From NCBI GenBank assembly GCA_963708025.1, contig CAVPSB010000010.1, forward strand, positions 32,001 through 96,000: a stretch of 64,000 bases of DNA, given 5' to 3'. Both the position numbers and the translations under genes were made by a program. Under the pieces are notes generated by a model. The model did no database searches and was not told the origin of the DNA. It saw only the letters and a program-made list of their open reading frames with translations. Positions within the stretch are counted from its first letter, which is position 1. Each line of letters begins with the position of its first letter. Below are positions 1 through 64,000 of this stretch, in pieces. The stretch is from an uncultured Candidatus Rokubacteria bacterium. GTDB lineage: Bacteria > Methylomirabilota > Methylomirabilia > Rokubacteriales > DASRDR01.

Positions 1-412
1 CCTCGATGGGCTCGGTCGGCGACGCCTACGACAACGCCCTGTGCGAGAGCTTCTTCGCCACGCTCGAATGTGAGCTGCTCGATCGCACCCGGTTCACCAC
101 ATCGGGCGAGGCCCGCGCCGCGCTCTTCGACTTCATCGAGGGCTGGTACAATCCTCGCCGGCGGCATTCCGCCCTGGGTTACGAGTCGCCGATCCGTTAT
201 GAGCGGCTCCACACGCTTCCGAACTCGATGCGGCCGGTCCCGACCGGAAGCGCGACCGCCGTATTGCCTCTACAAGGCCCCTTGGACGAGGGGGGCGCTA
301 TCTCCCTATCCCCCCACACTGCCCTTTCCACCCCTTCCACCGGGCGAGGGCGCCCATGAGTCAGCGCTGCGAACCTCAGCCGTTCACCGTCCACGAAACC
401 GGGTCAACTCCA
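1..412 (+). mobile_element. Right end of an IS3-family insertion sequence (transposase C-terminus 6..359, then probable right inverted repeat ending ...CA at 412)
   Basis: ORF reads GDAYDNALCESFFATLECE...FDFIEGWYNPRRRHSALGYESP, typical of the IS3 OrfB integrase-core C-terminus. It is followed by CGTCCACGAAACCGGGTCAACTCCA (388-412), which resembles IS3 terminal repeats. Truncated by the window start. Confidence 0.85.
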
Positions 413-671
413 GATGTCCTCAACCGCCGCTAGGCCCGGCGGGAAGAGGGCGTTCGAACGAGATCCTGACCAGTCAACCCGGCGAGTTGTCCTAGACGTG
501 CAGCGAGCGCGTGAAACCGGTCAACCGCGTCCCGCGTATGTGGGAGAGTTAGGTTGCCTGTAGTCAGCGCGTCGAGCACCTGACGTGGTGACTGGCCCGC
601 GTTTGTGGCGTGGTCTCTAACACGCCTCCAACTACCCGTCCTCGCAGATGGGCTGCCAAGACCAATCCAGG

Positions 672-1048
672 TCCGTCCTTCGCCCAAAGCGTTTCCGACT
701 CACGCGGCGTCCCACCGTGCTCTTGCGATAAGCCGGCAGGTCCGACGCGGGGCAGCCGGGAGCCTCAGGCCGTCGGCTCCGCCACCCGAGATGGTGGATG
801 TCAGCGTGAGACGGATTGGCGCCGGAAGGAAGGATCGTGTGGGGCGTTGCGCCTGGGTAGCGGGAGGACGGCCGGGCGATGTTGGACTATGCGGCCCGCC
901 GGACGTAGCGACGAAGCTTGGGCCGGGTCACCATTCGCTTGTACACGGCGAGCTGGTGGCGCCGGGCGAGGTTCTCGAGGGCGAGCTGCCGGTGGCCGCC
1001 GCAGAGCAACGGGAAGAGCCAAAGCAGGTGGAGCAGCGTGCTGATCAT
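672..1048 (-). pseudogene. Internally deleted integrase-core/IS481-like element remnant (ORF 887..1048)
   Basis: MISTLLHLLWLFPLLCGGHRQLALENLARRHQLAVYKR..RPKLR matches the N-terminus of this family and is joined directly to RYVRRAA*, the usual C-terminus (GGLHHRYxRRAA). The catalytic core is absent. The left boundary is approximate. Confidence 0.6.
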
Positions 1049-1088
1049 GGAGAGAGATTGTCTCCGGATCAGAATAATCCAGGCTAAC

Positions 1089-1127
1089 CTTGCTGGATAA
1101 GCAGGGAGTCGCTGGTTCGAACCCAGG
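1089..1127 (+). other. Degenerate tRNA 3'-half fragment (anticodon arm, variable loop, T-arm)
   Basis: CTTGC-TGGATAA-GCAGG GAGTC GCTGG-TTCGAAC-CCAG has tRNA arm geometry and a TTCGA T-loop. No D-arm or acceptor stem is present. Confidence 0.5.
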
Positions 1128-1215
1128 AGGCCAAGGAGAAGGTGGCGACGAAGAGACCTCCCCGAGGGAAGAAGGTGACAAGTAGGGAGCAAGGGACGTG
1201 TCCAGAGAGAAGCCG

Positions 1216-1554
1216 ATGGACGACCTGGAGTCCGAGTGGCAGCGCAAGGGCGCGACGCTCAGCGACAAGACGGCGCGGAAGGAGTTCGGGCTGACGCAGG
1301 AGGAGATCGTCCGGGCAATCCGAGCCGGCAAGCTCCGCTACCGGCGTAACGCGGTCTTCGGGAACCCCTTCCTGCGGCTTCTCCGACGAGAGGTCGAAGC
1401 GCTGGTTGAGAAGAAGCACGGATACGACTACCTGAAGGGGCGGCAGGCGACGACGGAGTTGGCCCGTATCAACCGCGAGGTGAAGCGGCTGAAGACCCAG
1501 ATCGCCGCGCTGGAAGAGCGGAAGTCAGAGCTGATCGCCGACCTCGGGAGGTGA
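1216..1554 (+). CDS. Hypothetical protein (possible HTH-like N-terminus, C-terminal coiled coil)
   Basis: Clean ORF with protein-like composition. The C-terminus LARINREVKRLKTQIAALEERKSEL has a heptad pattern. Confidence 0.7.
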   Translation: MDDLESEWQRKGATLSDKTARKEFGLTQEEIVRAIRAGKLRYRRNAVFGNPFLRLLRREVEALVEKKHGYDYLKGRQATTELARINREVKRLKTQIAALEERKSELIADLGR

Positions 1555-1591
1555 CAGCGTCACCCTGGTATCGAACAAGGAGCGAGAACAA

Positions 1592-2893
1592 TTGAAGGGG
1601 TACTTTGCGCAGGTCCGTCGCGCCGGCTTCGATATCGGTCTCTCGGCCGGAAAGCTCACCAAGGCGATGGTCGAGGTGCTCTCACAGTTGCCGCCTGAGG
1701 CGACGCCCTCGAAGGAGGTCGTCGTGCAGCACCTCGGCCTCCTCGGGCAGATGTCCAAGACCCGCGACATCAACGCCGCCTGGAACAGCGCCAAGCGCCA
1801 AGTCGTGCGAGAGCACCCCGACAGGTTCTGTCTCGACGGCAAGGTCCTGCGTTGGGCATCAGCGATGGAGGATCGCCCCCGAGAGAAGCTCTCGACCGCC
1901 GGCCATCGCAAGCTCGCCGCTCTGGCCGCAAAGGAAGGGATGACGCCGGATGAGCTTCTCGAGTCGCCTGATCTCCTCCTGGCGCAGCGGAGGGAGATGA
2001 CGGCGCGCGACCGACTCCAAGTGCGCGTCAACGACGAGCTCGTACTCGACGCGGGGACGTGCGAGGGGGTCTCGGGTCCGCAGGGTCCCGAGACGCTCAT
2101 TCGCCCGCCCGAGACCACGCTCTTCCACCAGGTGCTCGCCTACCTCAAGGCGAAACCAGATCCGCCCAAGCGCCCGTCTGGCTCGATGGTCGGCCGCGAG
2201 GGCGTAGCCGCCACGGCGCTGACCGTGCGCTGGGGCTCCTACCTCGCCGTGCTCGCCGACCACGACAAGCCCGTCTGGCCGGCGGTGAGCTCAATGGAGA
2301 CGAGCCGCATCAGTGACGAGGAGATGGCACGCATCAACATCGAGGCGTCCGCAGCGCTCGCGGACTGGATCGACCTCTACCGCGCGGACTCCGGGGGACG
2401 CCTCTACACGCAGCTTGTCCACCGGGCTGTCGCCTACCTGCCGATGCCGAAGGGGACGTCGAAGCTCAAGGCCGGCACGTTCGCGACCCTTGCGGACTCC
2501 AACGTGGCATCCCGCGTGGTGCACGCCACAGACACTGAGCGACTCGCGCGTGTGCGAGCGGACGCGGAGCGGTACCCGAGCAGGCTTTTCGCCAACGCGC
2601 TGGTGAACGTGGCGTGGCGCAACGGACCCGTGGAGGACATCCACGCGGGATACTTCCGAGGGTACCCGCTCGCACAGCGGCGGGTGACGCGGGCGGAAGC
2701 GCGGGAGCTGATGCATGTCGCGAGCGAAGGGATGGCGCTCGGGATGACGGTGTGCCTGCAGTTCGCCATGGAGCAACCCAAGCGGTCATGGCCCGAACAG
2801 GTGCTGCCCTACGGTCTGGCCTCGATGATGTTGGTCACGCCGTCGGGCTGGACCCTGACGGAGGCCTCCCGTGAGGTCCGCCTGCCAGCGTAG
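1592..2893 (+). CDS. Hypothetical protein; may be two fused ORFs, with an internal start at 1997
   Basis: 433-aa ORF with an in-frame ATG at 1997 directly after GGAGGGAG. No family recognised. Confidence 0.6.
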   Translation: MKGYFAQVRRAGFDIGLSAGKLTKAMVEVLSQLPPEATPSKEVVVQHLGLLGQMSKTRDINAAWNSAKRQVVREHPDRFCLDGKVLRWASAMEDRPREKLSTAGHRKLAALAAKEGMTPDELLESPDLLLAQRREMTARDRLQVRVNDELVLDAGTCEGVSGPQGPETLIRPPETTLFHQVLAYLKAKPDPPKRPSGSMVGREGVAATALTVRWGSYLAVLADHDKPVWPAVSSMETSRISDEEMARINIEASAALADWIDLYRADSGGRLYTQLVHRAVAYLPMPKGTSKLKAGTFATLADSNVASRVVHATDTERLARVRADAERYPSRLFANALVNVAWRNGPVEDIHAGYFRGYPLAQRRVTRAEARELMHVASEGMALGMTVCLQFAMEQPKRSWPEQVLPYGLASMMLVTPSGWTLTEASREVRLPA

Positions 2894-3213
2894 AGCCCGC
2901 TGTCCGCGATTGGCGGGCCGCGAGGAGCGCCGTCGTTATCGCGACCATCCAACACACCGATTCGGGCAGTGAAATCCAAGGCACCGAGGCCTGCTATGAC
3001 AAAGGCGGTGTCCCGGTCAGAAACATCATCGGCCCGCCCTTCTCGATTCTCCGACGCGCGGTGAGGGGGCATGGGCGTGCGCCGGCGCCTGCGGCGAGGC
3101 TGCCGGTCTCGCGAGTGATCTGGACGAAGTCGCCCGGGAAGACCTCGGCGGCGCAGATGGCGCGCCACTCGCCCGCTCGGTGCCTGATATCCAGACGACC
3201 GGCCGCTCGGCCA

Positions 3214-4402
3214 TCACCGTTCCCGGCGTGGTGGTCTCCGGAATGCTTCGAGGTGGGGCATCAGGTCGCGGAGCAGGATGCGCGTGTTGAAGGGGAGGAC
3301 CGCCTGGGGCAGGGCGCCGGCCTGGACGGCCAGGGACCGTCGCACCGCGACCAGGAGGTTGGGCGCGCGGACCCGCCCCAGCTTGCGGAGCTTGCTCGCG
3401 AGGTACTCCGGGGTCCAGTAGCCGACGATCTCGAGCGCGACCTCGGTGCCGTCGGCGTGGGTGAACACGAAGTCGGGGATGAGGAGCTCGCCGCCCGTCT
3501 CGAGGATCATCGCCTCCCGTCGGAGGCGCCAGCCGTCCCGCTCGCGGCCGAACTTTTCGGCCAGCGCCGCCTCGATCGCCGAGTCGAAGAGCCTCGGCGC
3601 CGGGACGCGGGATCGAAGGCCGTCGGCGGAGGACAGCGTGAAGGTCAGCGGACGCCAGCCCTTCCGCAGGACGATCTCGGCGGTGAGTCGCCAGTCCCGA
3701 GCCTGCACGAGGGCGGCCAGGAACCGGGCGAAGTCGACCCCATAGGCGTGGGTGTGACGGAGGATCGAGTTGGGGCCGTCGAAGACGAACCGGTAGCCGC
3801 CACCAGCCGGCTCGATCCGATGCAGGAGGCGAGCGAGGCGTGCGTACTGGACGACATGCCGGAAGTCACGGGCAGTCTCCAGCGCTGACGCGGACCGCGG
3901 AGTAGAGCAGGGCCTGGGCCTGGCCGAGGTCGTAGTCGGCCCGGAGATCCTCCGGGGTGTAGTCGCCGGGGAACGAGCGGAGGCGGTGAAACTCGGGGTA
4001 GTCGGCGTACAGGAGCGCGACCAGTCCGTCCGGCTGGTCCGGCGCCTCGCCGAATACCTGGGCGACGACAGCACCCGCATCGGCGCGGTCGAGCACGGGA
4101 TGGCGGCCGCCGGCCAGCTCGAAGACTCGTACTCGACGCTCTGGCGCCTGCGGGCCGCGAGGCCACTCGTAGGTCGCGGTGTCATCGAGGAGCTGCACGA
4201 TCGCCTCGACACGATCCGGGCGCACGTTCTCGAGGGCTGCCCGGGCGGCATCCCGCACGCGCCCGAGCCGTGTGCCCGCACTGGCCCGGTAGACGGCGAG
4301 CGCCCGCTCCAGGTGCGCGACGTCCGCCTCGGGCAGGCGGTCAGAAGAGATGGAGCTGTCGCGCCTGTTCCAGTGATAGACGCGCTGCGGCTTTGTAAGC
4401 AC
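3214..4402 (-). CDS. DUF790/Bax1-like predicted nuclease (frameshift near 3885)
   Basis: The N-terminal half is in the 3866..4576 frame (VLTKPQ...YDLGQAQALLY). The C-terminal half is in the 3214 frame (DGPNSILRHTHAYG...FDSAIE...IPDF...EIVGYWTPEYL), which carries the DUF790 motifs. Confidence 0.85.
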
Positions 4403-5810
4403 CCGTTCGACCGCGCCGCCGCGAGGTCTCGACCTCCGGCGTTTCCTGGAGCACCACCTCGTAGAGCCGCGCCGCGCGGTCTCCGGAGCGCCGCAGCAGG
4501 CGACCGATGCGCTGCACGGCCTCCTTGACGCCCTTCTCGCCGCCCAGCACCACCCCCACCTTGAGGGCGGGGGCATCCCAGCCCTCGTTGAGCACCTCGC
4601 AGGCCGCGATGGCCCGGATCGTCCCGCGAGCGAAGGCGTCCAGCACGGCGTTGCGCTCGCGCTTGTCCGAGTGGGCGGTGAGCGCGGGAACCAGGAAGCG
4701 CGCCGAGACCTCCAGCGCCATCCGGTTCGAGGCGGTGAAGATCACGCACGGCTCGTCGGGGTGCAGCCGCAGGATGTCTTCCACCACCCGGAGTTTCTCC
4801 GCCGACCGGTGGATGAGGGCGAGCTTTCGGCGGTAGGCGCGGAGGACCTCGCGGGCCTCGGCGTCGGTCCGCGACCGACGCGTGAGGTCGGTCCACTCGA
4901 AATCCGGCTCCTCGCGGCGGCGCTCGGCGACGTACGCGCGGACCCGGCGGGAGAGCCGGTCGAACTCGTCCTGCTCCTCGGTGCCGAGGTAGATCGGCAC
5001 CCGGACGAGGCAGTAGTCGGCGAGCGTCCGGCCCTTGGCCTCCGCGATCTCCTCGCGGAAGACGAGGGGGCCGATCAGCTCATCCAGCAGTCGCTCCCGC
5101 TGATCGGCCCGCTCCGGGGTCGCCGTGAGGCCGAGTCGCAGCGGCGCCAGGGAGTCGAGGGCGCTCTCGTGCAGGGTCGGGCCCGGCAGGTGATGGGCCT
5201 CGTCGAAGACGACGAGGCGGAAGCGGTTGCCGATCTCCTTCATGTGGATGTAGGCGCTGTCGTACGTCGTGACCGTGATCGGCCATACCTCGCGCCGCCC
5301 GTCCCCGAGCACGCCGGCGTCGAACCCCAGGCCCTGCCGGATCCGCCGCTGCCACTGGTACATGAGGTCGCGGAGCGGGGCGACGACGAGGGTCGAGACG
5401 CGGTGGCGGGCGACGATGGAGAGCGCGACCTCCGTCTTGCCGGTGCCCGTCGGCTTCACGATCACGCCGCGCCCGCCCGCCCGCTCCCAGGCCGTGATGG
5501 CCGCCTCCTGGTCGGGCCTCAGCGGGGGCAGCGACGGCCGGAGCGGTGGGCACTCGAAGAAGCGCGCGGCCGTGTCCTCGAACGAGAGCGAGTAGGCGGC
5601 CGCGTCCTCGGACAGGCGCAGATGGTTGATCGCCTCGGTCCGCCAGGCCCCGACCCGCGGGTCCCAGGTGAGGTACGGCGGGACCGGTGTGCTCCGCGGA
5701 GTCTCGAGCCGGAGCGATCCCCGGTCGAAGGCGAGCCGAGCGCCGGGCAAGGGCGCGGGGAGGCGTCCGGACGGTCGTCGGGGGCGTCGAAGGTCAGGTC
5801 GGGCTGCCAC
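4341..5810 (-). CDS. XPB/Rad25-like superfamily 2 DNA helicase
   Basis: Motifs LRPDQ, PTGTGKT, DEAH, LGLTATP, LNEGWD and QRIGRLLR. Overlaps the DUF790 gene. Confidence 0.9.
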   Translation of the reverse strand: MAARPDLRRPRRPSGRLPAPLPGARLAFDRGSLRLETPRSTPVPPYLTWDPRVGAWRTEAINHLRLSEDAAAYSLSFEDTAARFFECPPLRPSLPPLRPDQEAAITAWERAGGRGVIVKPTGTGKTEVALSIVARHRVSTLVVAPLRDLMYQWQRRIRQGLGFDAGVLGDGRREVWPITVTTYDSAYIHMKEIGNRFRLVVFDEAHHLPGPTLHESALDSLAPLRLGLTATPERADQRERLLDELIGPLVFREEIAEAKGRTLADYCLVRVPIYLGTEEQDEFDRLSRRVRAYVAERRREEPDFEWTDLTRRSRTDAEAREVLRAYRRKLALIHRSAEKLRVVEDILRLHPDEPCVIFTASNRMALEVSARFLVPALTAHSDKRERNAVLDAFARGTIRAIAACEVLNEGWDAPALKVGVVLGGEKGVKEAVQRIGRLLRRSGDRAARLYEVVLQETPEVETSRRRGRTGAYKAAARLSLEQARQLHLF

Positions 5811-6115
5811 GACGTGATCCTATCAGAAGGTGGGAGGGCCGCTCGACCCGCTCAGCCTCGCCCAGCCCGGAGCCTCCTGATCCTTTCCAACTGTCGCTGG
5901 AGCGCACGCCCGGGGTCAGGCAGCCCGCGCGTCGTGGTGATGGAGGCCGATCGACCGCCGCCCTCGGCGCTCCGGGCGTTCCTCGGGAGCTTCCGGGCGT
6001 GACGCCCGCCTTGGCCACTGGACGCGGATCCGCGGGGGACCCGGCTGTCGGTGAGATACGTTCAGTCGAGACGCGCCATCCGTCAATTCTGACCGGCCCA
6101 GTGACCCAGGTCTCA

Positions 6116-6141
6116 CTTTACGTTATACTGCCTTCGTAAAG
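6116..6141 (+). promoter_or_regulatory. Palindromic operator enclosing the -10 box of the TA operon
   Basis: CTTTACG-N12-CGTAAAG inverted repeat around TATACT (6124-6129), just before the AAGGAGG RBS. Confidence 0.6.
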
Positions 6142-6154
6142 GAGGACGCTGACG

Positions 6155-6382
6155 GTGCCGACGAAGGAAGTGACGCTCAGTTCCAAGCATCAAATCGTCA
6201 TCCCTCGGGAGTCGCGCAAGGTCCTCGGTCTCAAGCCGGGTGACAAGCTGTTGATCGTGACGCTCGGGGAACAGGTCATCGTGCTTCGCAAGCCGGGGCG
6301 TCATGCTGACGCGACCCGGGGGCTCGCTCGGGGCCTGTACCCGAAGGGATACCTCAAGGCCGAACGCGCCGCGTGGGAATGA
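6155..6382 (+). CDS. AbrB/MazE/SpoVT-family antitoxin (VapB-like)
   Basis: TLSSKHQIVIPRESRKVLGLKPGDKL is an AbrB signature. Stop overlaps the toxin start (ATGA). Confidence 0.9.
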   Translation: MPTKEVTLSSKHQIVIPRESRKVLGLKPGDKLLIVTLGEQVIVLRKPGRHADATRGLARGLYPKGYLKAERAAWE

Positions 6383-6828
6383 GCCCGCCCCTGGACTGGC
6401 GGCTCGCCCGAACGCTGGCGCTCGACACGGCCGCCTTCATCTATCACCTGGAAGCCCATCCGGTGTACGCGCCACGCCTCCTGCCCATCTTCCGGCAGAT
6501 CGAGCAAGGTCGATGTCAGGCCGTGACCTCGACCCTGACGTTCCTCGAGGTGCTGGTGCAACCCTACCGGACGGGTGACGACGAGAAGCGGGCGGCGCTC
6601 TCCGCGCTGCTGGCGTCGTTTCCCGGGGTGACCTGGATCGCCCTGGACTTACCCGTCGCCGATCGGGCCGCCGCTCTCCGGGCGCGGTACCGGCTGCACA
6701 CCCCCGATGCGATCCAGCTGGCGACGGCGCTTCAGGCGAGGGCGGACGTCTTCTTGACCAATGACCGCGATCTTCGGCGGGTCGAGGAAGTGCCGGTGCT
6801 GCTCATCGAAGAGTGCGTCGACCGATAG
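6379..6828 (+). CDS. vapC: PIN-domain VapC-family toxin
   Basis: PIN motifs LDTAAFIY, TFLEVL, PDAIQLATA and TND. Confidence 0.9.
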   Translation: MSPPLDWRLARTLALDTAAFIYHLEAHPVYAPRLLPIFRQIEQGRCQAVTSTLTFLEVLVQPYRTGDDEKRAALSALLASFPGVTWIALDLPVADRAAALRARYRLHTPDAIQLATALQARADVFLTNDRDLRRVEEVPVLLIEECVDR

Positions 6829-6955
6829 ACTCCCTGGGGGGCAGTCGGGAACGGGATGGGGTGTCGATGGCGTCGGCCAGGCTGTGAGACGCCGTGGTGA
6901 ACACTCGAGAGGTGCGTGTCTTCCGCGATCGGCCGACATGACGGCGATACCCTGA

Positions 6956-7324
6956 ATGTTGTCGATCAACGCGATCACCCTGGCGACGCACGACATGGCC
7001 CGGGCCGTCCGCTTCTACCGCGCCCTCGGATTCCAGGTCGAGTACGGAGACGAGCGGGCCGCGTTCACGTCGTTTGCGGTAGGGCAGGGACACCTGAACC
7101 TGACGGTGGAGCCGCCGGAGCGACGCTGGTCGTGGTGGGGCCGGGTGATCGTCTATGTCGAGGACGTCGACGCCGTCTACACCCGCGCCCGGACCCAGGG
7201 CCTCGAGCCCAGCTCAGTGCCGCGGGATGCCCCGTGGGGCGAGCGGTTCTTCCACATCACGGACCCCGACGGCCATGAGCTGAGTTTCGCCCAGCCGCTC
7301 GGCGATCGGAGTGGACGTCGATGA
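6956..7324 (+). CDS. VOC/glyoxalase family protein
   Basis: Motifs AVRFYRALGF, YVEDVDA and PWGERFFHITDPDGHEL. Confidence 0.9.
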   Translation: MLSINAITLATHDMARAVRFYRALGFQVEYGDERAAFTSFAVGQGHLNLTVEPPERRWSWWGRVIVYVEDVDAVYTRARTQGLEPSSVPRDAPWGERFFHITDPDGHELSFAQPLGDRSGRR

Positions 7325-7334
7325 CGGCGTCGCC

Positions 7335-7670
7335 GTTTGCGCTTCTCAACGGGGGCGGCATCCCCGATCTCGTGGCGGTGCAGGCCCCGGCGGCGGACTC
7401 CACGTCCGCGCGTTCGACGGAAGAACCGGGGTGCCACTCCCAGGTGCGATTGGGGCCTTCTTCGCCGATGACCCGTCTTGTGCGGGTGGGGTGTTCGTCG
7501 GCCGTGCCGATGTCAACGCGGAGACAGCGTGCCCGACATCAACACCGGAGCCGGTGCCGGGGGGGAGGGCGCCTGTGGAGGTGTTCAGCGGCGTGGACGG
7601 CTCCCCGCCGCCCCCCAATGGCTCGTTCTTCGCCTCACGCCGGCGTTCACCGGGGGGTGTCTCCGTCGAT
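7335..7670 (+). pseudogene. Decayed FG-GAP-type repeat protein fragment
   Basis: Pieces across several frames (GIPDLV, GAGPGGGLHVRAFDG, FFADDP..GGVFVGRADVN, PDINTGAGAGG, VEVFSGVDG) match FG-GAP-like repeats. Multiple frameshifts. Confidence 0.55.
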
Positions 7671-7773
7671 CCGTGACAACCTCTTGACATCCCACGGGCG
7701 GGCCGGCCGTACACTCGATGCGGAGACAGGACGGGGTGTCCGTGCAGTGCGGGATGAGAGAGGACGGTGAGAC

Positions 7774-8283
7774 ATGACGACGAGACGGAAGCTCCTCGGG
7801 TACGGCGTGACTCTCGGGTGGATGGGCGGATGGGTGGGAGCCTTTGGCGGCGTTGCGGCCTCGCTGGCCCGGGCCCAGGGCAAGACGGCCAGCGCCTTCG
7901 AGGTCGCCCGGTCCGACGCCGAGTGGCGGAAGCGCCTCACGCCGCAGCAGTTCCACGTGCTCCGGCAGCACGGCACCGAGCGGGCGGGGAGCAGTCCCCT
8001 CGACAAGGAGTACGCCAAGGGGGTCTACCACTGCGCGGGGTGCGACCTCCCGCTCTTCTCGTCGGAGACGAAGTTCGACAGCGGCACCGGCTGGCCGAGC
8101 TTCTGGGCGCCCATCGAGAACGCCATCGGGACCACCGCGGACCGGAGTCTCTTCATGGTCCGGACGGAGGTCCACTGCCGGCGGTGTGGCGGGCACCTCG
8201 GGCACGTGTTCGAGGACGGGCCCAAGCCGACCGGACTCCGCTACTGCATGAACGGCCTCGCGCTCGCTTTCAGGAGGGCCTGA
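7774..8283 (+). CDS. msrB: Methionine-R-sulfoxide reductase MsrB, probably exported (RR-containing leader)
   Basis: Motifs [32 protein letters not shown] and RYCMN. N-terminus MTTRRKLL followed by a hydrophobic stretch. Confidence 0.95.
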
Positions 8284-8286
8284 TCC

Positions 8287-8902
8287 ATGCGATCCGTGGT
8301 GTTGCTCCGGCTCGCGGTGGTGGCGAGCCTGGTCGCCTTCACGGCGGTCGCCGCCGACGCGCAAGAGCTGGCCAAGGCCACGTTCGCCGGCGGCTGCTTC
8401 TGGTGCATGGAGCCCCCGTTCGACAAGCTCGACGGGCGTCGTCTCGACCACCTCGGGGTACACGGGCGGCCAGAAGGCGAACCCGACCTACGAGCAGGTG
8501 TCGGCCGGCACCACCGGCCATGCCGAGGCGGTGGAGATCGTCTACGATCCGCGCAAGGTCACCTACGCCCAGCTCCTGGAAGTCTTCTGGCACAACATCG
8601 ACCCGACCACGCCGGACCGGCAGTTCTGCGACATCGGCAGCCAGTACCGCGCCGCGATCTTCTTCCACGACGAGACCCAGCGCCGGCTCGCCGAGGAGTC
8701 GAAGGGGGCGGTGGCCCAGCGCCTCCGGCAGCCGGTCGTGACCCAGGTCGTGCTGGCCGCCACGTTCTACGTCGCGGAGGAATACCACCAGGACTTCTAC
8801 AAGAAGAACCCGATCCGCTACCAGGTCTACCGGACGGGCTGCGGCCGCGACCGGCGCCTGGAGGCGCTCTGGGGGAAGGCGACCTCGGCCGCGCCGCGCT
8901 GA
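8287..8902 (+). CDS. msrA: Methionine-S-sulfoxide reductase MsrA with signal peptide (frameshift near 8436)
   Basis: FAGGCFWCME in the first frame. TGHAEAV, QFCDIGSQYR and AEEYHQDFY in the second frame. Extra G in GACGGGCGTC. Confidence 0.9.
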
Positions 8903-9031
8903 GCCGGCCGGCCTCCCGCTTCGCCATCGCGGGGCCCTGACCCCGCGGCTCGACCGGGCCGCGCCGGTGGCCGGAACTGAGCAATTGTCACCGTCCCGGA
9001 GGAGGTTTTGGGGCCGAGGAAGCGGAGGGTG

Positions 9032-9195
9032 ACTTTGCCCGTACTTTGCCCGAACTATCGAGCGCGACCGTAGATCATCGACGGGAAGGGGAAGCTGAAG
9101 GAGCGGCTAAGCGGCTGGAATACTTACGAAAGCCACCGATGGTGTCGGATGGCGTTACGGTAGGGACGCGGGTTCGACTCCCGCCACCAGCACCA
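9032..9195 (+). other. Probable integration (att) site: direct repeats plus an isolated tRNA/tmRNA-like 3' end
   Basis: ACTTTGCCCG occurs twice (9032-9041, 9043-9052). GCGGG-TTCGACT-CCCGC CACCAGC A CCA at 9168-9195 has no matching 5' acceptor strand upstream. Confidence 0.6.
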
Positions 9196-9299
9196 GTTTA
9201 GTGCGCTCAGCCTCTCGCTTCTGGGCTCGCTCCGCCTGGCCGGGATAGCTCGGGACAGTTCCGCGTGAGGCGGGCCCTGGCTGGGGCGACTTCCGAGGG

Positions 9300-9662
9300 C
9301 TAGGAGCGCGTGCGAGGCTCCCGGCTGTGGGCTACGCGGAGCCGCTCCTCTTCCCAATCCGGCTCCACGTTGCCAGGCACGGCGATTCCCAGCGAGGCGT
9401 AGTCGGTGACACCCGGCGGGAGGTTGCCCATGGTCGTCGGCTCGGTCGTCATCAAGCCAGAGACCCGGACAGTCCCGGGAATCGCCGGGAGAACTCCGAC
9501 GACGCGGTCGCCCGGGGTGAGGTCGATGCAGGCGTCGTCGAAGATCGGCCGGACGGTGAGCTGGCCCTGACCATCGGGCCGGCGCGTTTCGAGCACGACC
9601 CATCCCATCACGACCTCGAGAGCGAACCAGCGACTGTCCAGTACATGCGCCTTCAGCTCCAC
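9300..9662 (-). CDS. Hypothetical protein
   Basis: ORF with an AGGAGG RBS before a GTG start. No family recognised. Confidence 0.55.
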   Translation of the reverse strand: MELKAHVLDSRWFALEVVMGWVVLETRRPDGQGQLTVRPIFDDACIDLTPGDRVVGVLPAIPGTVRVSGLMTTEPTTMGNLPPGVTDYASLGIAVPGNVEPDWEEERLRVAHSREPRTRS

Positions 9663-9841
9663 CAGCGCCACCTCCTATGGCCGCCGCTTCTCCCACCGCG
9701 CCCGGGTGGCTTTCCGGGCATGGGCCAACGGGGCGAATTCTACCACCGGGCGGCCGCCTTCCGCCGGGCTCGGAGCGCGTGATAGCTCGAGGGCCTCGAG
9801 CGGTGGGACGCGCGCCTGGTGGGAGGTGCTGAAGGCCGAGG

Positions 9842-10324
9842 CTACGCCGGCGGCCGCCGCGCCAGCGCCGCCCGGACGGCGTTCACCACGGCCGTGAGCG
9901 ACTGCGGCTTCGGCAGGCGGCCGACGATGTTGAGCCCGTGGTCAGCCACGGGCTCCTCGTCGAGAAAGCCCGAGATGATCAGCACGGGGATCCGCGCGAG
10001 GGCCGGGCGCTGGCGCACCCGCTGCAGCACCGCGTCACCGCTGAGCTCGGGCATGCGGAGGTCGAGGATCATCAGGTCCGGGAGCAGCATCCGCAGGCGC
10101 TCGAGGGCCTCACCGCCGTCGCGGGCGTACGCCGTCCGGAACCCCGCCCTGCGCAACGCGGTCGTCCACACGTCGCAGATGACCGGATCGTCGTCGGCGA
10201 TCAGGATCCAGGGGGGTGGCAGCTTGACGGGGGCCGGTCTCGCGCTCGCCGGCGTTGGTGGGTCCTCGAACGGGCGGTGGCCGGGCTCGCGATCGGCGGG
10301 GAAGGCGGAGCCGGCGGCCATCAT
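9842..10324 (-). CDS. Single-domain response regulator (receiver)
   Basis: Motifs ILIADDD, ILDLRMPELSG, IISG and KP. Confidence 0.9.
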   Translation of the reverse strand: MMAAGSAFPADREPGHRPFEDPPTPASARPAPVKLPPPWILIADDDPVICDVWTTALRRAGFRTAYARDGGEALERLRMLLPDLMILDLRMPELSGDAVLQRVRQRPALARIPVLIISGFLDEEPVADHGLNIVGRLPKPQSLTAVVNAVRAALARRPPA

Positions 10325-10697
10325 GGTACGTGTGGCTCAGGGTATCGGATTTCAGCGCGGCCGACAAGCTGGGGCTTGCCCCGATGGTATCTGTTTGGGA
10401 TACGGCGGTCGGCTCGCCCTGCTCCCGCGGAGACTCGGAGGCCAATGATGAGAGCGCTCCTGATCGGACCTCGTCTGCATGCCGGCGATCGCCTGGACGG
10501 ACGTCCTCGAGCTGACCAGCGGCGAGGACGGCTCGGGCGTCCGGGTCAGCCTGGATCACGTCACCATCCAGGCGGGCGACCGGCCGCTCATCCTCGAGCG
10601 AGAGAAGGGCCGGGCGGTGTTCTTTGGCGCCGCCCTGCGGGCCCGCTGTGCCGAAGCAGTACGCCGGCGCCGCCCGGCGCCGCGTCCGGAGATCCGG

Positions 10698-11030
10698 TCA
10701 GGGGATGCAGGGCAGGACCAGGATCACGCCGGAGACCAGCCCGCCGACGACCGCGATGACCACCACGTTCGCGGTGAGCAGCTCCCAGGTGGTGCCGACG
10801 AGCGAGGGCGCGGGCTCGACCTCGACCGGCAGCCCATACCACTCCGCGCTGTGCCACTCGGCGCTGAGGTTCGCCAACAAGTCGAGCACCGCCACCACCA
10901 GGGCCGTCAGCACCACGGTGACCGAGAAGGCCAGAATCGAGCCCGAGCTGGTGCCGACGAACCCGGCCCCGAGGCCGGCGGCGATGGCGAAGGCGAAGGG
11001 ACCGAGCGGCTGGCGAAGGAGGGTGATCAA
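10698..11030 (-). CDS. Small membrane protein
   Basis: About three hydrophobic segments. Start codon uncertain. Confidence 0.5.
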   Translation of the reverse strand: MITLLRQPLGPFAFAIAAGLGAGFVGTSSGSILAFSVTVVLTALVVAVLDLLANLSAEWHSAEWYGLPVEVEPAPSLVGTTWELLTANVVVIAVVGGLVSGVILVLPCIP

Positions 11031-11518
11031 GCCCGCGCTCCGGCTGGCGACGATCCGGCTGGGTCGAGGCTGGCCACCATGGTGTTGAAGTATGCACCAG
11101 ATCTGGCCGGATCGTACCCGGCCTGACCCTTGCGGAGCTTCCGGGCCCCCCCGGGGCGCCCATGACCAGGACTGCGATGCATCCAGGCTCCCCCCACGGC
11201 TAACCCAAGGCCGAACGAATCGAATCGGGGCTCGCGCGCCGCCCTGCCTGGCCCCGTGACCCGGGGGCCAGGCAATACTCGGGTTCCCACCCACCTCCCC
11301 GGGCCTTCACTTCCGGGGACGGACATCAGCAGTTATCGGGCCAACGCGCGGGCCACTCCGAAGCGGACGCTCCCCGCAGTGTGCGGGCAACGACACTCCT
11401 GACATCTCCGCGTAGCCCGGCCGGACAGACCGGATCGACGTAAGGGCCGGAACGCTGGCCGCCGGCGGCAAAATTGCTGGTACGTGGTTTGCTTAGGACC
11501 ACTGGCGAGGTGTCGCCC

Positions 11519-12022
11519 ATGCCGTTGCCGGCGATTCGTCCATTGGTCTCCGGTCCGGGCCTTCTGATCGTGGACGGCGACCCGGCGACCCGCCACGCGC
11601 TCCGCGAGTTCTTGGCCGGCGCCGGATTCGCCAGCGAGGAGGCGGCCGACGTGGACGCCGCGCTGGCGCGGGCTGGTGGGACGCGGCCGGCCGCCATCGT
11701 GCTCCACGATCACCTGGCCGGGGCCCAGGGGCTGGAGATCCTGGAGGTCCTGCGCGCCCAGCAGCCGGACGTGCCGGTCGTCTTCATCGCCCACGACGGA
11801 GGGCCCGAGGTGCGGGCCGCCGCGGCGCGCTGCTCGGTGAGCGCCTACCTCGACAAGCCGTTCCACCTGTCCGACCTGCTGGCCAGCATCGACCGGGCGG
11901 TGCATGGCCCCAAGAGTCCGTCCCGAGGCGAGCGGGGCTCCCACCGTGCCGCGTCGAGCCGGGGACGCTCCGGGTCGGGGCGCGCCGGGAGGAAGGGGCT
12001 CCCGCGTGAGCGGTTCGCCTGA
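11519..12022 (+). CDS. Receiver-domain protein with atypical phosphoacceptor site
   Basis: LLIVDGD...IVLHDHLAG..GLEIL..VPVVFI..YLDKPF. His sits where the canonical Asp is expected. Confidence 0.8.
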   Translation: MPLPAIRPLVSGPGLLIVDGDPATRHALREFLAGAGFASEEAADVDAALARAGGTRPAAIVLHDHLAGAQGLEILEVLRAQQPDVPVVFIAHDGGPEVRAAAARCSVSAYLDKPFHLSDLLASIDRAVHGPKSPSRGERGSHRAASSRGRSGSGRAGRKGLPRERFA

Positions 12023-12101
12023 CCCCCCTTCGGGGCGCGGCACCCTCGGCCGACGACGCCACGCCTGAGATGGGCCGCGTGGGCCGGGCCGGGTTCGTCT
12101 G

Positions 12102-13700
12102 TTGACGGAGTTCGTCGCCTCCGGGCGGGGGGGCGCCCCCGGCCCGCGTGTCCCGGCGGCCACGCTGCTGATCGCCGGGGCTCCCGATCCGATCTTCGTC
12201 ACGGATGCGGAAGGCCGGATCCTGCTGATCAACCCGACGGCCACCGCGCTCCTCGGGATCCGCGCGGGCGAGCGGCTCGACCCGGTCGGGGAGCGCTTCG
12301 TCTCGGCGGACGATGGCCGGGAGTTCGTCGCCGGGGTGCGCTCCGTCCTCGAGCGGGGTGCGCCGTACCGGGCGAGCTTCCGCGTCCGCGGGGCCTCGGG
12401 CGAGCCGGTCCTCACCATGGTGAGCGCCGCCCCCCTTTGCGACGGTGACCGCCGGATCATCGGGGTGATCGGCGTCCTGCGCGACATGCGGGAGATTCAG
12501 GCGGAGCGGGCCAACCTCGAGCAGCGCGCCATGACGCTGGAGCAGATCGTCGACGAGCGGACCCGCGACCTGCGCCTGGCCAGCCAGGCCAAGGACGAGT
12601 TCCTGGCCGTCCTTTCCCACGAGCTGCGCACGCCGCTCACGCCCATCCTCACCTGGGCGCAGATCCTCAAGCGGGAGCCGGATCCCGCGCGGAGTCGGCA
12701 GGCGGCCGAGGTGATCGAGCGCAACGTGCGCCTCCAGATCGCCCTGGTGGACGATCTGCTCGACCTCACCCGCCTCACCCAGGGGACCTTGAGAGTGGAC
12801 CGCCGGCGCCACGATCTCCGGATCATCGTGGGGACGGCGCTCGGGAATCTCACCGAGGTGGCCGGAGAGAAGACGATCGTGGTGGAGTGGCAGCCGCCGG
12901 TGGAGCCGGTGCCGGTCGAGGCCGACGCGGGCCGCCTTGGCCAGGCCTTCAAGCACATTTTCTCGAACGCCATCAAGTTCAGTGCGGAGGGCGGCCGGAT
13001 CCAGGTCGCGCTCGGGCGGGATGCGGAGACGGCCGTGGTGCGGATTCGGGACCACGGCGCCGGGATCCATCCCGAGTTCCTGCCGTTCATCTTCCAGATG
13101 TTCCGGCAGCAGGAGCAAGGGGCCCGGCGGCAGTACGGCGGGCTGGGGGTGGGCCTGGCCCTCGCCAAGCAACTCGTCGACCTTCACGGCGGCGGCATCG
13201 AGGTGACGAGCGACGGGGTGGGGCGAGGGACCGAGGTGACGGTTCGATTGCCGATCTGGAGCGAGGGCGGTCACGACCGGGAGCGAGTGCCGGCCACCGC
13301 CCGACTCGATGGCATCCGGATCCTCCTGGTGGAGGACAATGCGGATACGGGGGATGCCACCCGGGTCCTGCTGGAGGGCCTCGGCGCCCGCGTCACCCTG
13401 GCGAAGAACGGCCTGGACGCACTCGAACGGGTCGACGCCGAGGAGCCGGACGTCATCTTGTGCGACCTGCGGATGCCGCGACTCGACGGCTTCGAGTTCC
13501 TGCGCCGGCTCCGCACCGACCCCCGCCGGCTGCCGATTCCCGTGATCGCCGTCTCGGGGTTCGCGCGGTCCGTGGACTACCAGCGGACCCGGGAGGCCGG
13601 CTTCGACGGCCACGTGTCGAAGCCGTTCGATCTCGCGACCCTCCTCACCTCGCTGCGCTATGCGCTCGGCCAGGAGCGCCGGGGGAAGCCCGCAGCCTAG
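12102..13700 (+). CDS. PAS-domain hybrid sensor histidine kinase/response regulator
   Basis: PAS domain, H-box SHELRTPL, N-box NAIKF, G-boxes DHGAGI and GLGVGL, C-terminal receiver LVEDN...CDLRMP...KP. Confidence 0.95.
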   Translation: MTEFVASGRGGAPGPRVPAATLLIAGAPDPIFVTDAEGRILLINPTATALLGIRAGERLDPVGERFVSADDGREFVAGVRSVLERGAPYRASFRVRGASGEPVLTMVSAAPLCDGDRRIIGVIGVLRDMREIQAERANLEQRAMTLEQIVDERTRDLRLASQAKDEFLAVLSHELRTPLTPILTWAQILKREPDPARSRQAAEVIERNVRLQIALVDDLLDLTRLTQGTLRVDRRRHDLRIIVGTALGNLTEVAGEKTIVVEWQPPVEPVPVEADAGRLGQAFKHIFSNAIKFSAEGGRIQVALGRDAETAVVRIRDHGAGIHPEFLPFIFQMFRQQEQGARRQYGGLGVGLALAKQLVDLHGGGIEVTSDGVGRGTEVTVRLPIWSEGGHDRERVPATARLDGIRILLVEDNADTGDATRVLLEGLGARVTLAKNGLDALERVDAEEPDVILCDLRMPRLDGFEFLRRLRTDPRRLPIPVIAVSGFARSVDYQRTREAGFDGHVSKPFDLATLLTSLRYALGQERRGKPAA

Positions 13701-13829
13701 GACTATATCGGGAATATCGCGGGGTCCGCCGCCGGCCGTCCTCGGCAGAGGACCAGCGTCCGAGCGCCGGCTTTGCCGGCGCAATCCCGAGGGGGTATCG
13801 GGGGGGGCTTCCGAGACCCCCCGAAGAAA

Positions 13830-14273
13830 CTAGCGCTCCAGGGGATAGCCGCGGCTGGCCCAGCCGGGGAAGCCGTCCTCCAGGCCCTGGATCTCCTCCA
13901 TGCCGAGGCCGGCCAGGTAGCGATAGGCCGCTTCCAGCTCGTCCTTGGGGCAGGCGCAGTAGAGGATGATGCGGCCGGGGGGCAGATACCCCGCGCGCCG
14001 GCGGAGCTCGCGGATCGGGATCGAGCGGGCACCCGGCAAGCGCCCCTGGCGGAAGTCGTCGGCGGGGCGGAGATCGATCAGCATTGGCCGGGCGCCGCGG
14101 TCGAGGAGCGCCTTGAGATCCGGCGCCGAGATGACCGGCATGGGCCCCGCCGGGGACCCGTGGCCGGCCGCCGCCGGCCCGGCCAGGGCGGCCACCAGGG
14201 AAGCCAGCATCCAGCAGATCCGAAGCCGGCCGGCGCGGGGCCGCGGGCAACGCTCGGAGATCGAAGCGGCCAT
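13830..14273 (-). CDS. Exported rhodanese-like protein (CAC motif)
   Basis: IDLRP..FRQGRLPGARSIP...ILYCACP...LEDGFPGW, with a hydrophobic leader. Start uncertain (14273 or 14210). Confidence 0.85.
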   Translation of the reverse strand: MAASISERCPRPRAGRLRICWMLASLVAALAGPAAAGHGSPAGPMPVISAPDLKALLDRGARPMLIDLRPADDFRQGRLPGARSIPIRELRRRAGYLPPGRIILYCACPKDELEAAYRYLAGLGMEEIQGLEDGFPGWASRGYPLER

Positions 14274-14374
14274 CTCCTCGAAGGATAGCAGGAGCCGCGC
14301 GGAGGTGTCAGCCAGTCGGCTTCTCGCGACCGGCTGGCTCTGGCCACGCGGCCGGCCCCCCACCCCGGAGATCT

Positions 14375-14520
14375 TCAGCGCGGGTCGAAGCGGAGCAGGC
14401 GGCTGCTGTTCACGATCACGACGACGGTGCCGACGTTGCCCCACCGGAGCACGGCGCCGGTGAGCGCCAGCACGCCGGCCGCGCTGCCGGGGAAGACGGT
14501 CCGCCACGCCCGGGCGGGGC
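14375..14520 (-). pseudogene. C-terminal remnant of a heavy-metal P1B-type ATPase
   Basis: Reads ..GVLALTGAVLRWGNVGTVVVIVNSSRLLRFDPR*, resembling the last TM helix of P1B ATPases. The rest of the gene is absent. Confidence 0.5.
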
Positions 14521-14526
14521 CGGTCG

Positions 14527-15363
14527 TCACGACGTCGCTCCCGCGCGGCGGAGCCGGCGGGCCGCGCCTCCCCAGGCCAGCACGGTCACGCCGAACGCGC
14601 AGGCGACCGTGGCGCCGGTCGGGAGGTCGAGGGCGGCCGAGGCCACGATGCCGATGAGGCTGACCAGCGTGCCGAAGGCCCAGCCGACCCAGAGGCGGGT
14701 GCCGATCGGTCCTCCGAACGCGATCCCGGCCAGGGCCGGGACGATGAGGTACGAGAAGACGAGGAGCACGCCGGCGATGCGGACGGAACTGGTCACGACG
14801 AGGCCGAACGAGGCGTAGAAGAGGAAGTCCCAGAGGCGGACGCGCCAGCCATCACGATAGGCAGTGTCCGGATCGGTCGAGATGAGGAAGAACGGCTTCC
14901 GGCAGAGCCAGTGGAAGAGTCCGACGACCGCGTAGAGCGTCGCGACCCGCCCCACCTCGGGACCGCTGACCGCCAGCAGGCTGCCGACCAGCATCCCGCG
15001 GAGATGCTCGGCGCCATGCGGCGTCCGGTCGGCGACGAGAACGGCGGCTGCCGCCGACACCGCATAGACCACGCCGATCATCGCTTCCTGGGACACGCGA
15101 CGCTCCCGGCTGCGCGTCAGGGCGAGGACCAGCGCTCCGAGCACCGTGGCACCGAGGCCGAAGAGGTAGGACACGCCGGACTCCAGCTCGAAGCCGGCCA
15201 GGAGGGCGGCAGCCCCGCCGAGGGCGGCGATCTGAGCCAGCGCGATGTCCACGAACACGACCTCCCGGGCGATGACGTGGATGCCCAGGTAGGCGTGGAT
15301 CCCGGTGAGCACCAGGCACATGAGGAACGGCGCCCACAGGAGGGCGGTCAGCTCGCCGACCAT
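14527..15363 (-). CDS. Metal ABC transporter permease (ZnuB/MntB, ABC-3 family)
   Basis: Motifs GIHVIAREVVFVDIALAQIAALG, EAMIG, GVLLVFSYLIVPA and DLPTGA. Multiple TM segments. Confidence 0.9.
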   Translation of the reverse strand: MVGELTALLWAPFLMCLVLTGIHAYLGIHVIAREVVFVDIALAQIAALGGAAALLAGFELESGVSYLFGLGATVLGALVLALTRSRERRVSQEAMIGVVYAVSAAAAVLVADRTPHGAEHLRGMLVGSLLAVSGPEVGRVATLYAVVGLFHWLCRKPFFLISTDPDTAYRDGWRVRLWDFLFYASFGLVVTSSVRIAGVLLVFSYLIVPALAGIAFGGPIGTRLWVGWAFGTLVSLIGIVASAALDLPTGATVACAFGVTVLAWGGAARRLRRAGATS

Positions 15364-15565
15364 GCCGCCAGCTACCGCCAAGCCGGGGCCAGCGTCGTCA
15401 CGCTGGAGCCGATCCACGCCCGGTCGGTGTCGGTGCCCCTCGGGGCGCCGGGGCGGTCGTGCCGGGGCGAGAGGAATCCACGCATGCAGAGCCCTCCGCA
15501 AGGGGCGGGTGAGGGGCCGTCCGGAACCGGCGGTCCCGGGCGGTGGACGTCAGCGGATCAGGGGT

Positions 15566-15856
15566 TCAGGCGGTGGGAGGGGCGCGGGAGCCGGACGGGA
15601 GCGCCGGACGGGTGGCCCGGGCAGGATTGCCGGGGGCCAGCGAGATCGGCCGCGCGTGGAGCGATACGCCTGCGTCCGGGGCGTCGATGATGATCGCCCC
15701 TGCGGGGGCCATCACCATGCGCTCGAGCGAGCACTGCTCGTTGTAGATACCGGCCGCCGCGCCCCCGTGCTCGTGGACGACGGGAAGCTCGGCCCCGACC
15801 CGCACCAGGGCCAGGACGACGACCAGCCACGGAACTACGCGAGAAGTGGATCGCAT
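15566..15856 (-). CDS. Putative metal-sensing ribosome-arrest leader peptide (DUF2946/CruR-like; HEH...C...RAPP)
   Basis: Signal-like N-terminus, HEH, a single Cys, a 48-aa Ala/Pro linker and terminal SRAPPTA. Lies upstream of the metal ABC permease. Confidence 0.7.
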   Translation of the reverse strand: MRSTSRVVPWLVVVLALVRVGAELPVVHEHGGAAAGIYNEQCSLERMVMAPAGAIIIDAPDAGVSLHARPISLAPGNPARATRPALPSGSRAPPTA

Positions 15857-15910
15857 GCGAAACGATTTGAAATCTACGCGCCTGCCGGGGTCGAAGTCAA
15901 ACAGTTTCGC
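15857..15910 (-). promoter_or_regulatory. Sigma70-like promoter flanked by a 14-bp inverted repeat (candidate metalloregulator operator)
   Basis: TTGACT-N18-TAGATT on the minus strand. Arms GCGAAACGATTTGA (15857-15870) and TCAAACAGTTTCGC (15897-15910) match at 12/14 positions. Confidence 0.6.
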
Positions 15911-15911
15911 G

Positions 15912-16403
15912 TTACACGAGATCCTTGCCGGTCGTCGCCATGGTGAGCCGGCCGTGCTTCACCCCGCGCGTCGCGATGAGGCGATCGGCGAGGTCGTGGA
16001 TCGTCTGGGCCCGGCCCCGGACGACCAGCACTTCCAGGCAGTGGTCATGGTCCAGGTGCACGTGGAGCGACGAGACGATCTCACTGTAGTGGTCGTGCTG
16101 GGCGGCCGTGAGCCGGCCGGGCAGAAGCCGGGCGTGGTGATCGTAGACGAGCGTGATCGTGGCGACCGTCTCGGCGTTCCCGGCCTTCCATTCGGCCTCC
16201 ACGAGCCCCTGACGCACGAGGTCGCGAATCGCCTCCGAGCGGTTCGGGTAGGCCCGGCGTGTCACCCACGCGTCCAGGCGGCCGAGGAGTCGCCGGTCCA
16301 TCGCGACGCCGAACCGACGGAGCCCGGCCCCCCCATCGTCGCGCGGCGGCGAGCGCCTCCTGGCGGGTCCGGGCCCGGCGTCGGGCGAGCGCCGGCTCTT
16401 CAC
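15912..16403 (-). CDS. nikR: Nickel-responsive regulator NikR
   Basis: RHH domain RFGVAMD..NRSEAIRDL. Metal-binding domain YDHH...HVHLDHDHCLE. Confidence 0.93.
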   Translation of the reverse strand: MKSRRSPDAGPGPARRRSPPRDDGGAGLRRFGVAMDRRLLGRLDAWVTRRAYPNRSEAIRDLVRQGLVEAEWKAGNAETVATITLVYDHHARLLPGRLTAAQHDHYSEIVSSLHVHLDHDHCLEVLVVRGRAQTIHDLADRLIATRGVKHGRLTMATTGKDLV

Positions 16404-16434
16404 CGCGCGCGCCTTCTATCCCGGCTCCCGGGGG

Positions 16435-16899
16435 TCATGGCCGGGCGGCCTCACGGCCCAGGAAGGCGGCGTAGTCGCGCTCGTGGTTCGGCACGTAGCC
16501 CGACACCGCCCCCTCCGTGGGATGGCCCTGCTCGATCCAGCCGGGGATTCCCTCGTCCAGGATCCGGAGGTTCCGGTACCCCTTCGCGTAGAGCGCCTCG
16601 TAGGCCAGACTGGCCAACCGGTGGGGGCACGCTCAGTAGAGGACGACCGGGACGTTGCGCGGCAGGATCACGTCGCGCTCCCTGATCGTGGAGAGCGGGA
16701 ACGACTCCGCCCCCTTGATGTGCCGCGCCCGGTACTCCTCGCGCGTTCGCACGTCGACGAGCACGACCGGCGCTCCCCGGGCCTGGAGGCGGATCACCTC
16801 GGCTACCTTGATGAAGGTGCGGGTGTCCGACTGGCCCTGCGCCGTTCCGGCCGCGAGCCCCAGCGTGGCGACCAGGAGCGGGATCAGCCTCGTGCGCAT
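16435..16899 (-). CDS. Exported rhodanese-like probable selenoprotein (in-frame UGA at codon 89, U-A-C)
   Basis: Two track ORFs are in one frame across the TGA at 16633-16635: VVLY-U-ACPHRLA. This aligns with IILY-C-ACP of the paralogue. GAGGAGG RBS; SECIS-like hairpin follows the UGA. Confidence 0.8.
16591..16635 (-). promoter_or_regulatory. Candidate bacterial SECIS element
   Basis: UGA GCGUGCCCCCACCGGUU GGCCA-GUC-UGGCC UACGAGGCGCUC. The apical loop starts with G, 22 nt after the UGA. Confidence 0.65.
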
Positions 16900-17027
16900 C
16901 GAGTTCCTCCTCGTTTCAGTTGGTAACCTCCCGCCCCCCCCCAGCCCCCCTCCCCCACCCGTTGGACGGCCTTCGGCCTGTGGCGGGGGGAGGGGGGAGC
17001 CGGAGGACCCCATTCCTTCACACGCTC

Positions 17028-17984
17028 TCAGTGGCGGTGGCTGGTGGGCGCACCGCCCCACTCGAAGGACGCCTGCCGGGACCGGGCGAATCGCCCCGCC
17101 ACCGCCGGCATGAGGCGCATCGTGGGCGTCCCGATGGTGACCGTGACCCGCTCCGTGCCGTCGGGCAGGGTCACGTCCGCCCCGTAGTGAAAGCCCTGGT
17201 GGCCCAGCATCGGGACGAGCCGCGTCCGCTTCGGGGCCTGCTTCCCGGCGTGGATGGTGGCGGCGACCGGCAGGTAGGGGATGGGCTCGCCCGACTGGAC
17301 ATCGGCGATGAACACCATGAGGTGTCCTGGCCGCCGGGCCCCGGCGCTCTGGCCGGCGGCCCTGGGTGCGTTCGGGTGGCCGGTCGCGTCGTCGTACTCC
17401 ACCCGCACCCGGACGTCGCCGAGGACCTGCTCGCGAACCGGCGGCCCCGCGTGGTCGTGCCCCTGGCCGTCTCCCGCGCCGAGGCTCTTGAGGAACGCCA
17501 CCAGGTCGATCAGCTCGCTGACCGTCAGGCTCTCCCGGTAGTCGGGCATGATCGAGAGCCCGTCGGGCCCGGCATACCCGGGGCCTTCGAGGATGACGGC
17601 GTTGGGGTTGAGGATCGACTCCGCGAAGTATTCGGCGGGGTGATGGCCGCCCATCGCGGTCAGCTCGGGGCCCACCTCGTCCGACGGCGTCGGCGCCTCC
17701 GGGAAGCCCGCCCCCTTGACGGGGTGGCACTTGTAGCACTCGAGGTTCGCGAACACGTCACGCCCCGCCTTCGCGTCGCCCGGGGGGAACGCGAAGCGCC
17801 AGCCCGGCGGCACTCCGCCGTGGCGGTGCAGCACATCCATCCCGATCCGGGCGGGAGCCGTGGGGTGCTCGTGAGGCGGGATCCCCGGCGGGTGAGCGTG
17901 GCCCTCCGGCTGCGCGGCGGACCACCGCAGGGTGGCCACCACTACCAGCGCCAGTCCCGTGGCGGTGAGGTGCCGTGCCGTCAT
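17028..17984 (-). CDS. Exported cytochrome c fused to a P19/Tp34-like metal-binding domain
   Basis: CYKCH heme motif, ESILNPNA and MPDY. The C-terminal HL.VFIAD...IPYLPV...LVPM...FHYGADV resembles P19/FetP. His-rich linkers. Confidence 0.75.
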   Translation of the reverse strand: MTARHLTATGLALVVVATLRWSAAQPEGHAHPPGIPPHEHPTAPARIGMDVLHRHGGVPPGWRFAFPPGDAKAGRDVFANLECYKCHPVKGAGFPEAPTPSDEVGPELTAMGGHHPAEYFAESILNPNAVILEGPGYAGPDGLSIMPDYRESLTVSELIDLVAFLKSLGAGDGQGHDHAGPPVREQVLGDVRVRVEYDDATGHPNAPRAAGQSAGARRPGHLMVFIADVQSGEPIPYLPVAATIHAGKQAPKRTRLVPMLGHQGFHYGADVTLPDGTERVTVTIGTPTMRLMPAVAGRFARSRQASFEWGGAPTSHRH

Positions 17985-18625
17985 GACGCCGTCCTCCCTG
18001 CCCGATCGGTCGTGAGTCGCGCGTTCCGCGATCGGGTGCGCCACAACAGCCACGCGGCCGCCGAGCCCAGGAGCGCCGCGCCGGCCCCCACCATCGCCGC
18101 GCCCACGCCCCAGGACGCCGCCGCCTCCACCTCCAGCGGGAAGTCGGCGCTCCCGGAGCCCTCCGGGCCCGAGACGTGGACGGTCACCGTCCAGCGCCCC
18201 GGACTCGGCAGCCTGAGATCGGCCACGTGGCTGATCCCGCCGGGATCCCGGCCCCGATCCGCCGTGACCGAGACCGGGGCGTCCGCGGCGCCGGCTCGCC
18301 CGGCGCTGACGCGCACGACCGCGTCGGGGACCGGGCGAAAGTTGCCCGGCCGCATCACGGTGACCGTGAGCTGACACGCGTCGGTCCGCGGCCGCTTGGG
18401 CTGGGTCCACGCCATGAGGACGTAGGGCCCGGCCCGGTCGTTGAGCTGGAGGACCCCGCTGTGGTCTGCCGAGGCCGGGCCGGAAGCGCCCACCAGGGCC
18501 CCGGCTGCCAGCGCGACCAGCAGGACGCCGCGTGCCAGCGCCGGGAAAGAAGTGCGGGCGCCTCCCCTTCCCATCGCGCGGCCTCCGCGGGTCGGGGGGG
18601 CTCGCGCCAGCGGGCCCGCCTTCAT
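17981..18625 (-). CDS. Exported YtkA/FixH-like Ig-fold protein with C-terminal TM anchor
   Basis: Signal peptide, GPYVL.AW..P, LPSPGRWTVTVHVSGPEG, C-terminal hydrophobic helix. Confidence 0.6.
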   Translation of the reverse strand: MKAGPLARAPPTRGGRAMGRGGARTSFPALARGVLLVALAAGALVGASGPASADHSGVLQLNDRAGPYVLMAWTQPKRPRTDACQLTVTVMRPGNFRPVPDAVVRVSAGRAGAADAPVSVTADRGRDPGGISHVADLRLPSPGRWTVTVHVSGPEGSGSADFPLEVEAAASWGVGAAMVGAGAALLGSAAAWLLWRTRSRNARLTTDRAGRTAS

Positions 18626-19014
18626 GACGCCGGTCGGAGCCGGAAGCCGAAGTCGCTCTCGACGACGTGGCCGTCAACGGAGAGGACGCGGAACTTGACC
18701 GTGTAAGCGCCGGGCGCCAGCGGCCGCAAGCCGACGGAGAGCCGCTTGGGATCGTCCGGCCCCACCGCGGCGTTCCCGGCGTCAACCCGCGCGCCGCCGG
18801 CGTCCCACACCGAGATGGTGGCGAACTGCGGCTCCAGCCGCTCGCTGAACCAGAGCTGGACCCGGTCGGGGGCCTTGACGAGCACCGCCCGCCGGGCGGG
18901 GATCGACTTGACGAGCATCGCGTGGGTCCAGCCCGAGACCGGAACGAGCGCCAGCGCCAGCCAGACCAGGAACCTCACCGCGACGACGAGGCGGGCAGGG
19001 AACATCCTGCTCAT
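18622..19014 (-). CDS. copC: CopC-family copper-binding protein
   Basis: Mature N-terminus HAMLVKSIP, then L.FSE.LE and VLSVDGH. Confidence 0.9.
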   Translation of the reverse strand: MSRMFPARLVVAVRFLVWLALALVPVSGWTHAMLVKSIPARRAVLVKAPDRVQLWFSERLEPQFATISVWDAGGARVDAGNAAVGPDDPKRLSVGLRPLAPGAYTVKFRVLSVDGHVVESDFGFRLRPAS

Positions 19015-19048
19015 CGTACGCCCATCAGCGGCCCCCGGGGGGGCCGGG

Positions 19049-20038
19049 TCACGGGCGGAGGGCCATCCCGTGCGGCGCCTTGCCGACGGCGATGCTCTTC
19101 ACCTGCTTGTGGGTGCCGAGATCGATGACGGTGACGGCGTCGGCCCACCGGTTGGTGACGAAGGCGTAGCGCCCGCTCGGCTCCATCGTCACCAGGTCGG
19201 GGTATGCCGGCTGGGGGATGCTCGCCACGACCCGGTCGTCGGCGGTGGACACCACGACGATCTTGTTGGCCCGCCGGAGCGTGGCGTAGAGGAAGCGGCC
19301 GTCCAGGGTGAGGACCGCGTCGTGGACGATCCCCGGCAGCGGGATGGTCTTCACCGCCGCGTTCGTCGTCGTGTCCACCTTGACCAGCTTCTTCTCCTCG
19401 CCGGCGGCCGCGTAGAGCCAGCGCTCGTCGGGGGTGAGGGCCAGCCCCATCGCGTCGCCCCCGGTCCAGACCGTGTGGGTGATCCGGCGCGTCGCCGTGT
19501 CGATCGCGGCGAGGTTGCCGGCCGTCTCGCCGGAGACGTAGAAGGTCCGGCCGTTCCGGGTGAAGATTCCGTGGGCCGGCCACGTGGAGACCTCGATCCG
19601 CGCGTCCACGCGCGCGGCCGCGAGGTCGTAGACGATCACCTCGTCGTTGCTGGTCTCGCTGCTCCAGTCCAGGACGTACAGGTACCGGCCGTCCGGTGAG
19701 AACGCGAGGTTGTACGGGTTGCCGCCGATCTTGACCCGCCGCGAGAGCTTCCCGGTCTCCGCGTCGACGACGCCGAGGTCGTGGCTCTTGTCGTAGACGA
19801 CCCAGGCGGTCTTGCCGTCCGGGTGGAACGCGACGCGGTTGGGCTTGCCCGGGCCGAGCGGGATCGTGTGGACCACCTCGAAGGTGGTGGTGTCGATGAC
19901 CGAGATCGACCCGGACTTGGTGTTCGTGACGTAGAGCGTGGCCGCCGGCGCCGGCCGGGGGTCGGCCAGGGCGGCCAGGCCGAGCAGCAGGGCGAGGCCT
20001 AGCCGGCCGGGGCCTCGCCAGGGACGGTGTGCATTCAT
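19049..20038 (-). CDS. YVTN/YncE beta-propeller protein
   Basis: LYVTN..SGSISVID plus repeats such as PDGRYLYV, FVTN and VGKAPHGMA. Signal peptide. Confidence 0.9.
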   Translation of the reverse strand: MNAHRPWRGPGRLGLALLLGLAALADPRPAPAATLYVTNTKSGSISVIDTTTFEVVHTIPLGPGKPNRVAFHPDGKTAWVVYDKSHDLGVVDAETGKLSRRVKIGGNPYNLAFSPDGRYLYVLDWSSETSNDEVIVYDLAAARVDARIEVSTWPAHGIFTRNGRTFYVSGETAGNLAAIDTATRRITHTVWTGGDAMGLALTPDERWLYAAAGEEKKLVKVDTTTNAAVKTIPLPGIVHDAVLTLDGRFLYATLRRANKIVVVSTADDRVVASIPQPAYPDLVTMEPSGRYAFVTNRWADAVTVIDLGTHKQVKSIAVGKAPHGMALRP

Positions 20039-20047
20039 GACCCTATC

Positions 20048-20623
20048 CTACCGCCGAGCGGGCGGAAACTCCGCCTCGCTTCGTGACTCGGGGCAGCCGA
20101 AGCTCCCGACCAGGCCCTTCCGGGTGACGGCGCCGGCGAGCTTCACCGGGCTGCGGTCCTCGGCGCCCGCGACGTGCCCGGCCGGGTTGCAGCTGAAGGT
20201 CAGGTCGACCGGCACGGTGTTGACCGTGCCGTGGATGCGGAAGCTGTAGGTGGTGGCGACCGTCGGGAAGAAGAACGCCTCGTAGTGCCCCGGGGATCGG
20301 AAGGCCGGATAGAAGTCGAAGGTCCGGGCGGCCGGGCCGGCCTTGACCTCGACCTTCAGGCTCTTCTCGAGCCCCTCCACCGGCTTGATGTTCGGCGCCC
20401 GCGAGTCCATGGGGTTGGCCGGGTCGGGGACCCAGACGAAGAGGTCCACGCCGCTCTTGTCCCCGGTGAAGACCGGCTCGTTCAGGAATCCGACCACGAA
20501 GAGGTAGTCGGCCGTCCCGATCTGGAAGAGCTGGCGCTGGTGAGCGCCGGCGATCGGCGAGACGCAGAGCGACAGCACGGCGGTGAGGGTGACGAGAGCC
20601 AGCAGTCGGCGGAGAGACATCAT
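20048..20623 (-). CDS. Exported hypothetical protein with N-terminal His (YcnI/CopC-cluster associated)
   Basis: Signal peptide AGA|HQRQ, then VVGFLNEP and PGHYEAFFFPT. Confidence 0.7.
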   Translation of the reverse strand: MMSLRRLLALVTLTAVLSLCVSPIAGAHQRQLFQIGTADYLFVVGFLNEPVFTGDKSGVDLFVWVPDPANPMDSRAPNIKPVEGLEKSLKVEVKAGPAARTFDFYPAFRSPGHYEAFFFPTVATTYSFRIHGTVNTVPVDLTFSCNPAGHVAGAEDRSPVKLAGAVTRKGLVGSFGCPESRSEAEFPPARR

Positions 20624-22504
20624 GAGACCTCCTGTCCGGCGTTCCGGCCGGAGCCCGGGTCGAGGGGTTCGAGGACGACCGGCGCGCCGGACAGGGCGCG
20701 CCGGCTGCGGCGGAGCAGGCCCGCGGTGAGCGTGACGATGGCCACCGCGGCGATCGCCATCGGCAGGTCCAGCGGCGCCGGTGGGCCGGCCGCCAGGCTG
20801 CGGTGGTGCCCGGCCGGGACGGCGCCCGCCAGGCGAAGCGTGAAGCGGTCGTTGAGGTCATAGGCCCCGTCCCGCTGGACGACCACGCGGCCGCTCCAGG
20901 TGCCCTCCATGCCGAGGAGCGCCTCCATGGTGACGAACGAGCCGGCCGAGGCGCGGCTCAGGGTCAGGACGAGGGGGCCGCCGTGGGCGTGCGGCGGCGT
21001 GAGCTGGACCAGCGCGGCGGTGGCGTCGGCGAGCGGCCGCCCCGCGCGGTCGGTCACGGCGACCCGGATGGTGTTGCGGCCGGGACTCAGGGAGGCGACC
21101 TCCACGGAGACGCGCGCATCGTCGACCTCCCGCTCGTGACGGAAGGCGGCGACCGGCGCCGGGCCGTGGGACGGCGAGGTGGTTCCCAGGAGGGCCGCCA
21201 GCAGCAACGCCAGGACGCCCAGCCCCGCTTCCAGCCGGAGCGTCCGGCGGAACCGTCGGGCGACCCGCTCGCCGCGCGCGCTCGCGCGGCCGGCGGCCTC
21301 GACGGCGCGGGGGTGCACCCGGAACTGGTGGTAGCCACCCAGGCCCAGCATGGCGGCCATGACCAGGAGCTTCGCGAGGAGCCAGCGACCGTATGCCGTC
21401 CCGATCAGGTCACCGGCCGACGCCAGGTGGAGCCGGGCGAGATAGAGACCGCTCAGGCCGAGACTGCCGACGGCGACGGTGGCCAGGACGGAAAAGGCGG
21501 GGATCGCCTGCACCAGCGCCGCCGCCGGGGCCACAGGGCGGAAGGAGCGCCAGAACAGCGAGGCGAAGTAGGCGAGGCCGGCAACCCACAGCGCCACCCC
21601 GAGCCGGTGGAGGAGCTCGGCGCCCAGGGCCAGGCCGCGCCAGCTCGTGGCCGCCGCGCCGTGACTGAGGAGTCCACCCGCCAGGATGGCGAGCAGGACG
21701 CACCCGATGCCGACATACCGGGGCCAGCGCCGGTGCCGGGCGCCGCGGGCCTGGAAGGCGACCACCGCGGCCAGCAGGGCGGCCAAGAGGAGCTCGAGCG
21801 TGGCCAGCCGGCCCACCGCGGTGGGCAGGAGGGCGATCGCGCCGGCGAGCCAGCCGGAACCGGCGCCAACCTGACCGGCCCGGGCGCCGAACGCCGCCGC
21901 CTCGCCGGCCGCCATCGCGCCGATCGATGCCGACAGGAGCCCGGATGGGGCTTCCGCCGCCGCCGGACCGAAGACCAGGGGGCCGATGAGCGCGCCGAGC
22001 AGGGCGAGCGCCCCGAGCATGGCGACCCAGCGCCCGATGGCGACGAGGGGCGGGGTGGCCGCGGCCAGATCCCGGCCCGGTGGCGGGGCGGGAGCCACCG
22101 TGCCGACGGCGAAGCCGTGCGCTCCCTCGGTCACGTGCCCGTCGTCGGCGGACAGGACCCGCCAGGCGACGGTGTAGGGGCCGGGCTCGAGCTCCGGGAC
22201 GGCCAGGCGGTAGAGCCACGGATCAGCCGGGTCGACGCGCGGAGGACCGGTGTCGACCGGCCGCCCGCGCGTGTTGAACGACCTGCAGCGAGCTGGCGCG
22301 CGGCTCCACGCGCTCGCTGAAGCGGATGGTGATCTCCCGTGGACTCTCGCCGACGACGGCGTTGGCCTCCGGCACCATGGCGACCGGCACGGCGTGAGCA
22401 AAGGCCAGGCGGGGCGCGGCCAGGAGGAGCGCCACCGCCAGGGCTGACGTGCTCGCGCGCACGCCGGACGTGAACCGGCGACCACGAGCCACTCTGCCGC
22501 GCAC
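20620..22504 (-). CDS. CopC-CopD-YtkA fusion copper uptake protein (YcnJ/CutJ-like; frameshift near 22283)
   Basis: AFA|HAVP..FSERVE in the first frame. VLSADDGH, SHGAA, LHRL...W, YGRWLLAK and a YtkA-like C-terminus in the second frame. AAGGAGG RBS before the GTG at 22504. Confidence 0.85.
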
Positions 22505-22629
22505 TCGACGCCTCCTTTTTCGGCCGGGGGGAGCCCGCCGAAGAGGGATCTCCGGCCATCCCGGGATCGATGACGACCCGCACCCGTCCCGGGGGAAGCC
22601 GCGGGACGACGAGCAGGCGCCGGAAGGGG

Positions 22630-23196
22630 CTAGACGGAGCGGGCGGGAGGCGCGCGTCCCTGGTCGGGACGGAGCGCCGGAGCGGCCAGGAGGGGGTCGG
22701 CGAGCATGACGAGCAACGGACCCACGTCAGCGGGCGCGTCGGCGGTGATCTCGGCGGCCGGGGCGTCGCCGTGGACGTGCTGCGCCACGGACAGCACCTG
22801 GCACTGCGCCGCGCCTCGCGGATCGTCGATGTGGTGGACGGAGTGGATCGTGCTCTCGGCGACGAACACGGTCAGCATGGGGATCAGGGCCAGCGTCACG
22901 ACCCGGGGCCACCGGCGGGCGATGGCGCCGGCGAGGGCGAGTCCGGCCACGATCGCCAGCCAGGGTGCGAGCGACGTGGAGGGGCCGGCGATCAGGACCG
23001 GTGGCTCGGATGGGCCCGAGACGATCGCCGGCGCCGGCCCCGGCTCGGGGTCGTTCACCTCGAGGGCCGGCGGCGACACCGGGGAGAGCGCGGCCCGGCG
23101 GGAATGGCCCTCCGCCGGCTGGAAGCCCACCAGCAGCACCGCCATCCCGCCGAGCAGGACGAGCCCGGTCAGACGCGAAGCGCGGAGGCCCTTCAT
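22630..23196 (-). CDS. Putative metal-sensing ribosome-arrest leader protein (HxVHH-x9-C...RAPP), multi-TM
   Basis: Signal peptide, two TM segments, AESTIHSVHH-x9-CQVLSVAQH, 48 aa from Cys to RAPP. Directly upstream of the copCD fusion. Confidence 0.75.
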   Translation of the reverse strand: MKGLRASRLTGLVLLGGMAVLLVGFQPAEGHSRRAALSPVSPPALEVNDPEPGPAPAIVSGPSEPPVLIAGPSTSLAPWLAIVAGLALAGAIARRWPRVVTLALIPMLTVFVAESTIHSVHHIDDPRGAAQCQVLSVAQHVHGDAPAAEITADAPADVGPLLVMLADPLLAAPALRPDQGRAPPARSV

Positions 23197-23203
23197 GGCG
23201 CAG

Positions 23204-23232
23204 AGCCTAACGGTGTGGCGCCGCCTTGTCAA
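23204..23232 (-). promoter_or_regulatory. Sigma70-like promoter giving a probably leaderless transcript
   Basis: TTGACA-N17-TAGGCT, then 7 nt to the ATG at 23196. No SD. Confidence 0.65.
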
Positions 23233-23235
23233 ACT

Positions 23236-23595
23236 CTAGTCGCACTTCTTGAAGAGGACGACCCACAGCTTGACCGGCCGGTCGCCCTCGTTGCGCGCGT
23301 CGTGCGGCGTGAGGGGAGGAAGGAGCCGGGCGGCCCCGGGCCGCAGCACCTCCCGGCCGGCGTCCGTCACCAGGGTCAGCTCGCCTTCCACCACGATGCC
23401 CAGCTCGGGATCGAGTCCGGTGTGGCGGCCGGACGCCGAGCCCGGGGGGAAGGTGAAGACCGAGACCCGCACCGAGTCGTTGTCCAGGGCGAGTCGCTCC
23501 TCGATCACACCCTGGGAGTCCTGCGCTCTCGCGCCGGAAGCCAGCGTGATCAGCCCGATCAGCGCGCCGAGCACGGCGGCCCACCGGATCGTCAT
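23236..23595 (-). CDS. Exported cupin-domain protein
   Basis: PPGSASGRH...E.GIVVEGEL...PHDARNEG; signal peptide. Confidence 0.85.
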   Translation of the reverse strand: MTIRWAAVLGALIGLITLASGARAQDSQGVIEERLALDNDSVRVSVFTFPPGSASGRHTGLDPELGIVVEGELTLVTDAGREVLRPGAARLLPPLTPHDARNEGDRPVKLWVVLFKKCD

Positions 23596-23975
23596 GGTGA
23601 CCTGTCCTTCCTGATGGCCGTGACGAGGAGGCGACCGTCCTGCGCCTTCAGCGTGAACCGGACGGGATCGCCGGGGGAGAGCCCTTCCAGGAGCTTCTCG
23701 CTGGCGGCGTGGAACGGCATGGTCATGCCCTCCATCAGGTCGGGGATGTCCTCGTGGGTGAGCCAGACGACGCCGGAATCGCGCTGGACGAGGCGGACGA
23801 TGCCGCGAGCCGTCCAGGCGCCGTCAGCGACGCGCGGCTGGGCGGCCTCTCGCACCGTCGCGAGCTCCTGGCGGAGCTGGCGGACCTCGCGGGCCCACCA
23901 GAGATAGCCGCCGCCCAGCCCGAGCACCAGCGCGACATCGACCAGGAGCACCACCTTCCAGAGGCGCATCGTCAT
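23592..23975 (-). CDS. CusF-like copper-binding protein with N-terminal anchor
   Basis: LTHEDIPDLMEGMTMPF...PGDPVRF. Confidence 0.88.
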   Translation of the reverse strand: MTMRLWKVVLLVDVALVLGLGGGYLWWAREVRQLRQELATVREAAQPRVADGAWTARGIVRLVQRDSGVVWLTHEDIPDLMEGMTMPFHAASEKLLEGLSPGDPVRFTLKAQDGRLLVTAIRKDRSP

Positions 23976-24123
23976 TCGGGCCGGGGGGGAGCTCCGCGCT
24001 CCATCCGGATCGCCGCGGCGCCTCGGGCCTGCAGCCCTCGGGACCCCACGTCCTTCCGGTGGCCCGGACCCCCCCTCCGGGTCTTTCGTCGCTGACGCTT
24101 CCGCGGCAATGGCTTCGAGCGTC

Positions 24124-26158
24124 TCAGTGGACGTGCTCGGCGGGGGCGGGGACCCGCTCCGGCTCGCTGGCGAGCCGCTGGACCTGGGCCACGAGGCGCG
24201 CGGGATCGCTCCAGCCGTCGCCCTGGGCCGGGCTCCAGCGAGCCCGGACGTAGCCCTGGCGGTCGATCAGGAACTCCAGGTGATCCGGGGGCGCCTCTTC
24301 CGGCTCGGGACGCAGGCGCCGATAGGCCTCGGCGGCCTCGGCGGCGCCGTCCACCGCGATCGGGAAGGCAACCAGTCGATCGTCGAGCTCGCGATAGACG
24401 TTGCGCCCGGGCCGGACCGGGACGCCGAGGACCTCCGCGCCGGCGCGGAGGATCGGGCCGTAGGCCGTGTTGAGCTGGGACAGACGGGGTCCCGACCCGG
24501 GGAGCGTGAAGATCACGAGGACGACCATCCGCCGGCCGCGGTAGTCCTTCAGGTTGCGGGCCTCCCCGACTCCCCGCGTGAAGGTGAAGTCGGGACCGAC
24601 GAGCCAGGGAATGGGCGCGGTCTCCGGGCCCATCGGGCGGGCCTGCTCGGCGGCGGCGAGGATGCGGATGAGGTTGATCGCGTCCCATCGCTGATCGACG
24701 CTCAGCCGATCGGCAAATCCCCGCATGGCGGAGCCCGGGATCCCGTTCGTGAGCCACCAGAACATGTCGCCGGCGGTGTGATCGGCGGCGTGCCGGGCGG
24801 TGAGGTCGGCCGGGCGCGGGCGGAGCCCGGATGCGGCCGGGCCGTCGCCGTAGCCGTGCTCGCCGTGACACACCGCGCACTGGGCCCGGTAGACATCGCC
24901 GCCGTCGGCGATCGACCCGGCGGTGTAGGTCACGCTCGGGCGCAAGTACGTCGTGGGGTAGGCGTTCGACGGCGAGCGGCGGCAGCGCCACCATGACCCC
25001 CGCCGCGGCCACCGCCGCCCCGGCGCCGAGAACCACGGGCCACCGGCGCAACCTCAAGACGGCGGCGAGCAGCGCGGCGACGAGCCCGAGCAGCGCCACC
25101 TGGCTGCCGATCGCCACCCGGGTCTGGACTCCGGGCAGGCTGCGGGTGGCGTCCCAGGACAGCCGATAGGCGAATGGCCAGGTGATCTGATCGTGCCGGG
25201 CGGGCGTCGTCAGCCCGAGCACGGCCACGACCCCGAGGATCGCCACGCCCAGCCCCAGCTCGGCGACGACCTGGCGACGGAGCCGACCGACCACGCGAGC
25301 GGCCCGCCGACCGCCCGCGACGGCCGCCAGGAGCCGGGGCTTCAGGACGAGGTGATTGAGCGCCGCGATCGCGATCAGTGGCAGCAGCAACCCGACCTTG
25401 AGGAGCAGCCACCGGCCGTAGGCGGTGCCGACCAGGGCCGGGAGTGAGTTGACGTGCTCCCAGCTGTTGAAGAGCCCGGTGGCGACGAGCGCGAGGACGC
25501 TGGCCAGGCCGAGGCGCGAGAAGCGCCGGGTGGCGCCCGCCGCCAGGACCGTCCCCGTCGGCTCCGGCAGGCCCCGGGACCGGTGGAGCAGGACGGCCAG
25601 CGGGCCCAGCGCCCCGAGCCACACGCCGGTGGCCAGGAGGTGCACGGCGTCGACCGCGATCGCGGCACCGGGAAGCTCCTGGGCCGACGCGGCGTGGCCG
25701 GCGGCCCCGATGATCGCCAGACTGAGCGCGCTCAGCCCGCCGGCCTGGAGGCGAAGGGCGAGCCAGTCCCGCACGTCGCGCTGCTCGTCGGCCAGGAAGA
25801 GCAGCCCGCCGGCGAGGACGAGCAGGGCCTGGCGGGCCAGCCACACGGCGCCGTACTGCGTCGTCAGCAGGACCGCCCCCAGGGCCGCCGTCGTGAGGCT
25901 CGCCCTCAGGCCCGCCCCGGTGGCCACCGCGGTCTGGCGCCAGAGATCGAGCAGCGAGCAGGCGATCGTGACCGCCAGAGTCCACCGACCGAGGGCGAGG
26001 AGGCGGCGGTCCAGCCGTTCGAGCAGCGCGATCGCGTCGGCGCCGGCGGCCTTCGCCGCCGGCCGGGCCACGAGCACGAGGAACGCGAACACGCCGACGA
26101 GAAGGCTGGCGCCGAGGAACTGGGCCCAGCGAACGGCGACGGCGAACGCTTCCATCAT
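24124..26158 (-). CDS. CopD - cytochrome c - redoxin-like fusion protein (frameshift near 24965)
   Basis: CopD motifs GHAAS, VHLLATGVWLG and YGRWLLLK. After an extra A: YPTTY..CAVCHG..DLTA.H, then PDFTF...LKDYRG...FLIDRQGYVRARW. Confidence 0.85.
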
Positions 26159-26182
26159 CTTGGCATCTGGGGCAATCTCGAG

Positions 26183-26554
26183 CTATTCGGGCGGCTTCAG
26201 CGTGAACCGGTAGTCACCCTGCGTGCGGTGACCGTCCACGGCGAGCACGCTCCAGGTGACCGTGTAGACGCCAGCGGTGAGGGGCGGCAGCCCGACCTGC
26301 AGTAGCCGCCGGTTCCGGGGGTCCACGTGCGAGTCGCCGCGGTCGATCCGCCGGCCGGCGCCGTCGGTCACCGTCACGGCGCTGAAGGTCGGCTCGAGAT
26401 CCCCATCGAACCAGATGCGGACCTCGGTCGGCGCCGTCCGCACGACGGCGCCGACGCGGGGATCCGAACGCTCCGGAAAGGCATGCGCCCCGACTCCGGT
26501 CACGGTGATCATCAGCAACAGCTCGATGATACTCGTGGCGGTGACGAGGCGCAT
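26183..26554 (-). CDS. copC: CopC-family copper-binding protein
   Basis: HAFPERSDP...WFDGDLEP...VLAVDGH. Confidence 0.92.
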   Translation of the reverse strand: MRLVTATSIIELLLMITVTGVGAHAFPERSDPRVGAVVRTAPTEVRIWFDGDLEPTFSAVTVTDGAGRRIDRGDSHVDPRNRRLLQVGLPPLTAGVYTVTWSVLAVDGHRTQGDYRFTLKPPE

Positions 26555-26563
26555 CCGGAGCTC

Positions 26564-27439
26564 CTACCGGAAGATCGGCCGGAAGACCGTCGGGAACAGG
26601 TCGTCGAGGAAGACGTGGAACAGGGCTCGGACGCCGACGTTCTTGCCGGTCTCACTGTTGATCGGGATCACGGCCTCGATTCCTACCTCGATGTACTTGC
26701 CGGCCCAGATGAGTCCCGGGTTCACGGTCCCGGTCGTCTTGCCGCCGTCGAGCGGGGTGGAGAAGAGCAGCTCGACGATCGGGAAGATCCGGCCCACGGC
26801 GGGCGGGATGCCGACGTCCTTCACGAACTGCTGGAGATACGGGAGGCTGTACTCGATCGCCACGCCGTAGGTGAGCGAGTTGCCCTCCGCGCTCGTGAGC
26901 GGGATCTCGGCGCCGAACACCCCGGTGATGGCCAGCGGCCGGAGGTAGGCCAGGGCGTCGGGCAGGTCGCCCAGGCCCTTGCCGAAGAAGAGGGCGGGCG
27001 AGATGGTGGAGAAGGACTCCGCCCCGCCCGACTTCTGGCCGGCGCCGCCGATCTCCCACGAGAAGCCGAGCGACAGGATGGTCTCGTGAGCGTCGCTCTT
27101 GAAGAAGACGTACTTCGCCGACAGCTCGGGGTTGCCGAACCCGTCGCTGCTCCGCTCCTCCGGATCGCTCGGGTCGAGGAAGCTGTACTCGGCCTCGATC
27201 GACAGCCCGAAGCTCGGGGTGATCGACTTGGAGAACTCGGCGCCGAGGGTCGTCTGCTTGCCCTCCGGACCCTTGATGTGCAGAACGGATGGCAGCGACA
27301 GCTCGTCGGCGACGAACGGATCGTCGATGGTGAGGGTGGCGGGGAAGAAGCGCTGCCCCGCGACGCCGTGGGCCCACGCCGGCCCCGCCGGCGCGGCGAT
27401 GAGCAGAATGGTCCCCAGGACGCACCAGACCCTTCGCAT
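26564..27439 (-). CDS. Putative outer-membrane beta-barrel metal channel with N-terminal His
   Basis: AWA|HGVAGQRFFPATLTIDDP followed by alternating amphipathic beta-strands. This type is commonly found next to copCD. Confidence 0.7.
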   Translation of the reverse strand: MRRVWCVLGTILLIAAPAGPAWAHGVAGQRFFPATLTIDDPFVADELSLPSVLHIKGPEGKQTTLGAEFSKSITPSFGLSIEAEYSFLDPSDPEERSSDGFGNPELSAKYVFFKSDAHETILSLGFSWEIGGAGQKSGGAESFSTISPALFFGKGLGDLPDALAYLRPLAITGVFGAEIPLTSAEGNSLTYGVAIEYSLPYLQQFVKDVGIPPAVGRIFPIVELLFSTPLDGGKTTGTVNPGLIWAGKYIEVGIEAVIPINSETGKNVGVRALFHVFLDDLFPTVFRPIFR

Positions 27440-27514
27440 GCGTCACCTCGCTGAGCCGGCGCGCTCCGTCGCGCGGACGGACGCCGGCCGCCCGGACGTT
27501 GCCCGTCTCGAACC

Positions 27515-27826
27515 CTAGAGCCAGGCGAGGGACGCCGTCGGTGGGCCGCGGCTGGCCGGGCGCCGGGCAGGCGCGAGCGCGGGACGCGAGGCGGGAGCCG
27601 GGTCCGTCCGGCCGGACGTGGACAGCGCGACCACGAAGAGCGCGAGCGGGGCGGTCGCCGCCGGTGTGTGGTCGGCGATGACCAGGACCTCGCACTCCGG
27701 CTCCTGGTCGGTCTCGAAGAGGTGATGGACGAGGTGCGGGGTCGTCTCGGCGATCAGGAACAGGAGCGCGCCGCAGAGGAGCAGGCTCAGCCTGGGGCGA
27801 CATCGGTGAAGCGGCGGTGGTGGCAT
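27515..27826 (-). CDS. Putative metal-sensing ribosome-arrest leader peptide (HxVHH-x9-C...RGPP)
   Basis: TM segment, AETTPHLVHH-x9-CEVLVIADH, 47 aa from Cys to RGPP. Upstream of the beta-barrel/copC operon. Start uncertain. Confidence 0.72.
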   Translation of the reverse strand: MPPPPLHRCRPRLSLLLCGALLFLIAETTPHLVHHLFETDQEPECEVLVIADHTPAATAPLALFVVALSTSGRTDPAPASRPALAPARRPASRGPPTASLAWL

Positions 27827-28099
27827 GGACCCATCCAGGGCGGCTCCATTCTGCCACAGCGGGTCCGGGGGGGCCGGCCTTTCCTCAGGCTCGACGGTTC
27901 CGGAGCGTCGTCCTCGTCCGCCGGCTCGTCGTCGGCCGGGGCAAAGAACGCCCGGCCGGCCATGGCCACGAGCACGAGGACGACGAGCCCGAAGAGCCAC
28001 CACGCGAGGCCGAGTCCCTCCGTCGCCGCCCGCGTGGTGCGCGCGGGCGGGCGTGGCCACGGCCAGGAGGAGGAGCAGGATGGGAACGGTGAGGCTCAT
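27787..28099 (-). CDS. Small exported membrane protein (ARA|HHAGG..., frameshift near 28018)
   Basis: MSLTVPILLLLLAVATPARAHHAGGDGG, then after one extra base LGLAWWLFGLVVLVLVAM and an acidic tail. The 3' end is uncertain. Confidence 0.5.
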
Positions 28100-29117
28100 G
28101 CGAGCGACAGGACGTCGGCCGGCCGCACGGCGCGTCGTGGTGCGGCGGGACTCCATCAGCGCGAGCAGCAGGGCGAAGCTCTGGAGGTTGTCGCCCAGGT
28201 GCGTCTCCGGGACCCGGCCGTTCCGGATGGCCTCGACGAACTGGGCCAGGCCGTGCCCCAGCTCGCCCTCGGGGGCCGGCTCGCCGGGGACCGGCCGCGG
28301 GTCCCCGGCGCCCAGGAGCGAGACCCGCGAGCTTCCGTCCAGGTGGAGGGAGCCCTGCTCGCCGACGAGCGTGATGAGCCCCTCCTGCGGCGTCTCGCGC
28401 CCCCTGGGCGACCATCGTGGCGTCGTAGCCCACCACGAGGCCGCTCTCCATCGTCAGGATGGCGCAGGCCGCCGAGTCGCCGGTGAACCAGCTCCACGCC
28501 GGGCGGAAGCTGACGCCGATCACCTCCCGGGCCTCCTCGCCGGTGAGGTAGCGGATCAGGTCGAGGTGGTGGATCGCGACGTCGAGCAGGAAGGGATCGG
28601 CCATCCGCTCGCGCCACCCCTCGACGGTGGTCCGGCGGATCTGCTGGCGGCACTCGAGCATGAGGTGGCCGACCCGGCCGATCGCCCCGTCGCGGACCGC
28701 GGCGCGGAGCGCCCGCGTGTGGGGCCGCCACCGGAAGTTTTGGCTGACCATCACGACCCGGTCGGGGCGGGCCCGGGCGGCGGCGTGGATGGCCCGGGCC
28801 TCCTCGGCCGCCGTCGCCAGCGGCTTCTCGGTGAGGACGTGGAGGCCGGCGCCGAGGGCGGCGACGATGGCCTCCCGGTGGAGCATCTCCGGCAGCGCGA
28901 CGATGACGGCCTCGGCATTGCTCGCGGCCACGGCCTCCTCCAGGGTCCGGAAGCCGGGAACCCCGGGCAGATCCAGCTCGCGCCGGAGCGGCGGCAGCCC
29001 CTCGGGCGACCGCGAGACGATGCCGGCCACCCGGCAGTCCTGTCGCCCCTTCAGGGTTTCGAGCCACTTCCGGCCGAAGAACCCGGAGCCCCAGACGAGG
29101 ATCGAGAGCGGCACCAT
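28096..29117 (-). CDS. Gfo/Idh/MocA oxidoreductase (frameshifts near 28402 and 28150)
   Basis: Motifs GSGFFG, HVLTEKP, SQNFR and DVAIHHLD. The C-terminus continues in other frames to a TGA overlapping the next ATG. Confidence 0.85.
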
Positions 29118-29325
29118 CCTGACCTCCCGGTGTCGTTTCGATCCACTATACGGCCACTTCCGCGAGGCCCGCGCGGCAGCCGTCGGTCACATCTGGGAGG
29201 CTCGGAACCTTGACTTCGCGGGAGCCGATTAGGGACAATAGGACATTTCGCCCGGCTGGTCCGCGGACGGCGTCGATCGCCGCGCGGACGCCGGCTGGTG
29301 GCGCACGGTCGGTGAGGGAGGGTGT

Positions 29326-30477
29326 ATGGAGCTGGCCCAGGTTCTCCGCGAGGGCATGAACCGCGGCGCGTCGGATTTTCATCTCAAGCCCAAGCAGCAC
29401 GCGGTGCTTCGCATCCAGGGGAAGCTTCTCGCGATCGATTCCTGGCCGCCGATCGAGATGAAGGACCTCGACCAGATGGCCCAGGCGATGATGACGCCGG
29501 CCCAGCGGGACCGGTACGAGCGCGAAGGTGGCGTGGATGTCCAGTACAGCGTGGCCGGGGTCGGGCGCTTCCGGGCCAGCATCTGCAAGGCCCGCGGGAG
29601 CACCTCGATCGCCCTCCGCACGGTGCCGTACGAGCTGCCGAGCTTCGACGACCTGAACCTGCCCCCGGTGACGGCGAAGCTCTCCATGGAGCCCCGTGGC
29701 CTCGTCCTGGTGACCGGTCCGGCCGGCAGCGGCAAGACCACCACGCTGGCGGCGATGATCCACCACATGAACCAGCACCGCAACGACCACATCGTCACGA
29801 TCGAGGACCCGATCGAGTACCTGCACCAGGACAAGAACTGCATCATCACCCAGCGCGAGGTGGGGACCGACACCCCGACGTTCGCCGACGCGCTCCGGAT
29901 CTGTCTCCGGCAGGACCCCGACGTGATCATGGTGGGCGAGATGCGCGACGTCGAGACGATCCGGACCGTCCTCACGCTTGCCGAGACCGGGCACCTGGTG
30001 CTGTCCACCCTCCACACGATCACCGCGGCCGAGACGGTCAACCGCATCATCGCCGAGTTCCCGGGCGCCGCCGAGCGGCAGATCCGCGGCCAGCTCTCGC
30101 AGGTGCTGAAGGGCATCGTCTCCCAGCGCCTGATCGAGCGCGCCGACGGCTCGGGCCTCCTGCCGGCGGTCGAGGTGCTCGTCAGCACCACCACGATCCA
30201 GCGCTGCATCGAGGACCCGGTCCGCACGGCGCAGATCCCGCAGGCGATCGCCGAGGGCAAGGACATGTACGGGATGCAGACCTTCGACCAGTGCGTCCTC
30301 CAGCACTACCAGAAGGGGACGATCACCTACGAGGAGGCCCTCCGCGCGTCCAGCTCCCCGGCCGACTTCGAGGTCGAGGTCCAGCGGCTCTCCATGGGCT
30401 CGGTGGCGGAGGCCAAGCCGGCTGCCGCGGCGGCCCCCGCCGTCGGACGGGTGGGCGGTCGGCCTCCCGGCCGTTAG
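29326..30477 (+). CDS. pilT: PilT/PilU-family type IV pilus ATPase
   Basis: Motifs ASDFH, GPAGSGKTT, TIEDPIE, LRQDPD, GEMRD, TGHLV.STLH and GMQTFDQ. Confidence 0.92.
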   Translation: MELAQVLREGMNRGASDFHLKPKQHAVLRIQGKLLAIDSWPPIEMKDLDQMAQAMMTPAQRDRYEREGGVDVQYSVAGVGRFRASICKARGSTSIALRTVPYELPSFDDLNLPPVTAKLSMEPRGLVLVTGPAGSGKTTTLAAMIHHMNQHRNDHIVTIEDPIEYLHQDKNCIITQREVGTDTPTFADALRICLRQDPDVIMVGEMRDVETIRTVLTLAETGHLVLSTLHTITAAETVNRIIAEFPGAAERQIRGQLSQVLKGIVSQRLIERADGSGLLPAVEVLVSTTTIQRCIEDPVRTAQIPQAIAEGKDMYGMQTFDQCVLQHYQKGTITYEEALRASSSPADFEVEVQRLSMGSVAEAKPAAAAAPAVGRVGGRPPGR

Positions 30478-30710
30478 ACTTCCGAGATCCCCCCGATGCG
30501 TCCCCGGTCGCGGCAACGGCGAAGCCGCCGCTGACGCGCTTCCCGGCCCGCGTCGCACCGAGCGCGACTCCGCATCCTCCGACAAACCGGTCGCATTCCG
30601 GGCCGAGCCGTCTACAATTCCTGATAGAGTCCTTTGAAGTGCCATTGCGACGGCAGACGAGTCAGGGGCGGGGCCGAGGAGTGAGCAGCGCCCACAGGGA
30701 GGCGTAATGG

Positions 30711-30862
30711 ACGCAGGGAGTCGCCGACCGCAGGCGTACTCCGAGTACGCCGAGGATCGGCGACGACCGAGGACGACCAGAGGTGGGGACGGACGCCCCC
30801 AGGCCCAAGGCCGTCCGATCGACGCAGGCCGAGCGCGTCCCGACCGAGATGGACGTTGCGAC
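30711..30862. repeat. Palindromic intergenic repeat family A (copies near 40090-40230 inverted and 53752-53819)
   Basis: GACGCAGGGAGTCGCCGACCGCAGGCGTACTCCGAGTACGCCGAGGATCGGCGACGACCGAGGACGAC is identical at 30711 and 53752. The 3' part matches 40090-40165 on the reverse strand. Confidence 0.85.
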
Positions 30863-30931
30863 GCTCATCGGCCCCGCCCAGTAGAGCCACCGGCCGGGCC
30901 GAGGAATAGCCCGGCCCGGCCGTCAGCCGCC

Positions 30932-32380
30932 ATGTCCATGCCGATCGAGCGCATCTCGCCCTGGTCGTGGCGCATCCCGCCCGATGCCCGGCCCGGAATG
31001 CGGGTACCGGGCATCGTGTATGCCGACGACGAGCTGATGGCGCTGATCCGCCGCGACGCGTCCCTCGAGCAGGTGGCCAACGGCGCCACCCTCCCCGGCA
31101 TCGTGAAGGCGTCGATGGCGATGCCCGACATCCACCAGGGCTATGGCCTGCCGGTCGGGGGCGTCGTGGCGACCGACGCCCGCCACGGGGTGATCAGCCC
31201 CGGGGGCGTCGGCTACGACATCAACTGCGGGGTCCGTCTCCTGCGCACGCGGCTCGGCCGGGAGGACGTCGCCCCGCGGCTGGCCGGCCTCATGGACGCG
31301 CTGGCCGCCGCCGTCCCCTCGGGCGTCGGCTCGCGCGGGCGACTCCGGCTCTCCCCGCACGACGAGCGGCGCGGCGCCGTCCTGAAGGGCGCCCGCTGGG
31401 CGGTGGAGCAGGGATTCGGCGAGGCGGACGATCTCGCCCACATCGAATCTCACGGGACGATTCCGGGCGCGGATCCGGACGCGGTCTCGAGCAAGGCCTA
31501 CGAGCGGGGGCGGAGTCAGCTCGGCACGCTCGGCTCGGGCAACCACTTCCTCGAGGTGCAGGTCGTCGACGAGATCCGCGCGCCCGAAGTGGCGGGCGCG
31601 CTCGGGCTCGAGCTGGGCGTGGTCACGATCATGATCCACACGGGCTCCCGGGGCCTGGGCCACCAGGTCTGCACCGAGGCGCTGGTCAGCATGCAGCCGG
31701 CGATGCGCCGGTACGGCATCAGCCTGCCCGACCGGCAGCTCGCCTGCGCCCCGGTGGACTCGCCCGAGGCCCGGGCGTATCTCGGCGCCATGCGGGCGGC
31801 CGCCAACTTCGCCTTTGCCAACCGGCAGGTGCTGGCCCACTTCGCGCGCGAGGCCTTCGAGCAGGCGCTCGGCCTTCCGCCCCGCGACGTCGGGATGGCG
31901 CTCGTCTACGACGTGGCCCACAACATCGCCAAGGAGGAGGAGCACGAGCTGGACGGCCGGCGGCTCAAGGTGCTGGTGCACCGCAAGGGAGCGACCCGGG
32001 CGTTCCCGCCCGGCCACCCCGAGCTGCCCGAGGCCTACCGGGCGCTCGGTCAGCCGGTCCTCATCCCCGGGGACATGGGCCGGTACTCCTACGTGCTCGT
32101 CGGGACGCCGGGGTCGATGCGCGAGACCTTCGGCAGCACCTGCCACGGCGCCGGCCGGGTGCTGAGCCGGACCGCGGCGGTGAAGGCGGCCCGGGGACGC
32201 TCGATCGCCCAGGAGCTGGCCGCCCGGGGGATCGTGGCCCGGGCCGCCGGCCGGGAATCCCTCGCCGAGGAGATGTCCGAGGCGTACAAGGACGTCCGGA
32301 GCGTCGTCGAGGTGGTGGAGCGGGCCGGACTCTCGCGCATCGTCGCCCGCCTCCGCCCGCTCGGCGTCGTCAAGGGATGA
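30932..32380 (+). CDS. rtcB: RNA-splicing ligase RtcB
   Basis: Motifs MPDIHQGYG, GYDINCG, GSGNHFLE, HTGSRG, HN, HRKGAT, HGAGR and YKD. Confidence 0.96.
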   Translation: MSMPIERISPWSWRIPPDARPGMRVPGIVYADDELMALIRRDASLEQVANGATLPGIVKASMAMPDIHQGYGLPVGGVVATDARHGVISPGGVGYDINCGVRLLRTRLGREDVAPRLAGLMDALAAAVPSGVGSRGRLRLSPHDERRGAVLKGARWAVEQGFGEADDLAHIESHGTIPGADPDAVSSKAYERGRSQLGTLGSGNHFLEVQVVDEIRAPEVAGALGLELGVVTIMIHTGSRGLGHQVCTEALVSMQPAMRRYGISLPDRQLACAPVDSPEARAYLGAMRAAANFAFANRQVLAHFAREAFEQALGLPPRDVGMALVYDVAHNIAKEEEHELDGRRLKVLVHRKGATRAFPPGHPELPEAYRALGQPVLIPGDMGRYSYVLVGTPGSMRETFGSTCHGAGRVLSRTAAVKAARGRSIAQELAARGIVARAAGRESLAEEMSEAYKDVRSVVEVVERAGLSRIVARLRPLGVVKG

Positions 32381-32465
32381 GAGGCGCCTCCGACTCCCCC
32401 CTCCCCCCAGTGGGTGGGGGAGGGGGGTTGGGGGGGGTGGGTGGGAGGTCCCCAAAGACCACGCC

Positions 32466-32494
32466 TTGACCGCCCGCGTGCCGCCTGTTAGAGT
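32466..32494 (+). promoter_or_regulatory. Sigma70-like promoter
   Basis: TTGACC-N17-TAGAGT with a TG extension, just upstream of the radical SAM gene. Confidence 0.55.
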
Positions 32495-32506
32495 CAGGTG
32501 ATCCGT

Positions 32507-34237
32507 ATGTCGTGGAAACTCAAGGAAAAGATGGATCGGCTCCTCGGCCAGGAGGAGGGCGCCGTCCGCAAGGACTGGGGCGGCCGGGTCGCGTTCGCCC
32601 TGGTCTACCCCAACACCTACGCGGTCGGGATGTCGAACCTCGGCTTCCAGACCATCTACCGCCACCTGAACGCCCTGCCGGACGTCGTCTGCGAGCGGGT
32701 CTTCCTGCCCGATCCCGAGGACCTCCCGGAGTATCGGCGCACCGCCACGCCCCCCCTCTCGCTCGAGTCCAAGCGCCCGCTGTCCGACTTCGACCTCGTC
32801 GGCTTCTCGATCACCTACGAGGGCGACTACATCCACACGTTACGGCTCCTCCGGATGGCCGGGATCCCGCTCGACCCGGCGGCCCGGCGGCCCGAGGACC
32901 CGATCGTCTGCATGGGCGGCGTCTGCGCGTTCGCCAACCCGGAGCCGATCGCACCGTTCATGGATTTCGTGGTGGTGGGCGAAGGCGAGGAGATCGTTGG
33001 CGAGATCGTGGCCGCCTATCGCGAGAGCTTCGGCGGCACGACGTGGACCGAGCGCCGTCGCGAGGCGCTCTGGGACCGCCTCCAGCCGATCCCCGGGATC
33101 TACCTGCCGAACCGGTACGCGGTGGAGTACCGCGGGGACGGCACGATCGCGTCGGTGCGCCCGACCCACGGGGGCCCGGCGGTCGTCGTCAAGCGTCGGC
33201 TCAAGCAGGTGGACGACTTCCAGACCGTGTCGCTCCTCCGCACGCCCAACGCCGAGTACGGACACCTGGCGCTCCTGGAGGTGGGCAAGGGCTGCGGGCG
33301 CGGCTGCCGCTTCTGCCTGGAGGGCGAGATCTACCGTCCGGTCCGCCACCGAAGCCTCGAGGCGCTCCGGGCGTCGGTGAAGGAGATCGCGCAGCACAGC
33401 AAGCGCGTGGGACTCGTCGGCGCCTGCGTGTCGGACTACCCGTGGATCGGCGGGCTCCTCCAGATCATCGAGGAGGAAGGGCTCGAGCTGTCGATCTCCT
33501 CGCTCCGCGCCGACAGCCTCACCGAGGACCTGGTGGCGTCGCTCCAGCGCGGCGGCCACCGGACGCTCACGATCGCGCCCGAGGCGGGCACCGAGCGCCT
33601 GCGCCGGGTGATCCGCAAGAACATCTCCGACGAGCAGCTCTATGCCGCCTGCGCGCTGGTGCGCGCTCACGGCATCCCGAACCTCAAGTGCTACTTCATG
33701 ATCGGGCAGCCGACCGAGACGGACACGGACGTCCAGGCGATCCCCGACCTGGCCATCCGGCTGCTGGAGCGGCTCCGGACACCCTCCAAGGACGGCCAGC
33801 CCTTCGGGCGCCTCACGCTGTCGGTCAGCTCCTACGTCCCCAAGCCGTGGACGCCGTTCCAGTGGGAGCCCTTCGACCGGACCGCCGCGCTGGAGACCAA
33901 GCTCCAGACGATCAAGGCCGGCGTCCGGCGCCACTCGAACGTCCGCGTGCTCCACGAGAATCCGCGCGAGGCGTTCCTGCAGGCGCTGCTGGCTCGCGGG
34001 GACCGGCGGGTGGCCGGCTTGCTCGAGCGGGCGGCCGAGCTGGAGGGGGACTGGCGGACGGCGCTCCGGGAGTGGGACGGTGACGCCGAGTTCTACACGC
34101 ATCGGCGGCGTCCGCTCGACGAGACGCTTCCCTGGGATCACTTCGAGGTGGGCGTGAAGAAGACGGGCCTCGTGCGGGAGCACGAGCGGGCCGGGCTGGC
34201 GCCGGTGGTGGGAGCGTCGGCGCCGGCTCAGGGGTGA
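32507..34237 (+). CDS. Radical SAM protein (TIGR03960/YgiQ-like, B12-binding-like N-terminus)
   Basis: YPNTYAVGMSNLG, CGRGCRFC (CxxxCxxC), APEAG, YFMIG and PKPWTPFQ. Confidence 0.9.
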   Translation: MSWKLKEKMDRLLGQEEGAVRKDWGGRVAFALVYPNTYAVGMSNLGFQTIYRHLNALPDVVCERVFLPDPEDLPEYRRTATPPLSLESKRPLSDFDLVGFSITYEGDYIHTLRLLRMAGIPLDPAARRPEDPIVCMGGVCAFANPEPIAPFMDFVVVGEGEEIVGEIVAAYRESFGGTTWTERRREALWDRLQPIPGIYLPNRYAVEYRGDGTIASVRPTHGGPAVVVKRRLKQVDDFQTVSLLRTPNAEYGHLALLEVGKGCGRGCRFCLEGEIYRPVRHRSLEALRASVKEIAQHSKRVGLVGACVSDYPWIGGLLQIIEEEGLELSISSLRADSLTEDLVASLQRGGHRTLTIAPEAGTERLRRVIRKNISDEQLYAACALVRAHGIPNLKCYFMIGQPTETDTDVQAIPDLAIRLLERLRTPSKDGQPFGRLTLSVSSYVPKPWTPFQWEPFDRTAALETKLQTIKAGVRRHSNVRVLHENPREAFLQALLARGDRRVAGLLERAAELEGDWRTALREWDGDAEFYTHRRRPLDETLPWDHFEVGVKKTGLVREHERAGLAPVVGASAPAQG

Positions 34238-34248
34238 CAGGAGGGGAC

Positions 34249-34983
34249 ATGAGCTACGACGCCAAGGCAGCTCCCCGCGAGCACGCGATCGATGTCCGGG
34301 AGAAGGGCGCGCCGCGGGACGGCGTCCCGCAGACCTCCGACCGGCGGCTGTTCGTGCAGTTCCTGGCCTTCGGTGACTGCGATGACGCCGGCGCGGTCGC
34401 ACGGGTTTTGGAGGGCGCCGGCCTGGCCGCGGCCGTCTACGCCGACCTTCACGACCCTCGGGGGATTGGCGTGGTGATCATGGACGAGAGCCCCGACACC
34501 TTCGTCACCGGGGCGCGGGAGGTGTTCCTAAAGCCCCCGCTCGCCGCGCTCCGCCTGAAGCCCGAGCACGCGCTCCTGGGCCGGACGTACGGCACGGGTT
34601 TCGAGCCGAACCTGGAGGACTGGCTGCTGCACCGCCCCCGGCGCGTGATCCAGGGCGAAGCCGCCCGCTGGGCGGTCTGGTACCCGCTACGGCGGCAGGG
34701 GGCCTTCGCCAGTCTGACCCCGGAGGAGCAGGGCGCGATCCTCCGCGAGCACGGACGGATCGGGCACACCTTCGGGGACGCCGGGCTGGTCCAGGACATC
34801 CGCCTGGCCTGCTTCGGGCTGGACAAAGACGACAACGACTTCGTCATCGGGCTCCTCGGGCGGGAGCTCCACCCGCTATCGGCGTGCATCCAGGCCATGC
34901 GCGGGACCCGCCAGACCTCCCAGTACATGCAGCACATGGGCCCCTTCTTCATCGGGCGCACGATCTGGCAAAGCCCCCTGTAG
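34249..34983 (+). CDS. Chlorite dismutase/coproheme decarboxylase (ChdC/HemQ) family protein
   Basis: WYPLRR, EHGRIG, RLACFGLDKDDNDF and GPFFIG. Confidence 0.85.
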   Translation: MSYDAKAAPREHAIDVREKGAPRDGVPQTSDRRLFVQFLAFGDCDDAGAVARVLEGAGLAAAVYADLHDPRGIGVVIMDESPDTFVTGAREVFLKPPLAALRLKPEHALLGRTYGTGFEPNLEDWLLHRPRRVIQGEAARWAVWYPLRRQGAFASLTPEEQGAILREHGRIGHTFGDAGLVQDIRLACFGLDKDDNDFVIGLLGRELHPLSACIQAMRGTRQTSQYMQHMGPFFIGRTIWQSPL

Positions 34984-35015
34984 CGACCGGGAAAGGGGAG
35001 GGCGCCCGGTAGCTC

Positions 35016-36060
35016 ATGGCCAGCACGCGGGCGCCGCTGGCGCGCTTCGAGACGGCGTCGGGGGCGCGGATCTACCGGATTCCCGTCGAGACCTTCCCGG
35101 GGCACATCAACAACCTCTACCTGATCCTCGACCGGGGCGTGACGAGCCTGGTCGATGTCGGCTCCGGACTGCCGCAGTCGGTCGAGGACCTCCAGGGTGG
35201 CTTCGACGCCCTCCGGACCCACTTCGGGGAGCGGGTCCGGCTGGAAGGGGTCCAGCACGTCGTCATCACTCATTCCCACATCGACCACTTCGGCCACGTC
35301 GGCTGGTTCCAGGCGCACACCGGCGCCCACATCTACATCCACGAGCTGGACGCCCGGGTCCTCCAGAACTTCGAGGAGCGGATCGTCATGGCGTCCAAGG
35401 ACGTCCGCGTCTTCCTCGAGCGCTCTGGTCTCGAGCCGGCCGCCCGCGAGGAGCTCGAGGAGATGTACCGGGTGGGGAAGAGCTTCTTCAAGTCGGTCCG
35501 GCTGGACCGCAAGCTCAAGGACGGGGACGAGATCGGTCCCGGCTACCGTGTCCACCACGTGCCCGGACACTGCCCCGGGCAGATCTGCCTTCAGGTCGAG
35601 GATGTCCTGTTCACGGCCGACCACGTGCTGCCCCGGATCACCCCGCACCAGTCGCCGGCGGCGATCACACCCTTCTGCGGGCTGGAGCTCTACCTCCAGT
35701 CGCTGGAGAAGATCCGGCGGCTGCCAGGGATCCGGCTGGCCCTGCCCGGCCACGAGGAGGAGATCGGGGACCTGGCGGCCCGGATCGACGCCATCGCTGC
35801 CCACCACCGTGAGCGGCTCCAGCAGGTCCTCGCGATCTGCGTCGAGCCGCGGTCGCTGCTGGACGTCAGCCGGGCGCTCTTCGGAGAGCGGAGCGGGTAC
35901 ACGCGTCTCCTCGCCCTCGAGGAGGCCGGGGCCCACGTCGAGTATCTCTTCCAGCGCGGCGAGCTCGGGATCGCCAACCTCGACGAGGTGGCCGCCCAGC
36001 CCAACCCGGTCGTCCTCTACCGTCGCCCCCGGGCGGCGTACCCCGGGAAGAGTGAGGAGC
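35016..36060 (+). CDS. MBL-fold metallo-hydrolase (3' end uncertain; the track ORF runs to 36428, probably through an indel)
   Basis: THSHIDHFG, PGHCPG, DHVL and PGH. The domain ends near NPVVLYR. Confidence 0.85.
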
Positions 36061-36072
36061 AAGGAGGCCATC

Positions 36073-36474
36073 GTGACGGAACCGCGAAGGCTGCTCGGGT
36101 GGCCGATGCTGGTCGCGCTGGTGGCCCTGGTGGCAGCGGGGTGCATCGGACTCACGCGCGGCGACTACTGGACAGGGATCAGCACGGGCGATCTCGGGCC
36201 GTGCCCGTCGTTCGACTTCGAGCTCGTCGTCGAAAACGACAAGGTCAGCGGGTCGGCGACGTCGGAGTTCGACTGGGGCACGGCGCTGTGGGAGGTGCGC
36301 GGCCTGGTCGGGCCCGACCGACGGGTCACGCTCCAGGCCAAGACGGGGGATCCCCGGGTCTCCCCGCCGACCCTGACGTGGACCGGGACCTACAATGTCC
36401 TGCTGTGGGACGTTACCCTGACGCCTGACTCGAGGTGTCCGAAGCCCCGGGTGGCCCGGCTCCAGCGCCGGTAA
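36073..36474 (+). CDS. Putative lipoprotein
   Basis: AAGGAGG RBS and GTG start; lipobox-like VAAG|C. Confidence 0.7.
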   Translation: MTEPRRLLGWPMLVALVALVAAGCIGLTRGDYWTGISTGDLGPCPSFDFELVVENDKVSGSATSEFDWGTALWEVRGLVGPDRRVTLQAKTGDPRVSPPTLTWTGTYNVLLWDVTLTPDSRCPKPRVARLQRR

Positions 36475-36623
36475 CGGCTACCAGACCGGGCGGCGGCGGT
36501 GCTCATAACCTTGCTTTGCTCAAGGGCTTTGGGTACGATGAAAGCTCGGATGCGTCCGGTCCCGGCGCGGTCCGTTCCTGCCTGCCGTGCCCGCCCGGAT
36601 GACCTCGCAGGGGGAGCAGAGCC

Positions 36624-37148
36624 ATGACGGAATTCGAGGACGAGTACTCGGCCGGCCTGGAAGGTGAGTTCCGGGAGCTGGGTGGGGCGCTCCTGAGCGA
36701 CACGATCAATACACTGTCCCCGAACGAGCCGGTCTGCCTGAAGGAGACGACCAGCGTCCACGACGCTGTCACCCGCATGCTGGCGGCTCGGCAGCCCGGT
36801 GTCCTGGTCATCGGAGGCGACGGCCGGCTGACCGGCATCTTCACCGAGCGCGACCTGTTGACCCGGGTGGTGGGGCGCGACCTGGATCCCGGGACGACGC
36901 CCCTGGCCGCGGTCATGACGCGGGACCCGGAGGCTCTGACCCCGCGCGACCGGGTCTGCTACGCCGTGAACCGGATGAGCGTGGCCGGGTACCGGACCAT
37001 CCCCCTGGTGGACGAGGCCCATCGCCCGGTCGGCATCGTGACCGTGCACGACTTCATCAAGTGGCTGGCTCACCTGTTCCCAGAGGCCGTCCTGAACATG
37101 AGGCCGGGGGACGTCATCAAGCATCCCCTCGAAGTGGACGCGGGATAG
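36624..37148 (+). CDS. CBS-domain protein
   Basis: GIFTERD, VMTRDP, IPLVD and GIVTVHD. Confidence 0.9.
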   Translation: MTEFEDEYSAGLEGEFRELGGALLSDTINTLSPNEPVCLKETTSVHDAVTRMLAARQPGVLVIGGDGRLTGIFTERDLLTRVVGRDLDPGTTPLAAVMTRDPEALTPRDRVCYAVNRMSVAGYRTIPLVDEAHRPVGIVTVHDFIKWLAHLFPEAVLNMRPGDVIKHPLEVDAG

Positions 37149-37167
37149 CTGGAGGAGATGAGCCTTC

Positions 37168-40067
<2,900 letters not shown>

Positions 40068-40396
40068 GTCGGGCCGATAACCTTCGCAGTGGTCATCTCG
40101 GTCGTGACGCGCTCGGCCTACGGCCTCGCGTCCGTCCCGACCTTTTGGCGTCCTCGGTCGTCGCCGGACCTCCCGCAAGGGAGAGACGTCCCGAGGGCCG
40201 CAGGCCCGAAGCGTCGCGACCAGATGGACGTATGCGGCATACGGTTCGGCCCGCCTCCTCCCTGCGTCGATTGGACGGCCTTCGGCCTGTGGGGGCTGCT
40301 CGGTTCTCGGCCCGACCTGCGGCTGTCGGGCATCCCGGATGCCGGCAAGTATCGCTATCGATGACCGCCTGAAGCCAGAGCCGCCCCGGAGCCGCC

Positions 40397-41832
<1,436 letters not shown>

Positions 41833-41836
<4 letters not shown>

Positions 41837-43140
41837 GCGACGTCGCCGCCGGCCTGGTGGCGATCGTCGGGCCGTCGCACGTGGCGACGGGCGATGCGGC
41901 GGCGGCCTTCGCGATCGATGGCCGCGCGCCGCGCTGGGCCGTGGCTCCCGGCACCGCCGAGGAGGTGAGCCGCTGCCTGGCGCTCGCCGCCGCGCGCGGC
42001 CTGGCGGTGGCGCCGGCCGGGAGGAGGACCCGGCCCGGCTGGGGCGGGACCCCGCGGGCGCTCGACCTCGTGCTCTCGGTTCGCCGCCTGGACCGGATCC
42101 TCGCTCACGAGCCGGCCGACCTGACGATGTCACTCGAGGCCGGCGTGACGCTCGGCGCCATCGCCACCCACCTGGCCCCCCACCGCCAGCTCTTTCCGCT
42201 CGACCCGCCCCGGGCCGCCGGCTCGACGGTGGGCGGCATCATCGCCACCGCCGCCAGCGGTCCCTGGCGCGCCCGCTACGGAACGATCCGGGACCTCCTC
42301 CTCGGCGTGACCGTCGCGCGGGCCGACGGCACCCTCGTCAAGGGCGGGGGCCGGGTCGTGAAGAACGCGACCGGCTACGACATGCCGAAGCTCCACGTCG
42401 GTGCGCTCGGCACGCTGGGCGTCATCGTGGCCGCGCATCTCCGCCTCCATCCCCGGCCGGCGGAGGAGACGAGCTGGCTCTTCGGGTTCGGCGGACCGGA
42501 GGCCGCCCTCGAGGCGGCCCTCGGCGTCATGGACGCGCCGGTCGTGGTGAGCCGGCTCCAGCTCCTCGACGCGGCGACGCTCGCCTGGCTCGGCCACCCG
42601 TCCCCGGCCGCGGCCGCGCTGGCGGTGACGGTCGGAAGCGTGCCCGAAGGCGTGCAGGCCCAGGGGTCACGGATCGCGGAGATCTGCGGGCGCGGCGGGG
42701 CGCGACCGGAGCCGGTGCGGGAGCCGGAGGCCTGGTGGGCGCGCGTGAGCGAGGCGAGCTGGCCGGTGACCGGCCAGGCGACGCTCACGCTGCGGGTCGG
42801 CGCCCGGCCCACCGACGTGGTGAAGGCGCTCCACGCCGCCGAGGCGGCCGGGCGGGGCACGGTGGCGGTCCGCGCCACCGCGGAGGTCGGGAACGGAGTG
42901 CTCCACCTCACCCTCACCGGGACCGGGCTGGCGGACGCGGGCAGCCTGCTCGGTCGCGTGCGCGAGGGCCTGGCCCCCCTCGGGGCCACGTGCGTGGTCG
43001 AGCACGCGCCGCTCGCCGCCAAGCCGGGACTGGACGTCTGGGGCGACGTGGGCCCGGCCCTCGAGTCGATGCGCCGGCTGAAGGCCGAGATGGACCCGAA
43101 CGGAATCCTGAACCCCGGCCGCTTCGTAGGAGGCATCTGA
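41833..43140 (+). CDS. glcE: Glycolate oxidase FAD-binding subunit GlcE
   Basis: HEPADLT, GGRVVKNATGYD, GTLGVI and DP.GILNPGRF. Confidence 0.9.
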
Positions 43141-43142
43141 GG

Positions 43143-44453
43143 GTGGGCGAGCTGGTCACTCACGCCGGGCACGCGCCGCCCCAGGGGGCCTTCGACACGA
43201 TCGACCCGCCGGACTGGGAGGCGATCCTCGACTGCGTCCACTGCGGCATCTGCTTGCCGGCGTGTCCGACCTACCGCGTCCTCGGCCAGGAGATGGACTC
43301 CCCGCGCGGCCGCCTCTACCTGATGCGGGCGGCCGCCGAGGGCCGCATCGGGCTCAGCGAGAACTTCGTCCTCCACATGGATCGCTGTCTCGGCTGCCGG
43401 GGCTGCGAGACAGCGTGCCCGTCCGGGGTCCCGTTCGGCCGCCTCCTGGAGGAGGTGCGCGGTCAGATCGAGCGGAAGGTGCCCCGCCCGCGATCGCGGC
43501 GCCTCCTCGGCCGCCTGATCCTCGGCACGTTTCCCGACCGGCGGCGCCTGGCGCTCGCGCTCGGTGTGCTGCGGCTCTACCAGCGGTCGGGCCTCCAGAC
43601 GCTGGTTCGCGGGATCGGGGTCCTTCGCCCGTTCCCCCGGCTGGCGGCGATGGAGCGGCTGCTGCCCGCGCTCGGCCCCCCGGCCCGCGAGCGCATGCCC
43701 GCGCGGCTGGAGCCGCCCGGGCCGTCGCGGGGGACGGTGGCACTGCTCACGGGGTGCGTCCAGGCGCAGCTGTTCCCGGAGGTGAACGAGGCCACCGCCC
43801 GGCTCCTGGCCCGGGCGGGGTACACGGTGCTGAACCCGGCCGGTCAGGGCTGCTGCGGCGCCCTCCACCTTCACTGGGGCGACCGGGAGCCGGCGCGGCG
43901 GCTCGCCCGCGCGAACCTCGCCGCGTTCGCCGGCAGCGACTGGGTCGTGACCAACGCCGCCGGGTGCGGGACCGCGCTTCGCGACTACGGCCACCTGCTC
44001 GCCGGGGATCCGGCGGCTTCCGCCTTCGCGGAGCGGGTGCGGGACGTCTCGGAGCTGCTGGCGGCGGCTCTGCCCGGGCCACGGCAGCCGCTGCCGCTGA
44101 CCGTGACCTACCACGAGCCTTGCCACCTCGCCCACGGCCAGCGGGTGCGCGAAGCGCCGCGGGCGCTCCTGCGCGCCATCCCGGGGCTCCGCCTGATCGA
44201 GCTCCCGGAATCGGATCTGTGCTGCGGCTCGGCCGGCGTCTACAATCTGCTCGAGCCGGAGATCGCGGGGCGGCTCCTCGCGCGGAAGCTCGACCGGATC
44301 GCCGCGACGGGCGCCGAGGTGGTCGTGAGCGGGAACCCCGGGTGTCTCCTCCAGCTCCGGCAAGGACTGGCCGAGCGGGGCCTCGCGATCCGGGCGCATC
44401 ATCCGATCGAGCTCCTCGCCTGGTCGGTCGAGGGACGAGTCGAGAGACCGTGA
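43143..44453 (+). CDS. glcF: Glycolate oxidase Fe-S subunit GlcF
   Basis: CVHCGICLPACP, CLGCRGCETACP and two CCG domains. Confidence 0.92.
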   Translation: MGELVTHAGHAPPQGAFDTIDPPDWEAILDCVHCGICLPACPTYRVLGQEMDSPRGRLYLMRAAAEGRIGLSENFVLHMDRCLGCRGCETACPSGVPFGRLLEEVRGQIERKVPRPRSRRLLGRLILGTFPDRRRLALALGVLRLYQRSGLQTLVRGIGVLRPFPRLAAMERLLPALGPPARERMPARLEPPGPSRGTVALLTGCVQAQLFPEVNEATARLLARAGYTVLNPAGQGCCGALHLHWGDREPARRLARANLAAFAGSDWVVTNAAGCGTALRDYGHLLAGDPAASAFAERVRDVSELLAAALPGPRQPLPLTVTYHEPCHLAHGQRVREAPRALLRAIPGLRLIELPESDLCCGSAGVYNLLEPEIAGRLLARKLDRIAATGAEVVVSGNPGCLLQLRQGLAERGLAIRAHHPIELLAWSVEGRVERP

Positions 44454-44629
44454 CGGAATCGACCGTGAAGCGCGAGCGGCGGACGATCCGGAGGGGGGGG
44501 CCGGGGGAGGAGCGCAGCTCCCCCCGGCCCGCTTGACGTGAGACCGTGGAGAATCGGTTGCTCCGGCCCCCCCCTCCCCCCCGGTGGGTGGGGGAGGGGG
44601 GTTGGGGGGGCGGGCGGGAGGTCGCGAAC

Positions 44630-45391
44630 GTGACGAGCACGTCGCGCGCCGCGATCATGGTGACCTGCCTGGTGGACCTCTTCTACCCGCAGGTCGGGGA
44701 AGCGATGGTGCGCCTTCTCGGCCGCCACGGCGTGGACGTCCGGGTGCCGGCCAGCCAGACGTGCTGCGGCCTCCCGCTCTTCAACTCGGGGTACCACCGC
44801 GAGGCGGCCCGCGTCGCGCGGCGAACCCTGCCGCTCTTCGCGGACGCCGAGGCGGTCGTGGTCCCGTCGGGCTCGTGCGCCTGGATGGTGAAGGCCGAGT
44901 ACCCGCACCTGTTCCCCGGCGACCCGGCCCTCACCGCGGCGGCCCGGGCCCTCGCGGACCGGACGTACGAGCTGTCCCAGTACCTGGTGAGCGTGCTCGG
45001 CGTCAAGGAGGCGGGCGGTCGCGCCCGGGGCGTGAGCCGGGTCACCTATCACGACTCGTGTCACCTCCTGCGCGGGCTCGGCGAATCCCGGGCGCCCCGG
45101 ACGCTCCTGGCCGGCGCCGGCGTCGAGTACGCGGAGCTGGGTGGCGCCGACGAGTGCTGCGGCTTCGGCGGCTCCTTCGCGGTGCGGCTCCCCGACGTGT
45201 CGGGGGCGATCCTCCGCCGGAAGCTGGAGAACATCCGGGCGACGGGCGCCGACACGGTCGTGGCCTGTGACGCCGGGTGCCTCATGCAGATCGCCGGCGG
45301 GGTCGAGCGGGCGGGGGAGAAGGTCCGGGTGCGCCACCTGGCCGAGCTGCTGGCCGACTCCGGCGAGCAGGACGAACGTGGCGAGGCCTGA
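44630..45391 (+). CDS. lutA: Lactate utilization protein A (CCG domains)
   Basis: TCLVD, QTCCG, SGSC, YHDSCH, CCGFGG and GCLM. Confidence 0.9.
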   Translation: MTSTSRAAIMVTCLVDLFYPQVGEAMVRLLGRHGVDVRVPASQTCCGLPLFNSGYHREAARVARRTLPLFADAEAVVVPSGSCAWMVKAEYPHLFPGDPALTAAARALADRTYELSQYLVSVLGVKEAGGRARGVSRVTYHDSCHLLRGLGESRAPRTLLAGAGVEYAELGGADECCGFGGSFAVRLPDVSGAILRRKLENIRATGADTVVACDAGCLMQIAGGVERAGEKVRVRHLAELLADSGEQDERGEA

Positions 45392-46790
45392 GCTGGCGTC
45401 CCTCCCGGATCGGGCCCGCGCGGCGCTGGGCGACCCCTTCCTCCAGCAGGCGCTGGGGAACGCCACCGGCAAGTTCATGGCCGCTCGCCGGACGGCCCTC
45501 GCCGGCTTCCCGCAGGGCGAGGCGTACCGGGAGCGCGCGCGCCAGATCAAAGAGGCGACGCTCCAGCGGCTCGACGAGTACCTGGGGCGGCTCTGCGACA
45601 ACGTGGAGGGTTCGGGGGGTGTGGTCCACTGGGCGCGCGACGCGGCCGAGGCTCGGGCCATCGTGCTGGAGCTGGCCCGGGCCCGCGGCGTGCGGACGGT
45701 GGTCAAGTCGAAGTCGATGGCCACCGAGGAGATCCACCTCAACGACGCCCTGGCGGCGGCCGGCATCACCGCGGTGGAGACCGACCTGGGCGAGTACATC
45801 ATCCAGCTCGCTCACGAGCGGCCATCCCACATCATCGTCCCGGCCATCCACAAGACGGCCGGGCAGATCGCCGAGCTGTTCCGGGCGGAGACGGGCCGGG
45901 ACGTGCCGCCCGATCCCGAGGCGCTGACACGGGTCGCCCGCGAAGAGCTGCGCCAGCGGTTTCTCGAGGCCGACATGGGCGTCTCGGGGGTCAACTTCGC
46001 GGTGGCGGAGACCGGGACCCTGGTGCTGGTCACCAACGAGGGGAACGGCCGGCTGGTCACGACGCTCCCCCGGATCCACGTCGCCCTGATGGGGATCGAC
46101 AAGGTGATCCCCTCGCTCACGGACCTGATGGTGTTCCTCCAGTTGCTGCCGCGGGCGGCGACCGGTCAGAAGCTCACCACGTACACCAACCTGATCCGCG
46201 GGCCCCGCCGGCCGGGCGAGGCCGACGGCCCGGACGAGCTCCACCTCGTCATCCTCGACAACGGCCGCGTCGCCCAGCTCGCCGGCCCGCTCCGGGAGGC
46301 GCTCCACTGCCTCCGCTGCGGGGCCTGCCTGAACGTCTGTCCGGTCTACCGGGCGGTCGGCGGCCACGCCTACGGCCACGTCTATCCCGGCCCCATCGGG
46401 ATCCTGCTGACCGCCATGCTCGAAGGCACGCCTGCGGTCCGGGACCTGGCCCACGCCTCCAGCCTGTGCGGCGCCTGCCAGGAAGTGTGTCCGGTCAAGA
46501 TCGACATCCCGCGGATGCTGGTCGCGCTCCGGGTGAGCCTCGACCGGGAGCGGATCGCGCCGTGGCCCGAGCGGGTTCTGTTCAAGGCCTTCGCCCAGCT
46601 GCTGGCCCACCCGGCGCTGTTCCGCTTGCTGACCCGCGCTGGACGGTGGGCGCAGCGGTGGGCCATCGGTCCGGACGGGCGACTCCGCTGGCTGCCGTCT
46701 GTCCTCCGCGCCTGGACGGCGCACCGGGAGCTGCCGCCCCTCGCCCCGCGCTCGTTCACCGACGGCTGGCGCGAGCGAGGGCGGCCGTGA
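45378..46790 (+). CDS. lutB: Lactate utilization protein B (LUD + 4Fe-4S)
   Basis: KSKSM, ETDLGEYI, PSHII.PAIH, NEGN and CLRCGACLNVCP. Confidence 0.93.
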   Translation: MARPELASLPDRARAALGDPFLQQALGNATGKFMAARRTALAGFPQGEAYRERARQIKEATLQRLDEYLGRLCDNVEGSGGVVHWARDAAEARAIVLELARARGVRTVVKSKSMATEEIHLNDALAAAGITAVETDLGEYIIQLAHERPSHIIVPAIHKTAGQIAELFRAETGRDVPPDPEALTRVAREELRQRFLEADMGVSGVNFAVAETGTLVLVTNEGNGRLVTTLPRIHVALMGIDKVIPSLTDLMVFLQLLPRAATGQKLTTYTNLIRGPRRPGEADGPDELHLVILDNGRVAQLAGPLREALHCLRCGACLNVCPVYRAVGGHAYGHVYPGPIGILLTAMLEGTPAVRDLAHASSLCGACQEVCPVKIDIPRMLVALRVSLDRERIAPWPERVLFKAFAQLLAHPALFRLLTRAGRWAQRWAIGPDGRLRWLPSVLRAWTAHRELPPLAPRSFTDGWRERGRP

Positions 46791-47521
46791 CCACGCGCGC
46801 TGCCTTCCTGGAGCGGATCCGGCGGGAGATGCCCCGGACCTCCGGGCTGTTCCCGGCGGCGCCGAGCCCCCGGCCGGCGGCGCCCCTCCATGAGGCGGCC
46901 GCGATCCGGAGCCGCGCCCGGAGGGCGACGGAGGCGCTGCTGGCCCGCTTCCGGCTCGAGGCGGAGCAGGTGGGCACGGTGGTCCACCGGGCGGCGACGG
47001 TGGAGGAGGCGAGCGGGATCGTCCGGCAGCTCGCCGCCGACCGGGAGGCGCGCCGCGTGGCGACGTGGCGGCGCAGCCGCCTCGGCGCCGTGAGCGCGGT
47101 CGCGGCGCGCCTGGCCGAGGCCGGTCTCGACGTCTACGACGGGGCGCCCGAGAACGGCGGCGGGGGCACACGGACGGCGCCGGTGGCGCGACTGGCGATG
47201 ACGGAGCTGGGGCTGACGAGCGTGGACCTGGCGGTCGCCGAGACGGGGAGCCTGGTCCTGGCGTCCGGGGTCGGCAAGGGGCGGGCCGTCTCGCTCCTGC
47301 CGCCCTGCCACGTGGCGATCTTCGGCCCGGACCAGCTCGTGGAGACCCTCGAGGAGGCGGGCGTGATCCTGGAGGCCTGGAGCGCCGACGAGACCGGCGC
47401 GACCGGATCGAACATCGTGTTCGTCACGGGGCCGAGCCGCACGGCCGACATCGAGCTGACCCTGACCCGAGGCGTGCACGGTCCCCGGGAGGTGCACGCG
47501 GTGTTCGTGGACGCGCTCTGA
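46787..47521 (+). CDS. lutC: Lactate utilization protein C (LUD domain)
   Basis: AETGSL, SLLPP.H and TGPSRTADIE...GVHGP. Confidence 0.9.
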   Translation: MTTRAAFLERIRREMPRTSGLFPAAPSPRPAAPLHEAAAIRSRARRATEALLARFRLEAEQVGTVVHRAATVEEASGIVRQLAADREARRVATWRRSRLGAVSAVAARLAEAGLDVYDGAPENGGGGTRTAPVARLAMTELGLTSVDLAVAETGSLVLASGVGKGRAVSLLPPCHVAIFGPDQLVETLEEAGVILEAWSADETGATGSNIVFVTGPSRTADIELTLTRGVHGPREVHAVFVDAL

Positions 47522-47528
47522 TCTCCCG

Positions 47529-47951
47529 ATGACGGACGACGCGAAGCGATACTTCACCGTCGAGGAAGCCGAGCGGCTGATCCCGCGCCTGGAGGCGGCG
47601 ATGAACCGCGTGAAGGAGTGCCACGCCGAGGCCGGCCGCTGGCGCCAGGCGCTCCAGGAGGCCCAGCGCCAGGTGATGCTGGCGGGGGGGGCGCGGCTCG
47701 ATCAGGAGTTCTGGCGGGCACGGAAGACCCGGCTGGCGGCCGTCACCGCCGAGCTGCAGGAAAAGATCGGTGACATCATCAGCCTGGGCGGCGTGCCGAA
47801 GGACCTCGAGCTGGGGCTGGTGGACTTCCTGGCCCTGCTCGGCGAGCGCGAGGTGAATCTTTGCTGGCGGCTCGGTGAGCGGCGCATCCGGTTCTGGCAC
47901 GGCCTCGACGAGGGCTACGCCGCCCGGAAGCCGCTCCCCAGCTCCGACTGA
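47529..47951 (+). CDS. DUF2203-family protein
   Basis: FTVEEA, KDLELGLVDF, LCWRLGE...WH..EGYA.RKP. Confidence 0.88.
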   Translation: MTDDAKRYFTVEEAERLIPRLEAAMNRVKECHAEAGRWRQALQEAQRQVMLAGGARLDQEFWRARKTRLAAVTAELQEKIGDIISLGGVPKDLELGLVDFLALLGEREVNLCWRLGERRIRFWHGLDEGYAARKPLPSSD

Positions 47952-47954
47952 CAG

Positions 47955-48215
47955 CTCTTCCGGCTCCCCCTCCCCCGGTGGGTCGGGGAGGGGGGCTGAG
48001 GGGGTCCCGGAAATACCCGGGGCCCCGAACTGAGGCGTGTGAGCGTGGGCTCTTCCGGCTCCCTCCCCCGGTGGGTGGGGGAGGGGGCGGGGCGGGAGGA
48101 GGGAGGTCCCGGAAATACCCGGGGCCCCGAACTGAGGCGTGTGAGCTCGTGGGCTCTTCCGGCTCCCCCTCCCCCCCGGTGGGTGGGGGAGGGGGGCGGG
48201 GGGGAGGAGGGAGGT
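47955..48215. repeat. Tandem array (about 2.6 copies of 95-105 bp) of a G-rich palindromic repeat
   Basis: The unit GCTCTTCCGGCTCCCCCTCCCCCGGTGGGT.GGGGAGGGGG...GTCCCGGAAATACCCGGGGCCCCGAACTGAGGCGTGTGAGC starts near 47955, 48049 and 48153. Confidence 0.85.
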
Positions 48216-48225
48216 TTCGAAAGTC

Positions 48226-49212
48226 ATGCGGTTGATCCCGGCTAGTACGGGCTCGTACCCCCGGATCGGGGACACCCCGGCGGCCCAGCGGCACCGGCGG
48301 GCCTATGCCCAGCGCGAGCGGGGCGAGCTGTCGGCGACGGACTGGCGGACGGTGGAGGACGAGGTCACGCGCGAGGTGATCGCCGAGCAGCTCGCCGCGG
48401 GCGTGGAGCTGCCGACCGACGGGCAGGTGCGCTGGTACGATCCAATCTCGCACCTGGCCCGCGGCCTCACGAACGTGACGGTGAACGGGCTCCTCCGCTA
48501 CTTCGACACCAACTTCTATTTCCGCCAGCCGGTGGTGCGGGGACCGATCGCCCGCTCCGGCTCGATCCTGCTCCAGGAGTTCGAGGCCGGCCGGGCGGCG
48601 GCCGCGCCCCGGGAGCTCAAGCCGGTGCTCACCGGGCCGTACAGCCTGGCCCAGGGCTCGATCCTGGATGGCGGCTACGGGAGCCGGGATGGGCTGGCCG
48701 ACGCGTACGCGGAGGTCGTGGCCCAGGAGGTGGCCGCCCTGGCCCGGGCCGGGGCGACGCTGATCCAGATCGACGAGCCCTATCTTCTCCAGCACCCCGA
48801 GGACCTGGGCGTGGTGCAGCGGAGCTTCGCGGCGCTGGCGGCCGCGCGCGGGGGCGCCCGGCTCGCCTGCTACACGTACTTCGGGGACGCGCTGCCGCTC
48901 TACGACGATCTCCAGGCCCTCCCGGTGGACGTCCTCGGGCTCGACTTCACCTACAGCCCCAAGCTGGCGGTGCGGGTCGCCGAGACGGGGTCGGCCAAGA
49001 TGCTGGGGCTGGGGCTGATCGACGGGCGCAACACCAAGCTGGAAACGCGAGAGATGGTCTTCCCCGTGCTCGATCAGATCGCCGGCCGGCTCGGGGAGAC
49101 CGCGTACCTCAATCCCTCGTGTGGCCTCGAGTTCCTGCCGCGGGCGCGCGCCCGTGCCAAGATCGAGGGGATGGCTCGGCTGGCGCGCGAGTATGCGGGC
49201 CAAGGAGCGTGA
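48226..49212 (+). CDS. Cobalamin-independent methionine synthase, N-terminal-half-like subunit
   Basis: GSYPR, DGQVRWYD, RYFDTNFYFR.P, IQIDEP, TYFG and NPSCGLEFLP. Lacks the HxC Zn motif. Confidence 0.85.
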   Translation: MRLIPASTGSYPRIGDTPAAQRHRRAYAQRERGELSATDWRTVEDEVTREVIAEQLAAGVELPTDGQVRWYDPISHLARGLTNVTVNGLLRYFDTNFYFRQPVVRGPIARSGSILLQEFEAGRAAAAPRELKPVLTGPYSLAQGSILDGGYGSRDGLADAYAEVVAQEVAALARAGATLIQIDEPYLLQHPEDLGVVQRSFAALAAARGGARLACYTYFGDALPLYDDLQALPVDVLGLDFTYSPKLAVRVAETGSAKMLGLGLIDGRNTKLETREMVFPVLDQIAGRLGETAYLNPSCGLEFLPRARARAKIEGMARLAREYAGQGA

Positions 49213-49213
49213 G

Positions 49214-50215
49214 ATGAGCCGGACGAAGCTCGAGGCCCTCGGCCTGGACCTGCCGCTCCTGCCGACCTCCACGGTCGGGAGCTTTCCCAAGCCCGACTAC
49301 CTCGTAGAGGCCCGGGGCAAGGCGGCGCGGAGCGCGATCACCCGCGAGGAGCTGGACCGACTGGAGCGCCAGGCCACCGAGTTCTGGGTCCGCGTCCAGG
49401 AGGAGCTGGGCGTGGACGTGCTCGTGGATGGGGAGCAGTACCGCGGCGACATGGTGGCCTACTTCGCAGAGACCATGGGTGGCTTCGCTCGCGGCGGGCT
49501 CGTGCGCTCCTACGGGAACCGCTACTACCACAAGCCGGTGATCGTCGGCGCAGTCGAGTGGCCGGGCCCGATCACGGTCGACTGGTGGCGGTGGACGCAG
49601 TCCCTGACCAGCCGGCCCGTCAAGGGGATGCTCACCGGCCCGTACACGATCATGGACTGGTCGTTCAACGACCACTACCCCGATCGGAAGGCCGCCTGCC
49701 TGGCCCTGGCGCGGGAGGTGCGCAAGGAGCTGGAGGCGCTCCTCGCCGCCGGGGCCAAGGTCGTGCAGATCGACGAGCCGGCGCTCTCCGTCCGTCCCGA
49801 CGAGCTGCCCTTCGCGGTCGAGGCCATGCACCTCGTAGTCGACGGGCTGCCGGCCTACTACATCGTTCATGCCTGCTTCGGGGCCTTCGAGACGATCTAT
49901 CCGGGACTGCTGGACCTCCCGGTCGACAACCTGGACCTCGCCATTTCCCACAGCGCGCTCGATCTCCTCGGCATGTTCGAGAAGAACCCGTTCACGAAGG
50001 ACCTGTCGCTCGGCGTCCTCGACGTGCACAGCCACGTCGTCGAGTCGGCCACCGAGGTCAGGGGCCGGATCGAGCGGGGGATCGGGGTGCTGCCGGTGGA
50101 GCGGATCTGGGTGGACCCGGACTGCGGGCTGAAGACGCGGACGGTGGAGGAGGCGCGCGGCAAGCTCGCCGCCATGATGGCCGCCGTGCAGGAGATCCGT
50201 TCCACCCGAAGCTGA
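49214..50215 (+). CDS. metE: Cobalamin-independent methionine synthase, catalytic (C-terminal-half) subunit
   Basis: TVGSFPKP, DGEQYRGDMV.YF, VRSYG, KGMLTGPYT, QIDEPA, HAC and PDCGLKT. Confidence 0.9.
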   Translation: MSRTKLEALGLDLPLLPTSTVGSFPKPDYLVEARGKAARSAITREELDRLERQATEFWVRVQEELGVDVLVDGEQYRGDMVAYFAETMGGFARGGLVRSYGNRYYHKPVIVGAVEWPGPITVDWWRWTQSLTSRPVKGMLTGPYTIMDWSFNDHYPDRKAACLALAREVRKELEALLAAGAKVVQIDEPALSVRPDELPFAVEAMHLVVDGLPAYYIVHACFGAFETIYPGLLDLPVDNLDLAISHSALDLLGMFEKNPFTKDLSLGVLDVHSHVVESATEVRGRIERGIGVLPVERIWVDPDCGLKTRTVEEARGKLAAMMAAVQEIRSTRS

Positions 50216-50364
50216 GGGCGCGTGAACCAACGGTTCCTCCGGCCCCCCCGGGGGGGTGGGGGACGGGGCGGCCGAACTGAGGGCGTCTGAAACGAACGGC
50301 TTCCTCCGGCCCCCCCCGGTGGGTGGGGGAGGGGGGCTGGGGGGTGGGCGGGAGGTGACGAACG

Positions 50365-51114
50365 TTGCCCCGCTACACGACAGTCCTGTTCGACATGTTC
50401 GACACCCTGGTCCGGCTCAACCGCGACCGGCTCCCGAGCGTCCAGCTCGGTGGGCGCGAGGTGCGCTCGTCGGTGGCGTGCCTGTACCCGGTCGCGGCCG
50501 CCGCGCTGCCGGGGGTGACCCTCGAGGGCTTCTACGACGCCTTCCTGGGCAGCTATCGGGACGCCGAGCGCCAGCGGGGGGTGGACCATCGGGAGATCCC
50601 GGCCCTCGAACGGTTCAGCTTCTGCTACGCGAGGCTCGGTGTCGATCCTGCGACAGTCCCCCGGGAGCTGACCGAGCGGCTGATCGACCTCCACGCCGGG
50701 AGCCTCGCCGGGGTGGCCGAACCCCTGCCCGGCCGGCACGACCTGCTCCAGTGGCTGGCCGGCCGCTACCGCCTCGGCCTCGTCTCGAACTTCGACTACT
50801 CGCCGACGGTGCGGCGGATCCTGCAGGACGGCGCGATCCTGGACCGGTTCGACGTGCTGATCGTCTCCGATGCCGTGGGCTGGCGGAAGCCGAGCCCCCG
50901 CATCTTCGAGGCGGCATTCGCCCGCCTCGGCGTCGGCGCCCCGGAGTGCCTGTTCGTCGGGGACCGCCCCGATATCGACGTCGCCGGGGCCAAGGCCGTC
51001 GGAATGGACGCCGCGTGGCTCAACCCGGAGGGGCTGGCGCTCCCGGACGGGCTCCCCGGCCCCGATTTCACGCTCGGCTGCCTGGCCGACCTGCGGCCCG
51101 TGCTGGAGCGATAG
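50365..51114 (+). CDS. HAD-family hydrolase
   Basis: FDMFDTL, VSN, KP and VGD...D..GA. Confidence 0.9.
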   Translation: MPRYTTVLFDMFDTLVRLNRDRLPSVQLGGREVRSSVACLYPVAAAALPGVTLEGFYDAFLGSYRDAERQRGVDHREIPALERFSFCYARLGVDPATVPRELTERLIDLHAGSLAGVAEPLPGRHDLLQWLAGRYRLGLVSNFDYSPTVRRILQDGAILDRFDVLIVSDAVGWRKPSPRIFEAAFARLGVGAPECLFVGDRPDIDVAGAKAVGMDAAWLNPEGLALPDGLPGPDFTLGCLADLRPVLER

Positions 51115-51284
51115 CCTCTTCGGGGGGGTCTCGGAAAGACCGTGGCGACGGCGAAGCCGCCGCGCGGAGGCTCTTCCCGCTCGCCTCACACTGAAACGCG
51201 ACCCGGCGAACCGGGCGGCGCCGTCGGGCACCGGCTGCCGTGGACCACGCTCGGCAAGTAGGCGCCAGGGCTCGAAAAAACTCC

Positions 51285-51313
51285 TTGACGCCCCGAGCCG
51301 CTCCCGGTAGAAT
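51285..51313 (+). promoter_or_regulatory. Sigma70 promoter of the cold-shock gene
   Basis: TTGACG-N17-TAGAAT, about 130 nt upstream of the ATG. Confidence 0.75.
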
Positions 51314-51445
51314 GCCAGCCTGATTGACGGGGTAGGCTGCTTGCCAGGAGATCAAGCTCGATCCCGCCGTAAGGGCTCTCGAAATGGCCCTTGCGGTTTT
51401 TTGTTGGCCGCCAGCCCCCAGCCTTGACGGAAGGAGACCGAAGGA

Positions 51446-51649
51446 ATGCGCGAGAGCGGTGTGGTCAAGTGGTTCAACGAGGCCAAGGGGTACGGCTTCA
51501 TCGAGCGACCCGGCGGGGAGGACGTCTTCGTCCACTACTCCGCCATCCAGGGCGCGGGCTTCCGCACGCTGGCCGAAGGCCAGGCGGTGGAGTTCGACGT
51601 CGTGGAGGGCCCGAAGGGGAAGCAGGCGGCCAACGTAACCAAGAAATAG
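51446..51649 (+). CDS. csp: Cold-shock protein
   Basis: GVVKWFN..KGYGFI and DVFVHYSAI. Confidence 0.97.
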
Positions 51650-51667
51650 GGAGACCGGTCTACCGGG

Positions 51668-51705
51668 CGGCCCCGGGGAGCGATCCCCGGGGCCGTTTGC
51701 TTTTC
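51668..51705 (+). terminator. Intrinsic terminator after csp
   Basis: CGGCCCCGGGGA-GCGA-TCCCCGGGGCCG followed by TTTGCTTTT. Confidence 0.75.
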
Positions 51706-51773
51706 GGGTGGCGCATCGCGCCGGACGATGGCGGCGTCATATAATCGGTGAGAGGGAAGGAGGTATCCGCCCT

Positions 51774-52724
51774 ATGGGCCCACGGGACGAGATCCGCCAG
51801 GTTCTGATCATCGGGTCGGGACCCGCCGGCCTGACCGCCGCTATCTACACCGGCCGGGCGAACCTTTCGCCCCTCATGCTGGCTGGCAGCCAGCCCGGCG
51901 GCCAGCTGACGCTGACGACCGATGTCGAGAACTACCCGGGCTTCGAGCACGGGATCATGGGGCCCGAGCTGATGGACATCATGCGTCGTCAGGCGGCGCG
52001 GTTCGGGGCCGAGATCCTGGACGACGATGCCATCGGGGTGGACCTCTCGCACCGTCCCTTCCAGGTCAAGACCGCCGAGCGCACGTATGCGGCCGAGACC
52101 CTCATCGTCAGCACGGGGGCCTCGGCCAAGATGCTCGGCCTGCCGTCGGAGAGGCAGCTTCTCGGCCGAGGGGTGTCCACCTGCGCGACGTGCGACGGCT
52201 TCTTCTTCAAGGGGCAGGACCTGGCCGTGGTGGGCGGGGGAGACTCGGCCCTCGAAGAGGCGAACTTCCTCACCAAGTTCGCGAACAAGGTGACCGTCGT
52301 CCACCGGCGCGACGCCCTCCGGGCCTCGAAGATCATGCAGGATCGGGCGCGGCGGAACGAGAAGATCGCCTGGATCTGGGACAGCACGATCGACGAGGTC
52401 ATGGACCCGGCCCAGGGGAAGGTCGTCGGGGCCCGGGTCCGGAACCTCAAGACCGGCGCGATGAGCGAGTTGCCGGTCGGCGGCGTGTTCATTGCGATCG
52501 GCCACACGCCGAACACCCAGCTCGTCGCCGGCCAGATGGAGCTGGACCCGGGTGGGTACATCGTCACCGCGTCCGGCTCGACCCGGACCAGCGTCCCCGG
52601 GGTCTTCGCGGCCGGCGACGTCGCCGACCACGTCTACCGACAGGCGGTGACCGCGGCCGGCACGGGCTGCATGGCCGCCATCGACGCCGAGCGCTTCCTG
52701 GAGGCCGAAGGCACCTCCCACTAG
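51774..52724 (+). CDS. trxB: Thioredoxin-disulfide reductase
   Basis: GSGPAG, VENYPG, CATCDG, GGGDSA and GVFAAGD. Confidence 0.97.
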   Translation: MGPRDEIRQVLIIGSGPAGLTAAIYTGRANLSPLMLAGSQPGGQLTLTTDVENYPGFEHGIMGPELMDIMRRQAARFGAEILDDDAIGVDLSHRPFQVKTAERTYAAETLIVSTGASAKMLGLPSERQLLGRGVSTCATCDGFFFKGQDLAVVGGGDSALEEANFLTKFANKVTVVHRRDALRASKIMQDRARRNEKIAWIWDSTIDEVMDPAQGKVVGARVRNLKTGAMSELPVGGVFIAIGHTPNTQLVAGQMELDPGGYIVTASGSTRTSVPGVFAAGDVADHVYRQAVTAAGTGCMAAIDAERFLEAEGTSH

Positions 52725-52858
52725 ATCATTCCGGGGGGCTCTCGGAAGCCCCCCCGATGCCCCCCGTCGTGGCGGCGGCGAAGCCGCCGGGCGGACGCCC
52801 TCCACGGCTCGCCTCGCACTGAACGCGATACGGCATACTCCGACAGTCTCCTTCTAGA

Positions 52859-53672
52859 CTAGGTGCCGATGCGAAGCGGGGCCGACAGGTCGCGCAGGTA
52901 GGCGATCGTCGAGAGGTAGGAGAGCTTGCCGGTCCGCGGGTTCTCGGAGGGCACGTTCTCGATCTCGACGTAGAGCCGGCCGAAGGCGCCCTCGGCCGTC
53001 ACCGCGTGCCGATTCCGGGCGAGGCCGGGCGTCGCGAAGACCCGGATCCGGGTGGCGTCGGGACCGAGCCCGGCCAGGGACACCGCGGCCACCACGTTCA
53101 CGTTCGCCGGAAACGCCCGACACGCCTCCCGGGCCGTCCCCTCGAAGACGAGCGTCTCCTGCCGGAGGCCGTCGAGGTCGAGGCCGGCGACGCCGGGGGC
53201 GCCGGCGAGGCCGCGCGGCGGCTTGCGGGTTTCCATCACCACCGACGTCAGGTGGCCGGCGACCGCGGCGCCCTTCAGCCCGTCGAGCCCGGCGATCGCC
53301 GCCGAGGGCGCGTGGATCCGGGCACCACGGCGCGCGGCCAGCGCCGGCCACTCCGGGTGCCCGAGGAGCCCCCCGACCGAGAGGACGAGGAGATCGCGCC
53401 CGGCCTCGAGCACCGCGGGGGCCAGCTCGGCCAGGGCGCGCCTGGGTGGCGGCCTCGACGACGAGGTCGGAGGCCTCGATCAGCCGGGGCAGGCCGAGGC
53501 AGGGCGGCGCGCCCGGCAGGCTCTCGAGAAAGGCCTTGGCCTGAGCTTCGTCCCGGCTGGTCCCGCCGGCCAGGACGCATCCGGGAACGCCCTCGGCGAG
53601 CGCGCGCGCCACCGCGCGGCCGATCACGCCCAGCCCGAAGATCCCGATCCGCCGAACGCCCGTCATCGTCAT
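52859..53672 (-). CDS. nadX: Aspartate dehydrogenase family protein (frameshift near 53440)
   Basis: GLGVIG and VVEAA in one frame. SAAIAGLD, TRKPP, FPANVNV and NPRTG in the other. Confidence 0.85.
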
Positions 53673-53998
53673 TCTAGATTCCTCGAAGGGTCGAGTTCGC
53701 GGGGCGAGGCCGAGGAGCGATCAGCGCCCAAAGGCCGAAGGCCGTCCGAAGGACGCAGGGAGTCGCCGACCGCAGGCGTACTCCGAGTACGCCGAGGATC
53801 GGCGACGACCGAGGACGACGCGATGCGAAGCTCATCATGGTGATCAGGGAGCCCCCGATGTTCGCGTTGTTGGACGCCTCACTCGCGATGTGGTGCGCCT
53901 CCAGCGTGTGGGGCCGGGAGAATCGCGGTCGGCGTGAGCGGCGTCATCGTAGCAACCGGCCTTCGGGAAATCAAGACGGCGTGCTATCCTAGCGCGCG

Positions 53999-54889
53999 AT
54001 GCAGGCGCGGATGTCGGCGGCGCGCGTTGCCCAATCATCTCGGAAGCTGCGCGGTCCGCTGGAACGGCTGTACCGCGACTTCGACTATCGCGGGCGCCTC
54101 GCCAACGACGCCATCCAGTACCCGCGGCGCTACGACGACCCCCTCGACCGCGAGATCGTCGCCCTCCTCGCCGCCAGCCTGGCCTACGGCCGCGTCGACC
54201 TGTTCGGACCCTGGATCGACCGGCTCCTCGGCTGGCTCCGTCCCTCGCCCCGCGCTTTCGTCCTCGCCTTCGACCCGGCGCGCGACGCGGCGGTTTTCGC
54301 CCCGTTCCACTACCGGTTCACGCGCGGCGTGGACGTGGCCGCGGCCGTGCTGGCGCTCCACCGGCTGCTCGTCCGCCACGGCTCGCTCCGCCAGGCGTTC
54401 CTGGCCGGCTACTCGGAGGCCGATCCGGACATCCGGCCGGCCCTCGACCGGTTCGCCCGCGCGATCCGCGATCAGGACTTCGGCCCGGTCGGCATGGCCC
54501 GGCCCACCCGCGGGTTCCACCATCTCTTCCCGCGACCGTCCGACGGCGGCGCGTGCAAGCGCTGGCACCTCTTCCTGCGCTGGATGGTGCGGCGGGACGG
54601 CTTCGACTTCGGCGACTGGGCCGAGGTCTCGCCGGCCAAGCTGCTGATCCCGGTCGATACCCACGTGGCCAACATGGCCGACGCGCTCCAGCTCACCCGG
54701 TTGAAGAGCCGGACGGGGCGGATGGCGGAAGACATCACGCGGAGCCTCCGCGCCGTGGCCCCGGATGATCCCGTGAAGTACGACTTCGCCCTCTGCCACA
54801 CCCGCATGCGGGGGGACTGTCTCGGACGCCGGGCGCCGGTCTGCGGGAGCTGTGGGCTGCGCCCGGTGTGCCGGCACTGGCGGCGATGA
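53999..54889 (+). CDS. TIGR02757/DUF2400 family protein (HhH-GPD-like, C-terminal Cys cluster)
   Basis: LAYGRV, CKR.HLFLRWMVR, PVDTHV, DPVKYDFAL and C-x6-C-x2-C-x5-C. Confidence 0.9.
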   Translation: MQARMSAARVAQSSRKLRGPLERLYRDFDYRGRLANDAIQYPRRYDDPLDREIVALLAASLAYGRVDLFGPWIDRLLGWLRPSPRAFVLAFDPARDAAVFAPFHYRFTRGVDVAAAVLALHRLLVRHGSLRQAFLAGYSEADPDIRPALDRFARAIRDQDFGPVGMARPTRGFHHLFPRPSDGGACKRWHLFLRWMVRRDGFDFGDWAEVSPAKLLIPVDTHVANMADALQLTRLKSRTGRMAEDITRSLRAVAPDDPVKYDFALCHTRMRGDCLGRRAPVCGSCGLRPVCRHWRR

Positions 54890-56092
54890 CGGTGGGCGCC
54901 GGGGAGACGATGCTGGTCGCGGTGGGGGTCGGTCTCGGGCTGGTGGGCGTCGCCGTCGCCTGGGGGCTGTTCGCGCTGGCCACCCGCGTGCGCGAGCTGG
55001 AGACGGCGCGGGCGGCGCCCGATGCCGCGGTGACGGTGCTCCAGCGCGAGATCCAGGCGGTCCGGGGCGAGGCCCGCCAGGGCCAGGAAAACACCCTCCA
55101 GACCGTGCGCCAGGAGGTGACGCAGTTCGGCGGCCAGGTCGGCCAGCAGTTCGGCCAGCTCCAGGCCGTGGTCGTCGATCAGCTCCAGCAGGTCACCACC
55201 GAGGTCAACCGGCGGCTCCAGGAGACGATGGGGCTCATCCAGTCGGCGCAGTCGGCGATGGGGCAGCGGCTCGACCACGCCGCCGCCGCCGTGAGCCAGG
55301 TCCACGGGCAGCTCGGCACGCTCACCGAGGCCACCCGTCGCATGGCGGAGATCGGCCGTGACATCGCCGGGCTCGAGCAGATCCTCCGGGCTCCGAAGGT
55401 CCGGGGCGGGCTCGGCGAGATCCTGCTCGAGCGGCTCCTCGAGGAGATCTTGCCCGGCGGGAGCTACCGTCTGCAGCACGCCTTCCGGAGCGGCGACAAG
55501 GTGGACGCGGTCATCACCCTGGGCGAGCGCCTGGTCCCGGTGGACTCGAAGTTCCCGCTGGAGAACTTCCGGCGCCTGGTCGAGGAGCCCGAAGAGGACC
55601 GGCGCCGGGTGGCGCGCCGCGCGTTCGGCCGTGACGTCCGGAACCGGGTGGACGAGATCGCCAAGAAGTACATCCTGCCCGGACGAGGCGACGTTCGACT
55701 TCGCGCTGATGTACATCCCGGCCGAGAACGTCTACTACGAGGTGATCGTCCGGGAGGGGGACGAGGCGGACGAGGACGCCCTCCTGCCATACGCCCTGTC
55801 GCGCCGGGTGATCCCGGTGTCGCCGAACTCGTTCTACGCCTACCTCCAGGTCATCCTGCTCGGCCTCAAGGGGTTCCGCATCGAGCAGAACGCCCGGGAG
55901 ATCCTGGCCACGCTGGGCCGGCTCTCCGGGGACCTCGCCCGGTTCCGGGAGCATTTCGAGACGCTGGGCAAGCACGTCACGAACGCCAAGAACAAGTACG
56001 AGGACGCCGCGACGGCCCTCGCGCGGTTCGAAGCCAAGCTGGAGAACGTGGAGGGGCGGACCATCCAGGAAGCCCTCCCCGGAGTCCCCTGA
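54886..56092 (+). CDS. rmuC: DNA recombination protein RmuC (frameshift near 55681)
   Basis: Coiled coil, RGGLGE, VDSKFP and KYI; then TFDFALMYIPAE and VSP in the next frame. Confidence 0.88.
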
Positions 56093-57018
56093 TGACGCTG
56101 CCGACTTCGTCGGAGTGGACCGTCGACGAGCACGGCGCCCTGACCGAGACGCGCTTCGCCGCCCCCCCCCTGGTGTCGCGGGGCAAGGTCCGCGACATTT
56201 ACGACCTCGGCGAGCACCTGCTGATCGTCACCACCGACCGGATCAGCGCCTTCGACTGGGTGCTGCCCAACGGCATCCCCGACAAGGGGAGGGTCCTCAA
56301 CCAGCTCTCGGCGTTCTGGTTCAACGTGCTCGGCAACATCGTGCCAAACCACCTGGTGTCGATCGAGATCGGCGCCGAGCGGCGGGTGCCGGCGCGGTAC
56401 CACGCGGTGCTCGGCGGCCGGGCGATGATCGCCCGGAAGGCGGAGGTCTTCCCGATCGAGTGCGTCGCCCGCGGATACCTCATCGGCTCCGGCTGGAAGG
56501 ACTACCAGAAGACGGGCGCGGTCTGCGGCATCCCGCTCCCGCCCGGGCTCGCCCTGGCCGCCCGGCTGCCGGAGCCGATCTTCACGCCAGCCACCAAGGC
56601 CGTGTCCGGCCACGACGAGAACATCGACTTCGCCGCGATGAGCCGGGTGGTGGGCGCCGACGTCGCCGGCGAGCTGCGGCAGCTCACGCTCGAGCTGTAT
56701 CGCGAGGGGACCATGCTCGCCGAGCGCTGCGGGATCATCATCGCCGACACCAAGTTCGAGTTCGGGCGCCACGCGGGGCGGATCCACCTGGTCGACGAGG
56801 CGTTGACCCCCGACTCCTCGCGGTTCTGGCCCGCCGACGCCCATGCGCCGGGGCATTCGCCGCCGTCGTACGACAAGCAGTTCGTCCGGGACTGGCTGGA
56901 GGCGACGTCGTGGGACAAGAACTCGCCGCCGCCGCGCCTGCCCGCGGAGGTCGTCGCCCAGACGCGCGCGAAGTACATTGAGGCGCTCGTGCGCCTCACC
57001 GGACAGGGCCTGCGATGA
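56092..57018 (+). CDS. purC: SAICAR synthase
   Basis: GKVRDIY, DRISAFD, FTPATKA..GHDENI, DTKFEFG, TPDSSRFW and DKQFVRD. Confidence 0.96.
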   Translation: MTLPTSSEWTVDEHGALTETRFAAPPLVSRGKVRDIYDLGEHLLIVTTDRISAFDWVLPNGIPDKGRVLNQLSAFWFNVLGNIVPNHLVSIEIGAERRVPARYHAVLGGRAMIARKAEVFPIECVARGYLIGSGWKDYQKTGAVCGIPLPPGLALAARLPEPIFTPATKAVSGHDENIDFAAMSRVVGADVAGELRQLTLELYREGTMLAERCGIIIADTKFEFGRHAGRIHLVDEALTPDSSRFWPADAHAPGHSPPSYDKQFVRDWLEATSWDKNSPPPRLPAEVVAQTRAKYIEALVRLTGQGLR

Positions 57019-57067
57019 CCTTGACACGCCTCGCCGCGCGGCGAGGTTGTGCTATGATCCAACGGTG

Positions 57068-57373
57068 ATGGGCTCCTTGCCGCCGTGTCAGGTCTACGGC
57101 ATCAACATCCTCGTCAAGCTCCTGCCGGAGGCGCCGCCGGGCGTGCGCCTGTACTGTCCGAAGGGCTCCCCGATCCGTTACGGCATCGTGGTGGGACGCG
57201 GGGACGGCTTCGACGAGGGCGCGAACACGTTCCGCGAGATGCCACCGATCGAGGCGGTCGTCGCCTTCGAGGAGACGGCCGAGGAAGTCGAAGGCCACTA
57301 CTTCTACGTGAGCGGCGAGGAGTTTCGGGTGTTGCGGCTGGATTCGGTGATCCTCGCCTTCCCCCGCGAGTAA
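57068..57373 (+). CDS. Small GroES/Cpn10-like protein
   Basis: The pattern ILVK...G..L....GIVVGRGDG...V.F...G......GEEFRVLR..SVI parallels Cpn10. No groEL adjacent. Confidence 0.55.
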   Translation: MGSLPPCQVYGINILVKLLPEAPPGVRLYCPKGSPIRYGIVVGRGDGFDEGANTFREMPPIEAVVAFEETAEEVEGHYFYVSGEEFRVLRLDSVILAFPRE

Positions 57374-57398
57374 CCCTCGCGGGAGCCCCCCGCGCGCC

Positions 57399-58637
57399 AT
57401 GGCCGCCGCCCGAGCGGACGTCGTCTCCGGGGTCCTCGCCCACCTCGCCGCGGACGAGGTCGTCGCCCTCACCCAGCGCCTGGTCCGCATCCCCAGCGTC
57501 TTCCGGCCCGGTGAGCCCGACGCCAACGAGCGGGCGGTGGCGCACGCGGTGGCGGAGTGGTGCCGGGGCGAAGGCCTCGCCATCGAGGTCCAGGACGTGG
57601 CCCCCGGACGGCCCAACGTCGTCGCTACGCTCGAGGGCGCGCCCGGGGGCCCGACGCTCTGCCTCGAGGGCCATACCGACGTCGTGACCGAGGGCGATCC
57701 CCGGGCGTGGCGCCACGGCCCGTGGAGCGGTGTTGTCGAGGACGGTCGGCTCTACGGGCGGGGTGCGGCGGACATGAAGGGCGGCCTGGCCGCCGCGATG
57801 GCGGCGGCGGCGGGGATCCGGCGAGCCGGCGTCCGCTTCACCGGCCGGCTCGTCGTGGCCGCGCTGGTGGACGAGGAGGCCGGGATGACCGGCGCTCGCC
57901 ACTTCATGCGGACGCCCGTGGGGCGCTCGGTGGACGCGGCGATCATCTGCGAGCCGGAGCAGAACGAGCTCTGCCTGGAGCAGAAGGGCGTGTTCTGGGC
58001 GCGGGTCCTGATCCAGGGCCGGATGTCCCACGGGGCGATGCCCTACGCGGGAGTCAATCCGATCGCGGCGGCCGGCACGTTCCTCGCCGCGCTCCCGCGC
58101 CTCGAGCGACGGCTGGCGCGCGGACTGCCCCGGAGCCGGTTCCTCGGGATCCCGCACGTCACCGCGACGCGCTGCGCGGCGCCGCTGGACGGCGTGGCCC
58201 AGAACAACGTGATCCCGGCCCGGGCCGGCCTCGTCCTCGACGTACGACTCATCCCGGGGCTGGCTCCCGAAGCCGTGATGGCCGCGCTGGAGAGCCTCGC
58301 CCGCGAGGCCGAGGCGCGGCAGCCGGGGATCAAGATCGAGCTGGAGACCATGGAGCCGCCGCGGCCGGCCACGCGGACCGACCGCGATGCCCCGGTCGTG
58401 CGGGCGCTCGCCTGGGCCGTCGGCGCGGTGACCGGGCGGCGGCCGCGCTGGGGTGGGGTGCCCGGCTCGACCGACGGGACGATCTTCGTGGCGGAGCGGG
58501 GGATTCCGATCGTGACGTTCGGGCCCGGCCAGCGCGAGGTGCCCCACCAGGTGGACGAGTACGTGGAGGTCGCCCAGCTCGAGGAAGCGGCCCGCTGCTA
58601 CGCGGTGGCGGCTCTCCGCTTCCTAGGGGCGGCATGA
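57399..58637 (+). CDS. M20 family metallopeptidase (ArgE/DapE-like)
   Basis: GHTDVV, GRGAADMKGG, DEE, CEP and HQVDE. Confidence 0.93.
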   Translation: MAAARADVVSGVLAHLAADEVVALTQRLVRIPSVFRPGEPDANERAVAHAVAEWCRGEGLAIEVQDVAPGRPNVVATLEGAPGGPTLCLEGHTDVVTEGDPRAWRHGPWSGVVEDGRLYGRGAADMKGGLAAAMAAAAGIRRAGVRFTGRLVVAALVDEEAGMTGARHFMRTPVGRSVDAAIICEPEQNELCLEQKGVFWARVLIQGRMSHGAMPYAGVNPIAAAGTFLAALPRLERRLARGLPRSRFLGIPHVTATRCAAPLDGVAQNNVIPARAGLVLDVRLIPGLAPEAVMAALESLAREAEARQPGIKIELETMEPPRPATRTDRDAPVVRALAWAVGAVTGRRPRWGGVPGSTDGTIFVAERGIPIVTFGPGQREVPHQVDEYVEVAQLEEAARCYAVAALRFLGAA

Positions 58638-58856
58638 GAGCTTCGGGGGGGTCTCGGAAGACCTCCCCGAAGCCCCCCCACGGATGCCGCGACTGTTGGA
58701 CGGCCTTCGGCCTTTGGGCCGCGGCTCGAAGCGGAACGCCACGGCCGCGTGGCGGGAGCCAGAGGGTCGCGAGAAACCCACGGGCGGTGGGAACGCGAGA
58801 CGTCGGGATTGGTTCACGGGCTCTGCGATCCGGCGGGCGGTCGCGGGGAACTCGCG

Positions 58857-60110
58857 GTGAGTGAGGCGCCGGCCGGGCCGCGGCTCCGCCCGGTCGAGGC
58901 GTTCCCGGCGACGGTCGGCGGGCGCGAGGTCATCTGTCTGCGCGATCCCTCCGGCCTCACCGAGGCGGTCCTCACGGTTCCGCGCCCGCTGGCGGCGATC
59001 CTCGCGCTCTTCGACGGGACCCGCTCGATCCGGGAGATCCAGGCTGACATCATGCGCTACCAGGGCACGCTGGTGCCGAGCGACCAGCTCGAGAGCCTGG
59101 TGGAGACGCTCGACCGCCACCTGTTCCTAGAGGGGGAGCGGCCCCGGGCCGAGCGCGAGCGGCTGGCGGTGACGTTTCGCGCGAACCCGGTCCGTCCTGC
59201 GATCCATGCCGGCAAGGCCTACGCGGGCGACGCCGAGTCGCTCGCGGCCGAGCTTTCCGGCTTCTTCACCCATGCGGACGGTCCCGGCCCGGTCGGCGAG
59301 CGGAGGGCGGCCACGCTGCGTGGGCTGGTCGCTCCCCACATCGACTTCCATCGCGGCGGTCCCGCCTATGCCTGGGCATACGGGGTGGCGGCCGAGGCTT
59401 GCGACGCCGACTGCTTCGTCGTGTTCGGCACCGCGCACGCGGGGCTGGACGGCCATCCCTTCGCGCTGACGGCGAAGCCCTACGACACGCCGTTCGGGGC
59501 CATGCCGGTCGACGGCGAGGTGGTGGACGCCCTGGCGCGGCGGGCGCCCGGCCAGCTGTTCGCGGCCGAGCTGGCGCACCGCGCCGAGCACTCGATCGAG
59601 TTCCAGGCCGTCTGCCTGCGCTACCTCGCCGCGCATCGATGGGGCGGCAAGGACGTCCGGATCGTGCCGATCCTGGCGAGCTTCGTCCACGAGTGCCTGG
59701 CCGGGGGGCGCGACCCGCGGACCGACCCGGCCGTCGCCGGCGTGCTCGACGCGCTGCGAGAGACCATGGCGGCGGTGCCCCGGCGCTACTGCCTGGTCGC
59801 GGGGGCCGACCTCGCCCACGTGGGTCCGCGCTTCGGCGATCCGGAGCCGGTCTCGCGCACGCGGCTGGCCCGGATCGAGACCGAGGACCGCGCTCTGCTG
59901 TCGCTGGTGACGGGCGTGGATCCCGGCGGCTTCTTCGCGTCGGCGGCCGCCGACGGGGACGGCCGGCGGACCTGTGGCCTCTCCCCGATCTACTCGCTCC
60001 TGGCGACGCTGCCCGCGGGGCGGGGCCGCCTGTTGAAGTACGGGCAGTGGCCCGACCCGCAGGGGGTGGTGACGTTCGCCAGCGTCGCCTTCGAGGAGGA
60101 CGCCCCGTGA
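58857..60110 (+). CDS. AmmeMemoRadiSam protein B (Memo-like dioxygenase fold) with N-terminal extension
   Basis: APHID, GTAH, TPFG, EHSIEFQ, DLAHVG and CG..P. Confidence 0.9.
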   Translation: MSEAPAGPRLRPVEAFPATVGGREVICLRDPSGLTEAVLTVPRPLAAILALFDGTRSIREIQADIMRYQGTLVPSDQLESLVETLDRHLFLEGERPRAERERLAVTFRANPVRPAIHAGKAYAGDAESLAAELSGFFTHADGPGPVGERRAATLRGLVAPHIDFHRGGPAYAWAYGVAAEACDADCFVVFGTAHAGLDGHPFALTAKPYDTPFGAMPVDGEVVDALARRAPGQLFAAELAHRAEHSIEFQAVCLRYLAAHRWGGKDVRIVPILASFVHECLAGGRDPRTDPAVAGVLDALRETMAAVPRRYCLVAGADLAHVGPRFGDPEPVSRTRLARIETEDRALLSLVTGVDPGGFFASAAADGDGRRTCGLSPIYSLLATLPAGRGRLLKYGQWPDPQGVVTFASVAFEEDAP

Positions 60111-60595
60111 GCGCCGGGCCGAGCCCCGGTCCGTTCACGCTGCCGCCCGGGACCTTCCGGATCGACCGGGACGGCGTCTGGCGTCACGAGGGCCACGAGG
60201 TGACCCACGCGGGGGTGCTCCGGAACCTCTACGCCAACCTCCGCGCCGACGCTGCCGGGCACTACCTCCAGATCGGCCCGGCCCGGATCCCGGTCGAGGT
60301 CAACGATGCGCCGTTCGTGGTGACGCGGGTGGATGGCCCCGACTCATCGAGGGATCCGGTCGGGCCCCTGCGGATCTACTTGACGGATGGCACGCACGAG
60401 GGGCTGGACCCGGCCAGCATCTGGATCGGTCCCCACGAGGCGCCCTACTGTCGAGTGAAGGAGGGGCAGCTCCACGCCCGCTTCTCCGTGGCAGCCTGGC
60501 TCCAGCTGGCCCGTTTCGTGGAGGAGGAGCCCGGGAGCGGGCGCCCGGTCCTCGTGGTGGGAGCCCGTCGCCTGGTGCTCCCGAGGCGTGGCTGA
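60107..60595 (+). CDS. DUF1285-like hypothetical protein
   Basis: FRIDRDGVWRHEG, VEVNDAPFVV and PYCRV. Confidence 0.7.
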   Translation: MSAGPSPGPFTLPPGTFRIDRDGVWRHEGHEVTHAGVLRNLYANLRADAAGHYLQIGPARIPVEVNDAPFVVTRVDGPDSSRDPVGPLRIYLTDGTHEGLDPASIWIGPHEAPYCRVKEGQLHARFSVAAWLQLARFVEEEPGSGRPVLVVGARRLVLPRRG

Positions 60596-60744
60596 CAGCG
60601 TGTGCCGGGCCCTTCACGGTCGGGCTGGCCCTGGTGACCCCGTTGATCACTTACGTGCCCTGGTCCTCGCTGGCCCGGGGAAAGCTCGTCCATTCCTGGA
60701 CCGCCCGACTATAATGGCTGTCGAACAGCGGGTCGGGGAGCGGC

Positions 60745-61485
60745 ATGCCGACGGGAGGGCGGTTCCAGCAAGGCGACCGCGTCATCGTCCGTCAGAACGG
60801 GACGCGGCTGGGAGGGCGTGTCTCCGGGGTGCTGTCGCCCTGGCGCTTCCGGGTGGTCACCGACCAGAATCGCCGGCTGGAAGTCCCCAGGCGCGATCTC
60901 CGCCGAGGTCGGAACAATGTCCTGATCCTGGAGACGCGGCTCGACGCCGCGCTTCATTCTCAGCGCCACTCGGGGACCTTCCTCCGCGAGTTCCTCCAGG
61001 CGTACGGCGTCCAGGCCCTCTACGAGCGGGTCCACACCAAGCGCGACCTCGAGCAGTTCCTGGACCAGGCCCGGCGGACGCCGAACATCCCGTACATCCA
61101 CTTCGTGGCGCACGGGAGCGTCAAGGAGCGGTCGAGTCTCCTGCTGACCTTCGAGCGCGTGAACCTGCACCGGGAGGCTGGCATGTTCAGGGCGCTCGAC
61201 GGCAAGCTGCTGATCTTCTCTTCGTGCGACATCGGCGCGGATCGGGTCGCCATGGAGCGCATCCTGGAGTTCAGCCGGGCCCGGGCGATCATCGCCTACA
61301 CCAAGGAGATCGAGGACTCTTACTCCTACCTGGCGGAGTCGCTGCTGTACGGGCTGATCCTCGATTCGCTGCTGTCGCCCGCCGAGATCGTGCGGCGAGT
61401 GCGGGCCGCCCTCCGGGAAATCCGCCTGCGCCGCACCACCAGCGCCCGCGAGGTCCGCTCGCCGCTCGTCTGCTTCCAGCGCTGA
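60745..61485 (+). CDS. Hypothetical protein with SH3/KOW-like N-terminus and caspase/CHAT-like His-Cys domain
   Basis: FQQGDRVIV N-terminus, then YIHFVAHG...LLIFSSC...IIAYTK. Confidence 0.6.
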   Translation: MPTGGRFQQGDRVIVRQNGTRLGGRVSGVLSPWRFRVVTDQNRRLEVPRRDLRRGRNNVLILETRLDAALHSQRHSGTFLREFLQAYGVQALYERVHTKRDLEQFLDQARRTPNIPYIHFVAHGSVKERSSLLLTFERVNLHREAGMFRALDGKLLIFSSCDIGADRVAMERILEFSRARAIIAYTKEIEDSYSYLAESLLYGLILDSLLSPAEIVRRVRAALREIRLRRTTSAREVRSPLVCFQR

Positions 61486-61673
61486 GAGCGTGTGCAGGAA
61501 TGGGTCAGCCGACTCCCCCCTCGGGTGGGTGGGGGAGGGCTGGGGAGGTGGGCGGGAGGTCCCGAACCGAGGGCGTGCGACGGAATCGAATCGTCCGGCC
61601 CCCCTCCGCCCCGGTGGGTGGGGGAGGGGGCCAAAGGCCGAAGGCCGTGAAGGATCGGGAGGTCCCGAATGAT

Positions 61674-63092
61674 CTAGCCGCGCAGGTGCAGGACGACCAG
61701 CTTGAGCTCGGTCATCTCCTCCACCGCGTAGCGCGGGCCCTCCTTGCCGAAGCCGGACTCCTTGAGGCCGCCGTAGGGCATGAGGTCGGCCCGCCACTGG
61801 GGCCCCCAGTTGACGTGGAGATTCCCGGACTGCACCTCGCGGGCGAACTTCATGGCGTGCTCCAGGCTCTCGGTGAAGATGGCGGCCGCGAGCCCGTAGC
61901 GGCTGTCGTTGGCGAGGGCGATGGCCTGGTCGATGTCATCGAATGGGGTCACGGCCACCGCTGGCCCGAACAGCTCGTCGGACGAGATGCGCATCTCGGG
62001 CTTGACGTCGGCCACGACCGTCGGGGCGTAGACGGACCCCTGGCGCTGGCCGCCGGTCACGAGCCGGGCGCCGCTGCCGACCGCTTCCCGGATCCACTCG
62101 TCCACGCGGATCGCTTCCTTCTCGCGAATCATCGGCCCCACCTTCACCTTCTCGTCGAGCTGGTTGCCGGAGGTGAGGGCCTCCACCCGGGGCTTGAGCG
62201 CGGCCAGGAAGTCGGCGTACACCTGGCCGGCGGCCAGCACCCGCTGGGTCGAGATGCAGACCTGGCCGGCGTTGGCGTAGCCGGTGGCGGCGACCGCCTC
62301 GGCGACCCGGTCGAGGTTGGCGTCGGGCATGACGATGAGCGGGGCGTTCGAGCCCAGCTCCATCGTCACCCGCTTGAGGCCGGCCACCTTGCAGATGTGC
62401 TCGCCGACGTCACGGCTCCCGGTGAAGGTGATCTTCCGGACCCGGGAGTCCGCGCAGAGCCGGTCACCGATCTCGCCGCCGGATCCGGTGAGGCACTGGA
62501 TGCCCTCCGCCGGCAGCCCGGCCTCGAGCAGGATCTCGGTCAGCTTGAGGGCCGACAGCGGCGTGTCGCTGGCCGGCTTGACGATCACGGCGTTCCCGCC
62601 GGCGATGGCCGGGCCGACCTTGTGACACACGAGGTTCAGGGGGAAGTTGAAGGGGCTGATCGCCACCACGACCCCGCAGGGCACGCGGAGCGTGAAGGCC
62701 AGCTTCCCGGCGCCCCCCGGCGCCGCATCCACCGGCACCGTCTCCCCGTGGAGCCGCTTGGCCTCCTCGGCCGAGCCGAGGATCGTCTCGACGGCCCGGT
62801 TCGCCTCCAGGCGCCCCTCGGCGAGGATCTTGCCCTCCTCCTGGCTGATGGTGCGGCCGAGCTCCTCCTGGCGGGCGGCGATCAGGTCGGCCGCCTTGCG
62901 CAGGATCTTGAAGCGGTCGAGCCCCGAGAGCGTGGCCATGACCTTGGCGCCGCGGACCGCGCTCTCGAGGGCGCGCTCGACGTCGCCGCGGTCGGCGCGA
63001 GGCACGGTGTCGATGACGCTCTTGTCATAGGGATTCTCGACGGGAATCGTCTGGGGCTTCTCGATCCACTGGCCGGCGACATACATGCGCAT
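61674..63092 (-). CDS. Aldehyde dehydrogenase family protein
   Basis: PFNFP, FTGS, ELGSN, GQVCIS, ELFGP and PYGGLKESG. Confidence 0.95.
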   Translation of the reverse strand: MRMYVAGQWIEKPQTIPVENPYDKSVIDTVPRADRGDVERALESAVRGAKVMATLSGLDRFKILRKAADLIAARQEELGRTISQEEGKILAEGRLEANRAVETILGSAEEAKRLHGETVPVDAAPGGAGKLAFTLRVPCGVVVAISPFNFPLNLVCHKVGPAIAGGNAVIVKPASDTPLSALKLTEILLEAGLPAEGIQCLTGSGGEIGDRLCADSRVRKITFTGSRDVGEHICKVAGLKRVTMELGSNAPLIVMPDANLDRVAEAVAATGYANAGQVCISTQRVLAAGQVYADFLAALKPRVEALTSGNQLDEKVKVGPMIREKEAIRVDEWIREAVGSGARLVTGGQRQGSVYAPTVVADVKPEMRISSDELFGPAVAVTPFDDIDQAIALANDSRYGLAAAIFTESLEHAMKFAREVQSGNLHVNWGPQWRADLMPYGGLKESGFGKEGPRYAVEEMTELKLVVLHLRG

Positions 63093-63250
63093 GGGGATTC
63101 CTCCTCGGTCGGCGGTGAGTGAGGCCTGCTCGTTCGATTATCGCCCCGCGCGCCGGCCGCGACAAGCCGACCGGCGCGCGGGAGGCCGGACTGCGGGTCG
63201 CCGCGCCGGGGGGTGGAGGGGGGCGCTCCGAGACGCGCGGTCGGGTCCGG

Positions 63251-64000
63251 TCAGTCGCCCGCCCGCGCGCGGCTCCGCCGGACCTCGTCCAGCGCCGCCA
63301 GCAGCTCCTGGTGGATCGGGCCGTTGGTCGCGACGACGCCCGCCTCGTCGAGCCGCCAGGGACCCCCGCGGAGGTCGGTGATCCGGCCGCCCGCCTCGAG
63401 CACCATGAGGCCACCCGCCGCCATGTCCCAGGGCCCGAGGCGCAGCTCCCAGTACCCGTCGAGGCGCCCGGCCGCGACGTAGCAGAGGTCGAGCACGGCC
63501 GAGCCGAGCCGCCGCACCGCGCGCGAGCGCAGCGCGAGCGCCGCGTACTCGGCCAGGTTGGTCGCGGGGGTCGAGCGGATGTCGTAGGGGAAGCCGGTCA
63601 CCAGCAAGCTCTCGTCGAGGACGGGGGTCGCCGACACCCGCAGCGGCTCGCCGTTGAGCGTGGCGCCCCGGCCGCGCTCGGCGACGAAGCACTCGTCGCG
63701 GGTCGGGTCGTAGCCGACCCCGAGCACGACCTCGCCCGCCCGCTCGAGGGCCACCGAGACCGAGAAGATCGGGAGGCCGTGGGCGTAGTTGGTCGTGCCG
63801 TCGAGCGGGTCGATGAGCCAGCGGTACTCGGAGCGGCCGGAGCGGGCGCCGCCCTCCTCGCCGAGGATCGCGTGGTCGGGGAAGGCCCCGCGGAGACGCT
63901 CGACGATGAGTGCCTCCGAGCGGCGGTCCATCTCGGTGACGAGATTGGTGGGGTGGCCCTTGTAGTCGATCCGGCGGGTGCCGCCCAGCGCCTCGCGGAG
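63251..64000 (-). CDS. suhB: Inositol monophosphatase family protein (5' end outside window)
   Basis: GEE, WLIDPLDGTTNY, GSA and WDMAAG. Confidence 0.92.
   Translation of the reverse strand, partial: LREALGGTRRIDYKGHPTNLVTEMDRRSEALIVERLRGAFPDHAILGEEGGARSGRSEYRWLIDPLDGTTNYAHGLPIFSVSVALERAGEVVLGVGYDPTRDECFVAERGRGATLNGEPLRVSATPVLDESLLVTGFPYDIRSTPATNLAEYAALALRSRAVRRLGSAVLDLCYVAAGRLDGYWELRLGPWDMAAGGLMVLEAGGRITDLRGGPWRLDEAGVVATNGPIHQELLAALDEVRRSRARAGD

Follow-up and report, generated by a model that had tools for sequence, protein, structure and literature searches.

Organization of the metal gene island

Three small open reading frames (ORFs) lie on the minus strand within an island of metal-related genes in the window, the complete 64,000-nucleotide stretch of rokubacterial DNA analyzed here; all features located below are on that strand. 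As an earlier sequence-only reading had claimed, they occupy positions 15566-15856, 22630-23196, and 27515-27826 and end in RAPP, RAPP, and RGPP, followed by 2, 4, and 7 residues; they encode 96, 188, and 103 amino acids, respectively. A plus-strand reading of these positions yields nonsense and was dropped. The proposed regular spacing is also borne out, since 48, 48, and 47 residues intervene between a cysteine and the arginine of the terminal motif (index differences of 49, 49, and 48), and the His-Cys motif attributed to 22630-23196 and 27515-27826 is present in both.

These two ORFs constitute family A, defined by HxxHH-x9-C, while 15566-15856 represents family B, defined by HxH followed by Cys or His. 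The short family A leader (27515..27826) has a positive N terminus, one membrane helix, and an RGPP arginine located 48 positions after Cys45. The long family A leader (22630..23196) shows a signal peptide, a Pro/Ala linker, and a two-helix hairpin, with His31 at the predicted mature N terminus and the RAPP arginine 49 positions after Cys132. The family B leader (15566..15856) has one membrane helix, HxH, YNEQ-C, and a RAPP arginine 49 positions after Cys42, which is replaced by His in many relatives. The single cysteine formerly assigned to each ORF does not apply to 27515-27826, which has three (Cys9, Cys18, and Cys45), and the hydrophobic N terminus does not describe 22630-23196 with its signal peptide and hairpin. 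AlphaFold models of the leaders are weak (pTM of 0.42 and 0.30) and contain no metal site.

The short family A leader precedes an exported 291-amino-acid protein (26564..27439) of cluster c6, which in relatives stands first behind family A leaders more often than any other target. The other metal genes named earlier could be confirmed with Pfam and NCBIfam, but this supposed outer-membrane barrel matches no family, and its fold is inferred only. It is followed by CopC (26183..26554; PF04234), a CopD-cytochrome c-AhpC/TSA fusion (24124..26158) in two frames with an apparent break near 24950 but unbroken in a relative, a CusF-family protein (23592..23975; PF11604), and an exported cupin (23236..23595; PF07883). 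The first target of the middle leader is a CopC-CopD-YtkA fusion (20620..22504) with the Shine-Dalgarno (SD) sequence AGGAGG and a GTG start, also in two frames, with an apparent break near 22277. Next come an exported 191-amino-acid protein with no family match (20048..20623), found behind CopCD-YtkA in relatives as well (c12), a YVTN/YncE beta-propeller (19049..20038; PF21783), a second CopC identified by a family match (18622..19014), a YtkA-like protein below the cutoff (17981..18625; E value of 0.025), and a cytochrome c fused to an Iron_transport domain (17028..17984; PF10634). An exported rhodanese (16435..16899; NF041203, below the cutoff) contains an in-frame TGA (16633-16635) at the position of the catalytic cysteine; the genome encodes both tRNA-Sec and SelA, and the rhodanese is probably a selenoprotein. 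NikR (15912..16361; NF003381, above the cutoff) is the last gene before the family B leader.

Promoter-like sequences lie ahead of two leaders. The element TTGACA-17-TAGGCT (23204..23232) ends 7 nucleotides (nt) upstream of the ATG that starts the middle leader, for which a leaderless mRNA is predicted; 12 of the 51 family A leaders share this layout, compared to 3 of 227 control genes. The element TTGACT-18-TAGATT (15871..15900) is located between the nikR stop codon and the family B ATG, within a 14-bp imperfect inverted repeat.

Losses and rearrangements at the locus

Behind the family B leader, a 37-codon deletion scar (15372..15485) follows a good SD sequence. Its 3' end matches the end of znuA, and its start resembles, for the 5' half by inspection only, the start of an outer-membrane gene of relatives, in which family B usually heads genes for an outer-membrane protein, for ZnuA, and for an ABC-3 permease. 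Judged from this comparison, the natural first targets of the family B leader (outer-membrane protein and ZnuA) are deleted in this genome, and the leader is left ahead of a decayed zinc operon. The orphaned ABC-3 (ZnuB-type) permease (14527..15363; PF00950), earlier named as the target of this leader, is indeed the next intact gene, but the scar lies between them and the natural first targets are gone. Further downstream, a remnant of the C terminus of a P1B heavy-metal ATPase is detectable (14333..14464; tblastn E value of 1e-5, 50% over residues 611-652), a type of ATPase headed in relatives by RGPP-type family B leaders.

Contigs of two related sequencing runs join position 20092 to 23238. 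A 3.1-kb cassette comprising the middle leader, CopC-CopD-YtkA, and the exported 191-amino-acid protein is absent from them, and the YVTN gene stands directly behind the cupin gene. Because of this junction, the YVTN protein, the Sec-rhodanese, and NikR, which had been counted among the targets of the middle leader, are doubtful in that role.

Conservation of two leader families

A terminal R[AG]PP is common by chance in this genome of 71% GC, where it ends 481 stop-to-stop segments, 60 amino acids or longer, in the six frames. An upstream His..Cys or CxxC pattern is found in 25 of them, and 4 of these 25 look by eye like membrane-anchored genes, namely the three ORFs, which lie within a span of 12.3 kb, and one on contig C13. 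Profile searches of the genome return exactly three copies of family A and one of family B.

Profiles built on the sensor region alone, with linker and RAPP removed, were run over all loci examined, and the motif was scored as R[AGS]PP. At 82 of 90 family A places, an in-frame R[AG]PP follows 47 to 50 positions after the cysteine; four of the other eight carry RAPP codons 142 to 148 nt further on in another frame, and four have an altered His cluster but end in RAPP. For family B, the motif stands at 48 to 50 in 85 of 91 places (two frameshifted, one without it, three missed by the pattern), and no in-frame motif occurs at any other distance. Database matches agree: the spacing is 48 to 50 in all 150 family A proteins and exactly 49 in 116 of 118 family B proteins, where the ligand is His in 71 and Cys in 45. 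CxxC is absent from the 150 family A matches and occurs anywhere in the protein in only 1 of the 118 family B matches. In one family A member, 8 residues are inserted behind the His cluster and ahead of the cysteine; by hand count, its Cys-to-Arg distance is still 49. Family A often has a further His at +8, and its long forms have an N-terminal His. Along the tree, the ligand at the family B register changes between Cys and His three times, and no cysteine at all is present in 26 of the 73 His-type proteins.

The profile search suggested by the earlier reading thus yields relatives that conserve the RAPP-type motif, the ligand spacing, and the place ahead of metal genes. On these comparisons, the three ORFs are real, conserved leaders of the CruR/CutF type belonging to two families without a Pfam entry; the arrest itself is predicted. 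A comparison of the A and B profiles gives 80.8% probability (E value of 1.3e-5). Since RAPP contributes in part to this match, the families are kept apart, and a common origin is probable but unproven. At an E value of 0.001 or below, family A comprises 1,007 clusters. Single-protein locus scans returned one metagenome locus and two genome loci. The commonest taxon of one ESM Atlas cluster is Verrucomicrobiota, which is noted as a lead.

The leaders are annotated as genes in databases, and the long forms have extra conserved parts, as would be expected of mature, small, periplasm-facing metal-binding proteins that act in trans and carry RAPP incidentally. This is scarcely probable given an unconserved, disordered linker of fixed length, the predicted first position in the transcript, and the reservation of RAPP for stalling in bacterial proteomes that is described in the available part of the literature.

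Copper and zinc neighborhoods

The neighbors of the two families are separate. Among 51 family A leaders, 29 precede copper genes, 14 TonB/TBDR genes, and 8 others, with none ahead of zinc genes; among 51 family B leaders, 43 precede zinc uptake, 5 SPFH/P1B, 1 TBDR, and 2 other genes, with none ahead of copper genes. Where CopC is missing from the first four genes, nothing marks the TBDR group directly as copper-related. The 80 regions were picked with a preference for long contigs and the loci are kin of one phylum, so that the neighbor and conservation counts overstate independence.

These neighborhoods suggest that family A responds to copper and family B, which often stands under a Fur-family gene, to zinc or a comparable divalent metal. 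The island, earlier described as three independently tuned switches, is better read otherwise: the two families keep separate neighbors, and two of the ORFs belong to one copper-linked family and the third to a different, zinc-linked one. There is one copper sensor type present twice and one zinc type, with metal identity predicted from the neighbors. NikR was rejected as a regulator or standard target, being leader-adjacent in just one other genome among the loci examined.

A Fur-type box, TGCAA-N5-TTGCA, a pattern picked by eye, precedes 10 of 50 family B leaders compared to 1.1 expected, and half of it may be a -35 hexamer. It is a lead; the box is absent before the family B leader of the window at two mismatches.

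Relationship to known arrest leaders

SecM is an arrest peptide released by pulling that controls the SD sequence of the next gene. Like SecM, ApdA, and ApdP, the leaders described here have a RAPP-type stall that is predicted to be relieved by pulling; unlike the leaders of the window, those peptides have no metal site and act on the translocation machinery. A secretion or redox monitor of the SecM/ApdP kind, with His and Cys in structural roles, would suit the exported or membrane nature of all targets here and the first discovery of RAPP/RGPP peptides as Sec/YidC monitors, as given in the available text on them. The swap of Cys and His at one register and the Cys-free His-type proteins nevertheless exclude a disulfide role, and the ligand set follows copper versus zinc neighbors, making such a monitor very unlikely.

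In CruR (Bp2923 of Bordetella pertussis; DUF2946/PF11162), C90 precedes R139 by 49 positions (PMC9426467). The leaders resemble CruR as small exported, predicted first genes of metal operons with a C-terminal RAPP, a cysteine 49 positions before the arginine, a gap to the next gene that is long in the two family A ORFs, and outer-membrane uptake targets. They differ in that CxxC is replaced by an HxxHH or HxH cluster with one Cys or His in the register position, in the position of family B ahead of zinc uptake, in their occurrence in Methylomirabilota rather than Proteobacteria, and in a predicted anti-SD sequence, compared to the Rho control demonstrated for CruR. The suggested comparison with PF11162 therefore gives a divided result: the RAPP end, the register, and the export signal are common, but CxxC is lacking and the family cutoff (23.7 bits) is not reached by the three full ORFs or by any site in the genome. 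Weak matches come from three of the 31 A cores and one of the 21 B cores (best E value of 0.076; 13.8 bits for the core from the window), and no Pfam or NCBIfam family includes the three ORFs. In the ESM Atlas, a DUF2946 cluster appears at 0.87 and 0.93, a further lead.

CutF from Rhodobacter capsulatus has CxxxC and an EF-P-dependent PPP, and copper raises its stalling and turns expression on (PMC9973294; bioRxiv 2025.02.05.636593, as far as their text was available). The present leaders share with CutF the export, the Pro-rich end, and a predicted periplasmic metal site and SD-shielding RNA. The available text of PMC9973294 describes 29 CutF-like clusters with Cys, His, or mixed sites, including His-only clusters before HupE/UreJ, selected as proteins of less than 150 amino acids with PP within the last 15 residues and an N-terminal signal. 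The 96- and 103-amino-acid ORFs pass these filters, and the 188-amino-acid ORF, like the long family A forms in general, exceeds the length limit.

Arrest has been demonstrated for CruR and for 7 of 7 assayed RAPP/RGPP peptides of S. lividans, according to the available part of PMC12992588. The small RAPP/RGPP ORFs reported there, including SLIV_16130 and SLIV_18480, combine a localization signal, His/Cys residues, and downstream metal genes, and the leaders resemble these two in each respect as well as in the stall motif near the C terminus. All three ORFs show the general layout, with R[AG]PP near the C terminus of a small localized protein and a same-strand gene behind. In what is available of its source data, that study lists RAPP ORFs ahead of "zinc-regulated TonB-dependent" receptors and one protein resembling family A, MBI1893022.1; the available main text describes neither family, nor the spacing, the Cys/His exchange, or the copper/zinc partition. 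Non-CxxC, His-only, and other-metal leaders were predicted earlier in the accessible parts of both papers (PMC9973294 and PMC12992588). The proposed non-CxxC variant thus stands as a set of CruR/CutF-like RAPP leaders with conserved spacing, but the idea is not new. The literature search found no report on copper arrest peptides in Rokubacteria and nothing relevant on zinc-sensing leaders beyond the CutF paper.

A regulatory sign as in CutF, with periplasmic metal anchoring the chain, prolonging the stall, and switching the downstream genes on, is rather improbable. CutF itself acts in this way, using a metal site in the periplasm and a stem-loop that shields the SD sequence. CopC/CopD/CusF and P1B ATPases are able to function in resistance, and SPFH-P1B ATPase operons follow 4 of 6 RGPP/Cys family B leaders. 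The target types seen most often, by contrast, either act in import (ZnuA/ABC-3 and TBDR with TonB/ExbBD) or deliver metal (SCO and PCuAC) and would be expected to be off in metal plenty, and RAPP, unlike the EF-P-sensitive PPP of CutF, arrests in vitro without metal (PMC12992588, available part).

Predicted topology and site of sensing

The path from the peptidyl-transferase center to the periplasmic exit of SecYEG measures about 160 Å, equivalent to about 50 extended residues and close to the conserved spacing. By hydropathy and charge, an export signal or N-in membrane helix is found in 145 of 150 family A and 117 of 118 family B proteins, and the positive charge is greater on the N side in 147 of 150 and 117 of 118, indicating an N-in topology. 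The long family A forms retain a signal peptide that is cleaved, a His in the periplasm, and a hairpin predicted to keep the site on the periplasmic side. Topology and distance together favor periplasmic sensing during export. The spacing alone is no proof, because CruR has the same spacing and is regulated without its export signal, on which a model of cytoplasmic sensing was based (PMC9426467).

Cytoplasmic sensing on the CruR pattern, in which Rho-dependent termination would chiefly set the output and the helix would merely dispose of the peptide, has this precedent of a 49-residue register with a dispensable export signal. Gaps of 75 and 125 nt follow the two family A ORFs, the linkers show a mean C>G skew of 0.13 to 0.14, and the stall region is 70% pyrimidine, all of which would suit Rho. 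Against it stand the near-universal helix with its positive-inside pattern and the retained elements of the long forms. The Pro/Ala-rich linker by itself predicts the C>G skew, and the codon bias toward an anti-SD sequence points to translational control: the rare CCT serves as the first Pro codon in 35 of 99 leaders compared to 34 of 422 background Pro-Pro first codons. This alternative is considered unlikely.

Predicted pairing of the stall site with the downstream SD sequence

The clearest RNA switch is predicted for the short family A leader. An anti-SD stretch (27525..27535), located 9 to 19 nt past the first Pro codon of RGPP and within the footprint of a stalled ribosome, is predicted to pair with the ribosome-binding site of the first target gene (27440..27451). 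The duplex reaches -22.9 kcal/mol (z of -4.1 compared to 200 shuffles), with pairing probabilities of 0.97 to 0.98 in four of six fold windows and 0.04 to 0.05 in the two longest. A simulated stall raises the unpaired fraction of the SD sequence from 0.02 to 0.46 at 27515-27826, a clear opening, and modestly from 0.16 to 0.30 at 22630-23196; for 15566-15856, the same folding comparison shows no opening at all. Among relatives, 52 of 81 loci show pairing of the SD sequence with the region around the stall site; the three loci of the present window are all under the 0.4 threshold. Duplexes are better than shuffles at P < 0.05 in 7 of 36 family A and 10 of 45 family B loci, and the own anti-SD/SD pair is within the best tenth in 8 of 36 and 8 of 45, so that locus-specific covariation is weak. 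In 7 of 13 family A and 9 of 24 family B loci, a stalled footprint cuts the opening cost by more than 2 kcal/mol; a displaced footprint does so in 4 and 0.

Proposed mechanism

The preferred model, given a probability of roughly 55%, treats each ORF as a cis-acting, metal-gated arrest leader that heads its own transcript. The N-terminal helix would engage SecYEG and direct the His cluster toward the periplasm. By default, the ribosome would halt at RAPP/RGPP with the first Pro in the P site, placing the conserved Cys or His 50 to 51 residues from the peptidyl-transferase center, where the translocon opens into the periplasm; the His cluster would lie immediately beyond it. The stalled ribosome would cover or melt the C/U-rich anti-SD sequence at and after the Pro codons, opening the next gene for translation, and may also shield the mRNA from Rho. 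Periplasmic metal bound to the His cluster would recruit the Cys or His and draw the chain outward, releasing the arrest; the anti-SD sequence would then pair again and the uptake genes would be turned off. At this locus, copper modules would be under the control of the two family A leaders. Anatomy, conservation, spacing, neighbor partition, and deletion are the observed basis from which the model predicts stalling, metal, compartment, direction, and output step. Targets such as CusF and P1B ATPases could be export genes, which speaks against the model, as these would need the opposite sign of regulation. An extension, put forward tentatively, is a layer of copper-versus-zinc allocation in one lineage acting on nascent chains, in which metal caught by the outer His cluster reels in the ligand at the periplasmic lip of SecY and frees the ribosome, and the ligand set alone, HxxHH-C with an N-terminal His or HxH-C/H, fixes the metal.

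Implications

The class of leader is already known, and the surprise is moderate. The findings bear on the question posed in the literature of how metal alters arrest of the CruR/CutF type, in which compartment, and with which metals. The locus and its relatives offer a natural experiment, with one ruler, two ligand sets, two target classes, and a Cys/His swap; the member with the 8-residue insertion shows which distance is fixed, and the pulling model and zinc sensing become testable with short peptides. If the extended model is true, family B would be the first zinc-sensing arrest peptide shown and its His form the first Cys-free one. The 49-residue rule would explain the spacing of CruR as well, implying that CruR senses outside the cytoplasm, and exchanging sensor heads would reprogram metal specificity. 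The analysis provides an annotation for about 1,000 clusters of "hypothetical proteins" and points to two unclassified outer-membrane proteins as the likely entry routes of copper and zinc in an abundant uncultured group.

Two families of leader peptides

The three leader ORFs of the window lie, as the sequence-only reading claimed, at 15566-15856, 22630-23196, and 27515-27826, all on the minus strand, and represent two families. ORF2 (22630-23196, 188 aa) and ORF3 (27515-27826, 103 aa) belong to family A, which shows a helix, HxxHH, nine residues, and a cysteine, with H, H, H, C, R, P, and P invariant in 31 sequences. ORF1 (15566-15856, 96 aa, RAPP) belongs to family B, with a helix, HxH, a GLYNE-like stretch, and then a cysteine or histidine. 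The Cys-to-Arg index difference is 49 in ORF1 and ORF2 and 48 in ORF3. The single cysteine proposed for each leader does not apply to ORF3, which has two further cysteines near the N terminus, and the plain hydrophobic N terminus does not apply to ORF2, which has a signal peptide plus a two-helix hairpin. With 481 six-frame segments ending in R[AG]PP, this motif alone is cheap in a genome of 71% GC, but only four ORFs in its 8.17 Mb show the full leader anatomy, and the window holds three of these. The fourth, a family A leader of 97 aa with Cys at -49, lies on another contig of the genome (C13, 273938-274231, plus strand; L001:7939-8232) and is probably orphaned, with no recognisable copper gene downstream.

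Of 200 genomes from the phylum, the full profiles match 120 for family A and 101 for family B. At E<=0.001, family A also comprises 1,007 clusters in a set of representatives at 50% identity. Named homologues are Candidatus Rokubacteria or Methylomirabilota. Neither family attains a Pfam or NCBIfam cutoff, and comparison with DUF2946 (PF11162) gives matches below threshold only, with CxxC absent from the best 150 family A proteins; in contrast to CruR, the two families are thus not members of DUF2946 by score or by CxxC. Two loci (L101 and L104) carry two or three family B leaders in tandem upstream of the outer-membrane gene. A possible third family is represented by a leader-like ORF (HxH..C..RSPP; L143:2796-3161) that has a family A leader on one side and exbB-exbD-tonB-TBDR on the other.

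CruR, its spacing, and its Rho output were defined in PMC9426467. In PMC9973294, CutF-like proteins form 29 clusters whose sites consist of Cys, of His, or of a mixture; His-only clusters lie upstream of HupE/UreJ, and not all of the 29 are said to be copper specific. Periplasmic sensing by CutF is shown in bioRxiv 2025.02.05.636593. According to PMC12992588, RAPP/RGPP small ORFs are enriched upstream of metal genes, and non-CxxC members stall. Among the matches listed from its ORF list are at least one family A-like entry and, within at least 26 "zinc" matches, at least 10 rows with a downstream "zinc-regulated TonB-dependent" receptor; two family B sequence words find none among the matches listed. 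A literature search, with subscription papers and several supplements outside it, found neither a description of the two families nor a tested zinc-sensing arrest peptide.

Distance between ligand and arrest motif

Across the best 150 proteins of family A, the Cys-to-Arg spacing is 48, 49, and 50 residues in 18, 129, and 3 cases, and the arrest motif is RAPP in 145, RGPP in 3, and RSPP in 2. Family B shows RAPP in 118 of the best 120 proteins; of these 118, 116 have the ligand at 49 (71 His and 45 Cys) and the other two at 48, and 26 of the 73 His-type members are Cys free. Because the full profiles had included RAPP, profiles were rebuilt from the sensor half alone, and these match 115 (A) and 98 (B) of the same 200 genomes at largely identical places. 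The conserved spacing predicted by the earlier reading holds here: an in-frame R[AGS]PP follows at 47 to 50 residues in 82 of 90 A and 85 of 91 B places (every locus compared, weak sensor-profile matches included), with a small bias remaining from training sequences that all bear RAPP. None of these places has R[AGS]PP at any other distance. Of the remainder, six have the motif codons out of frame but at an unchanged distance, one lacks the motif, and seven fall outside the ligand pattern, six of which are still RAPP terminated.

One family A member has eight residues inserted between the His cluster and the cysteine and by hand count retains the spacing of 49, so the fixed distance starts at the -49 ligand (the Cys or His 49 residues before Arg) rather than at the His cluster or helix. 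With the ligand masked, a tree of 62 dereplicated family B proteins (of 119) requires three Cys/His changes, the starred branches forcing one only. CruR has CxxC at 90-93 and RAPP at 139-142 (PMC9426467), and the single ligand of both families therefore occupies the place of its first cysteine.

Downstream genes and metal

Neighbours were taken from 80 regions of kindred genomes, 40 from each family's genome match list with long contigs favoured, using clustered gene calls from a simple codon model; six frameshifted leaders were dropped. Among the next four genes behind 51 family A leaders, 29 leaders have CopC, CopD, c6 (the commonest first target), SCO, PCuAC, or CusF, 14 have TonB/TBDR/BNR/ExbB, 8 have others, and none has zinc uptake genes. 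For family B, 43 of 51 leaders are followed by c2 (an outer-membrane protein), ZnuA, or an ABC-3 permease, 5 by SPFH/P1B ATPase, 1 by a TBDR, and 2 by others, with copper genes behind none. The same operon follows Cys (12) and His (31) forms, and a Fur-family gene occurs in 6 of 40 family B regions. Mn or Fe can also be the cargo of ZnuA-family proteins, so zinc is only the likeliest metal for family B. Instead of three independently tuned switches, the window thus holds two copies of a single copper sensor type and a zinc-type sensor.

The c2 protein (L081:5614-6981 and 33 relatives) is exported, ∼460 aa long, without a Pfam or NCBIfam match, and ends in a conserved His-Pro-rich tail. The next gene is nearly always znuA, and c2 is a candidate zinc porin. 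Downstream of four family B leaders with RGPP and Cys (L073, L075, L079, and L085), HflK-like SPFH genes, two or three per locus, are unusually paired with a heavy-metal P1B ATPase.

The metal island

ORF3 is followed by c6, CopC, CopD-cytochrome c, CusF, and a cupin, and ORF2 by CopC-CopD-YtkA and a 191-aa gene. Contigs of two related runs connect 20092 to 23238 with 44 other letters at the junction; the ORF2 block is therefore a 3.1-kb cassette (20093-23237, comprising the ORF2 promoter, ORF2, CopCD-YtkA, and the 191-aa gene), and the genes from YVTN onward can directly follow the ORF3 operon. Both Cop fusion genes are frameshifted in the assembly (near 22277 and near 24950), as by eye is the oxidoreductase tail of a Gfo/Idh/MocA gene (27885-29117); either assembly error or decay may account for these breaks.

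The genes expected behind ORF1 are c2, znuA, and the permease. In this genome, 99.67% complete by markers, c2 was not found with 12 queries, and ZnuA, with the queries used, only as a 59-aa piece elsewhere. A 37-codon ORF 80 nt after ORF1 has a 3' end aligning with the znuA end of relatives, and a P1B-ATPase tail lies downstream of the permease. The missing genes and the znuA-like end thus point to a zinc-type sensor fronting a collapsed operon. Elsewhere in the window, an exported rhodanese (16435-16899) carries YUAC and its paralogue (13830-14273) YCAC; tRNA-Sec and SelA are present in the genome. An intergenic G/C-rich repeated element (16930-17020) is matched by many unrelated contigs.

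mRNA features

CCT serves as the first Pro codon in 35 of 99 leaders and in all 35 opens a CCTCC; by comparison, it accounts for 34 of 422 first codons in background Pro-Pro pairs and for 41 of 549 Pro codons in linkers. Of 81 loci where a Shine-Dalgarno (SD) sequence can be identified, 52 have it paired mainly with the stretch from -15 to +32 around the first Pro codon. In ORF3, an anti-SD of 11 nt spans +9 to +19 (-22.9 kcal/mol, z -4.1); SD accessibility increases from 0.02 to 0.46 under a stalled footprint when folds are short, with no increase in long folds. The change for ORF2 is from 0.16 to 0.30, and the SD of ORF1, held in a local hairpin, does not respond. Hexamers of -35/-10 type end 6 to 7 nt before the ATG in 12 of 51 family A leaders, ORF2 included, compared to 3 of 227 control genes, and leaderless mRNAs are predicted for these 12. 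ORF1 has a promoter-like site of its own. A 14-bp imperfect inverted repeat between the nikR stop and the ORF1 ATG (15857-15911) overlaps it and may act as a coupling hairpin or as paired operators.

Topology and a proposed pulling model

A helix precedes the His cluster in 145 of 150 family A and 117 of 118 family B proteins, its N side being the more positive in 147 of 150 and 117 of 118, a pattern that suggests an N-in topology with the metal site outside. Long family A forms keep this orientation with an extra signal peptide and hairpin and place a histidine at the mature N terminus, immediately after the predicted cleavage in 87 of 98, much as CopC-type copper sites have an N-terminal His.

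A ribosome stalled on CruR holds the first Pro in its P site (PMC12992588), which puts the ligand 50 to 51 residues from the peptidyl-transferase center. The path from this center to where SecYEG opens into the periplasm spans ∼160 Å or ∼50 extended residues, and an arrest peptide can be pulled by periplasmic events (bioRxiv 2021.02.06.430026, PMC7513700). The His cluster would fish for metal in the periplasm, and recruitment of the -49 ligand would pull the nascent chain. Against a periplasmic pull count the dispensable export signal of CruR (PMC9426467) and the LepB domain, folded at ∼70 residues, not 50 (force-profile work, bioRxiv 2021.02.06.430026 / PMC7513700). By analogy, families A and B may work like CruR and CutF, and the analysis adds two large unnamed families that divide cleanly between copper and zinc, a ligand that is interchangeably Cys or His at a fixed 49 residues, and the proposed periplasmic-pull model, as read from sequence.

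Follow-up and report, generated by a model that had tools for sequence, protein, structure and literature searches.

The E. coli thiosulfate sulfurtransferases PspE and GlpE each consist of a single rhodanese domain with one Cys and no selenocysteine (Sec, U), and PspE is exported to the periplasm. Rhodanese-like proteins that do contain Sec are listed in five forms in the table of a 2026 review: forms 1, 2 and 4 carry the motifs UxxS, UxxG and UxxG, form 3 is the C-x-U protein of the NCBIfam model NF041203 (rhodanese_LYCAU, 'rhodanese-related (seleno)protein'), and form 5, TsoB (NF045694), carries UxxxxU (PMC13188914). The same table includes Sec-containing proteins that handle metals, namely a SO_0444-family Cu/Zn efflux transporter with UxC, a cation-transporting ATPase with UxxC and a mercuric transport protein.

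We analysed a 64,000-nucleotide stretch of an uncultured Candidatus Rokubacteria genome (the window), in which a rhodanese gene on the minus strand runs from an ATG at 16899 to a TGA terminator at 16437-16435 and contains a further TGA in frame (Table 1). The initial annotation had proposed that the two ORFs separated by this codon are one gene, encoding an exported selenoenzyme co-transcribed with copper-uptake genes. Both halves do lie in one frame and in a single Pfam Rhodanese domain (PF00581, residues 33-123, gathering cut-off 22.2 bits). The TGA was also correctly placed in the active-site loop: the translation reads VVLY-U-ACPHR, and in profile alignments to solved rhodaneses their loop Cys falls in the U column. 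Judged from sequence comparisons, the UGA at codon 89 very probably encodes selenocysteine in a genuine selenoprotein, which we refer to below as Sec-rhodanese. The claim of export is plausible, as a basic-hydrophobic N-terminal segment was present in all relatives having a complete 5' end, and a putative signal peptide makes it likely that the protein leaves the cytoplasm.

Table 1. Features of the Sec-rhodanese gene and its surroundings, in window positions.
Feature	Position	Strand	Basis
Cys paralogue rhodanese, loop LY-C-A-C-P, true start probably internal	13830..14507	minus	ORF and Pfam
NikR-family metalloregulator, downstream, 31 nt past the rhodanese stop	15912..16403	minus	Pfam NikR_C (109 bits) and RHH_1
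Sec-rhodanese, complete CDS	16435..16899	minus	154 residues plus stop, putative U at residue 89; Pfam Rhodanese, 63 bits
Possible lower-stem extension of the hairpin, this sequence only	16596..16621	minus	MFE fold; outer pairs not conserved in the family
Candidate SECIS core hairpin GGCCA-GUC-UGGCC; stem of 5 bp, loop of 3 nt, spacing to the UGA 22 nt	16603..16615	minus	Fold and conservation
In-frame UGA (codon 89), first position of loop U-A-C-P-H-R	16633..16635	minus	TGA at this column in relatives
Signal-peptide-like N-terminus, ~22 residues (basic start, then a hydrophobic core; A-Q-G precedes Q)	16834..16899	minus	Translation
Shine-Dalgarno-like GGAGGA, 5 nt 5' of the ATG	16905..16910	minus	Sequence
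G/C-rich palindromic repeat (REP-like), spacer between upstream gene and rhodanese	16921..17012	minus	Fold, BLAST
Cytochrome c (CxxCH) fused to P19-like 'Fe2+ transport protein' domain, upstream gene	17028..17984	minus	Pfam PF00034 and PF10634
CopC	18622..19014	minus	Pfam CopC, 81.8 bits
CopC-CopD, copper cluster	20620-22485	minus	Pfam CopD
CopD, copper cluster	23972-26158	minus	Pfam CopD

The best NCBIfam match of Sec-rhodanese was the form 3 model NF041203, at 44.1 bits for the protein and 37.4 bits in a genome search, neither of which reached the cut-off of 115. Both are small single-domain rhodaneses with an L-Y-[C/U]-A-[C/U]-P loop and with Sec and Cys two residues apart, but the order is reversed: the family name and the review table give C-A-U for NF041203, whereas Sec-rhodanese has U-A-C, with Sec first and Cys third. 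Two separate C-x-U copies with LYC[S/T]UPNE (L166 and L167) are encoded in the window's own genome, and they too scored below the NF041203 cut-off (75.5 and 50.3 bits). Forms 1, 2, 4 and 5 resemble Sec-rhodanese in having Sec at the rhodanese catalytic position; they are set apart from it by their tabulated motifs only, as the loop of Sec-rhodanese is U-A-C-P and the C-P-H that follows its Sec is invariant. The TsoB model NF045694 gave 28.2 bits against a cut-off of 805, and Sec-rhodanese has a single Sec, a single domain and no fusion. PspE and GlpE are similar to Sec-rhodanese in size and domain number, but it fell short of the 102-bit cut-off of their NCBIfam equivalogs (30.4 and 17.8 bits), and where they have G-G, Sec-rhodanese has D-E-G, with no conserved basic residue in the loop. 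The metal-handling selenoproteins, likened here by their description in the review table, are a precedent for pairing Sec, including UxC, with soft metals; they are membrane transporters, whereas Sec-rhodanese has a soluble rhodanese fold. None of the five forms tabulated in the review has a U-x-C-P-H loop, which by motif comparison appears to be a sixth active-site arrangement among known rhodanese selenoproteins. Neither a U-x-C rhodanese form nor a link between Sec-containing rhodaneses and copper appears in the portions covered of PMC13188914, PMC9312934, PMC1088965 and PMC12013277. The review cites a Methylomirabilota MAG with 63 predicted selenoproteins, a set that may include this family.

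Members of the Sec-rhodanese family are mostly Rokubacteria/Methylomirabilota. We found the Cys/UGA pairing that had been suggested as a check: across 80 species genomes, the catalytic-Cys column held TGA in 76, TGC in three and AGA in one (L137, with an intact hairpin). Among 33 close loci, 30 had TGA and three (L037, L040 and L054) had TGC, encoding Cys. The Cys paralogue within the window has LYCACP at the matching loop. Downstream of the UGA, dN/dS was 0.35 (codons +1 to +41; 319/325 pairs usable), against 0.48 upstream, and fully conserved residues such as P+3, G+18 and G+36 use three to four synonymous codons each. Thus, the reading frame 3' of the UGA is under purifying selection. There were 23 invariant residues across 14 aligned Sec-rhodanese sequences, 13 of them located after the UGA.

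The short hairpin reported in the initial annotation, with its loop G 22 nt past the UGA, is present at 16615-16603. Its resemblance to the E. coli fdhF SECIS, which had been remarked upon, we take to be generic only. The first loop base was G in 82/82 distinct Sec-form sequences, and the five core pairs were kept in 71-82 of the 82; over the same set, the spacing was 21-22 nt, the stem 4-9 bp and the loop began with G[G/U]. Compensatory changes were observed in the core (A-U/C-G and C-G/U-A), mostly coupled to an amino-acid change from S-L to R-G, and they may represent few events among related sequences. Synonymous entropy was 0.34 in the hairpin codons versus 1.16 in other codons: Ala+7 was GCC in 24/24 and Ser+8 AGT in 17/17, while the codons of Leu+6 and Leu+9 always ended in G. 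The Cys form L037 encodes the identical peptide as CTC-GCG-AGC-CTC. Of the three Cys forms, one yields no hairpin, and the best found in the other two have -2.3 and -3.7 kcal/mol. On this comparison, the hairpin appears to be kept only with UGA, the Cys forms having lost it via synonymous changes.

Folded on its own, the window sequence was locally no more stable than shuffled sequences (z = -0.24), so the significance of the hairpin rests on the comparative data. The 5-bp core alone has an energy of -6.2 kcal/mol; for bases +4 to +55 the fold reaches -17.4 kcal/mol. Bacterial SECIS elements are described as having an apical loop of 3-9 nt, a stem of 4-16 bp, a G in the first two loop positions, a distance of 16-37 nt from the UGA and an MFE of -7.5 kcal/mol or lower (PMC13188914, Fig. 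2 legend). By the values in that legend, the window hairpin falls within the ranges for loop (3 nt, GUC), stem (5 bp), G position and spacing (22 nt), and it reaches the MFE value only if its non-conserved flanks are counted, the core being weaker than -7.5 kcal/mol.

All four selenocysteine genes that the initial annotation suggested searching for (selA, selB, selC and selD) were found in the window's own genome. Those for selB (372 bits), selA (598 bits) and tRNA-Sec (76 bits) are clustered on one contig (C32), selD (398 bits) has an in-frame TGA of its own, and all of these scores exceed the curated cut-offs. Contig GC is 0.707-0.721 versus 0.712 for the genome, and it is likely, at a bin contamination of 8.18%, that the machinery and Sec-rhodanese belong to one organism. 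The N-terminal loop of the SelD from this genome has U-A-C as in Sec-rhodanese, over nine identical bases (UGAGCGUGC), followed by a G-rich hairpin. SelD is a cytoplasmic enzyme of unrelated fold and the likeness is confined to the motif, but since it holds the identical UGAGCGUGC, the organism would decode the U-A-C context.

Among 41 relatives searched, selB was found in 35 and not found in six, and the same counts were obtained for tRNA-Sec. Five rhodanese carriers lacked selB or tRNA-Sec (G025, G028, G029, G032 and G038), and all five have a selD with TGA; in addition, part of selA is present in G028, and the selB of G032 lies at the end of a contig. We considered whether TGA-form genomes might truly be without Sec machinery (G025, G028, G029 and G038) and rejected this, as all of them hold the TGA-bearing selD. 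The missing Sec genes in TGA-form genomes are best explained by the binning of one cluster. We also rejected the idea that the Cys form marks loss of the Sec trait, because two genomes with the Cys form (G017 and G020) retain selB and tRNA-Sec.

Public runs were examined as assembled contigs, with four runs for the U site. No alternative base at 16633-16635 was found in the contigs of these four runs, and neither TGC nor TGT was seen at the site. A 167-nt contig from an RNA library, which may contain DNA, covers 16613-16779 with no difference; the RNA-library runs X17 and X18 each cover a short part only.

Two other readings of the codon were weighed against selenocysteine. If the TGA were a real stop, the gene would be a nonsense pseudogene or an 88-residue fragment, and its 3' frame a relic or a small ORF starting from TTG 16617. 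This is how the gene is treated in the ORF list, which splits it, and in 6 of 12 database homologues, which gene callers end at residue 88, exactly at ...VVLY; one relative (G001; L046, L057 and L108) also seems to retain the 3' part only. A real stop is nevertheless extremely improbable, given that TGA recurs at the identical column in almost every species genome compared, that dN/dS is lower downstream than upstream, that the rhodanese domain and fold require both halves, and that the hairpin is conserved with TGA only. Alternatively, a variant code or a Cys-charged Sec-like tRNA might place Trp or Cys at the UGA. Another of the 12 database homologues (P0009) has W at the site, which most simply reflects the gene caller's choice of code. 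A second tRNA-Sec-like gene, at ~50-52 bits, occurs in many relatives, and Cys-charged look-alikes of tRNA-Sec have been reported in the literature. However, the window's own genome has a single tRNA-Sec match above the family cut-off, adjoining selA and selB, and in it SelD and two other rhodaneses likewise have TGA at known Sec positions. The gene itself terminates with TGA, which rules out a general use of that codon as sense. We consider a Trp or Cys reading very unlikely.

An AlphaFold2 model of residues 31-154 has the rhodanese fold (pLDDT 85.6). The PDB chains closest to it belong to single-domain rhodaneses (Alr3790 and BH2092; TM 0.70-0.77), and 2jtq (PspE) and YgaP are among its structural neighbours. 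In profile alignments, the U column corresponds to the loop Cys of 6mxv and 3tp9, the first loop position after the central strand. Structure searches and PDB sequence searches returned only generic, uncharacterised rhodaneses, with no clue to function. The U-x-C-P-H loop is invariant in the 14 family sequences, as are a Cys, His, Asp and Glu. Because no basic residue is conserved in the loop and the usual G-G is replaced by an invariant D-E-G, the loop would not be an anion-binding thiosulfate site.

Taken as a whole, the observations are best explained by an exported single-domain rhodanese-fold selenoprotein, an explanation that we hold to be highly probable. SelB and Sec-tRNA would bind the hairpin and insert selenocysteine at codon 89, and the 154-residue precursor would be exported by the Sec export pathway and cleaved after about 22 residues. 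With less certainty, the U-x-C-P-H loop may form a selenol/thiol centre, with the His, that could cycle via a selenenylsulfide or bind a soft metal.

We investigated whether the gene neighbourhood connects this protein to copper. The two CopD matches in the window's copper cluster scored 75.9 and 87.5 bits. Sec-rhodanese is parted from the upstream copper genes by a palindromic repeat of 130 nt, which folds at -67.6 kcal/mol, has 621 BLAST matches in the genome and shows a very high depth of public contigs; contigs of X2 (identity threshold >= 90%) join 16910/16911 to 17026/17028 with the repeat absent. In a promoter and terminator scan, weak either way, nothing resembling a terminator lay between NikR and the upstream gene, and the two promoter-like sites, both on the minus strand, were located elsewhere (15900-15871 and 14311-14282). 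A possible second copper selenoprotein, a match to CopC (~22193-22396) containing a TGA in frame, was rejected as a frameshift inside the CopC-CopD gene.

Synteny searches with tblastn, on 12 loci and then on 80, found the window's own neighbours to be shared by 0/80 loci. Our first view that the copper link was unsupported was abandoned when Pfam flank scans revealed different copper genes. A gene with a copper or heavy-metal domain lay within ~2.6 kb in 12 of the 15 loci scanned in the window's branch outside genus g5, where loci and flank size were chosen by hand and the only control was the base rate in the window's own 8.2-Mb genome (~5 CopC, 6 CopD, 3 SCO1 and 2 HMA, ~16 genes). These copper genes occur in at least six different arrangements and in several phyla. 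SCO1 and VKOR lie beside the rhodanese in L097, L104, L113 and L116, DUF1775 (YcnI-like) in L100 and L106, CopC in L048 and L055, and an HMA P-type ATPase in L137 and probably L125; L050 is flanked by CopD-cytochrome c, CusF and CopC, and in L047, the nearest relative, the gene directly before the rhodanese is P19-like and ends 21 nt from it. The scanned flanks of the other three branch loci (L049, L103 and L108) held no copper gene. The scans leave out L057, identical in sequence to L108, and L058, and L052 is without an ORF of 100 residues. The largest clade, with 45-50 of the 80 loci, instead has the rhodanese between TldD and PmbA, near MoeA and transketolase, and 0/3 loci scanned with Pfam in this clade had copper genes. 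The proposed link between selenium and copper is thus partly supported, by the copper genes that recur beside most loci scanned in the window's branch, and does not hold in the largest clade.

A role in copper or metal homeostasis in the window's branch has, in our view, about even chances. The centre would then take part in handling copper in the periplasm: it might, for example, reduce Cu(II), hold Cu(I) or keep the thiols of copper chaperones reduced. A possible reading, if somewhat short of probable, is a selenoprotein without a specific copper tie: a periplasmic S/Se transferase or thiol-selenol oxidoreductase, likened to PspE or to a C-x-C disulfide catalyst, whose copper neighbours reflect shared envelope-stress regulation or chance. 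The setting in the largest clade fits this reading, as does the variation in the immediate downstream gene, which is NikR in the window and of the Fur family in its place in genus g5. VKOR, thiol-oxidising by its Pfam family, precedes the rhodanese in four loci; the fold is that of an ordinary rhodanese, and SelD from the same genome also has U-A-C, at a selenium-handling site. On the other hand, copper and heavy-metal genes recur along the branch against the base rate in the window's own genome, and the loop combines an absence of sulfurtransferase basic residues with its invariant Cys, His, Asp and Glu. For any one specific chemistry of Sec-rhodanese, the chances are low at best. The most specific copper reading, which is rather unlikely, is that of a founding selenium-based periplasmic copper protein, in which the rhodanese loop would have been rebuilt as a Sec-x-Cys-Pro-His soft-metal or redox site that reduces Cu(II) or passes Cu(I) to partners of the CopC/CopD, SCO1, CusF and YcnI types.

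Because gene callers cut the gene at residue 88, databases lack or truncate a family that occurs in no fewer than 76 species-level genomes, and its carriers are abundant soil and groundwater bacteria. The hairpin, being very short, rigidly spaced and synonymously frozen, would offer a clean natural instance of a bacterial SECIS at its most minimal, on which selenoprotein finders could usefully be trained. Since U-x-C mirrors the catalogued C-x-U form, it can be argued that both loop positions are chemically active. If Sec-rhodanese is indeed a copper protein, the C-x-U rhodaneses encoded in its genome would mirror this solution for a different substrate, and Rokubacteria, like several further soil phyla, would depend on selenium supply for their copper trafficking. 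The recurrent placement beside CopC/CopD, SCO1-VKOR, CusF, YcnI-like and heavy-metal ATPase genes yields the testable hypothesis that the cell envelope is where the metabolism of selenium meets that of copper.

The TGA that interrupts a rhodanese gene in the window was proposed, in the initial annotation, to encode selenocysteine (Sec). Both halves of the gene lie in one frame, and the TGA (codon 89) falls at the column of the loop cysteine. Read through this codon, the gene gives a protein of 154 residues with a single Pfam Rhodanese domain (residues 33–123, 63 bits against a cut-off of 22.2) and, in translation, a basic and then hydrophobic N-terminus resembling a signal peptide. The peptide context is VVLY-U-ACPHR, and in profile alignments the U column pairs with the loop cysteine of solved rhodaneses. 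An AlphaFold2 model of residues 31–154 was confident (pLDDT 85.6); the closest solved chains were Alr3790 and BH2092, single-domain rhodaneses of unknown function (TM 0.70–0.77).

Coordinates of the Sec-rhodanese gene and associated features in the window
Feature	Position	Strand	Remark
Sec-rhodanese coding frame	ATG 16899 to TGA 16437-16435	minus	single interruption, TGA 16635-16633
Box GGAGGA at Shine-Dalgarno position	16910-16905	minus	upstream of ATG 16899
Cys paralogue with LY-C-A-C-P loop	13830-14507	minus	2 kb from Sec-rhodanese
G/C-rich palindromic repeat copy	16921-17012, in spacer 16900-17030		-67.6 kcal/mol as RNA

Searching 5.8 billion proteins yielded 154 candidates, of which 12 were relatives. 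Six stop exactly at ...VVLY, two close (57% identity) and three distant ones have cysteine at the site, and one has tryptophan. The tryptophan in P0009, a public gene call reading VVLYWACPH, most likely reflects a gene caller applying a code in which TGA encodes Trp. At the DNA level, 33 close loci were drawn from related genomes and metagenomes; 30 of them had TGA at this column and three had TGC. All 11 distant loci had TGC, and three further short matches leave the column uncovered. With one genome per species, the suggested Cys/UGA pairing was evident, with TGA at 76, TGC at 3 and AGA at 1 of 80 loci. Neither TGC nor TGT, against which the codon was to be checked, was seen in the contigs from four public sequencing runs that cover the site, which had no other base at the TGA. 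An RNA library, of a kind that can hold DNA, contributed one contig of 167 nt that spans 16613-16779 without difference. The unpublished genome G038 (locus L041) is one row among many in these comparisons, and no claim depends on it alone.

The locus with AGA (Arg) is L137:4001-4249, from a Thermodesulfobacteriota MAG, and its downstream hairpin is intact; the near-identical locus L125 has TGA, and the AGA either arose by recent mutation or reflects an error in base calling. At the loci of genome G001 (L046, L057 and L108) the match is confined to the 3′ part of the gene, from about residue 86 and including the TGA and hairpin. The upstream part is unrelated and is preceded by a separate Cys-type rhodanese ORF; this is possibly a 5′-truncated remnant.

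Purifying selection was apparent beyond the TGA. Among 26 distinct Sec forms for which both flanks were complete, dN/dS was 0.35 downstream (codons +1 to +41) compared with 0.48 upstream. This set leaves out L046 and L057, which do not align in their 5′ part, and any locus where the contig runs out before 52 codons upstream or 42 codons downstream. The unchanging residues P+3, G+18 and G+36 were each spelled by three or four synonymous codons. In a 14-sequence alignment, the invariant residues beyond the TGA are C61, P62, H63, L65, A69, L73, N80, L84, D85, E86, G87, W91 and P97.

The SECIS-like hairpin described initially, with its loop G 22 nt past the UGA, also held up. It has a 5-bp stem (GGCCA/UGGCC) and a GUC loop. 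Its fold alone was unremarkable (z = -0.24 against shuffles; core -6.2 kcal/mol), so the case for a signal comes from comparison across Sec forms and not from its own stability. Pooling both locus sets gave 106 Sec-form loci (some genomes twice) with 82 distinct sequences, among which the five core pairs were kept in 77, 82, 82, 71 and 81, and G was the first loop base in all 82 (loops GGG 46, GUG 13, GUU 12, GUC 11). The closing pair alternates between A-U (22) and C-G (55), the adjacent pair between C-G (79) and U-A (2), and the spacing from the UGA was 21–22 nt throughout. The hairpin codons were synonymously frozen (Ala+7 GCC in 24/24, Ser+8 AGT in 17/17, Leu+6 and Leu+9 always G-ending), with a mean synonymous entropy of 0.34 over three hairpin codons versus 1.16 over 31 other four- and six-fold codons. 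The three Cys forms use different codons for identical or similar peptides (CTC-GCG-AGC-CTC-GCC in locus L037), and their best hairpins were -2.3, none and -3.7 kcal/mol. In the bacterial SECIS model of a 2026 review (PMC13188914), the loop has 3–9 nt with G among its first two bases, the stem has 4–16 bp and the spacing is 16–37 nt, all of which the hairpin fits; the energy criterion given there, -7.5, is reached only by counting non-conserved flanking pairs.

The selA, selB, selC and selD genes that the reading calls for were all found in the source genome. Contig C32 carries clustered selB (372 bits), selA (598 bits) and tRNA-Sec (76 bits), and contig C7 carries selD (398 bits; locus L011, G000:C7:91381-92304,+). 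The selD gene contains one TGA, at HGAG-U-A-C-K, so that SelD is itself a selenoprotein, and the nine bases UGAGCGUGC at its Sec site are identical to those of the Sec-rhodanese. Contamination of the source bin is 8.18%, and the GC contents of the contigs concerned agree (0.707–0.721). Among relatives, 35 of 41 had selB and 35 of 41 had tRNA-Sec. Rhodanese-bearing genomes G025, G028, G029 and G038 lacked selB, and these four and G032 lacked tRNA-Sec; since selD with a TGA is present in all five, a binning gap is the simplest explanation. The two genomes with a Cys-form rhodanese retain the Sec machinery. A second tRNA-Sec-like gene (about 50–52 bits; Rfam cut-off 47) was seen apart from the selA-selB cluster in the relatives G005-G010, G012-G014, G018, G019 and G023; the source genome has one tRNA-Sec above cut-off. 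Thus, the TGA column, downstream purifying selection, the hairpin and the Sec machinery support the selenoprotein reading with high confidence.

Named members of the family are mostly Candidatus Rokubacteria/Methylomirabilota MAGs, with a few in Binatia, Thermodesulfobacteriota, an Acidiferrales MAG, Entotheonellaceae and others. The top NCBIfam model, rhodanese_LYCAU (NF041203), scored 44 bits, below its cut-off of 115; it has Cys first and Sec third, whereas the order here is reversed (U-A-C). In the passages covered, the review table has five forms of rhodanese selenoprotein (UxxS, UxxG, CxU, UxxG and UxxxxU) and gives UxC for other families only (PMC13188914). Since the loop lies outside these forms and LYCAU falls below cut-off, the protein appears, within the literature covered, to be a new loop variant of a known rhodanese-selenoprotein type. 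The source genome also has two C-x-U rhodaneses with LYC[S/T]-U-PNE, L166 (G000:C2:375277-375597,+; 75.5 bits) and L167 (G000:C16:195577-195756,-; 50.3 bits). Both are under the NF041203 cut-off, and in each the in-frame TGA is followed by a GC-rich hairpin whose loop is G-rich. Distant rhodaneses on metagenome contigs (L064, L066) read ...AY-C-Q-U-PAENES, a C-x-U arrangement with Cys at the catalytic column and TGA two codons on.

In the window, genes for a cytochrome c/P19-like protein, CopC, a YncE-like propeller, CopC-CopD and CopD lie upstream, and a NikR-family regulator (31 nt downstream), an ABC-3 permease and the Cys paralogue follow, all on the same strand. The 130-nt spacer ahead of the gene is filled by a palindromic repeat with 621 BLAST matches genome-wide, which contigs of the public run X2 (at least 90% identity) lack, joining 16910/16911 to 17026/17028; co-transcription with the upstream genes is therefore only putative. 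In X1 and X2 contigs (at least 90% identity), 16054-16432, which takes in the spacer next to the NikR-family gene and that gene's N-terminal half, is substituted by 17–36 other letters; these contigs may come from other organisms or assembly joins. In the CopC-CopD gene (ORF 20620-22485), the CopC domain is split between two frames at about 22190-22400 (-), the N-terminal half and signal peptide in one and the remainder in a 621-aa ORF. This is a frameshift, from assembly error, pseudogene or slippage; a TGA there was rejected as a Sec codon because it is out of frame.

The proposed copper link was supported in only part of the family. No locus of 80 shares the window's neighbours (tblastn). 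The largest clade (L078, L082 and 45–50 of the 80 loci L086-L165) has the order MoeA, TldD, rhodanese, PmbA, transketolase on one strand, with the gene sitting between TldD-like and PmbA-like peptidase genes and the transketolase split; the three such loci scanned had no copper genes (Pfam). A quick tree (96 columns, modest support) set apart a derived clade of 60 rows and placed the window protein in a basal grade, sister to L047 (support 96). Copper genes in varied forms were present at 12 of 15 basal-grade loci scanned: SCO1, then VKOR, ahead of the rhodanese (L097, L104, L113, L116), DUF1775 (L100, L106), CopD-cytochrome c, CusF and CopC (L050), CopC (L048, L055), a P19-like gene (L047) and an HMA P-type ATPase (L137, probably also the cut L125); L049, L103 and L108 had none. 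In genus g5 (11–12 loci), a Fur-family regulator directly follows the rhodanese and a DUF2282/MbnB pair lies about 2.5 kb off; such pairs make copper-binding peptides. The 8.2-Mb source genome has about 5 CopC, 6 CopD, 3 SCO1 and 2 HMA genes, a low base rate that makes chance association unlikely (by rough reasoning, not computation, under 1–2% per random 5-kb window).

The protein would be made by SelB-dependent Sec insertion at codon 89 and, judging from its N-terminus, exported. Basic residues are not conserved in its invariant U-x-C-P-H loop, and the G-G of sulfurtransferases is replaced by D-E-G. Both features speak against thiosulfate binding and for a selenol/thiol(/imidazole) centre, which could work by a selenenylsulfide cycle or by binding Cu(I); any single chemistry is unlikely to be the right one. 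The main rival to a copper function is a general role in the periplasm, in sulfur/selenium transfer or thiol redox chemistry, and it is a real possibility, if somewhat short of an even one. For the window's own branch, what the sequences suggest is about an even chance that this selenoprotein has a role with copper or another metal.
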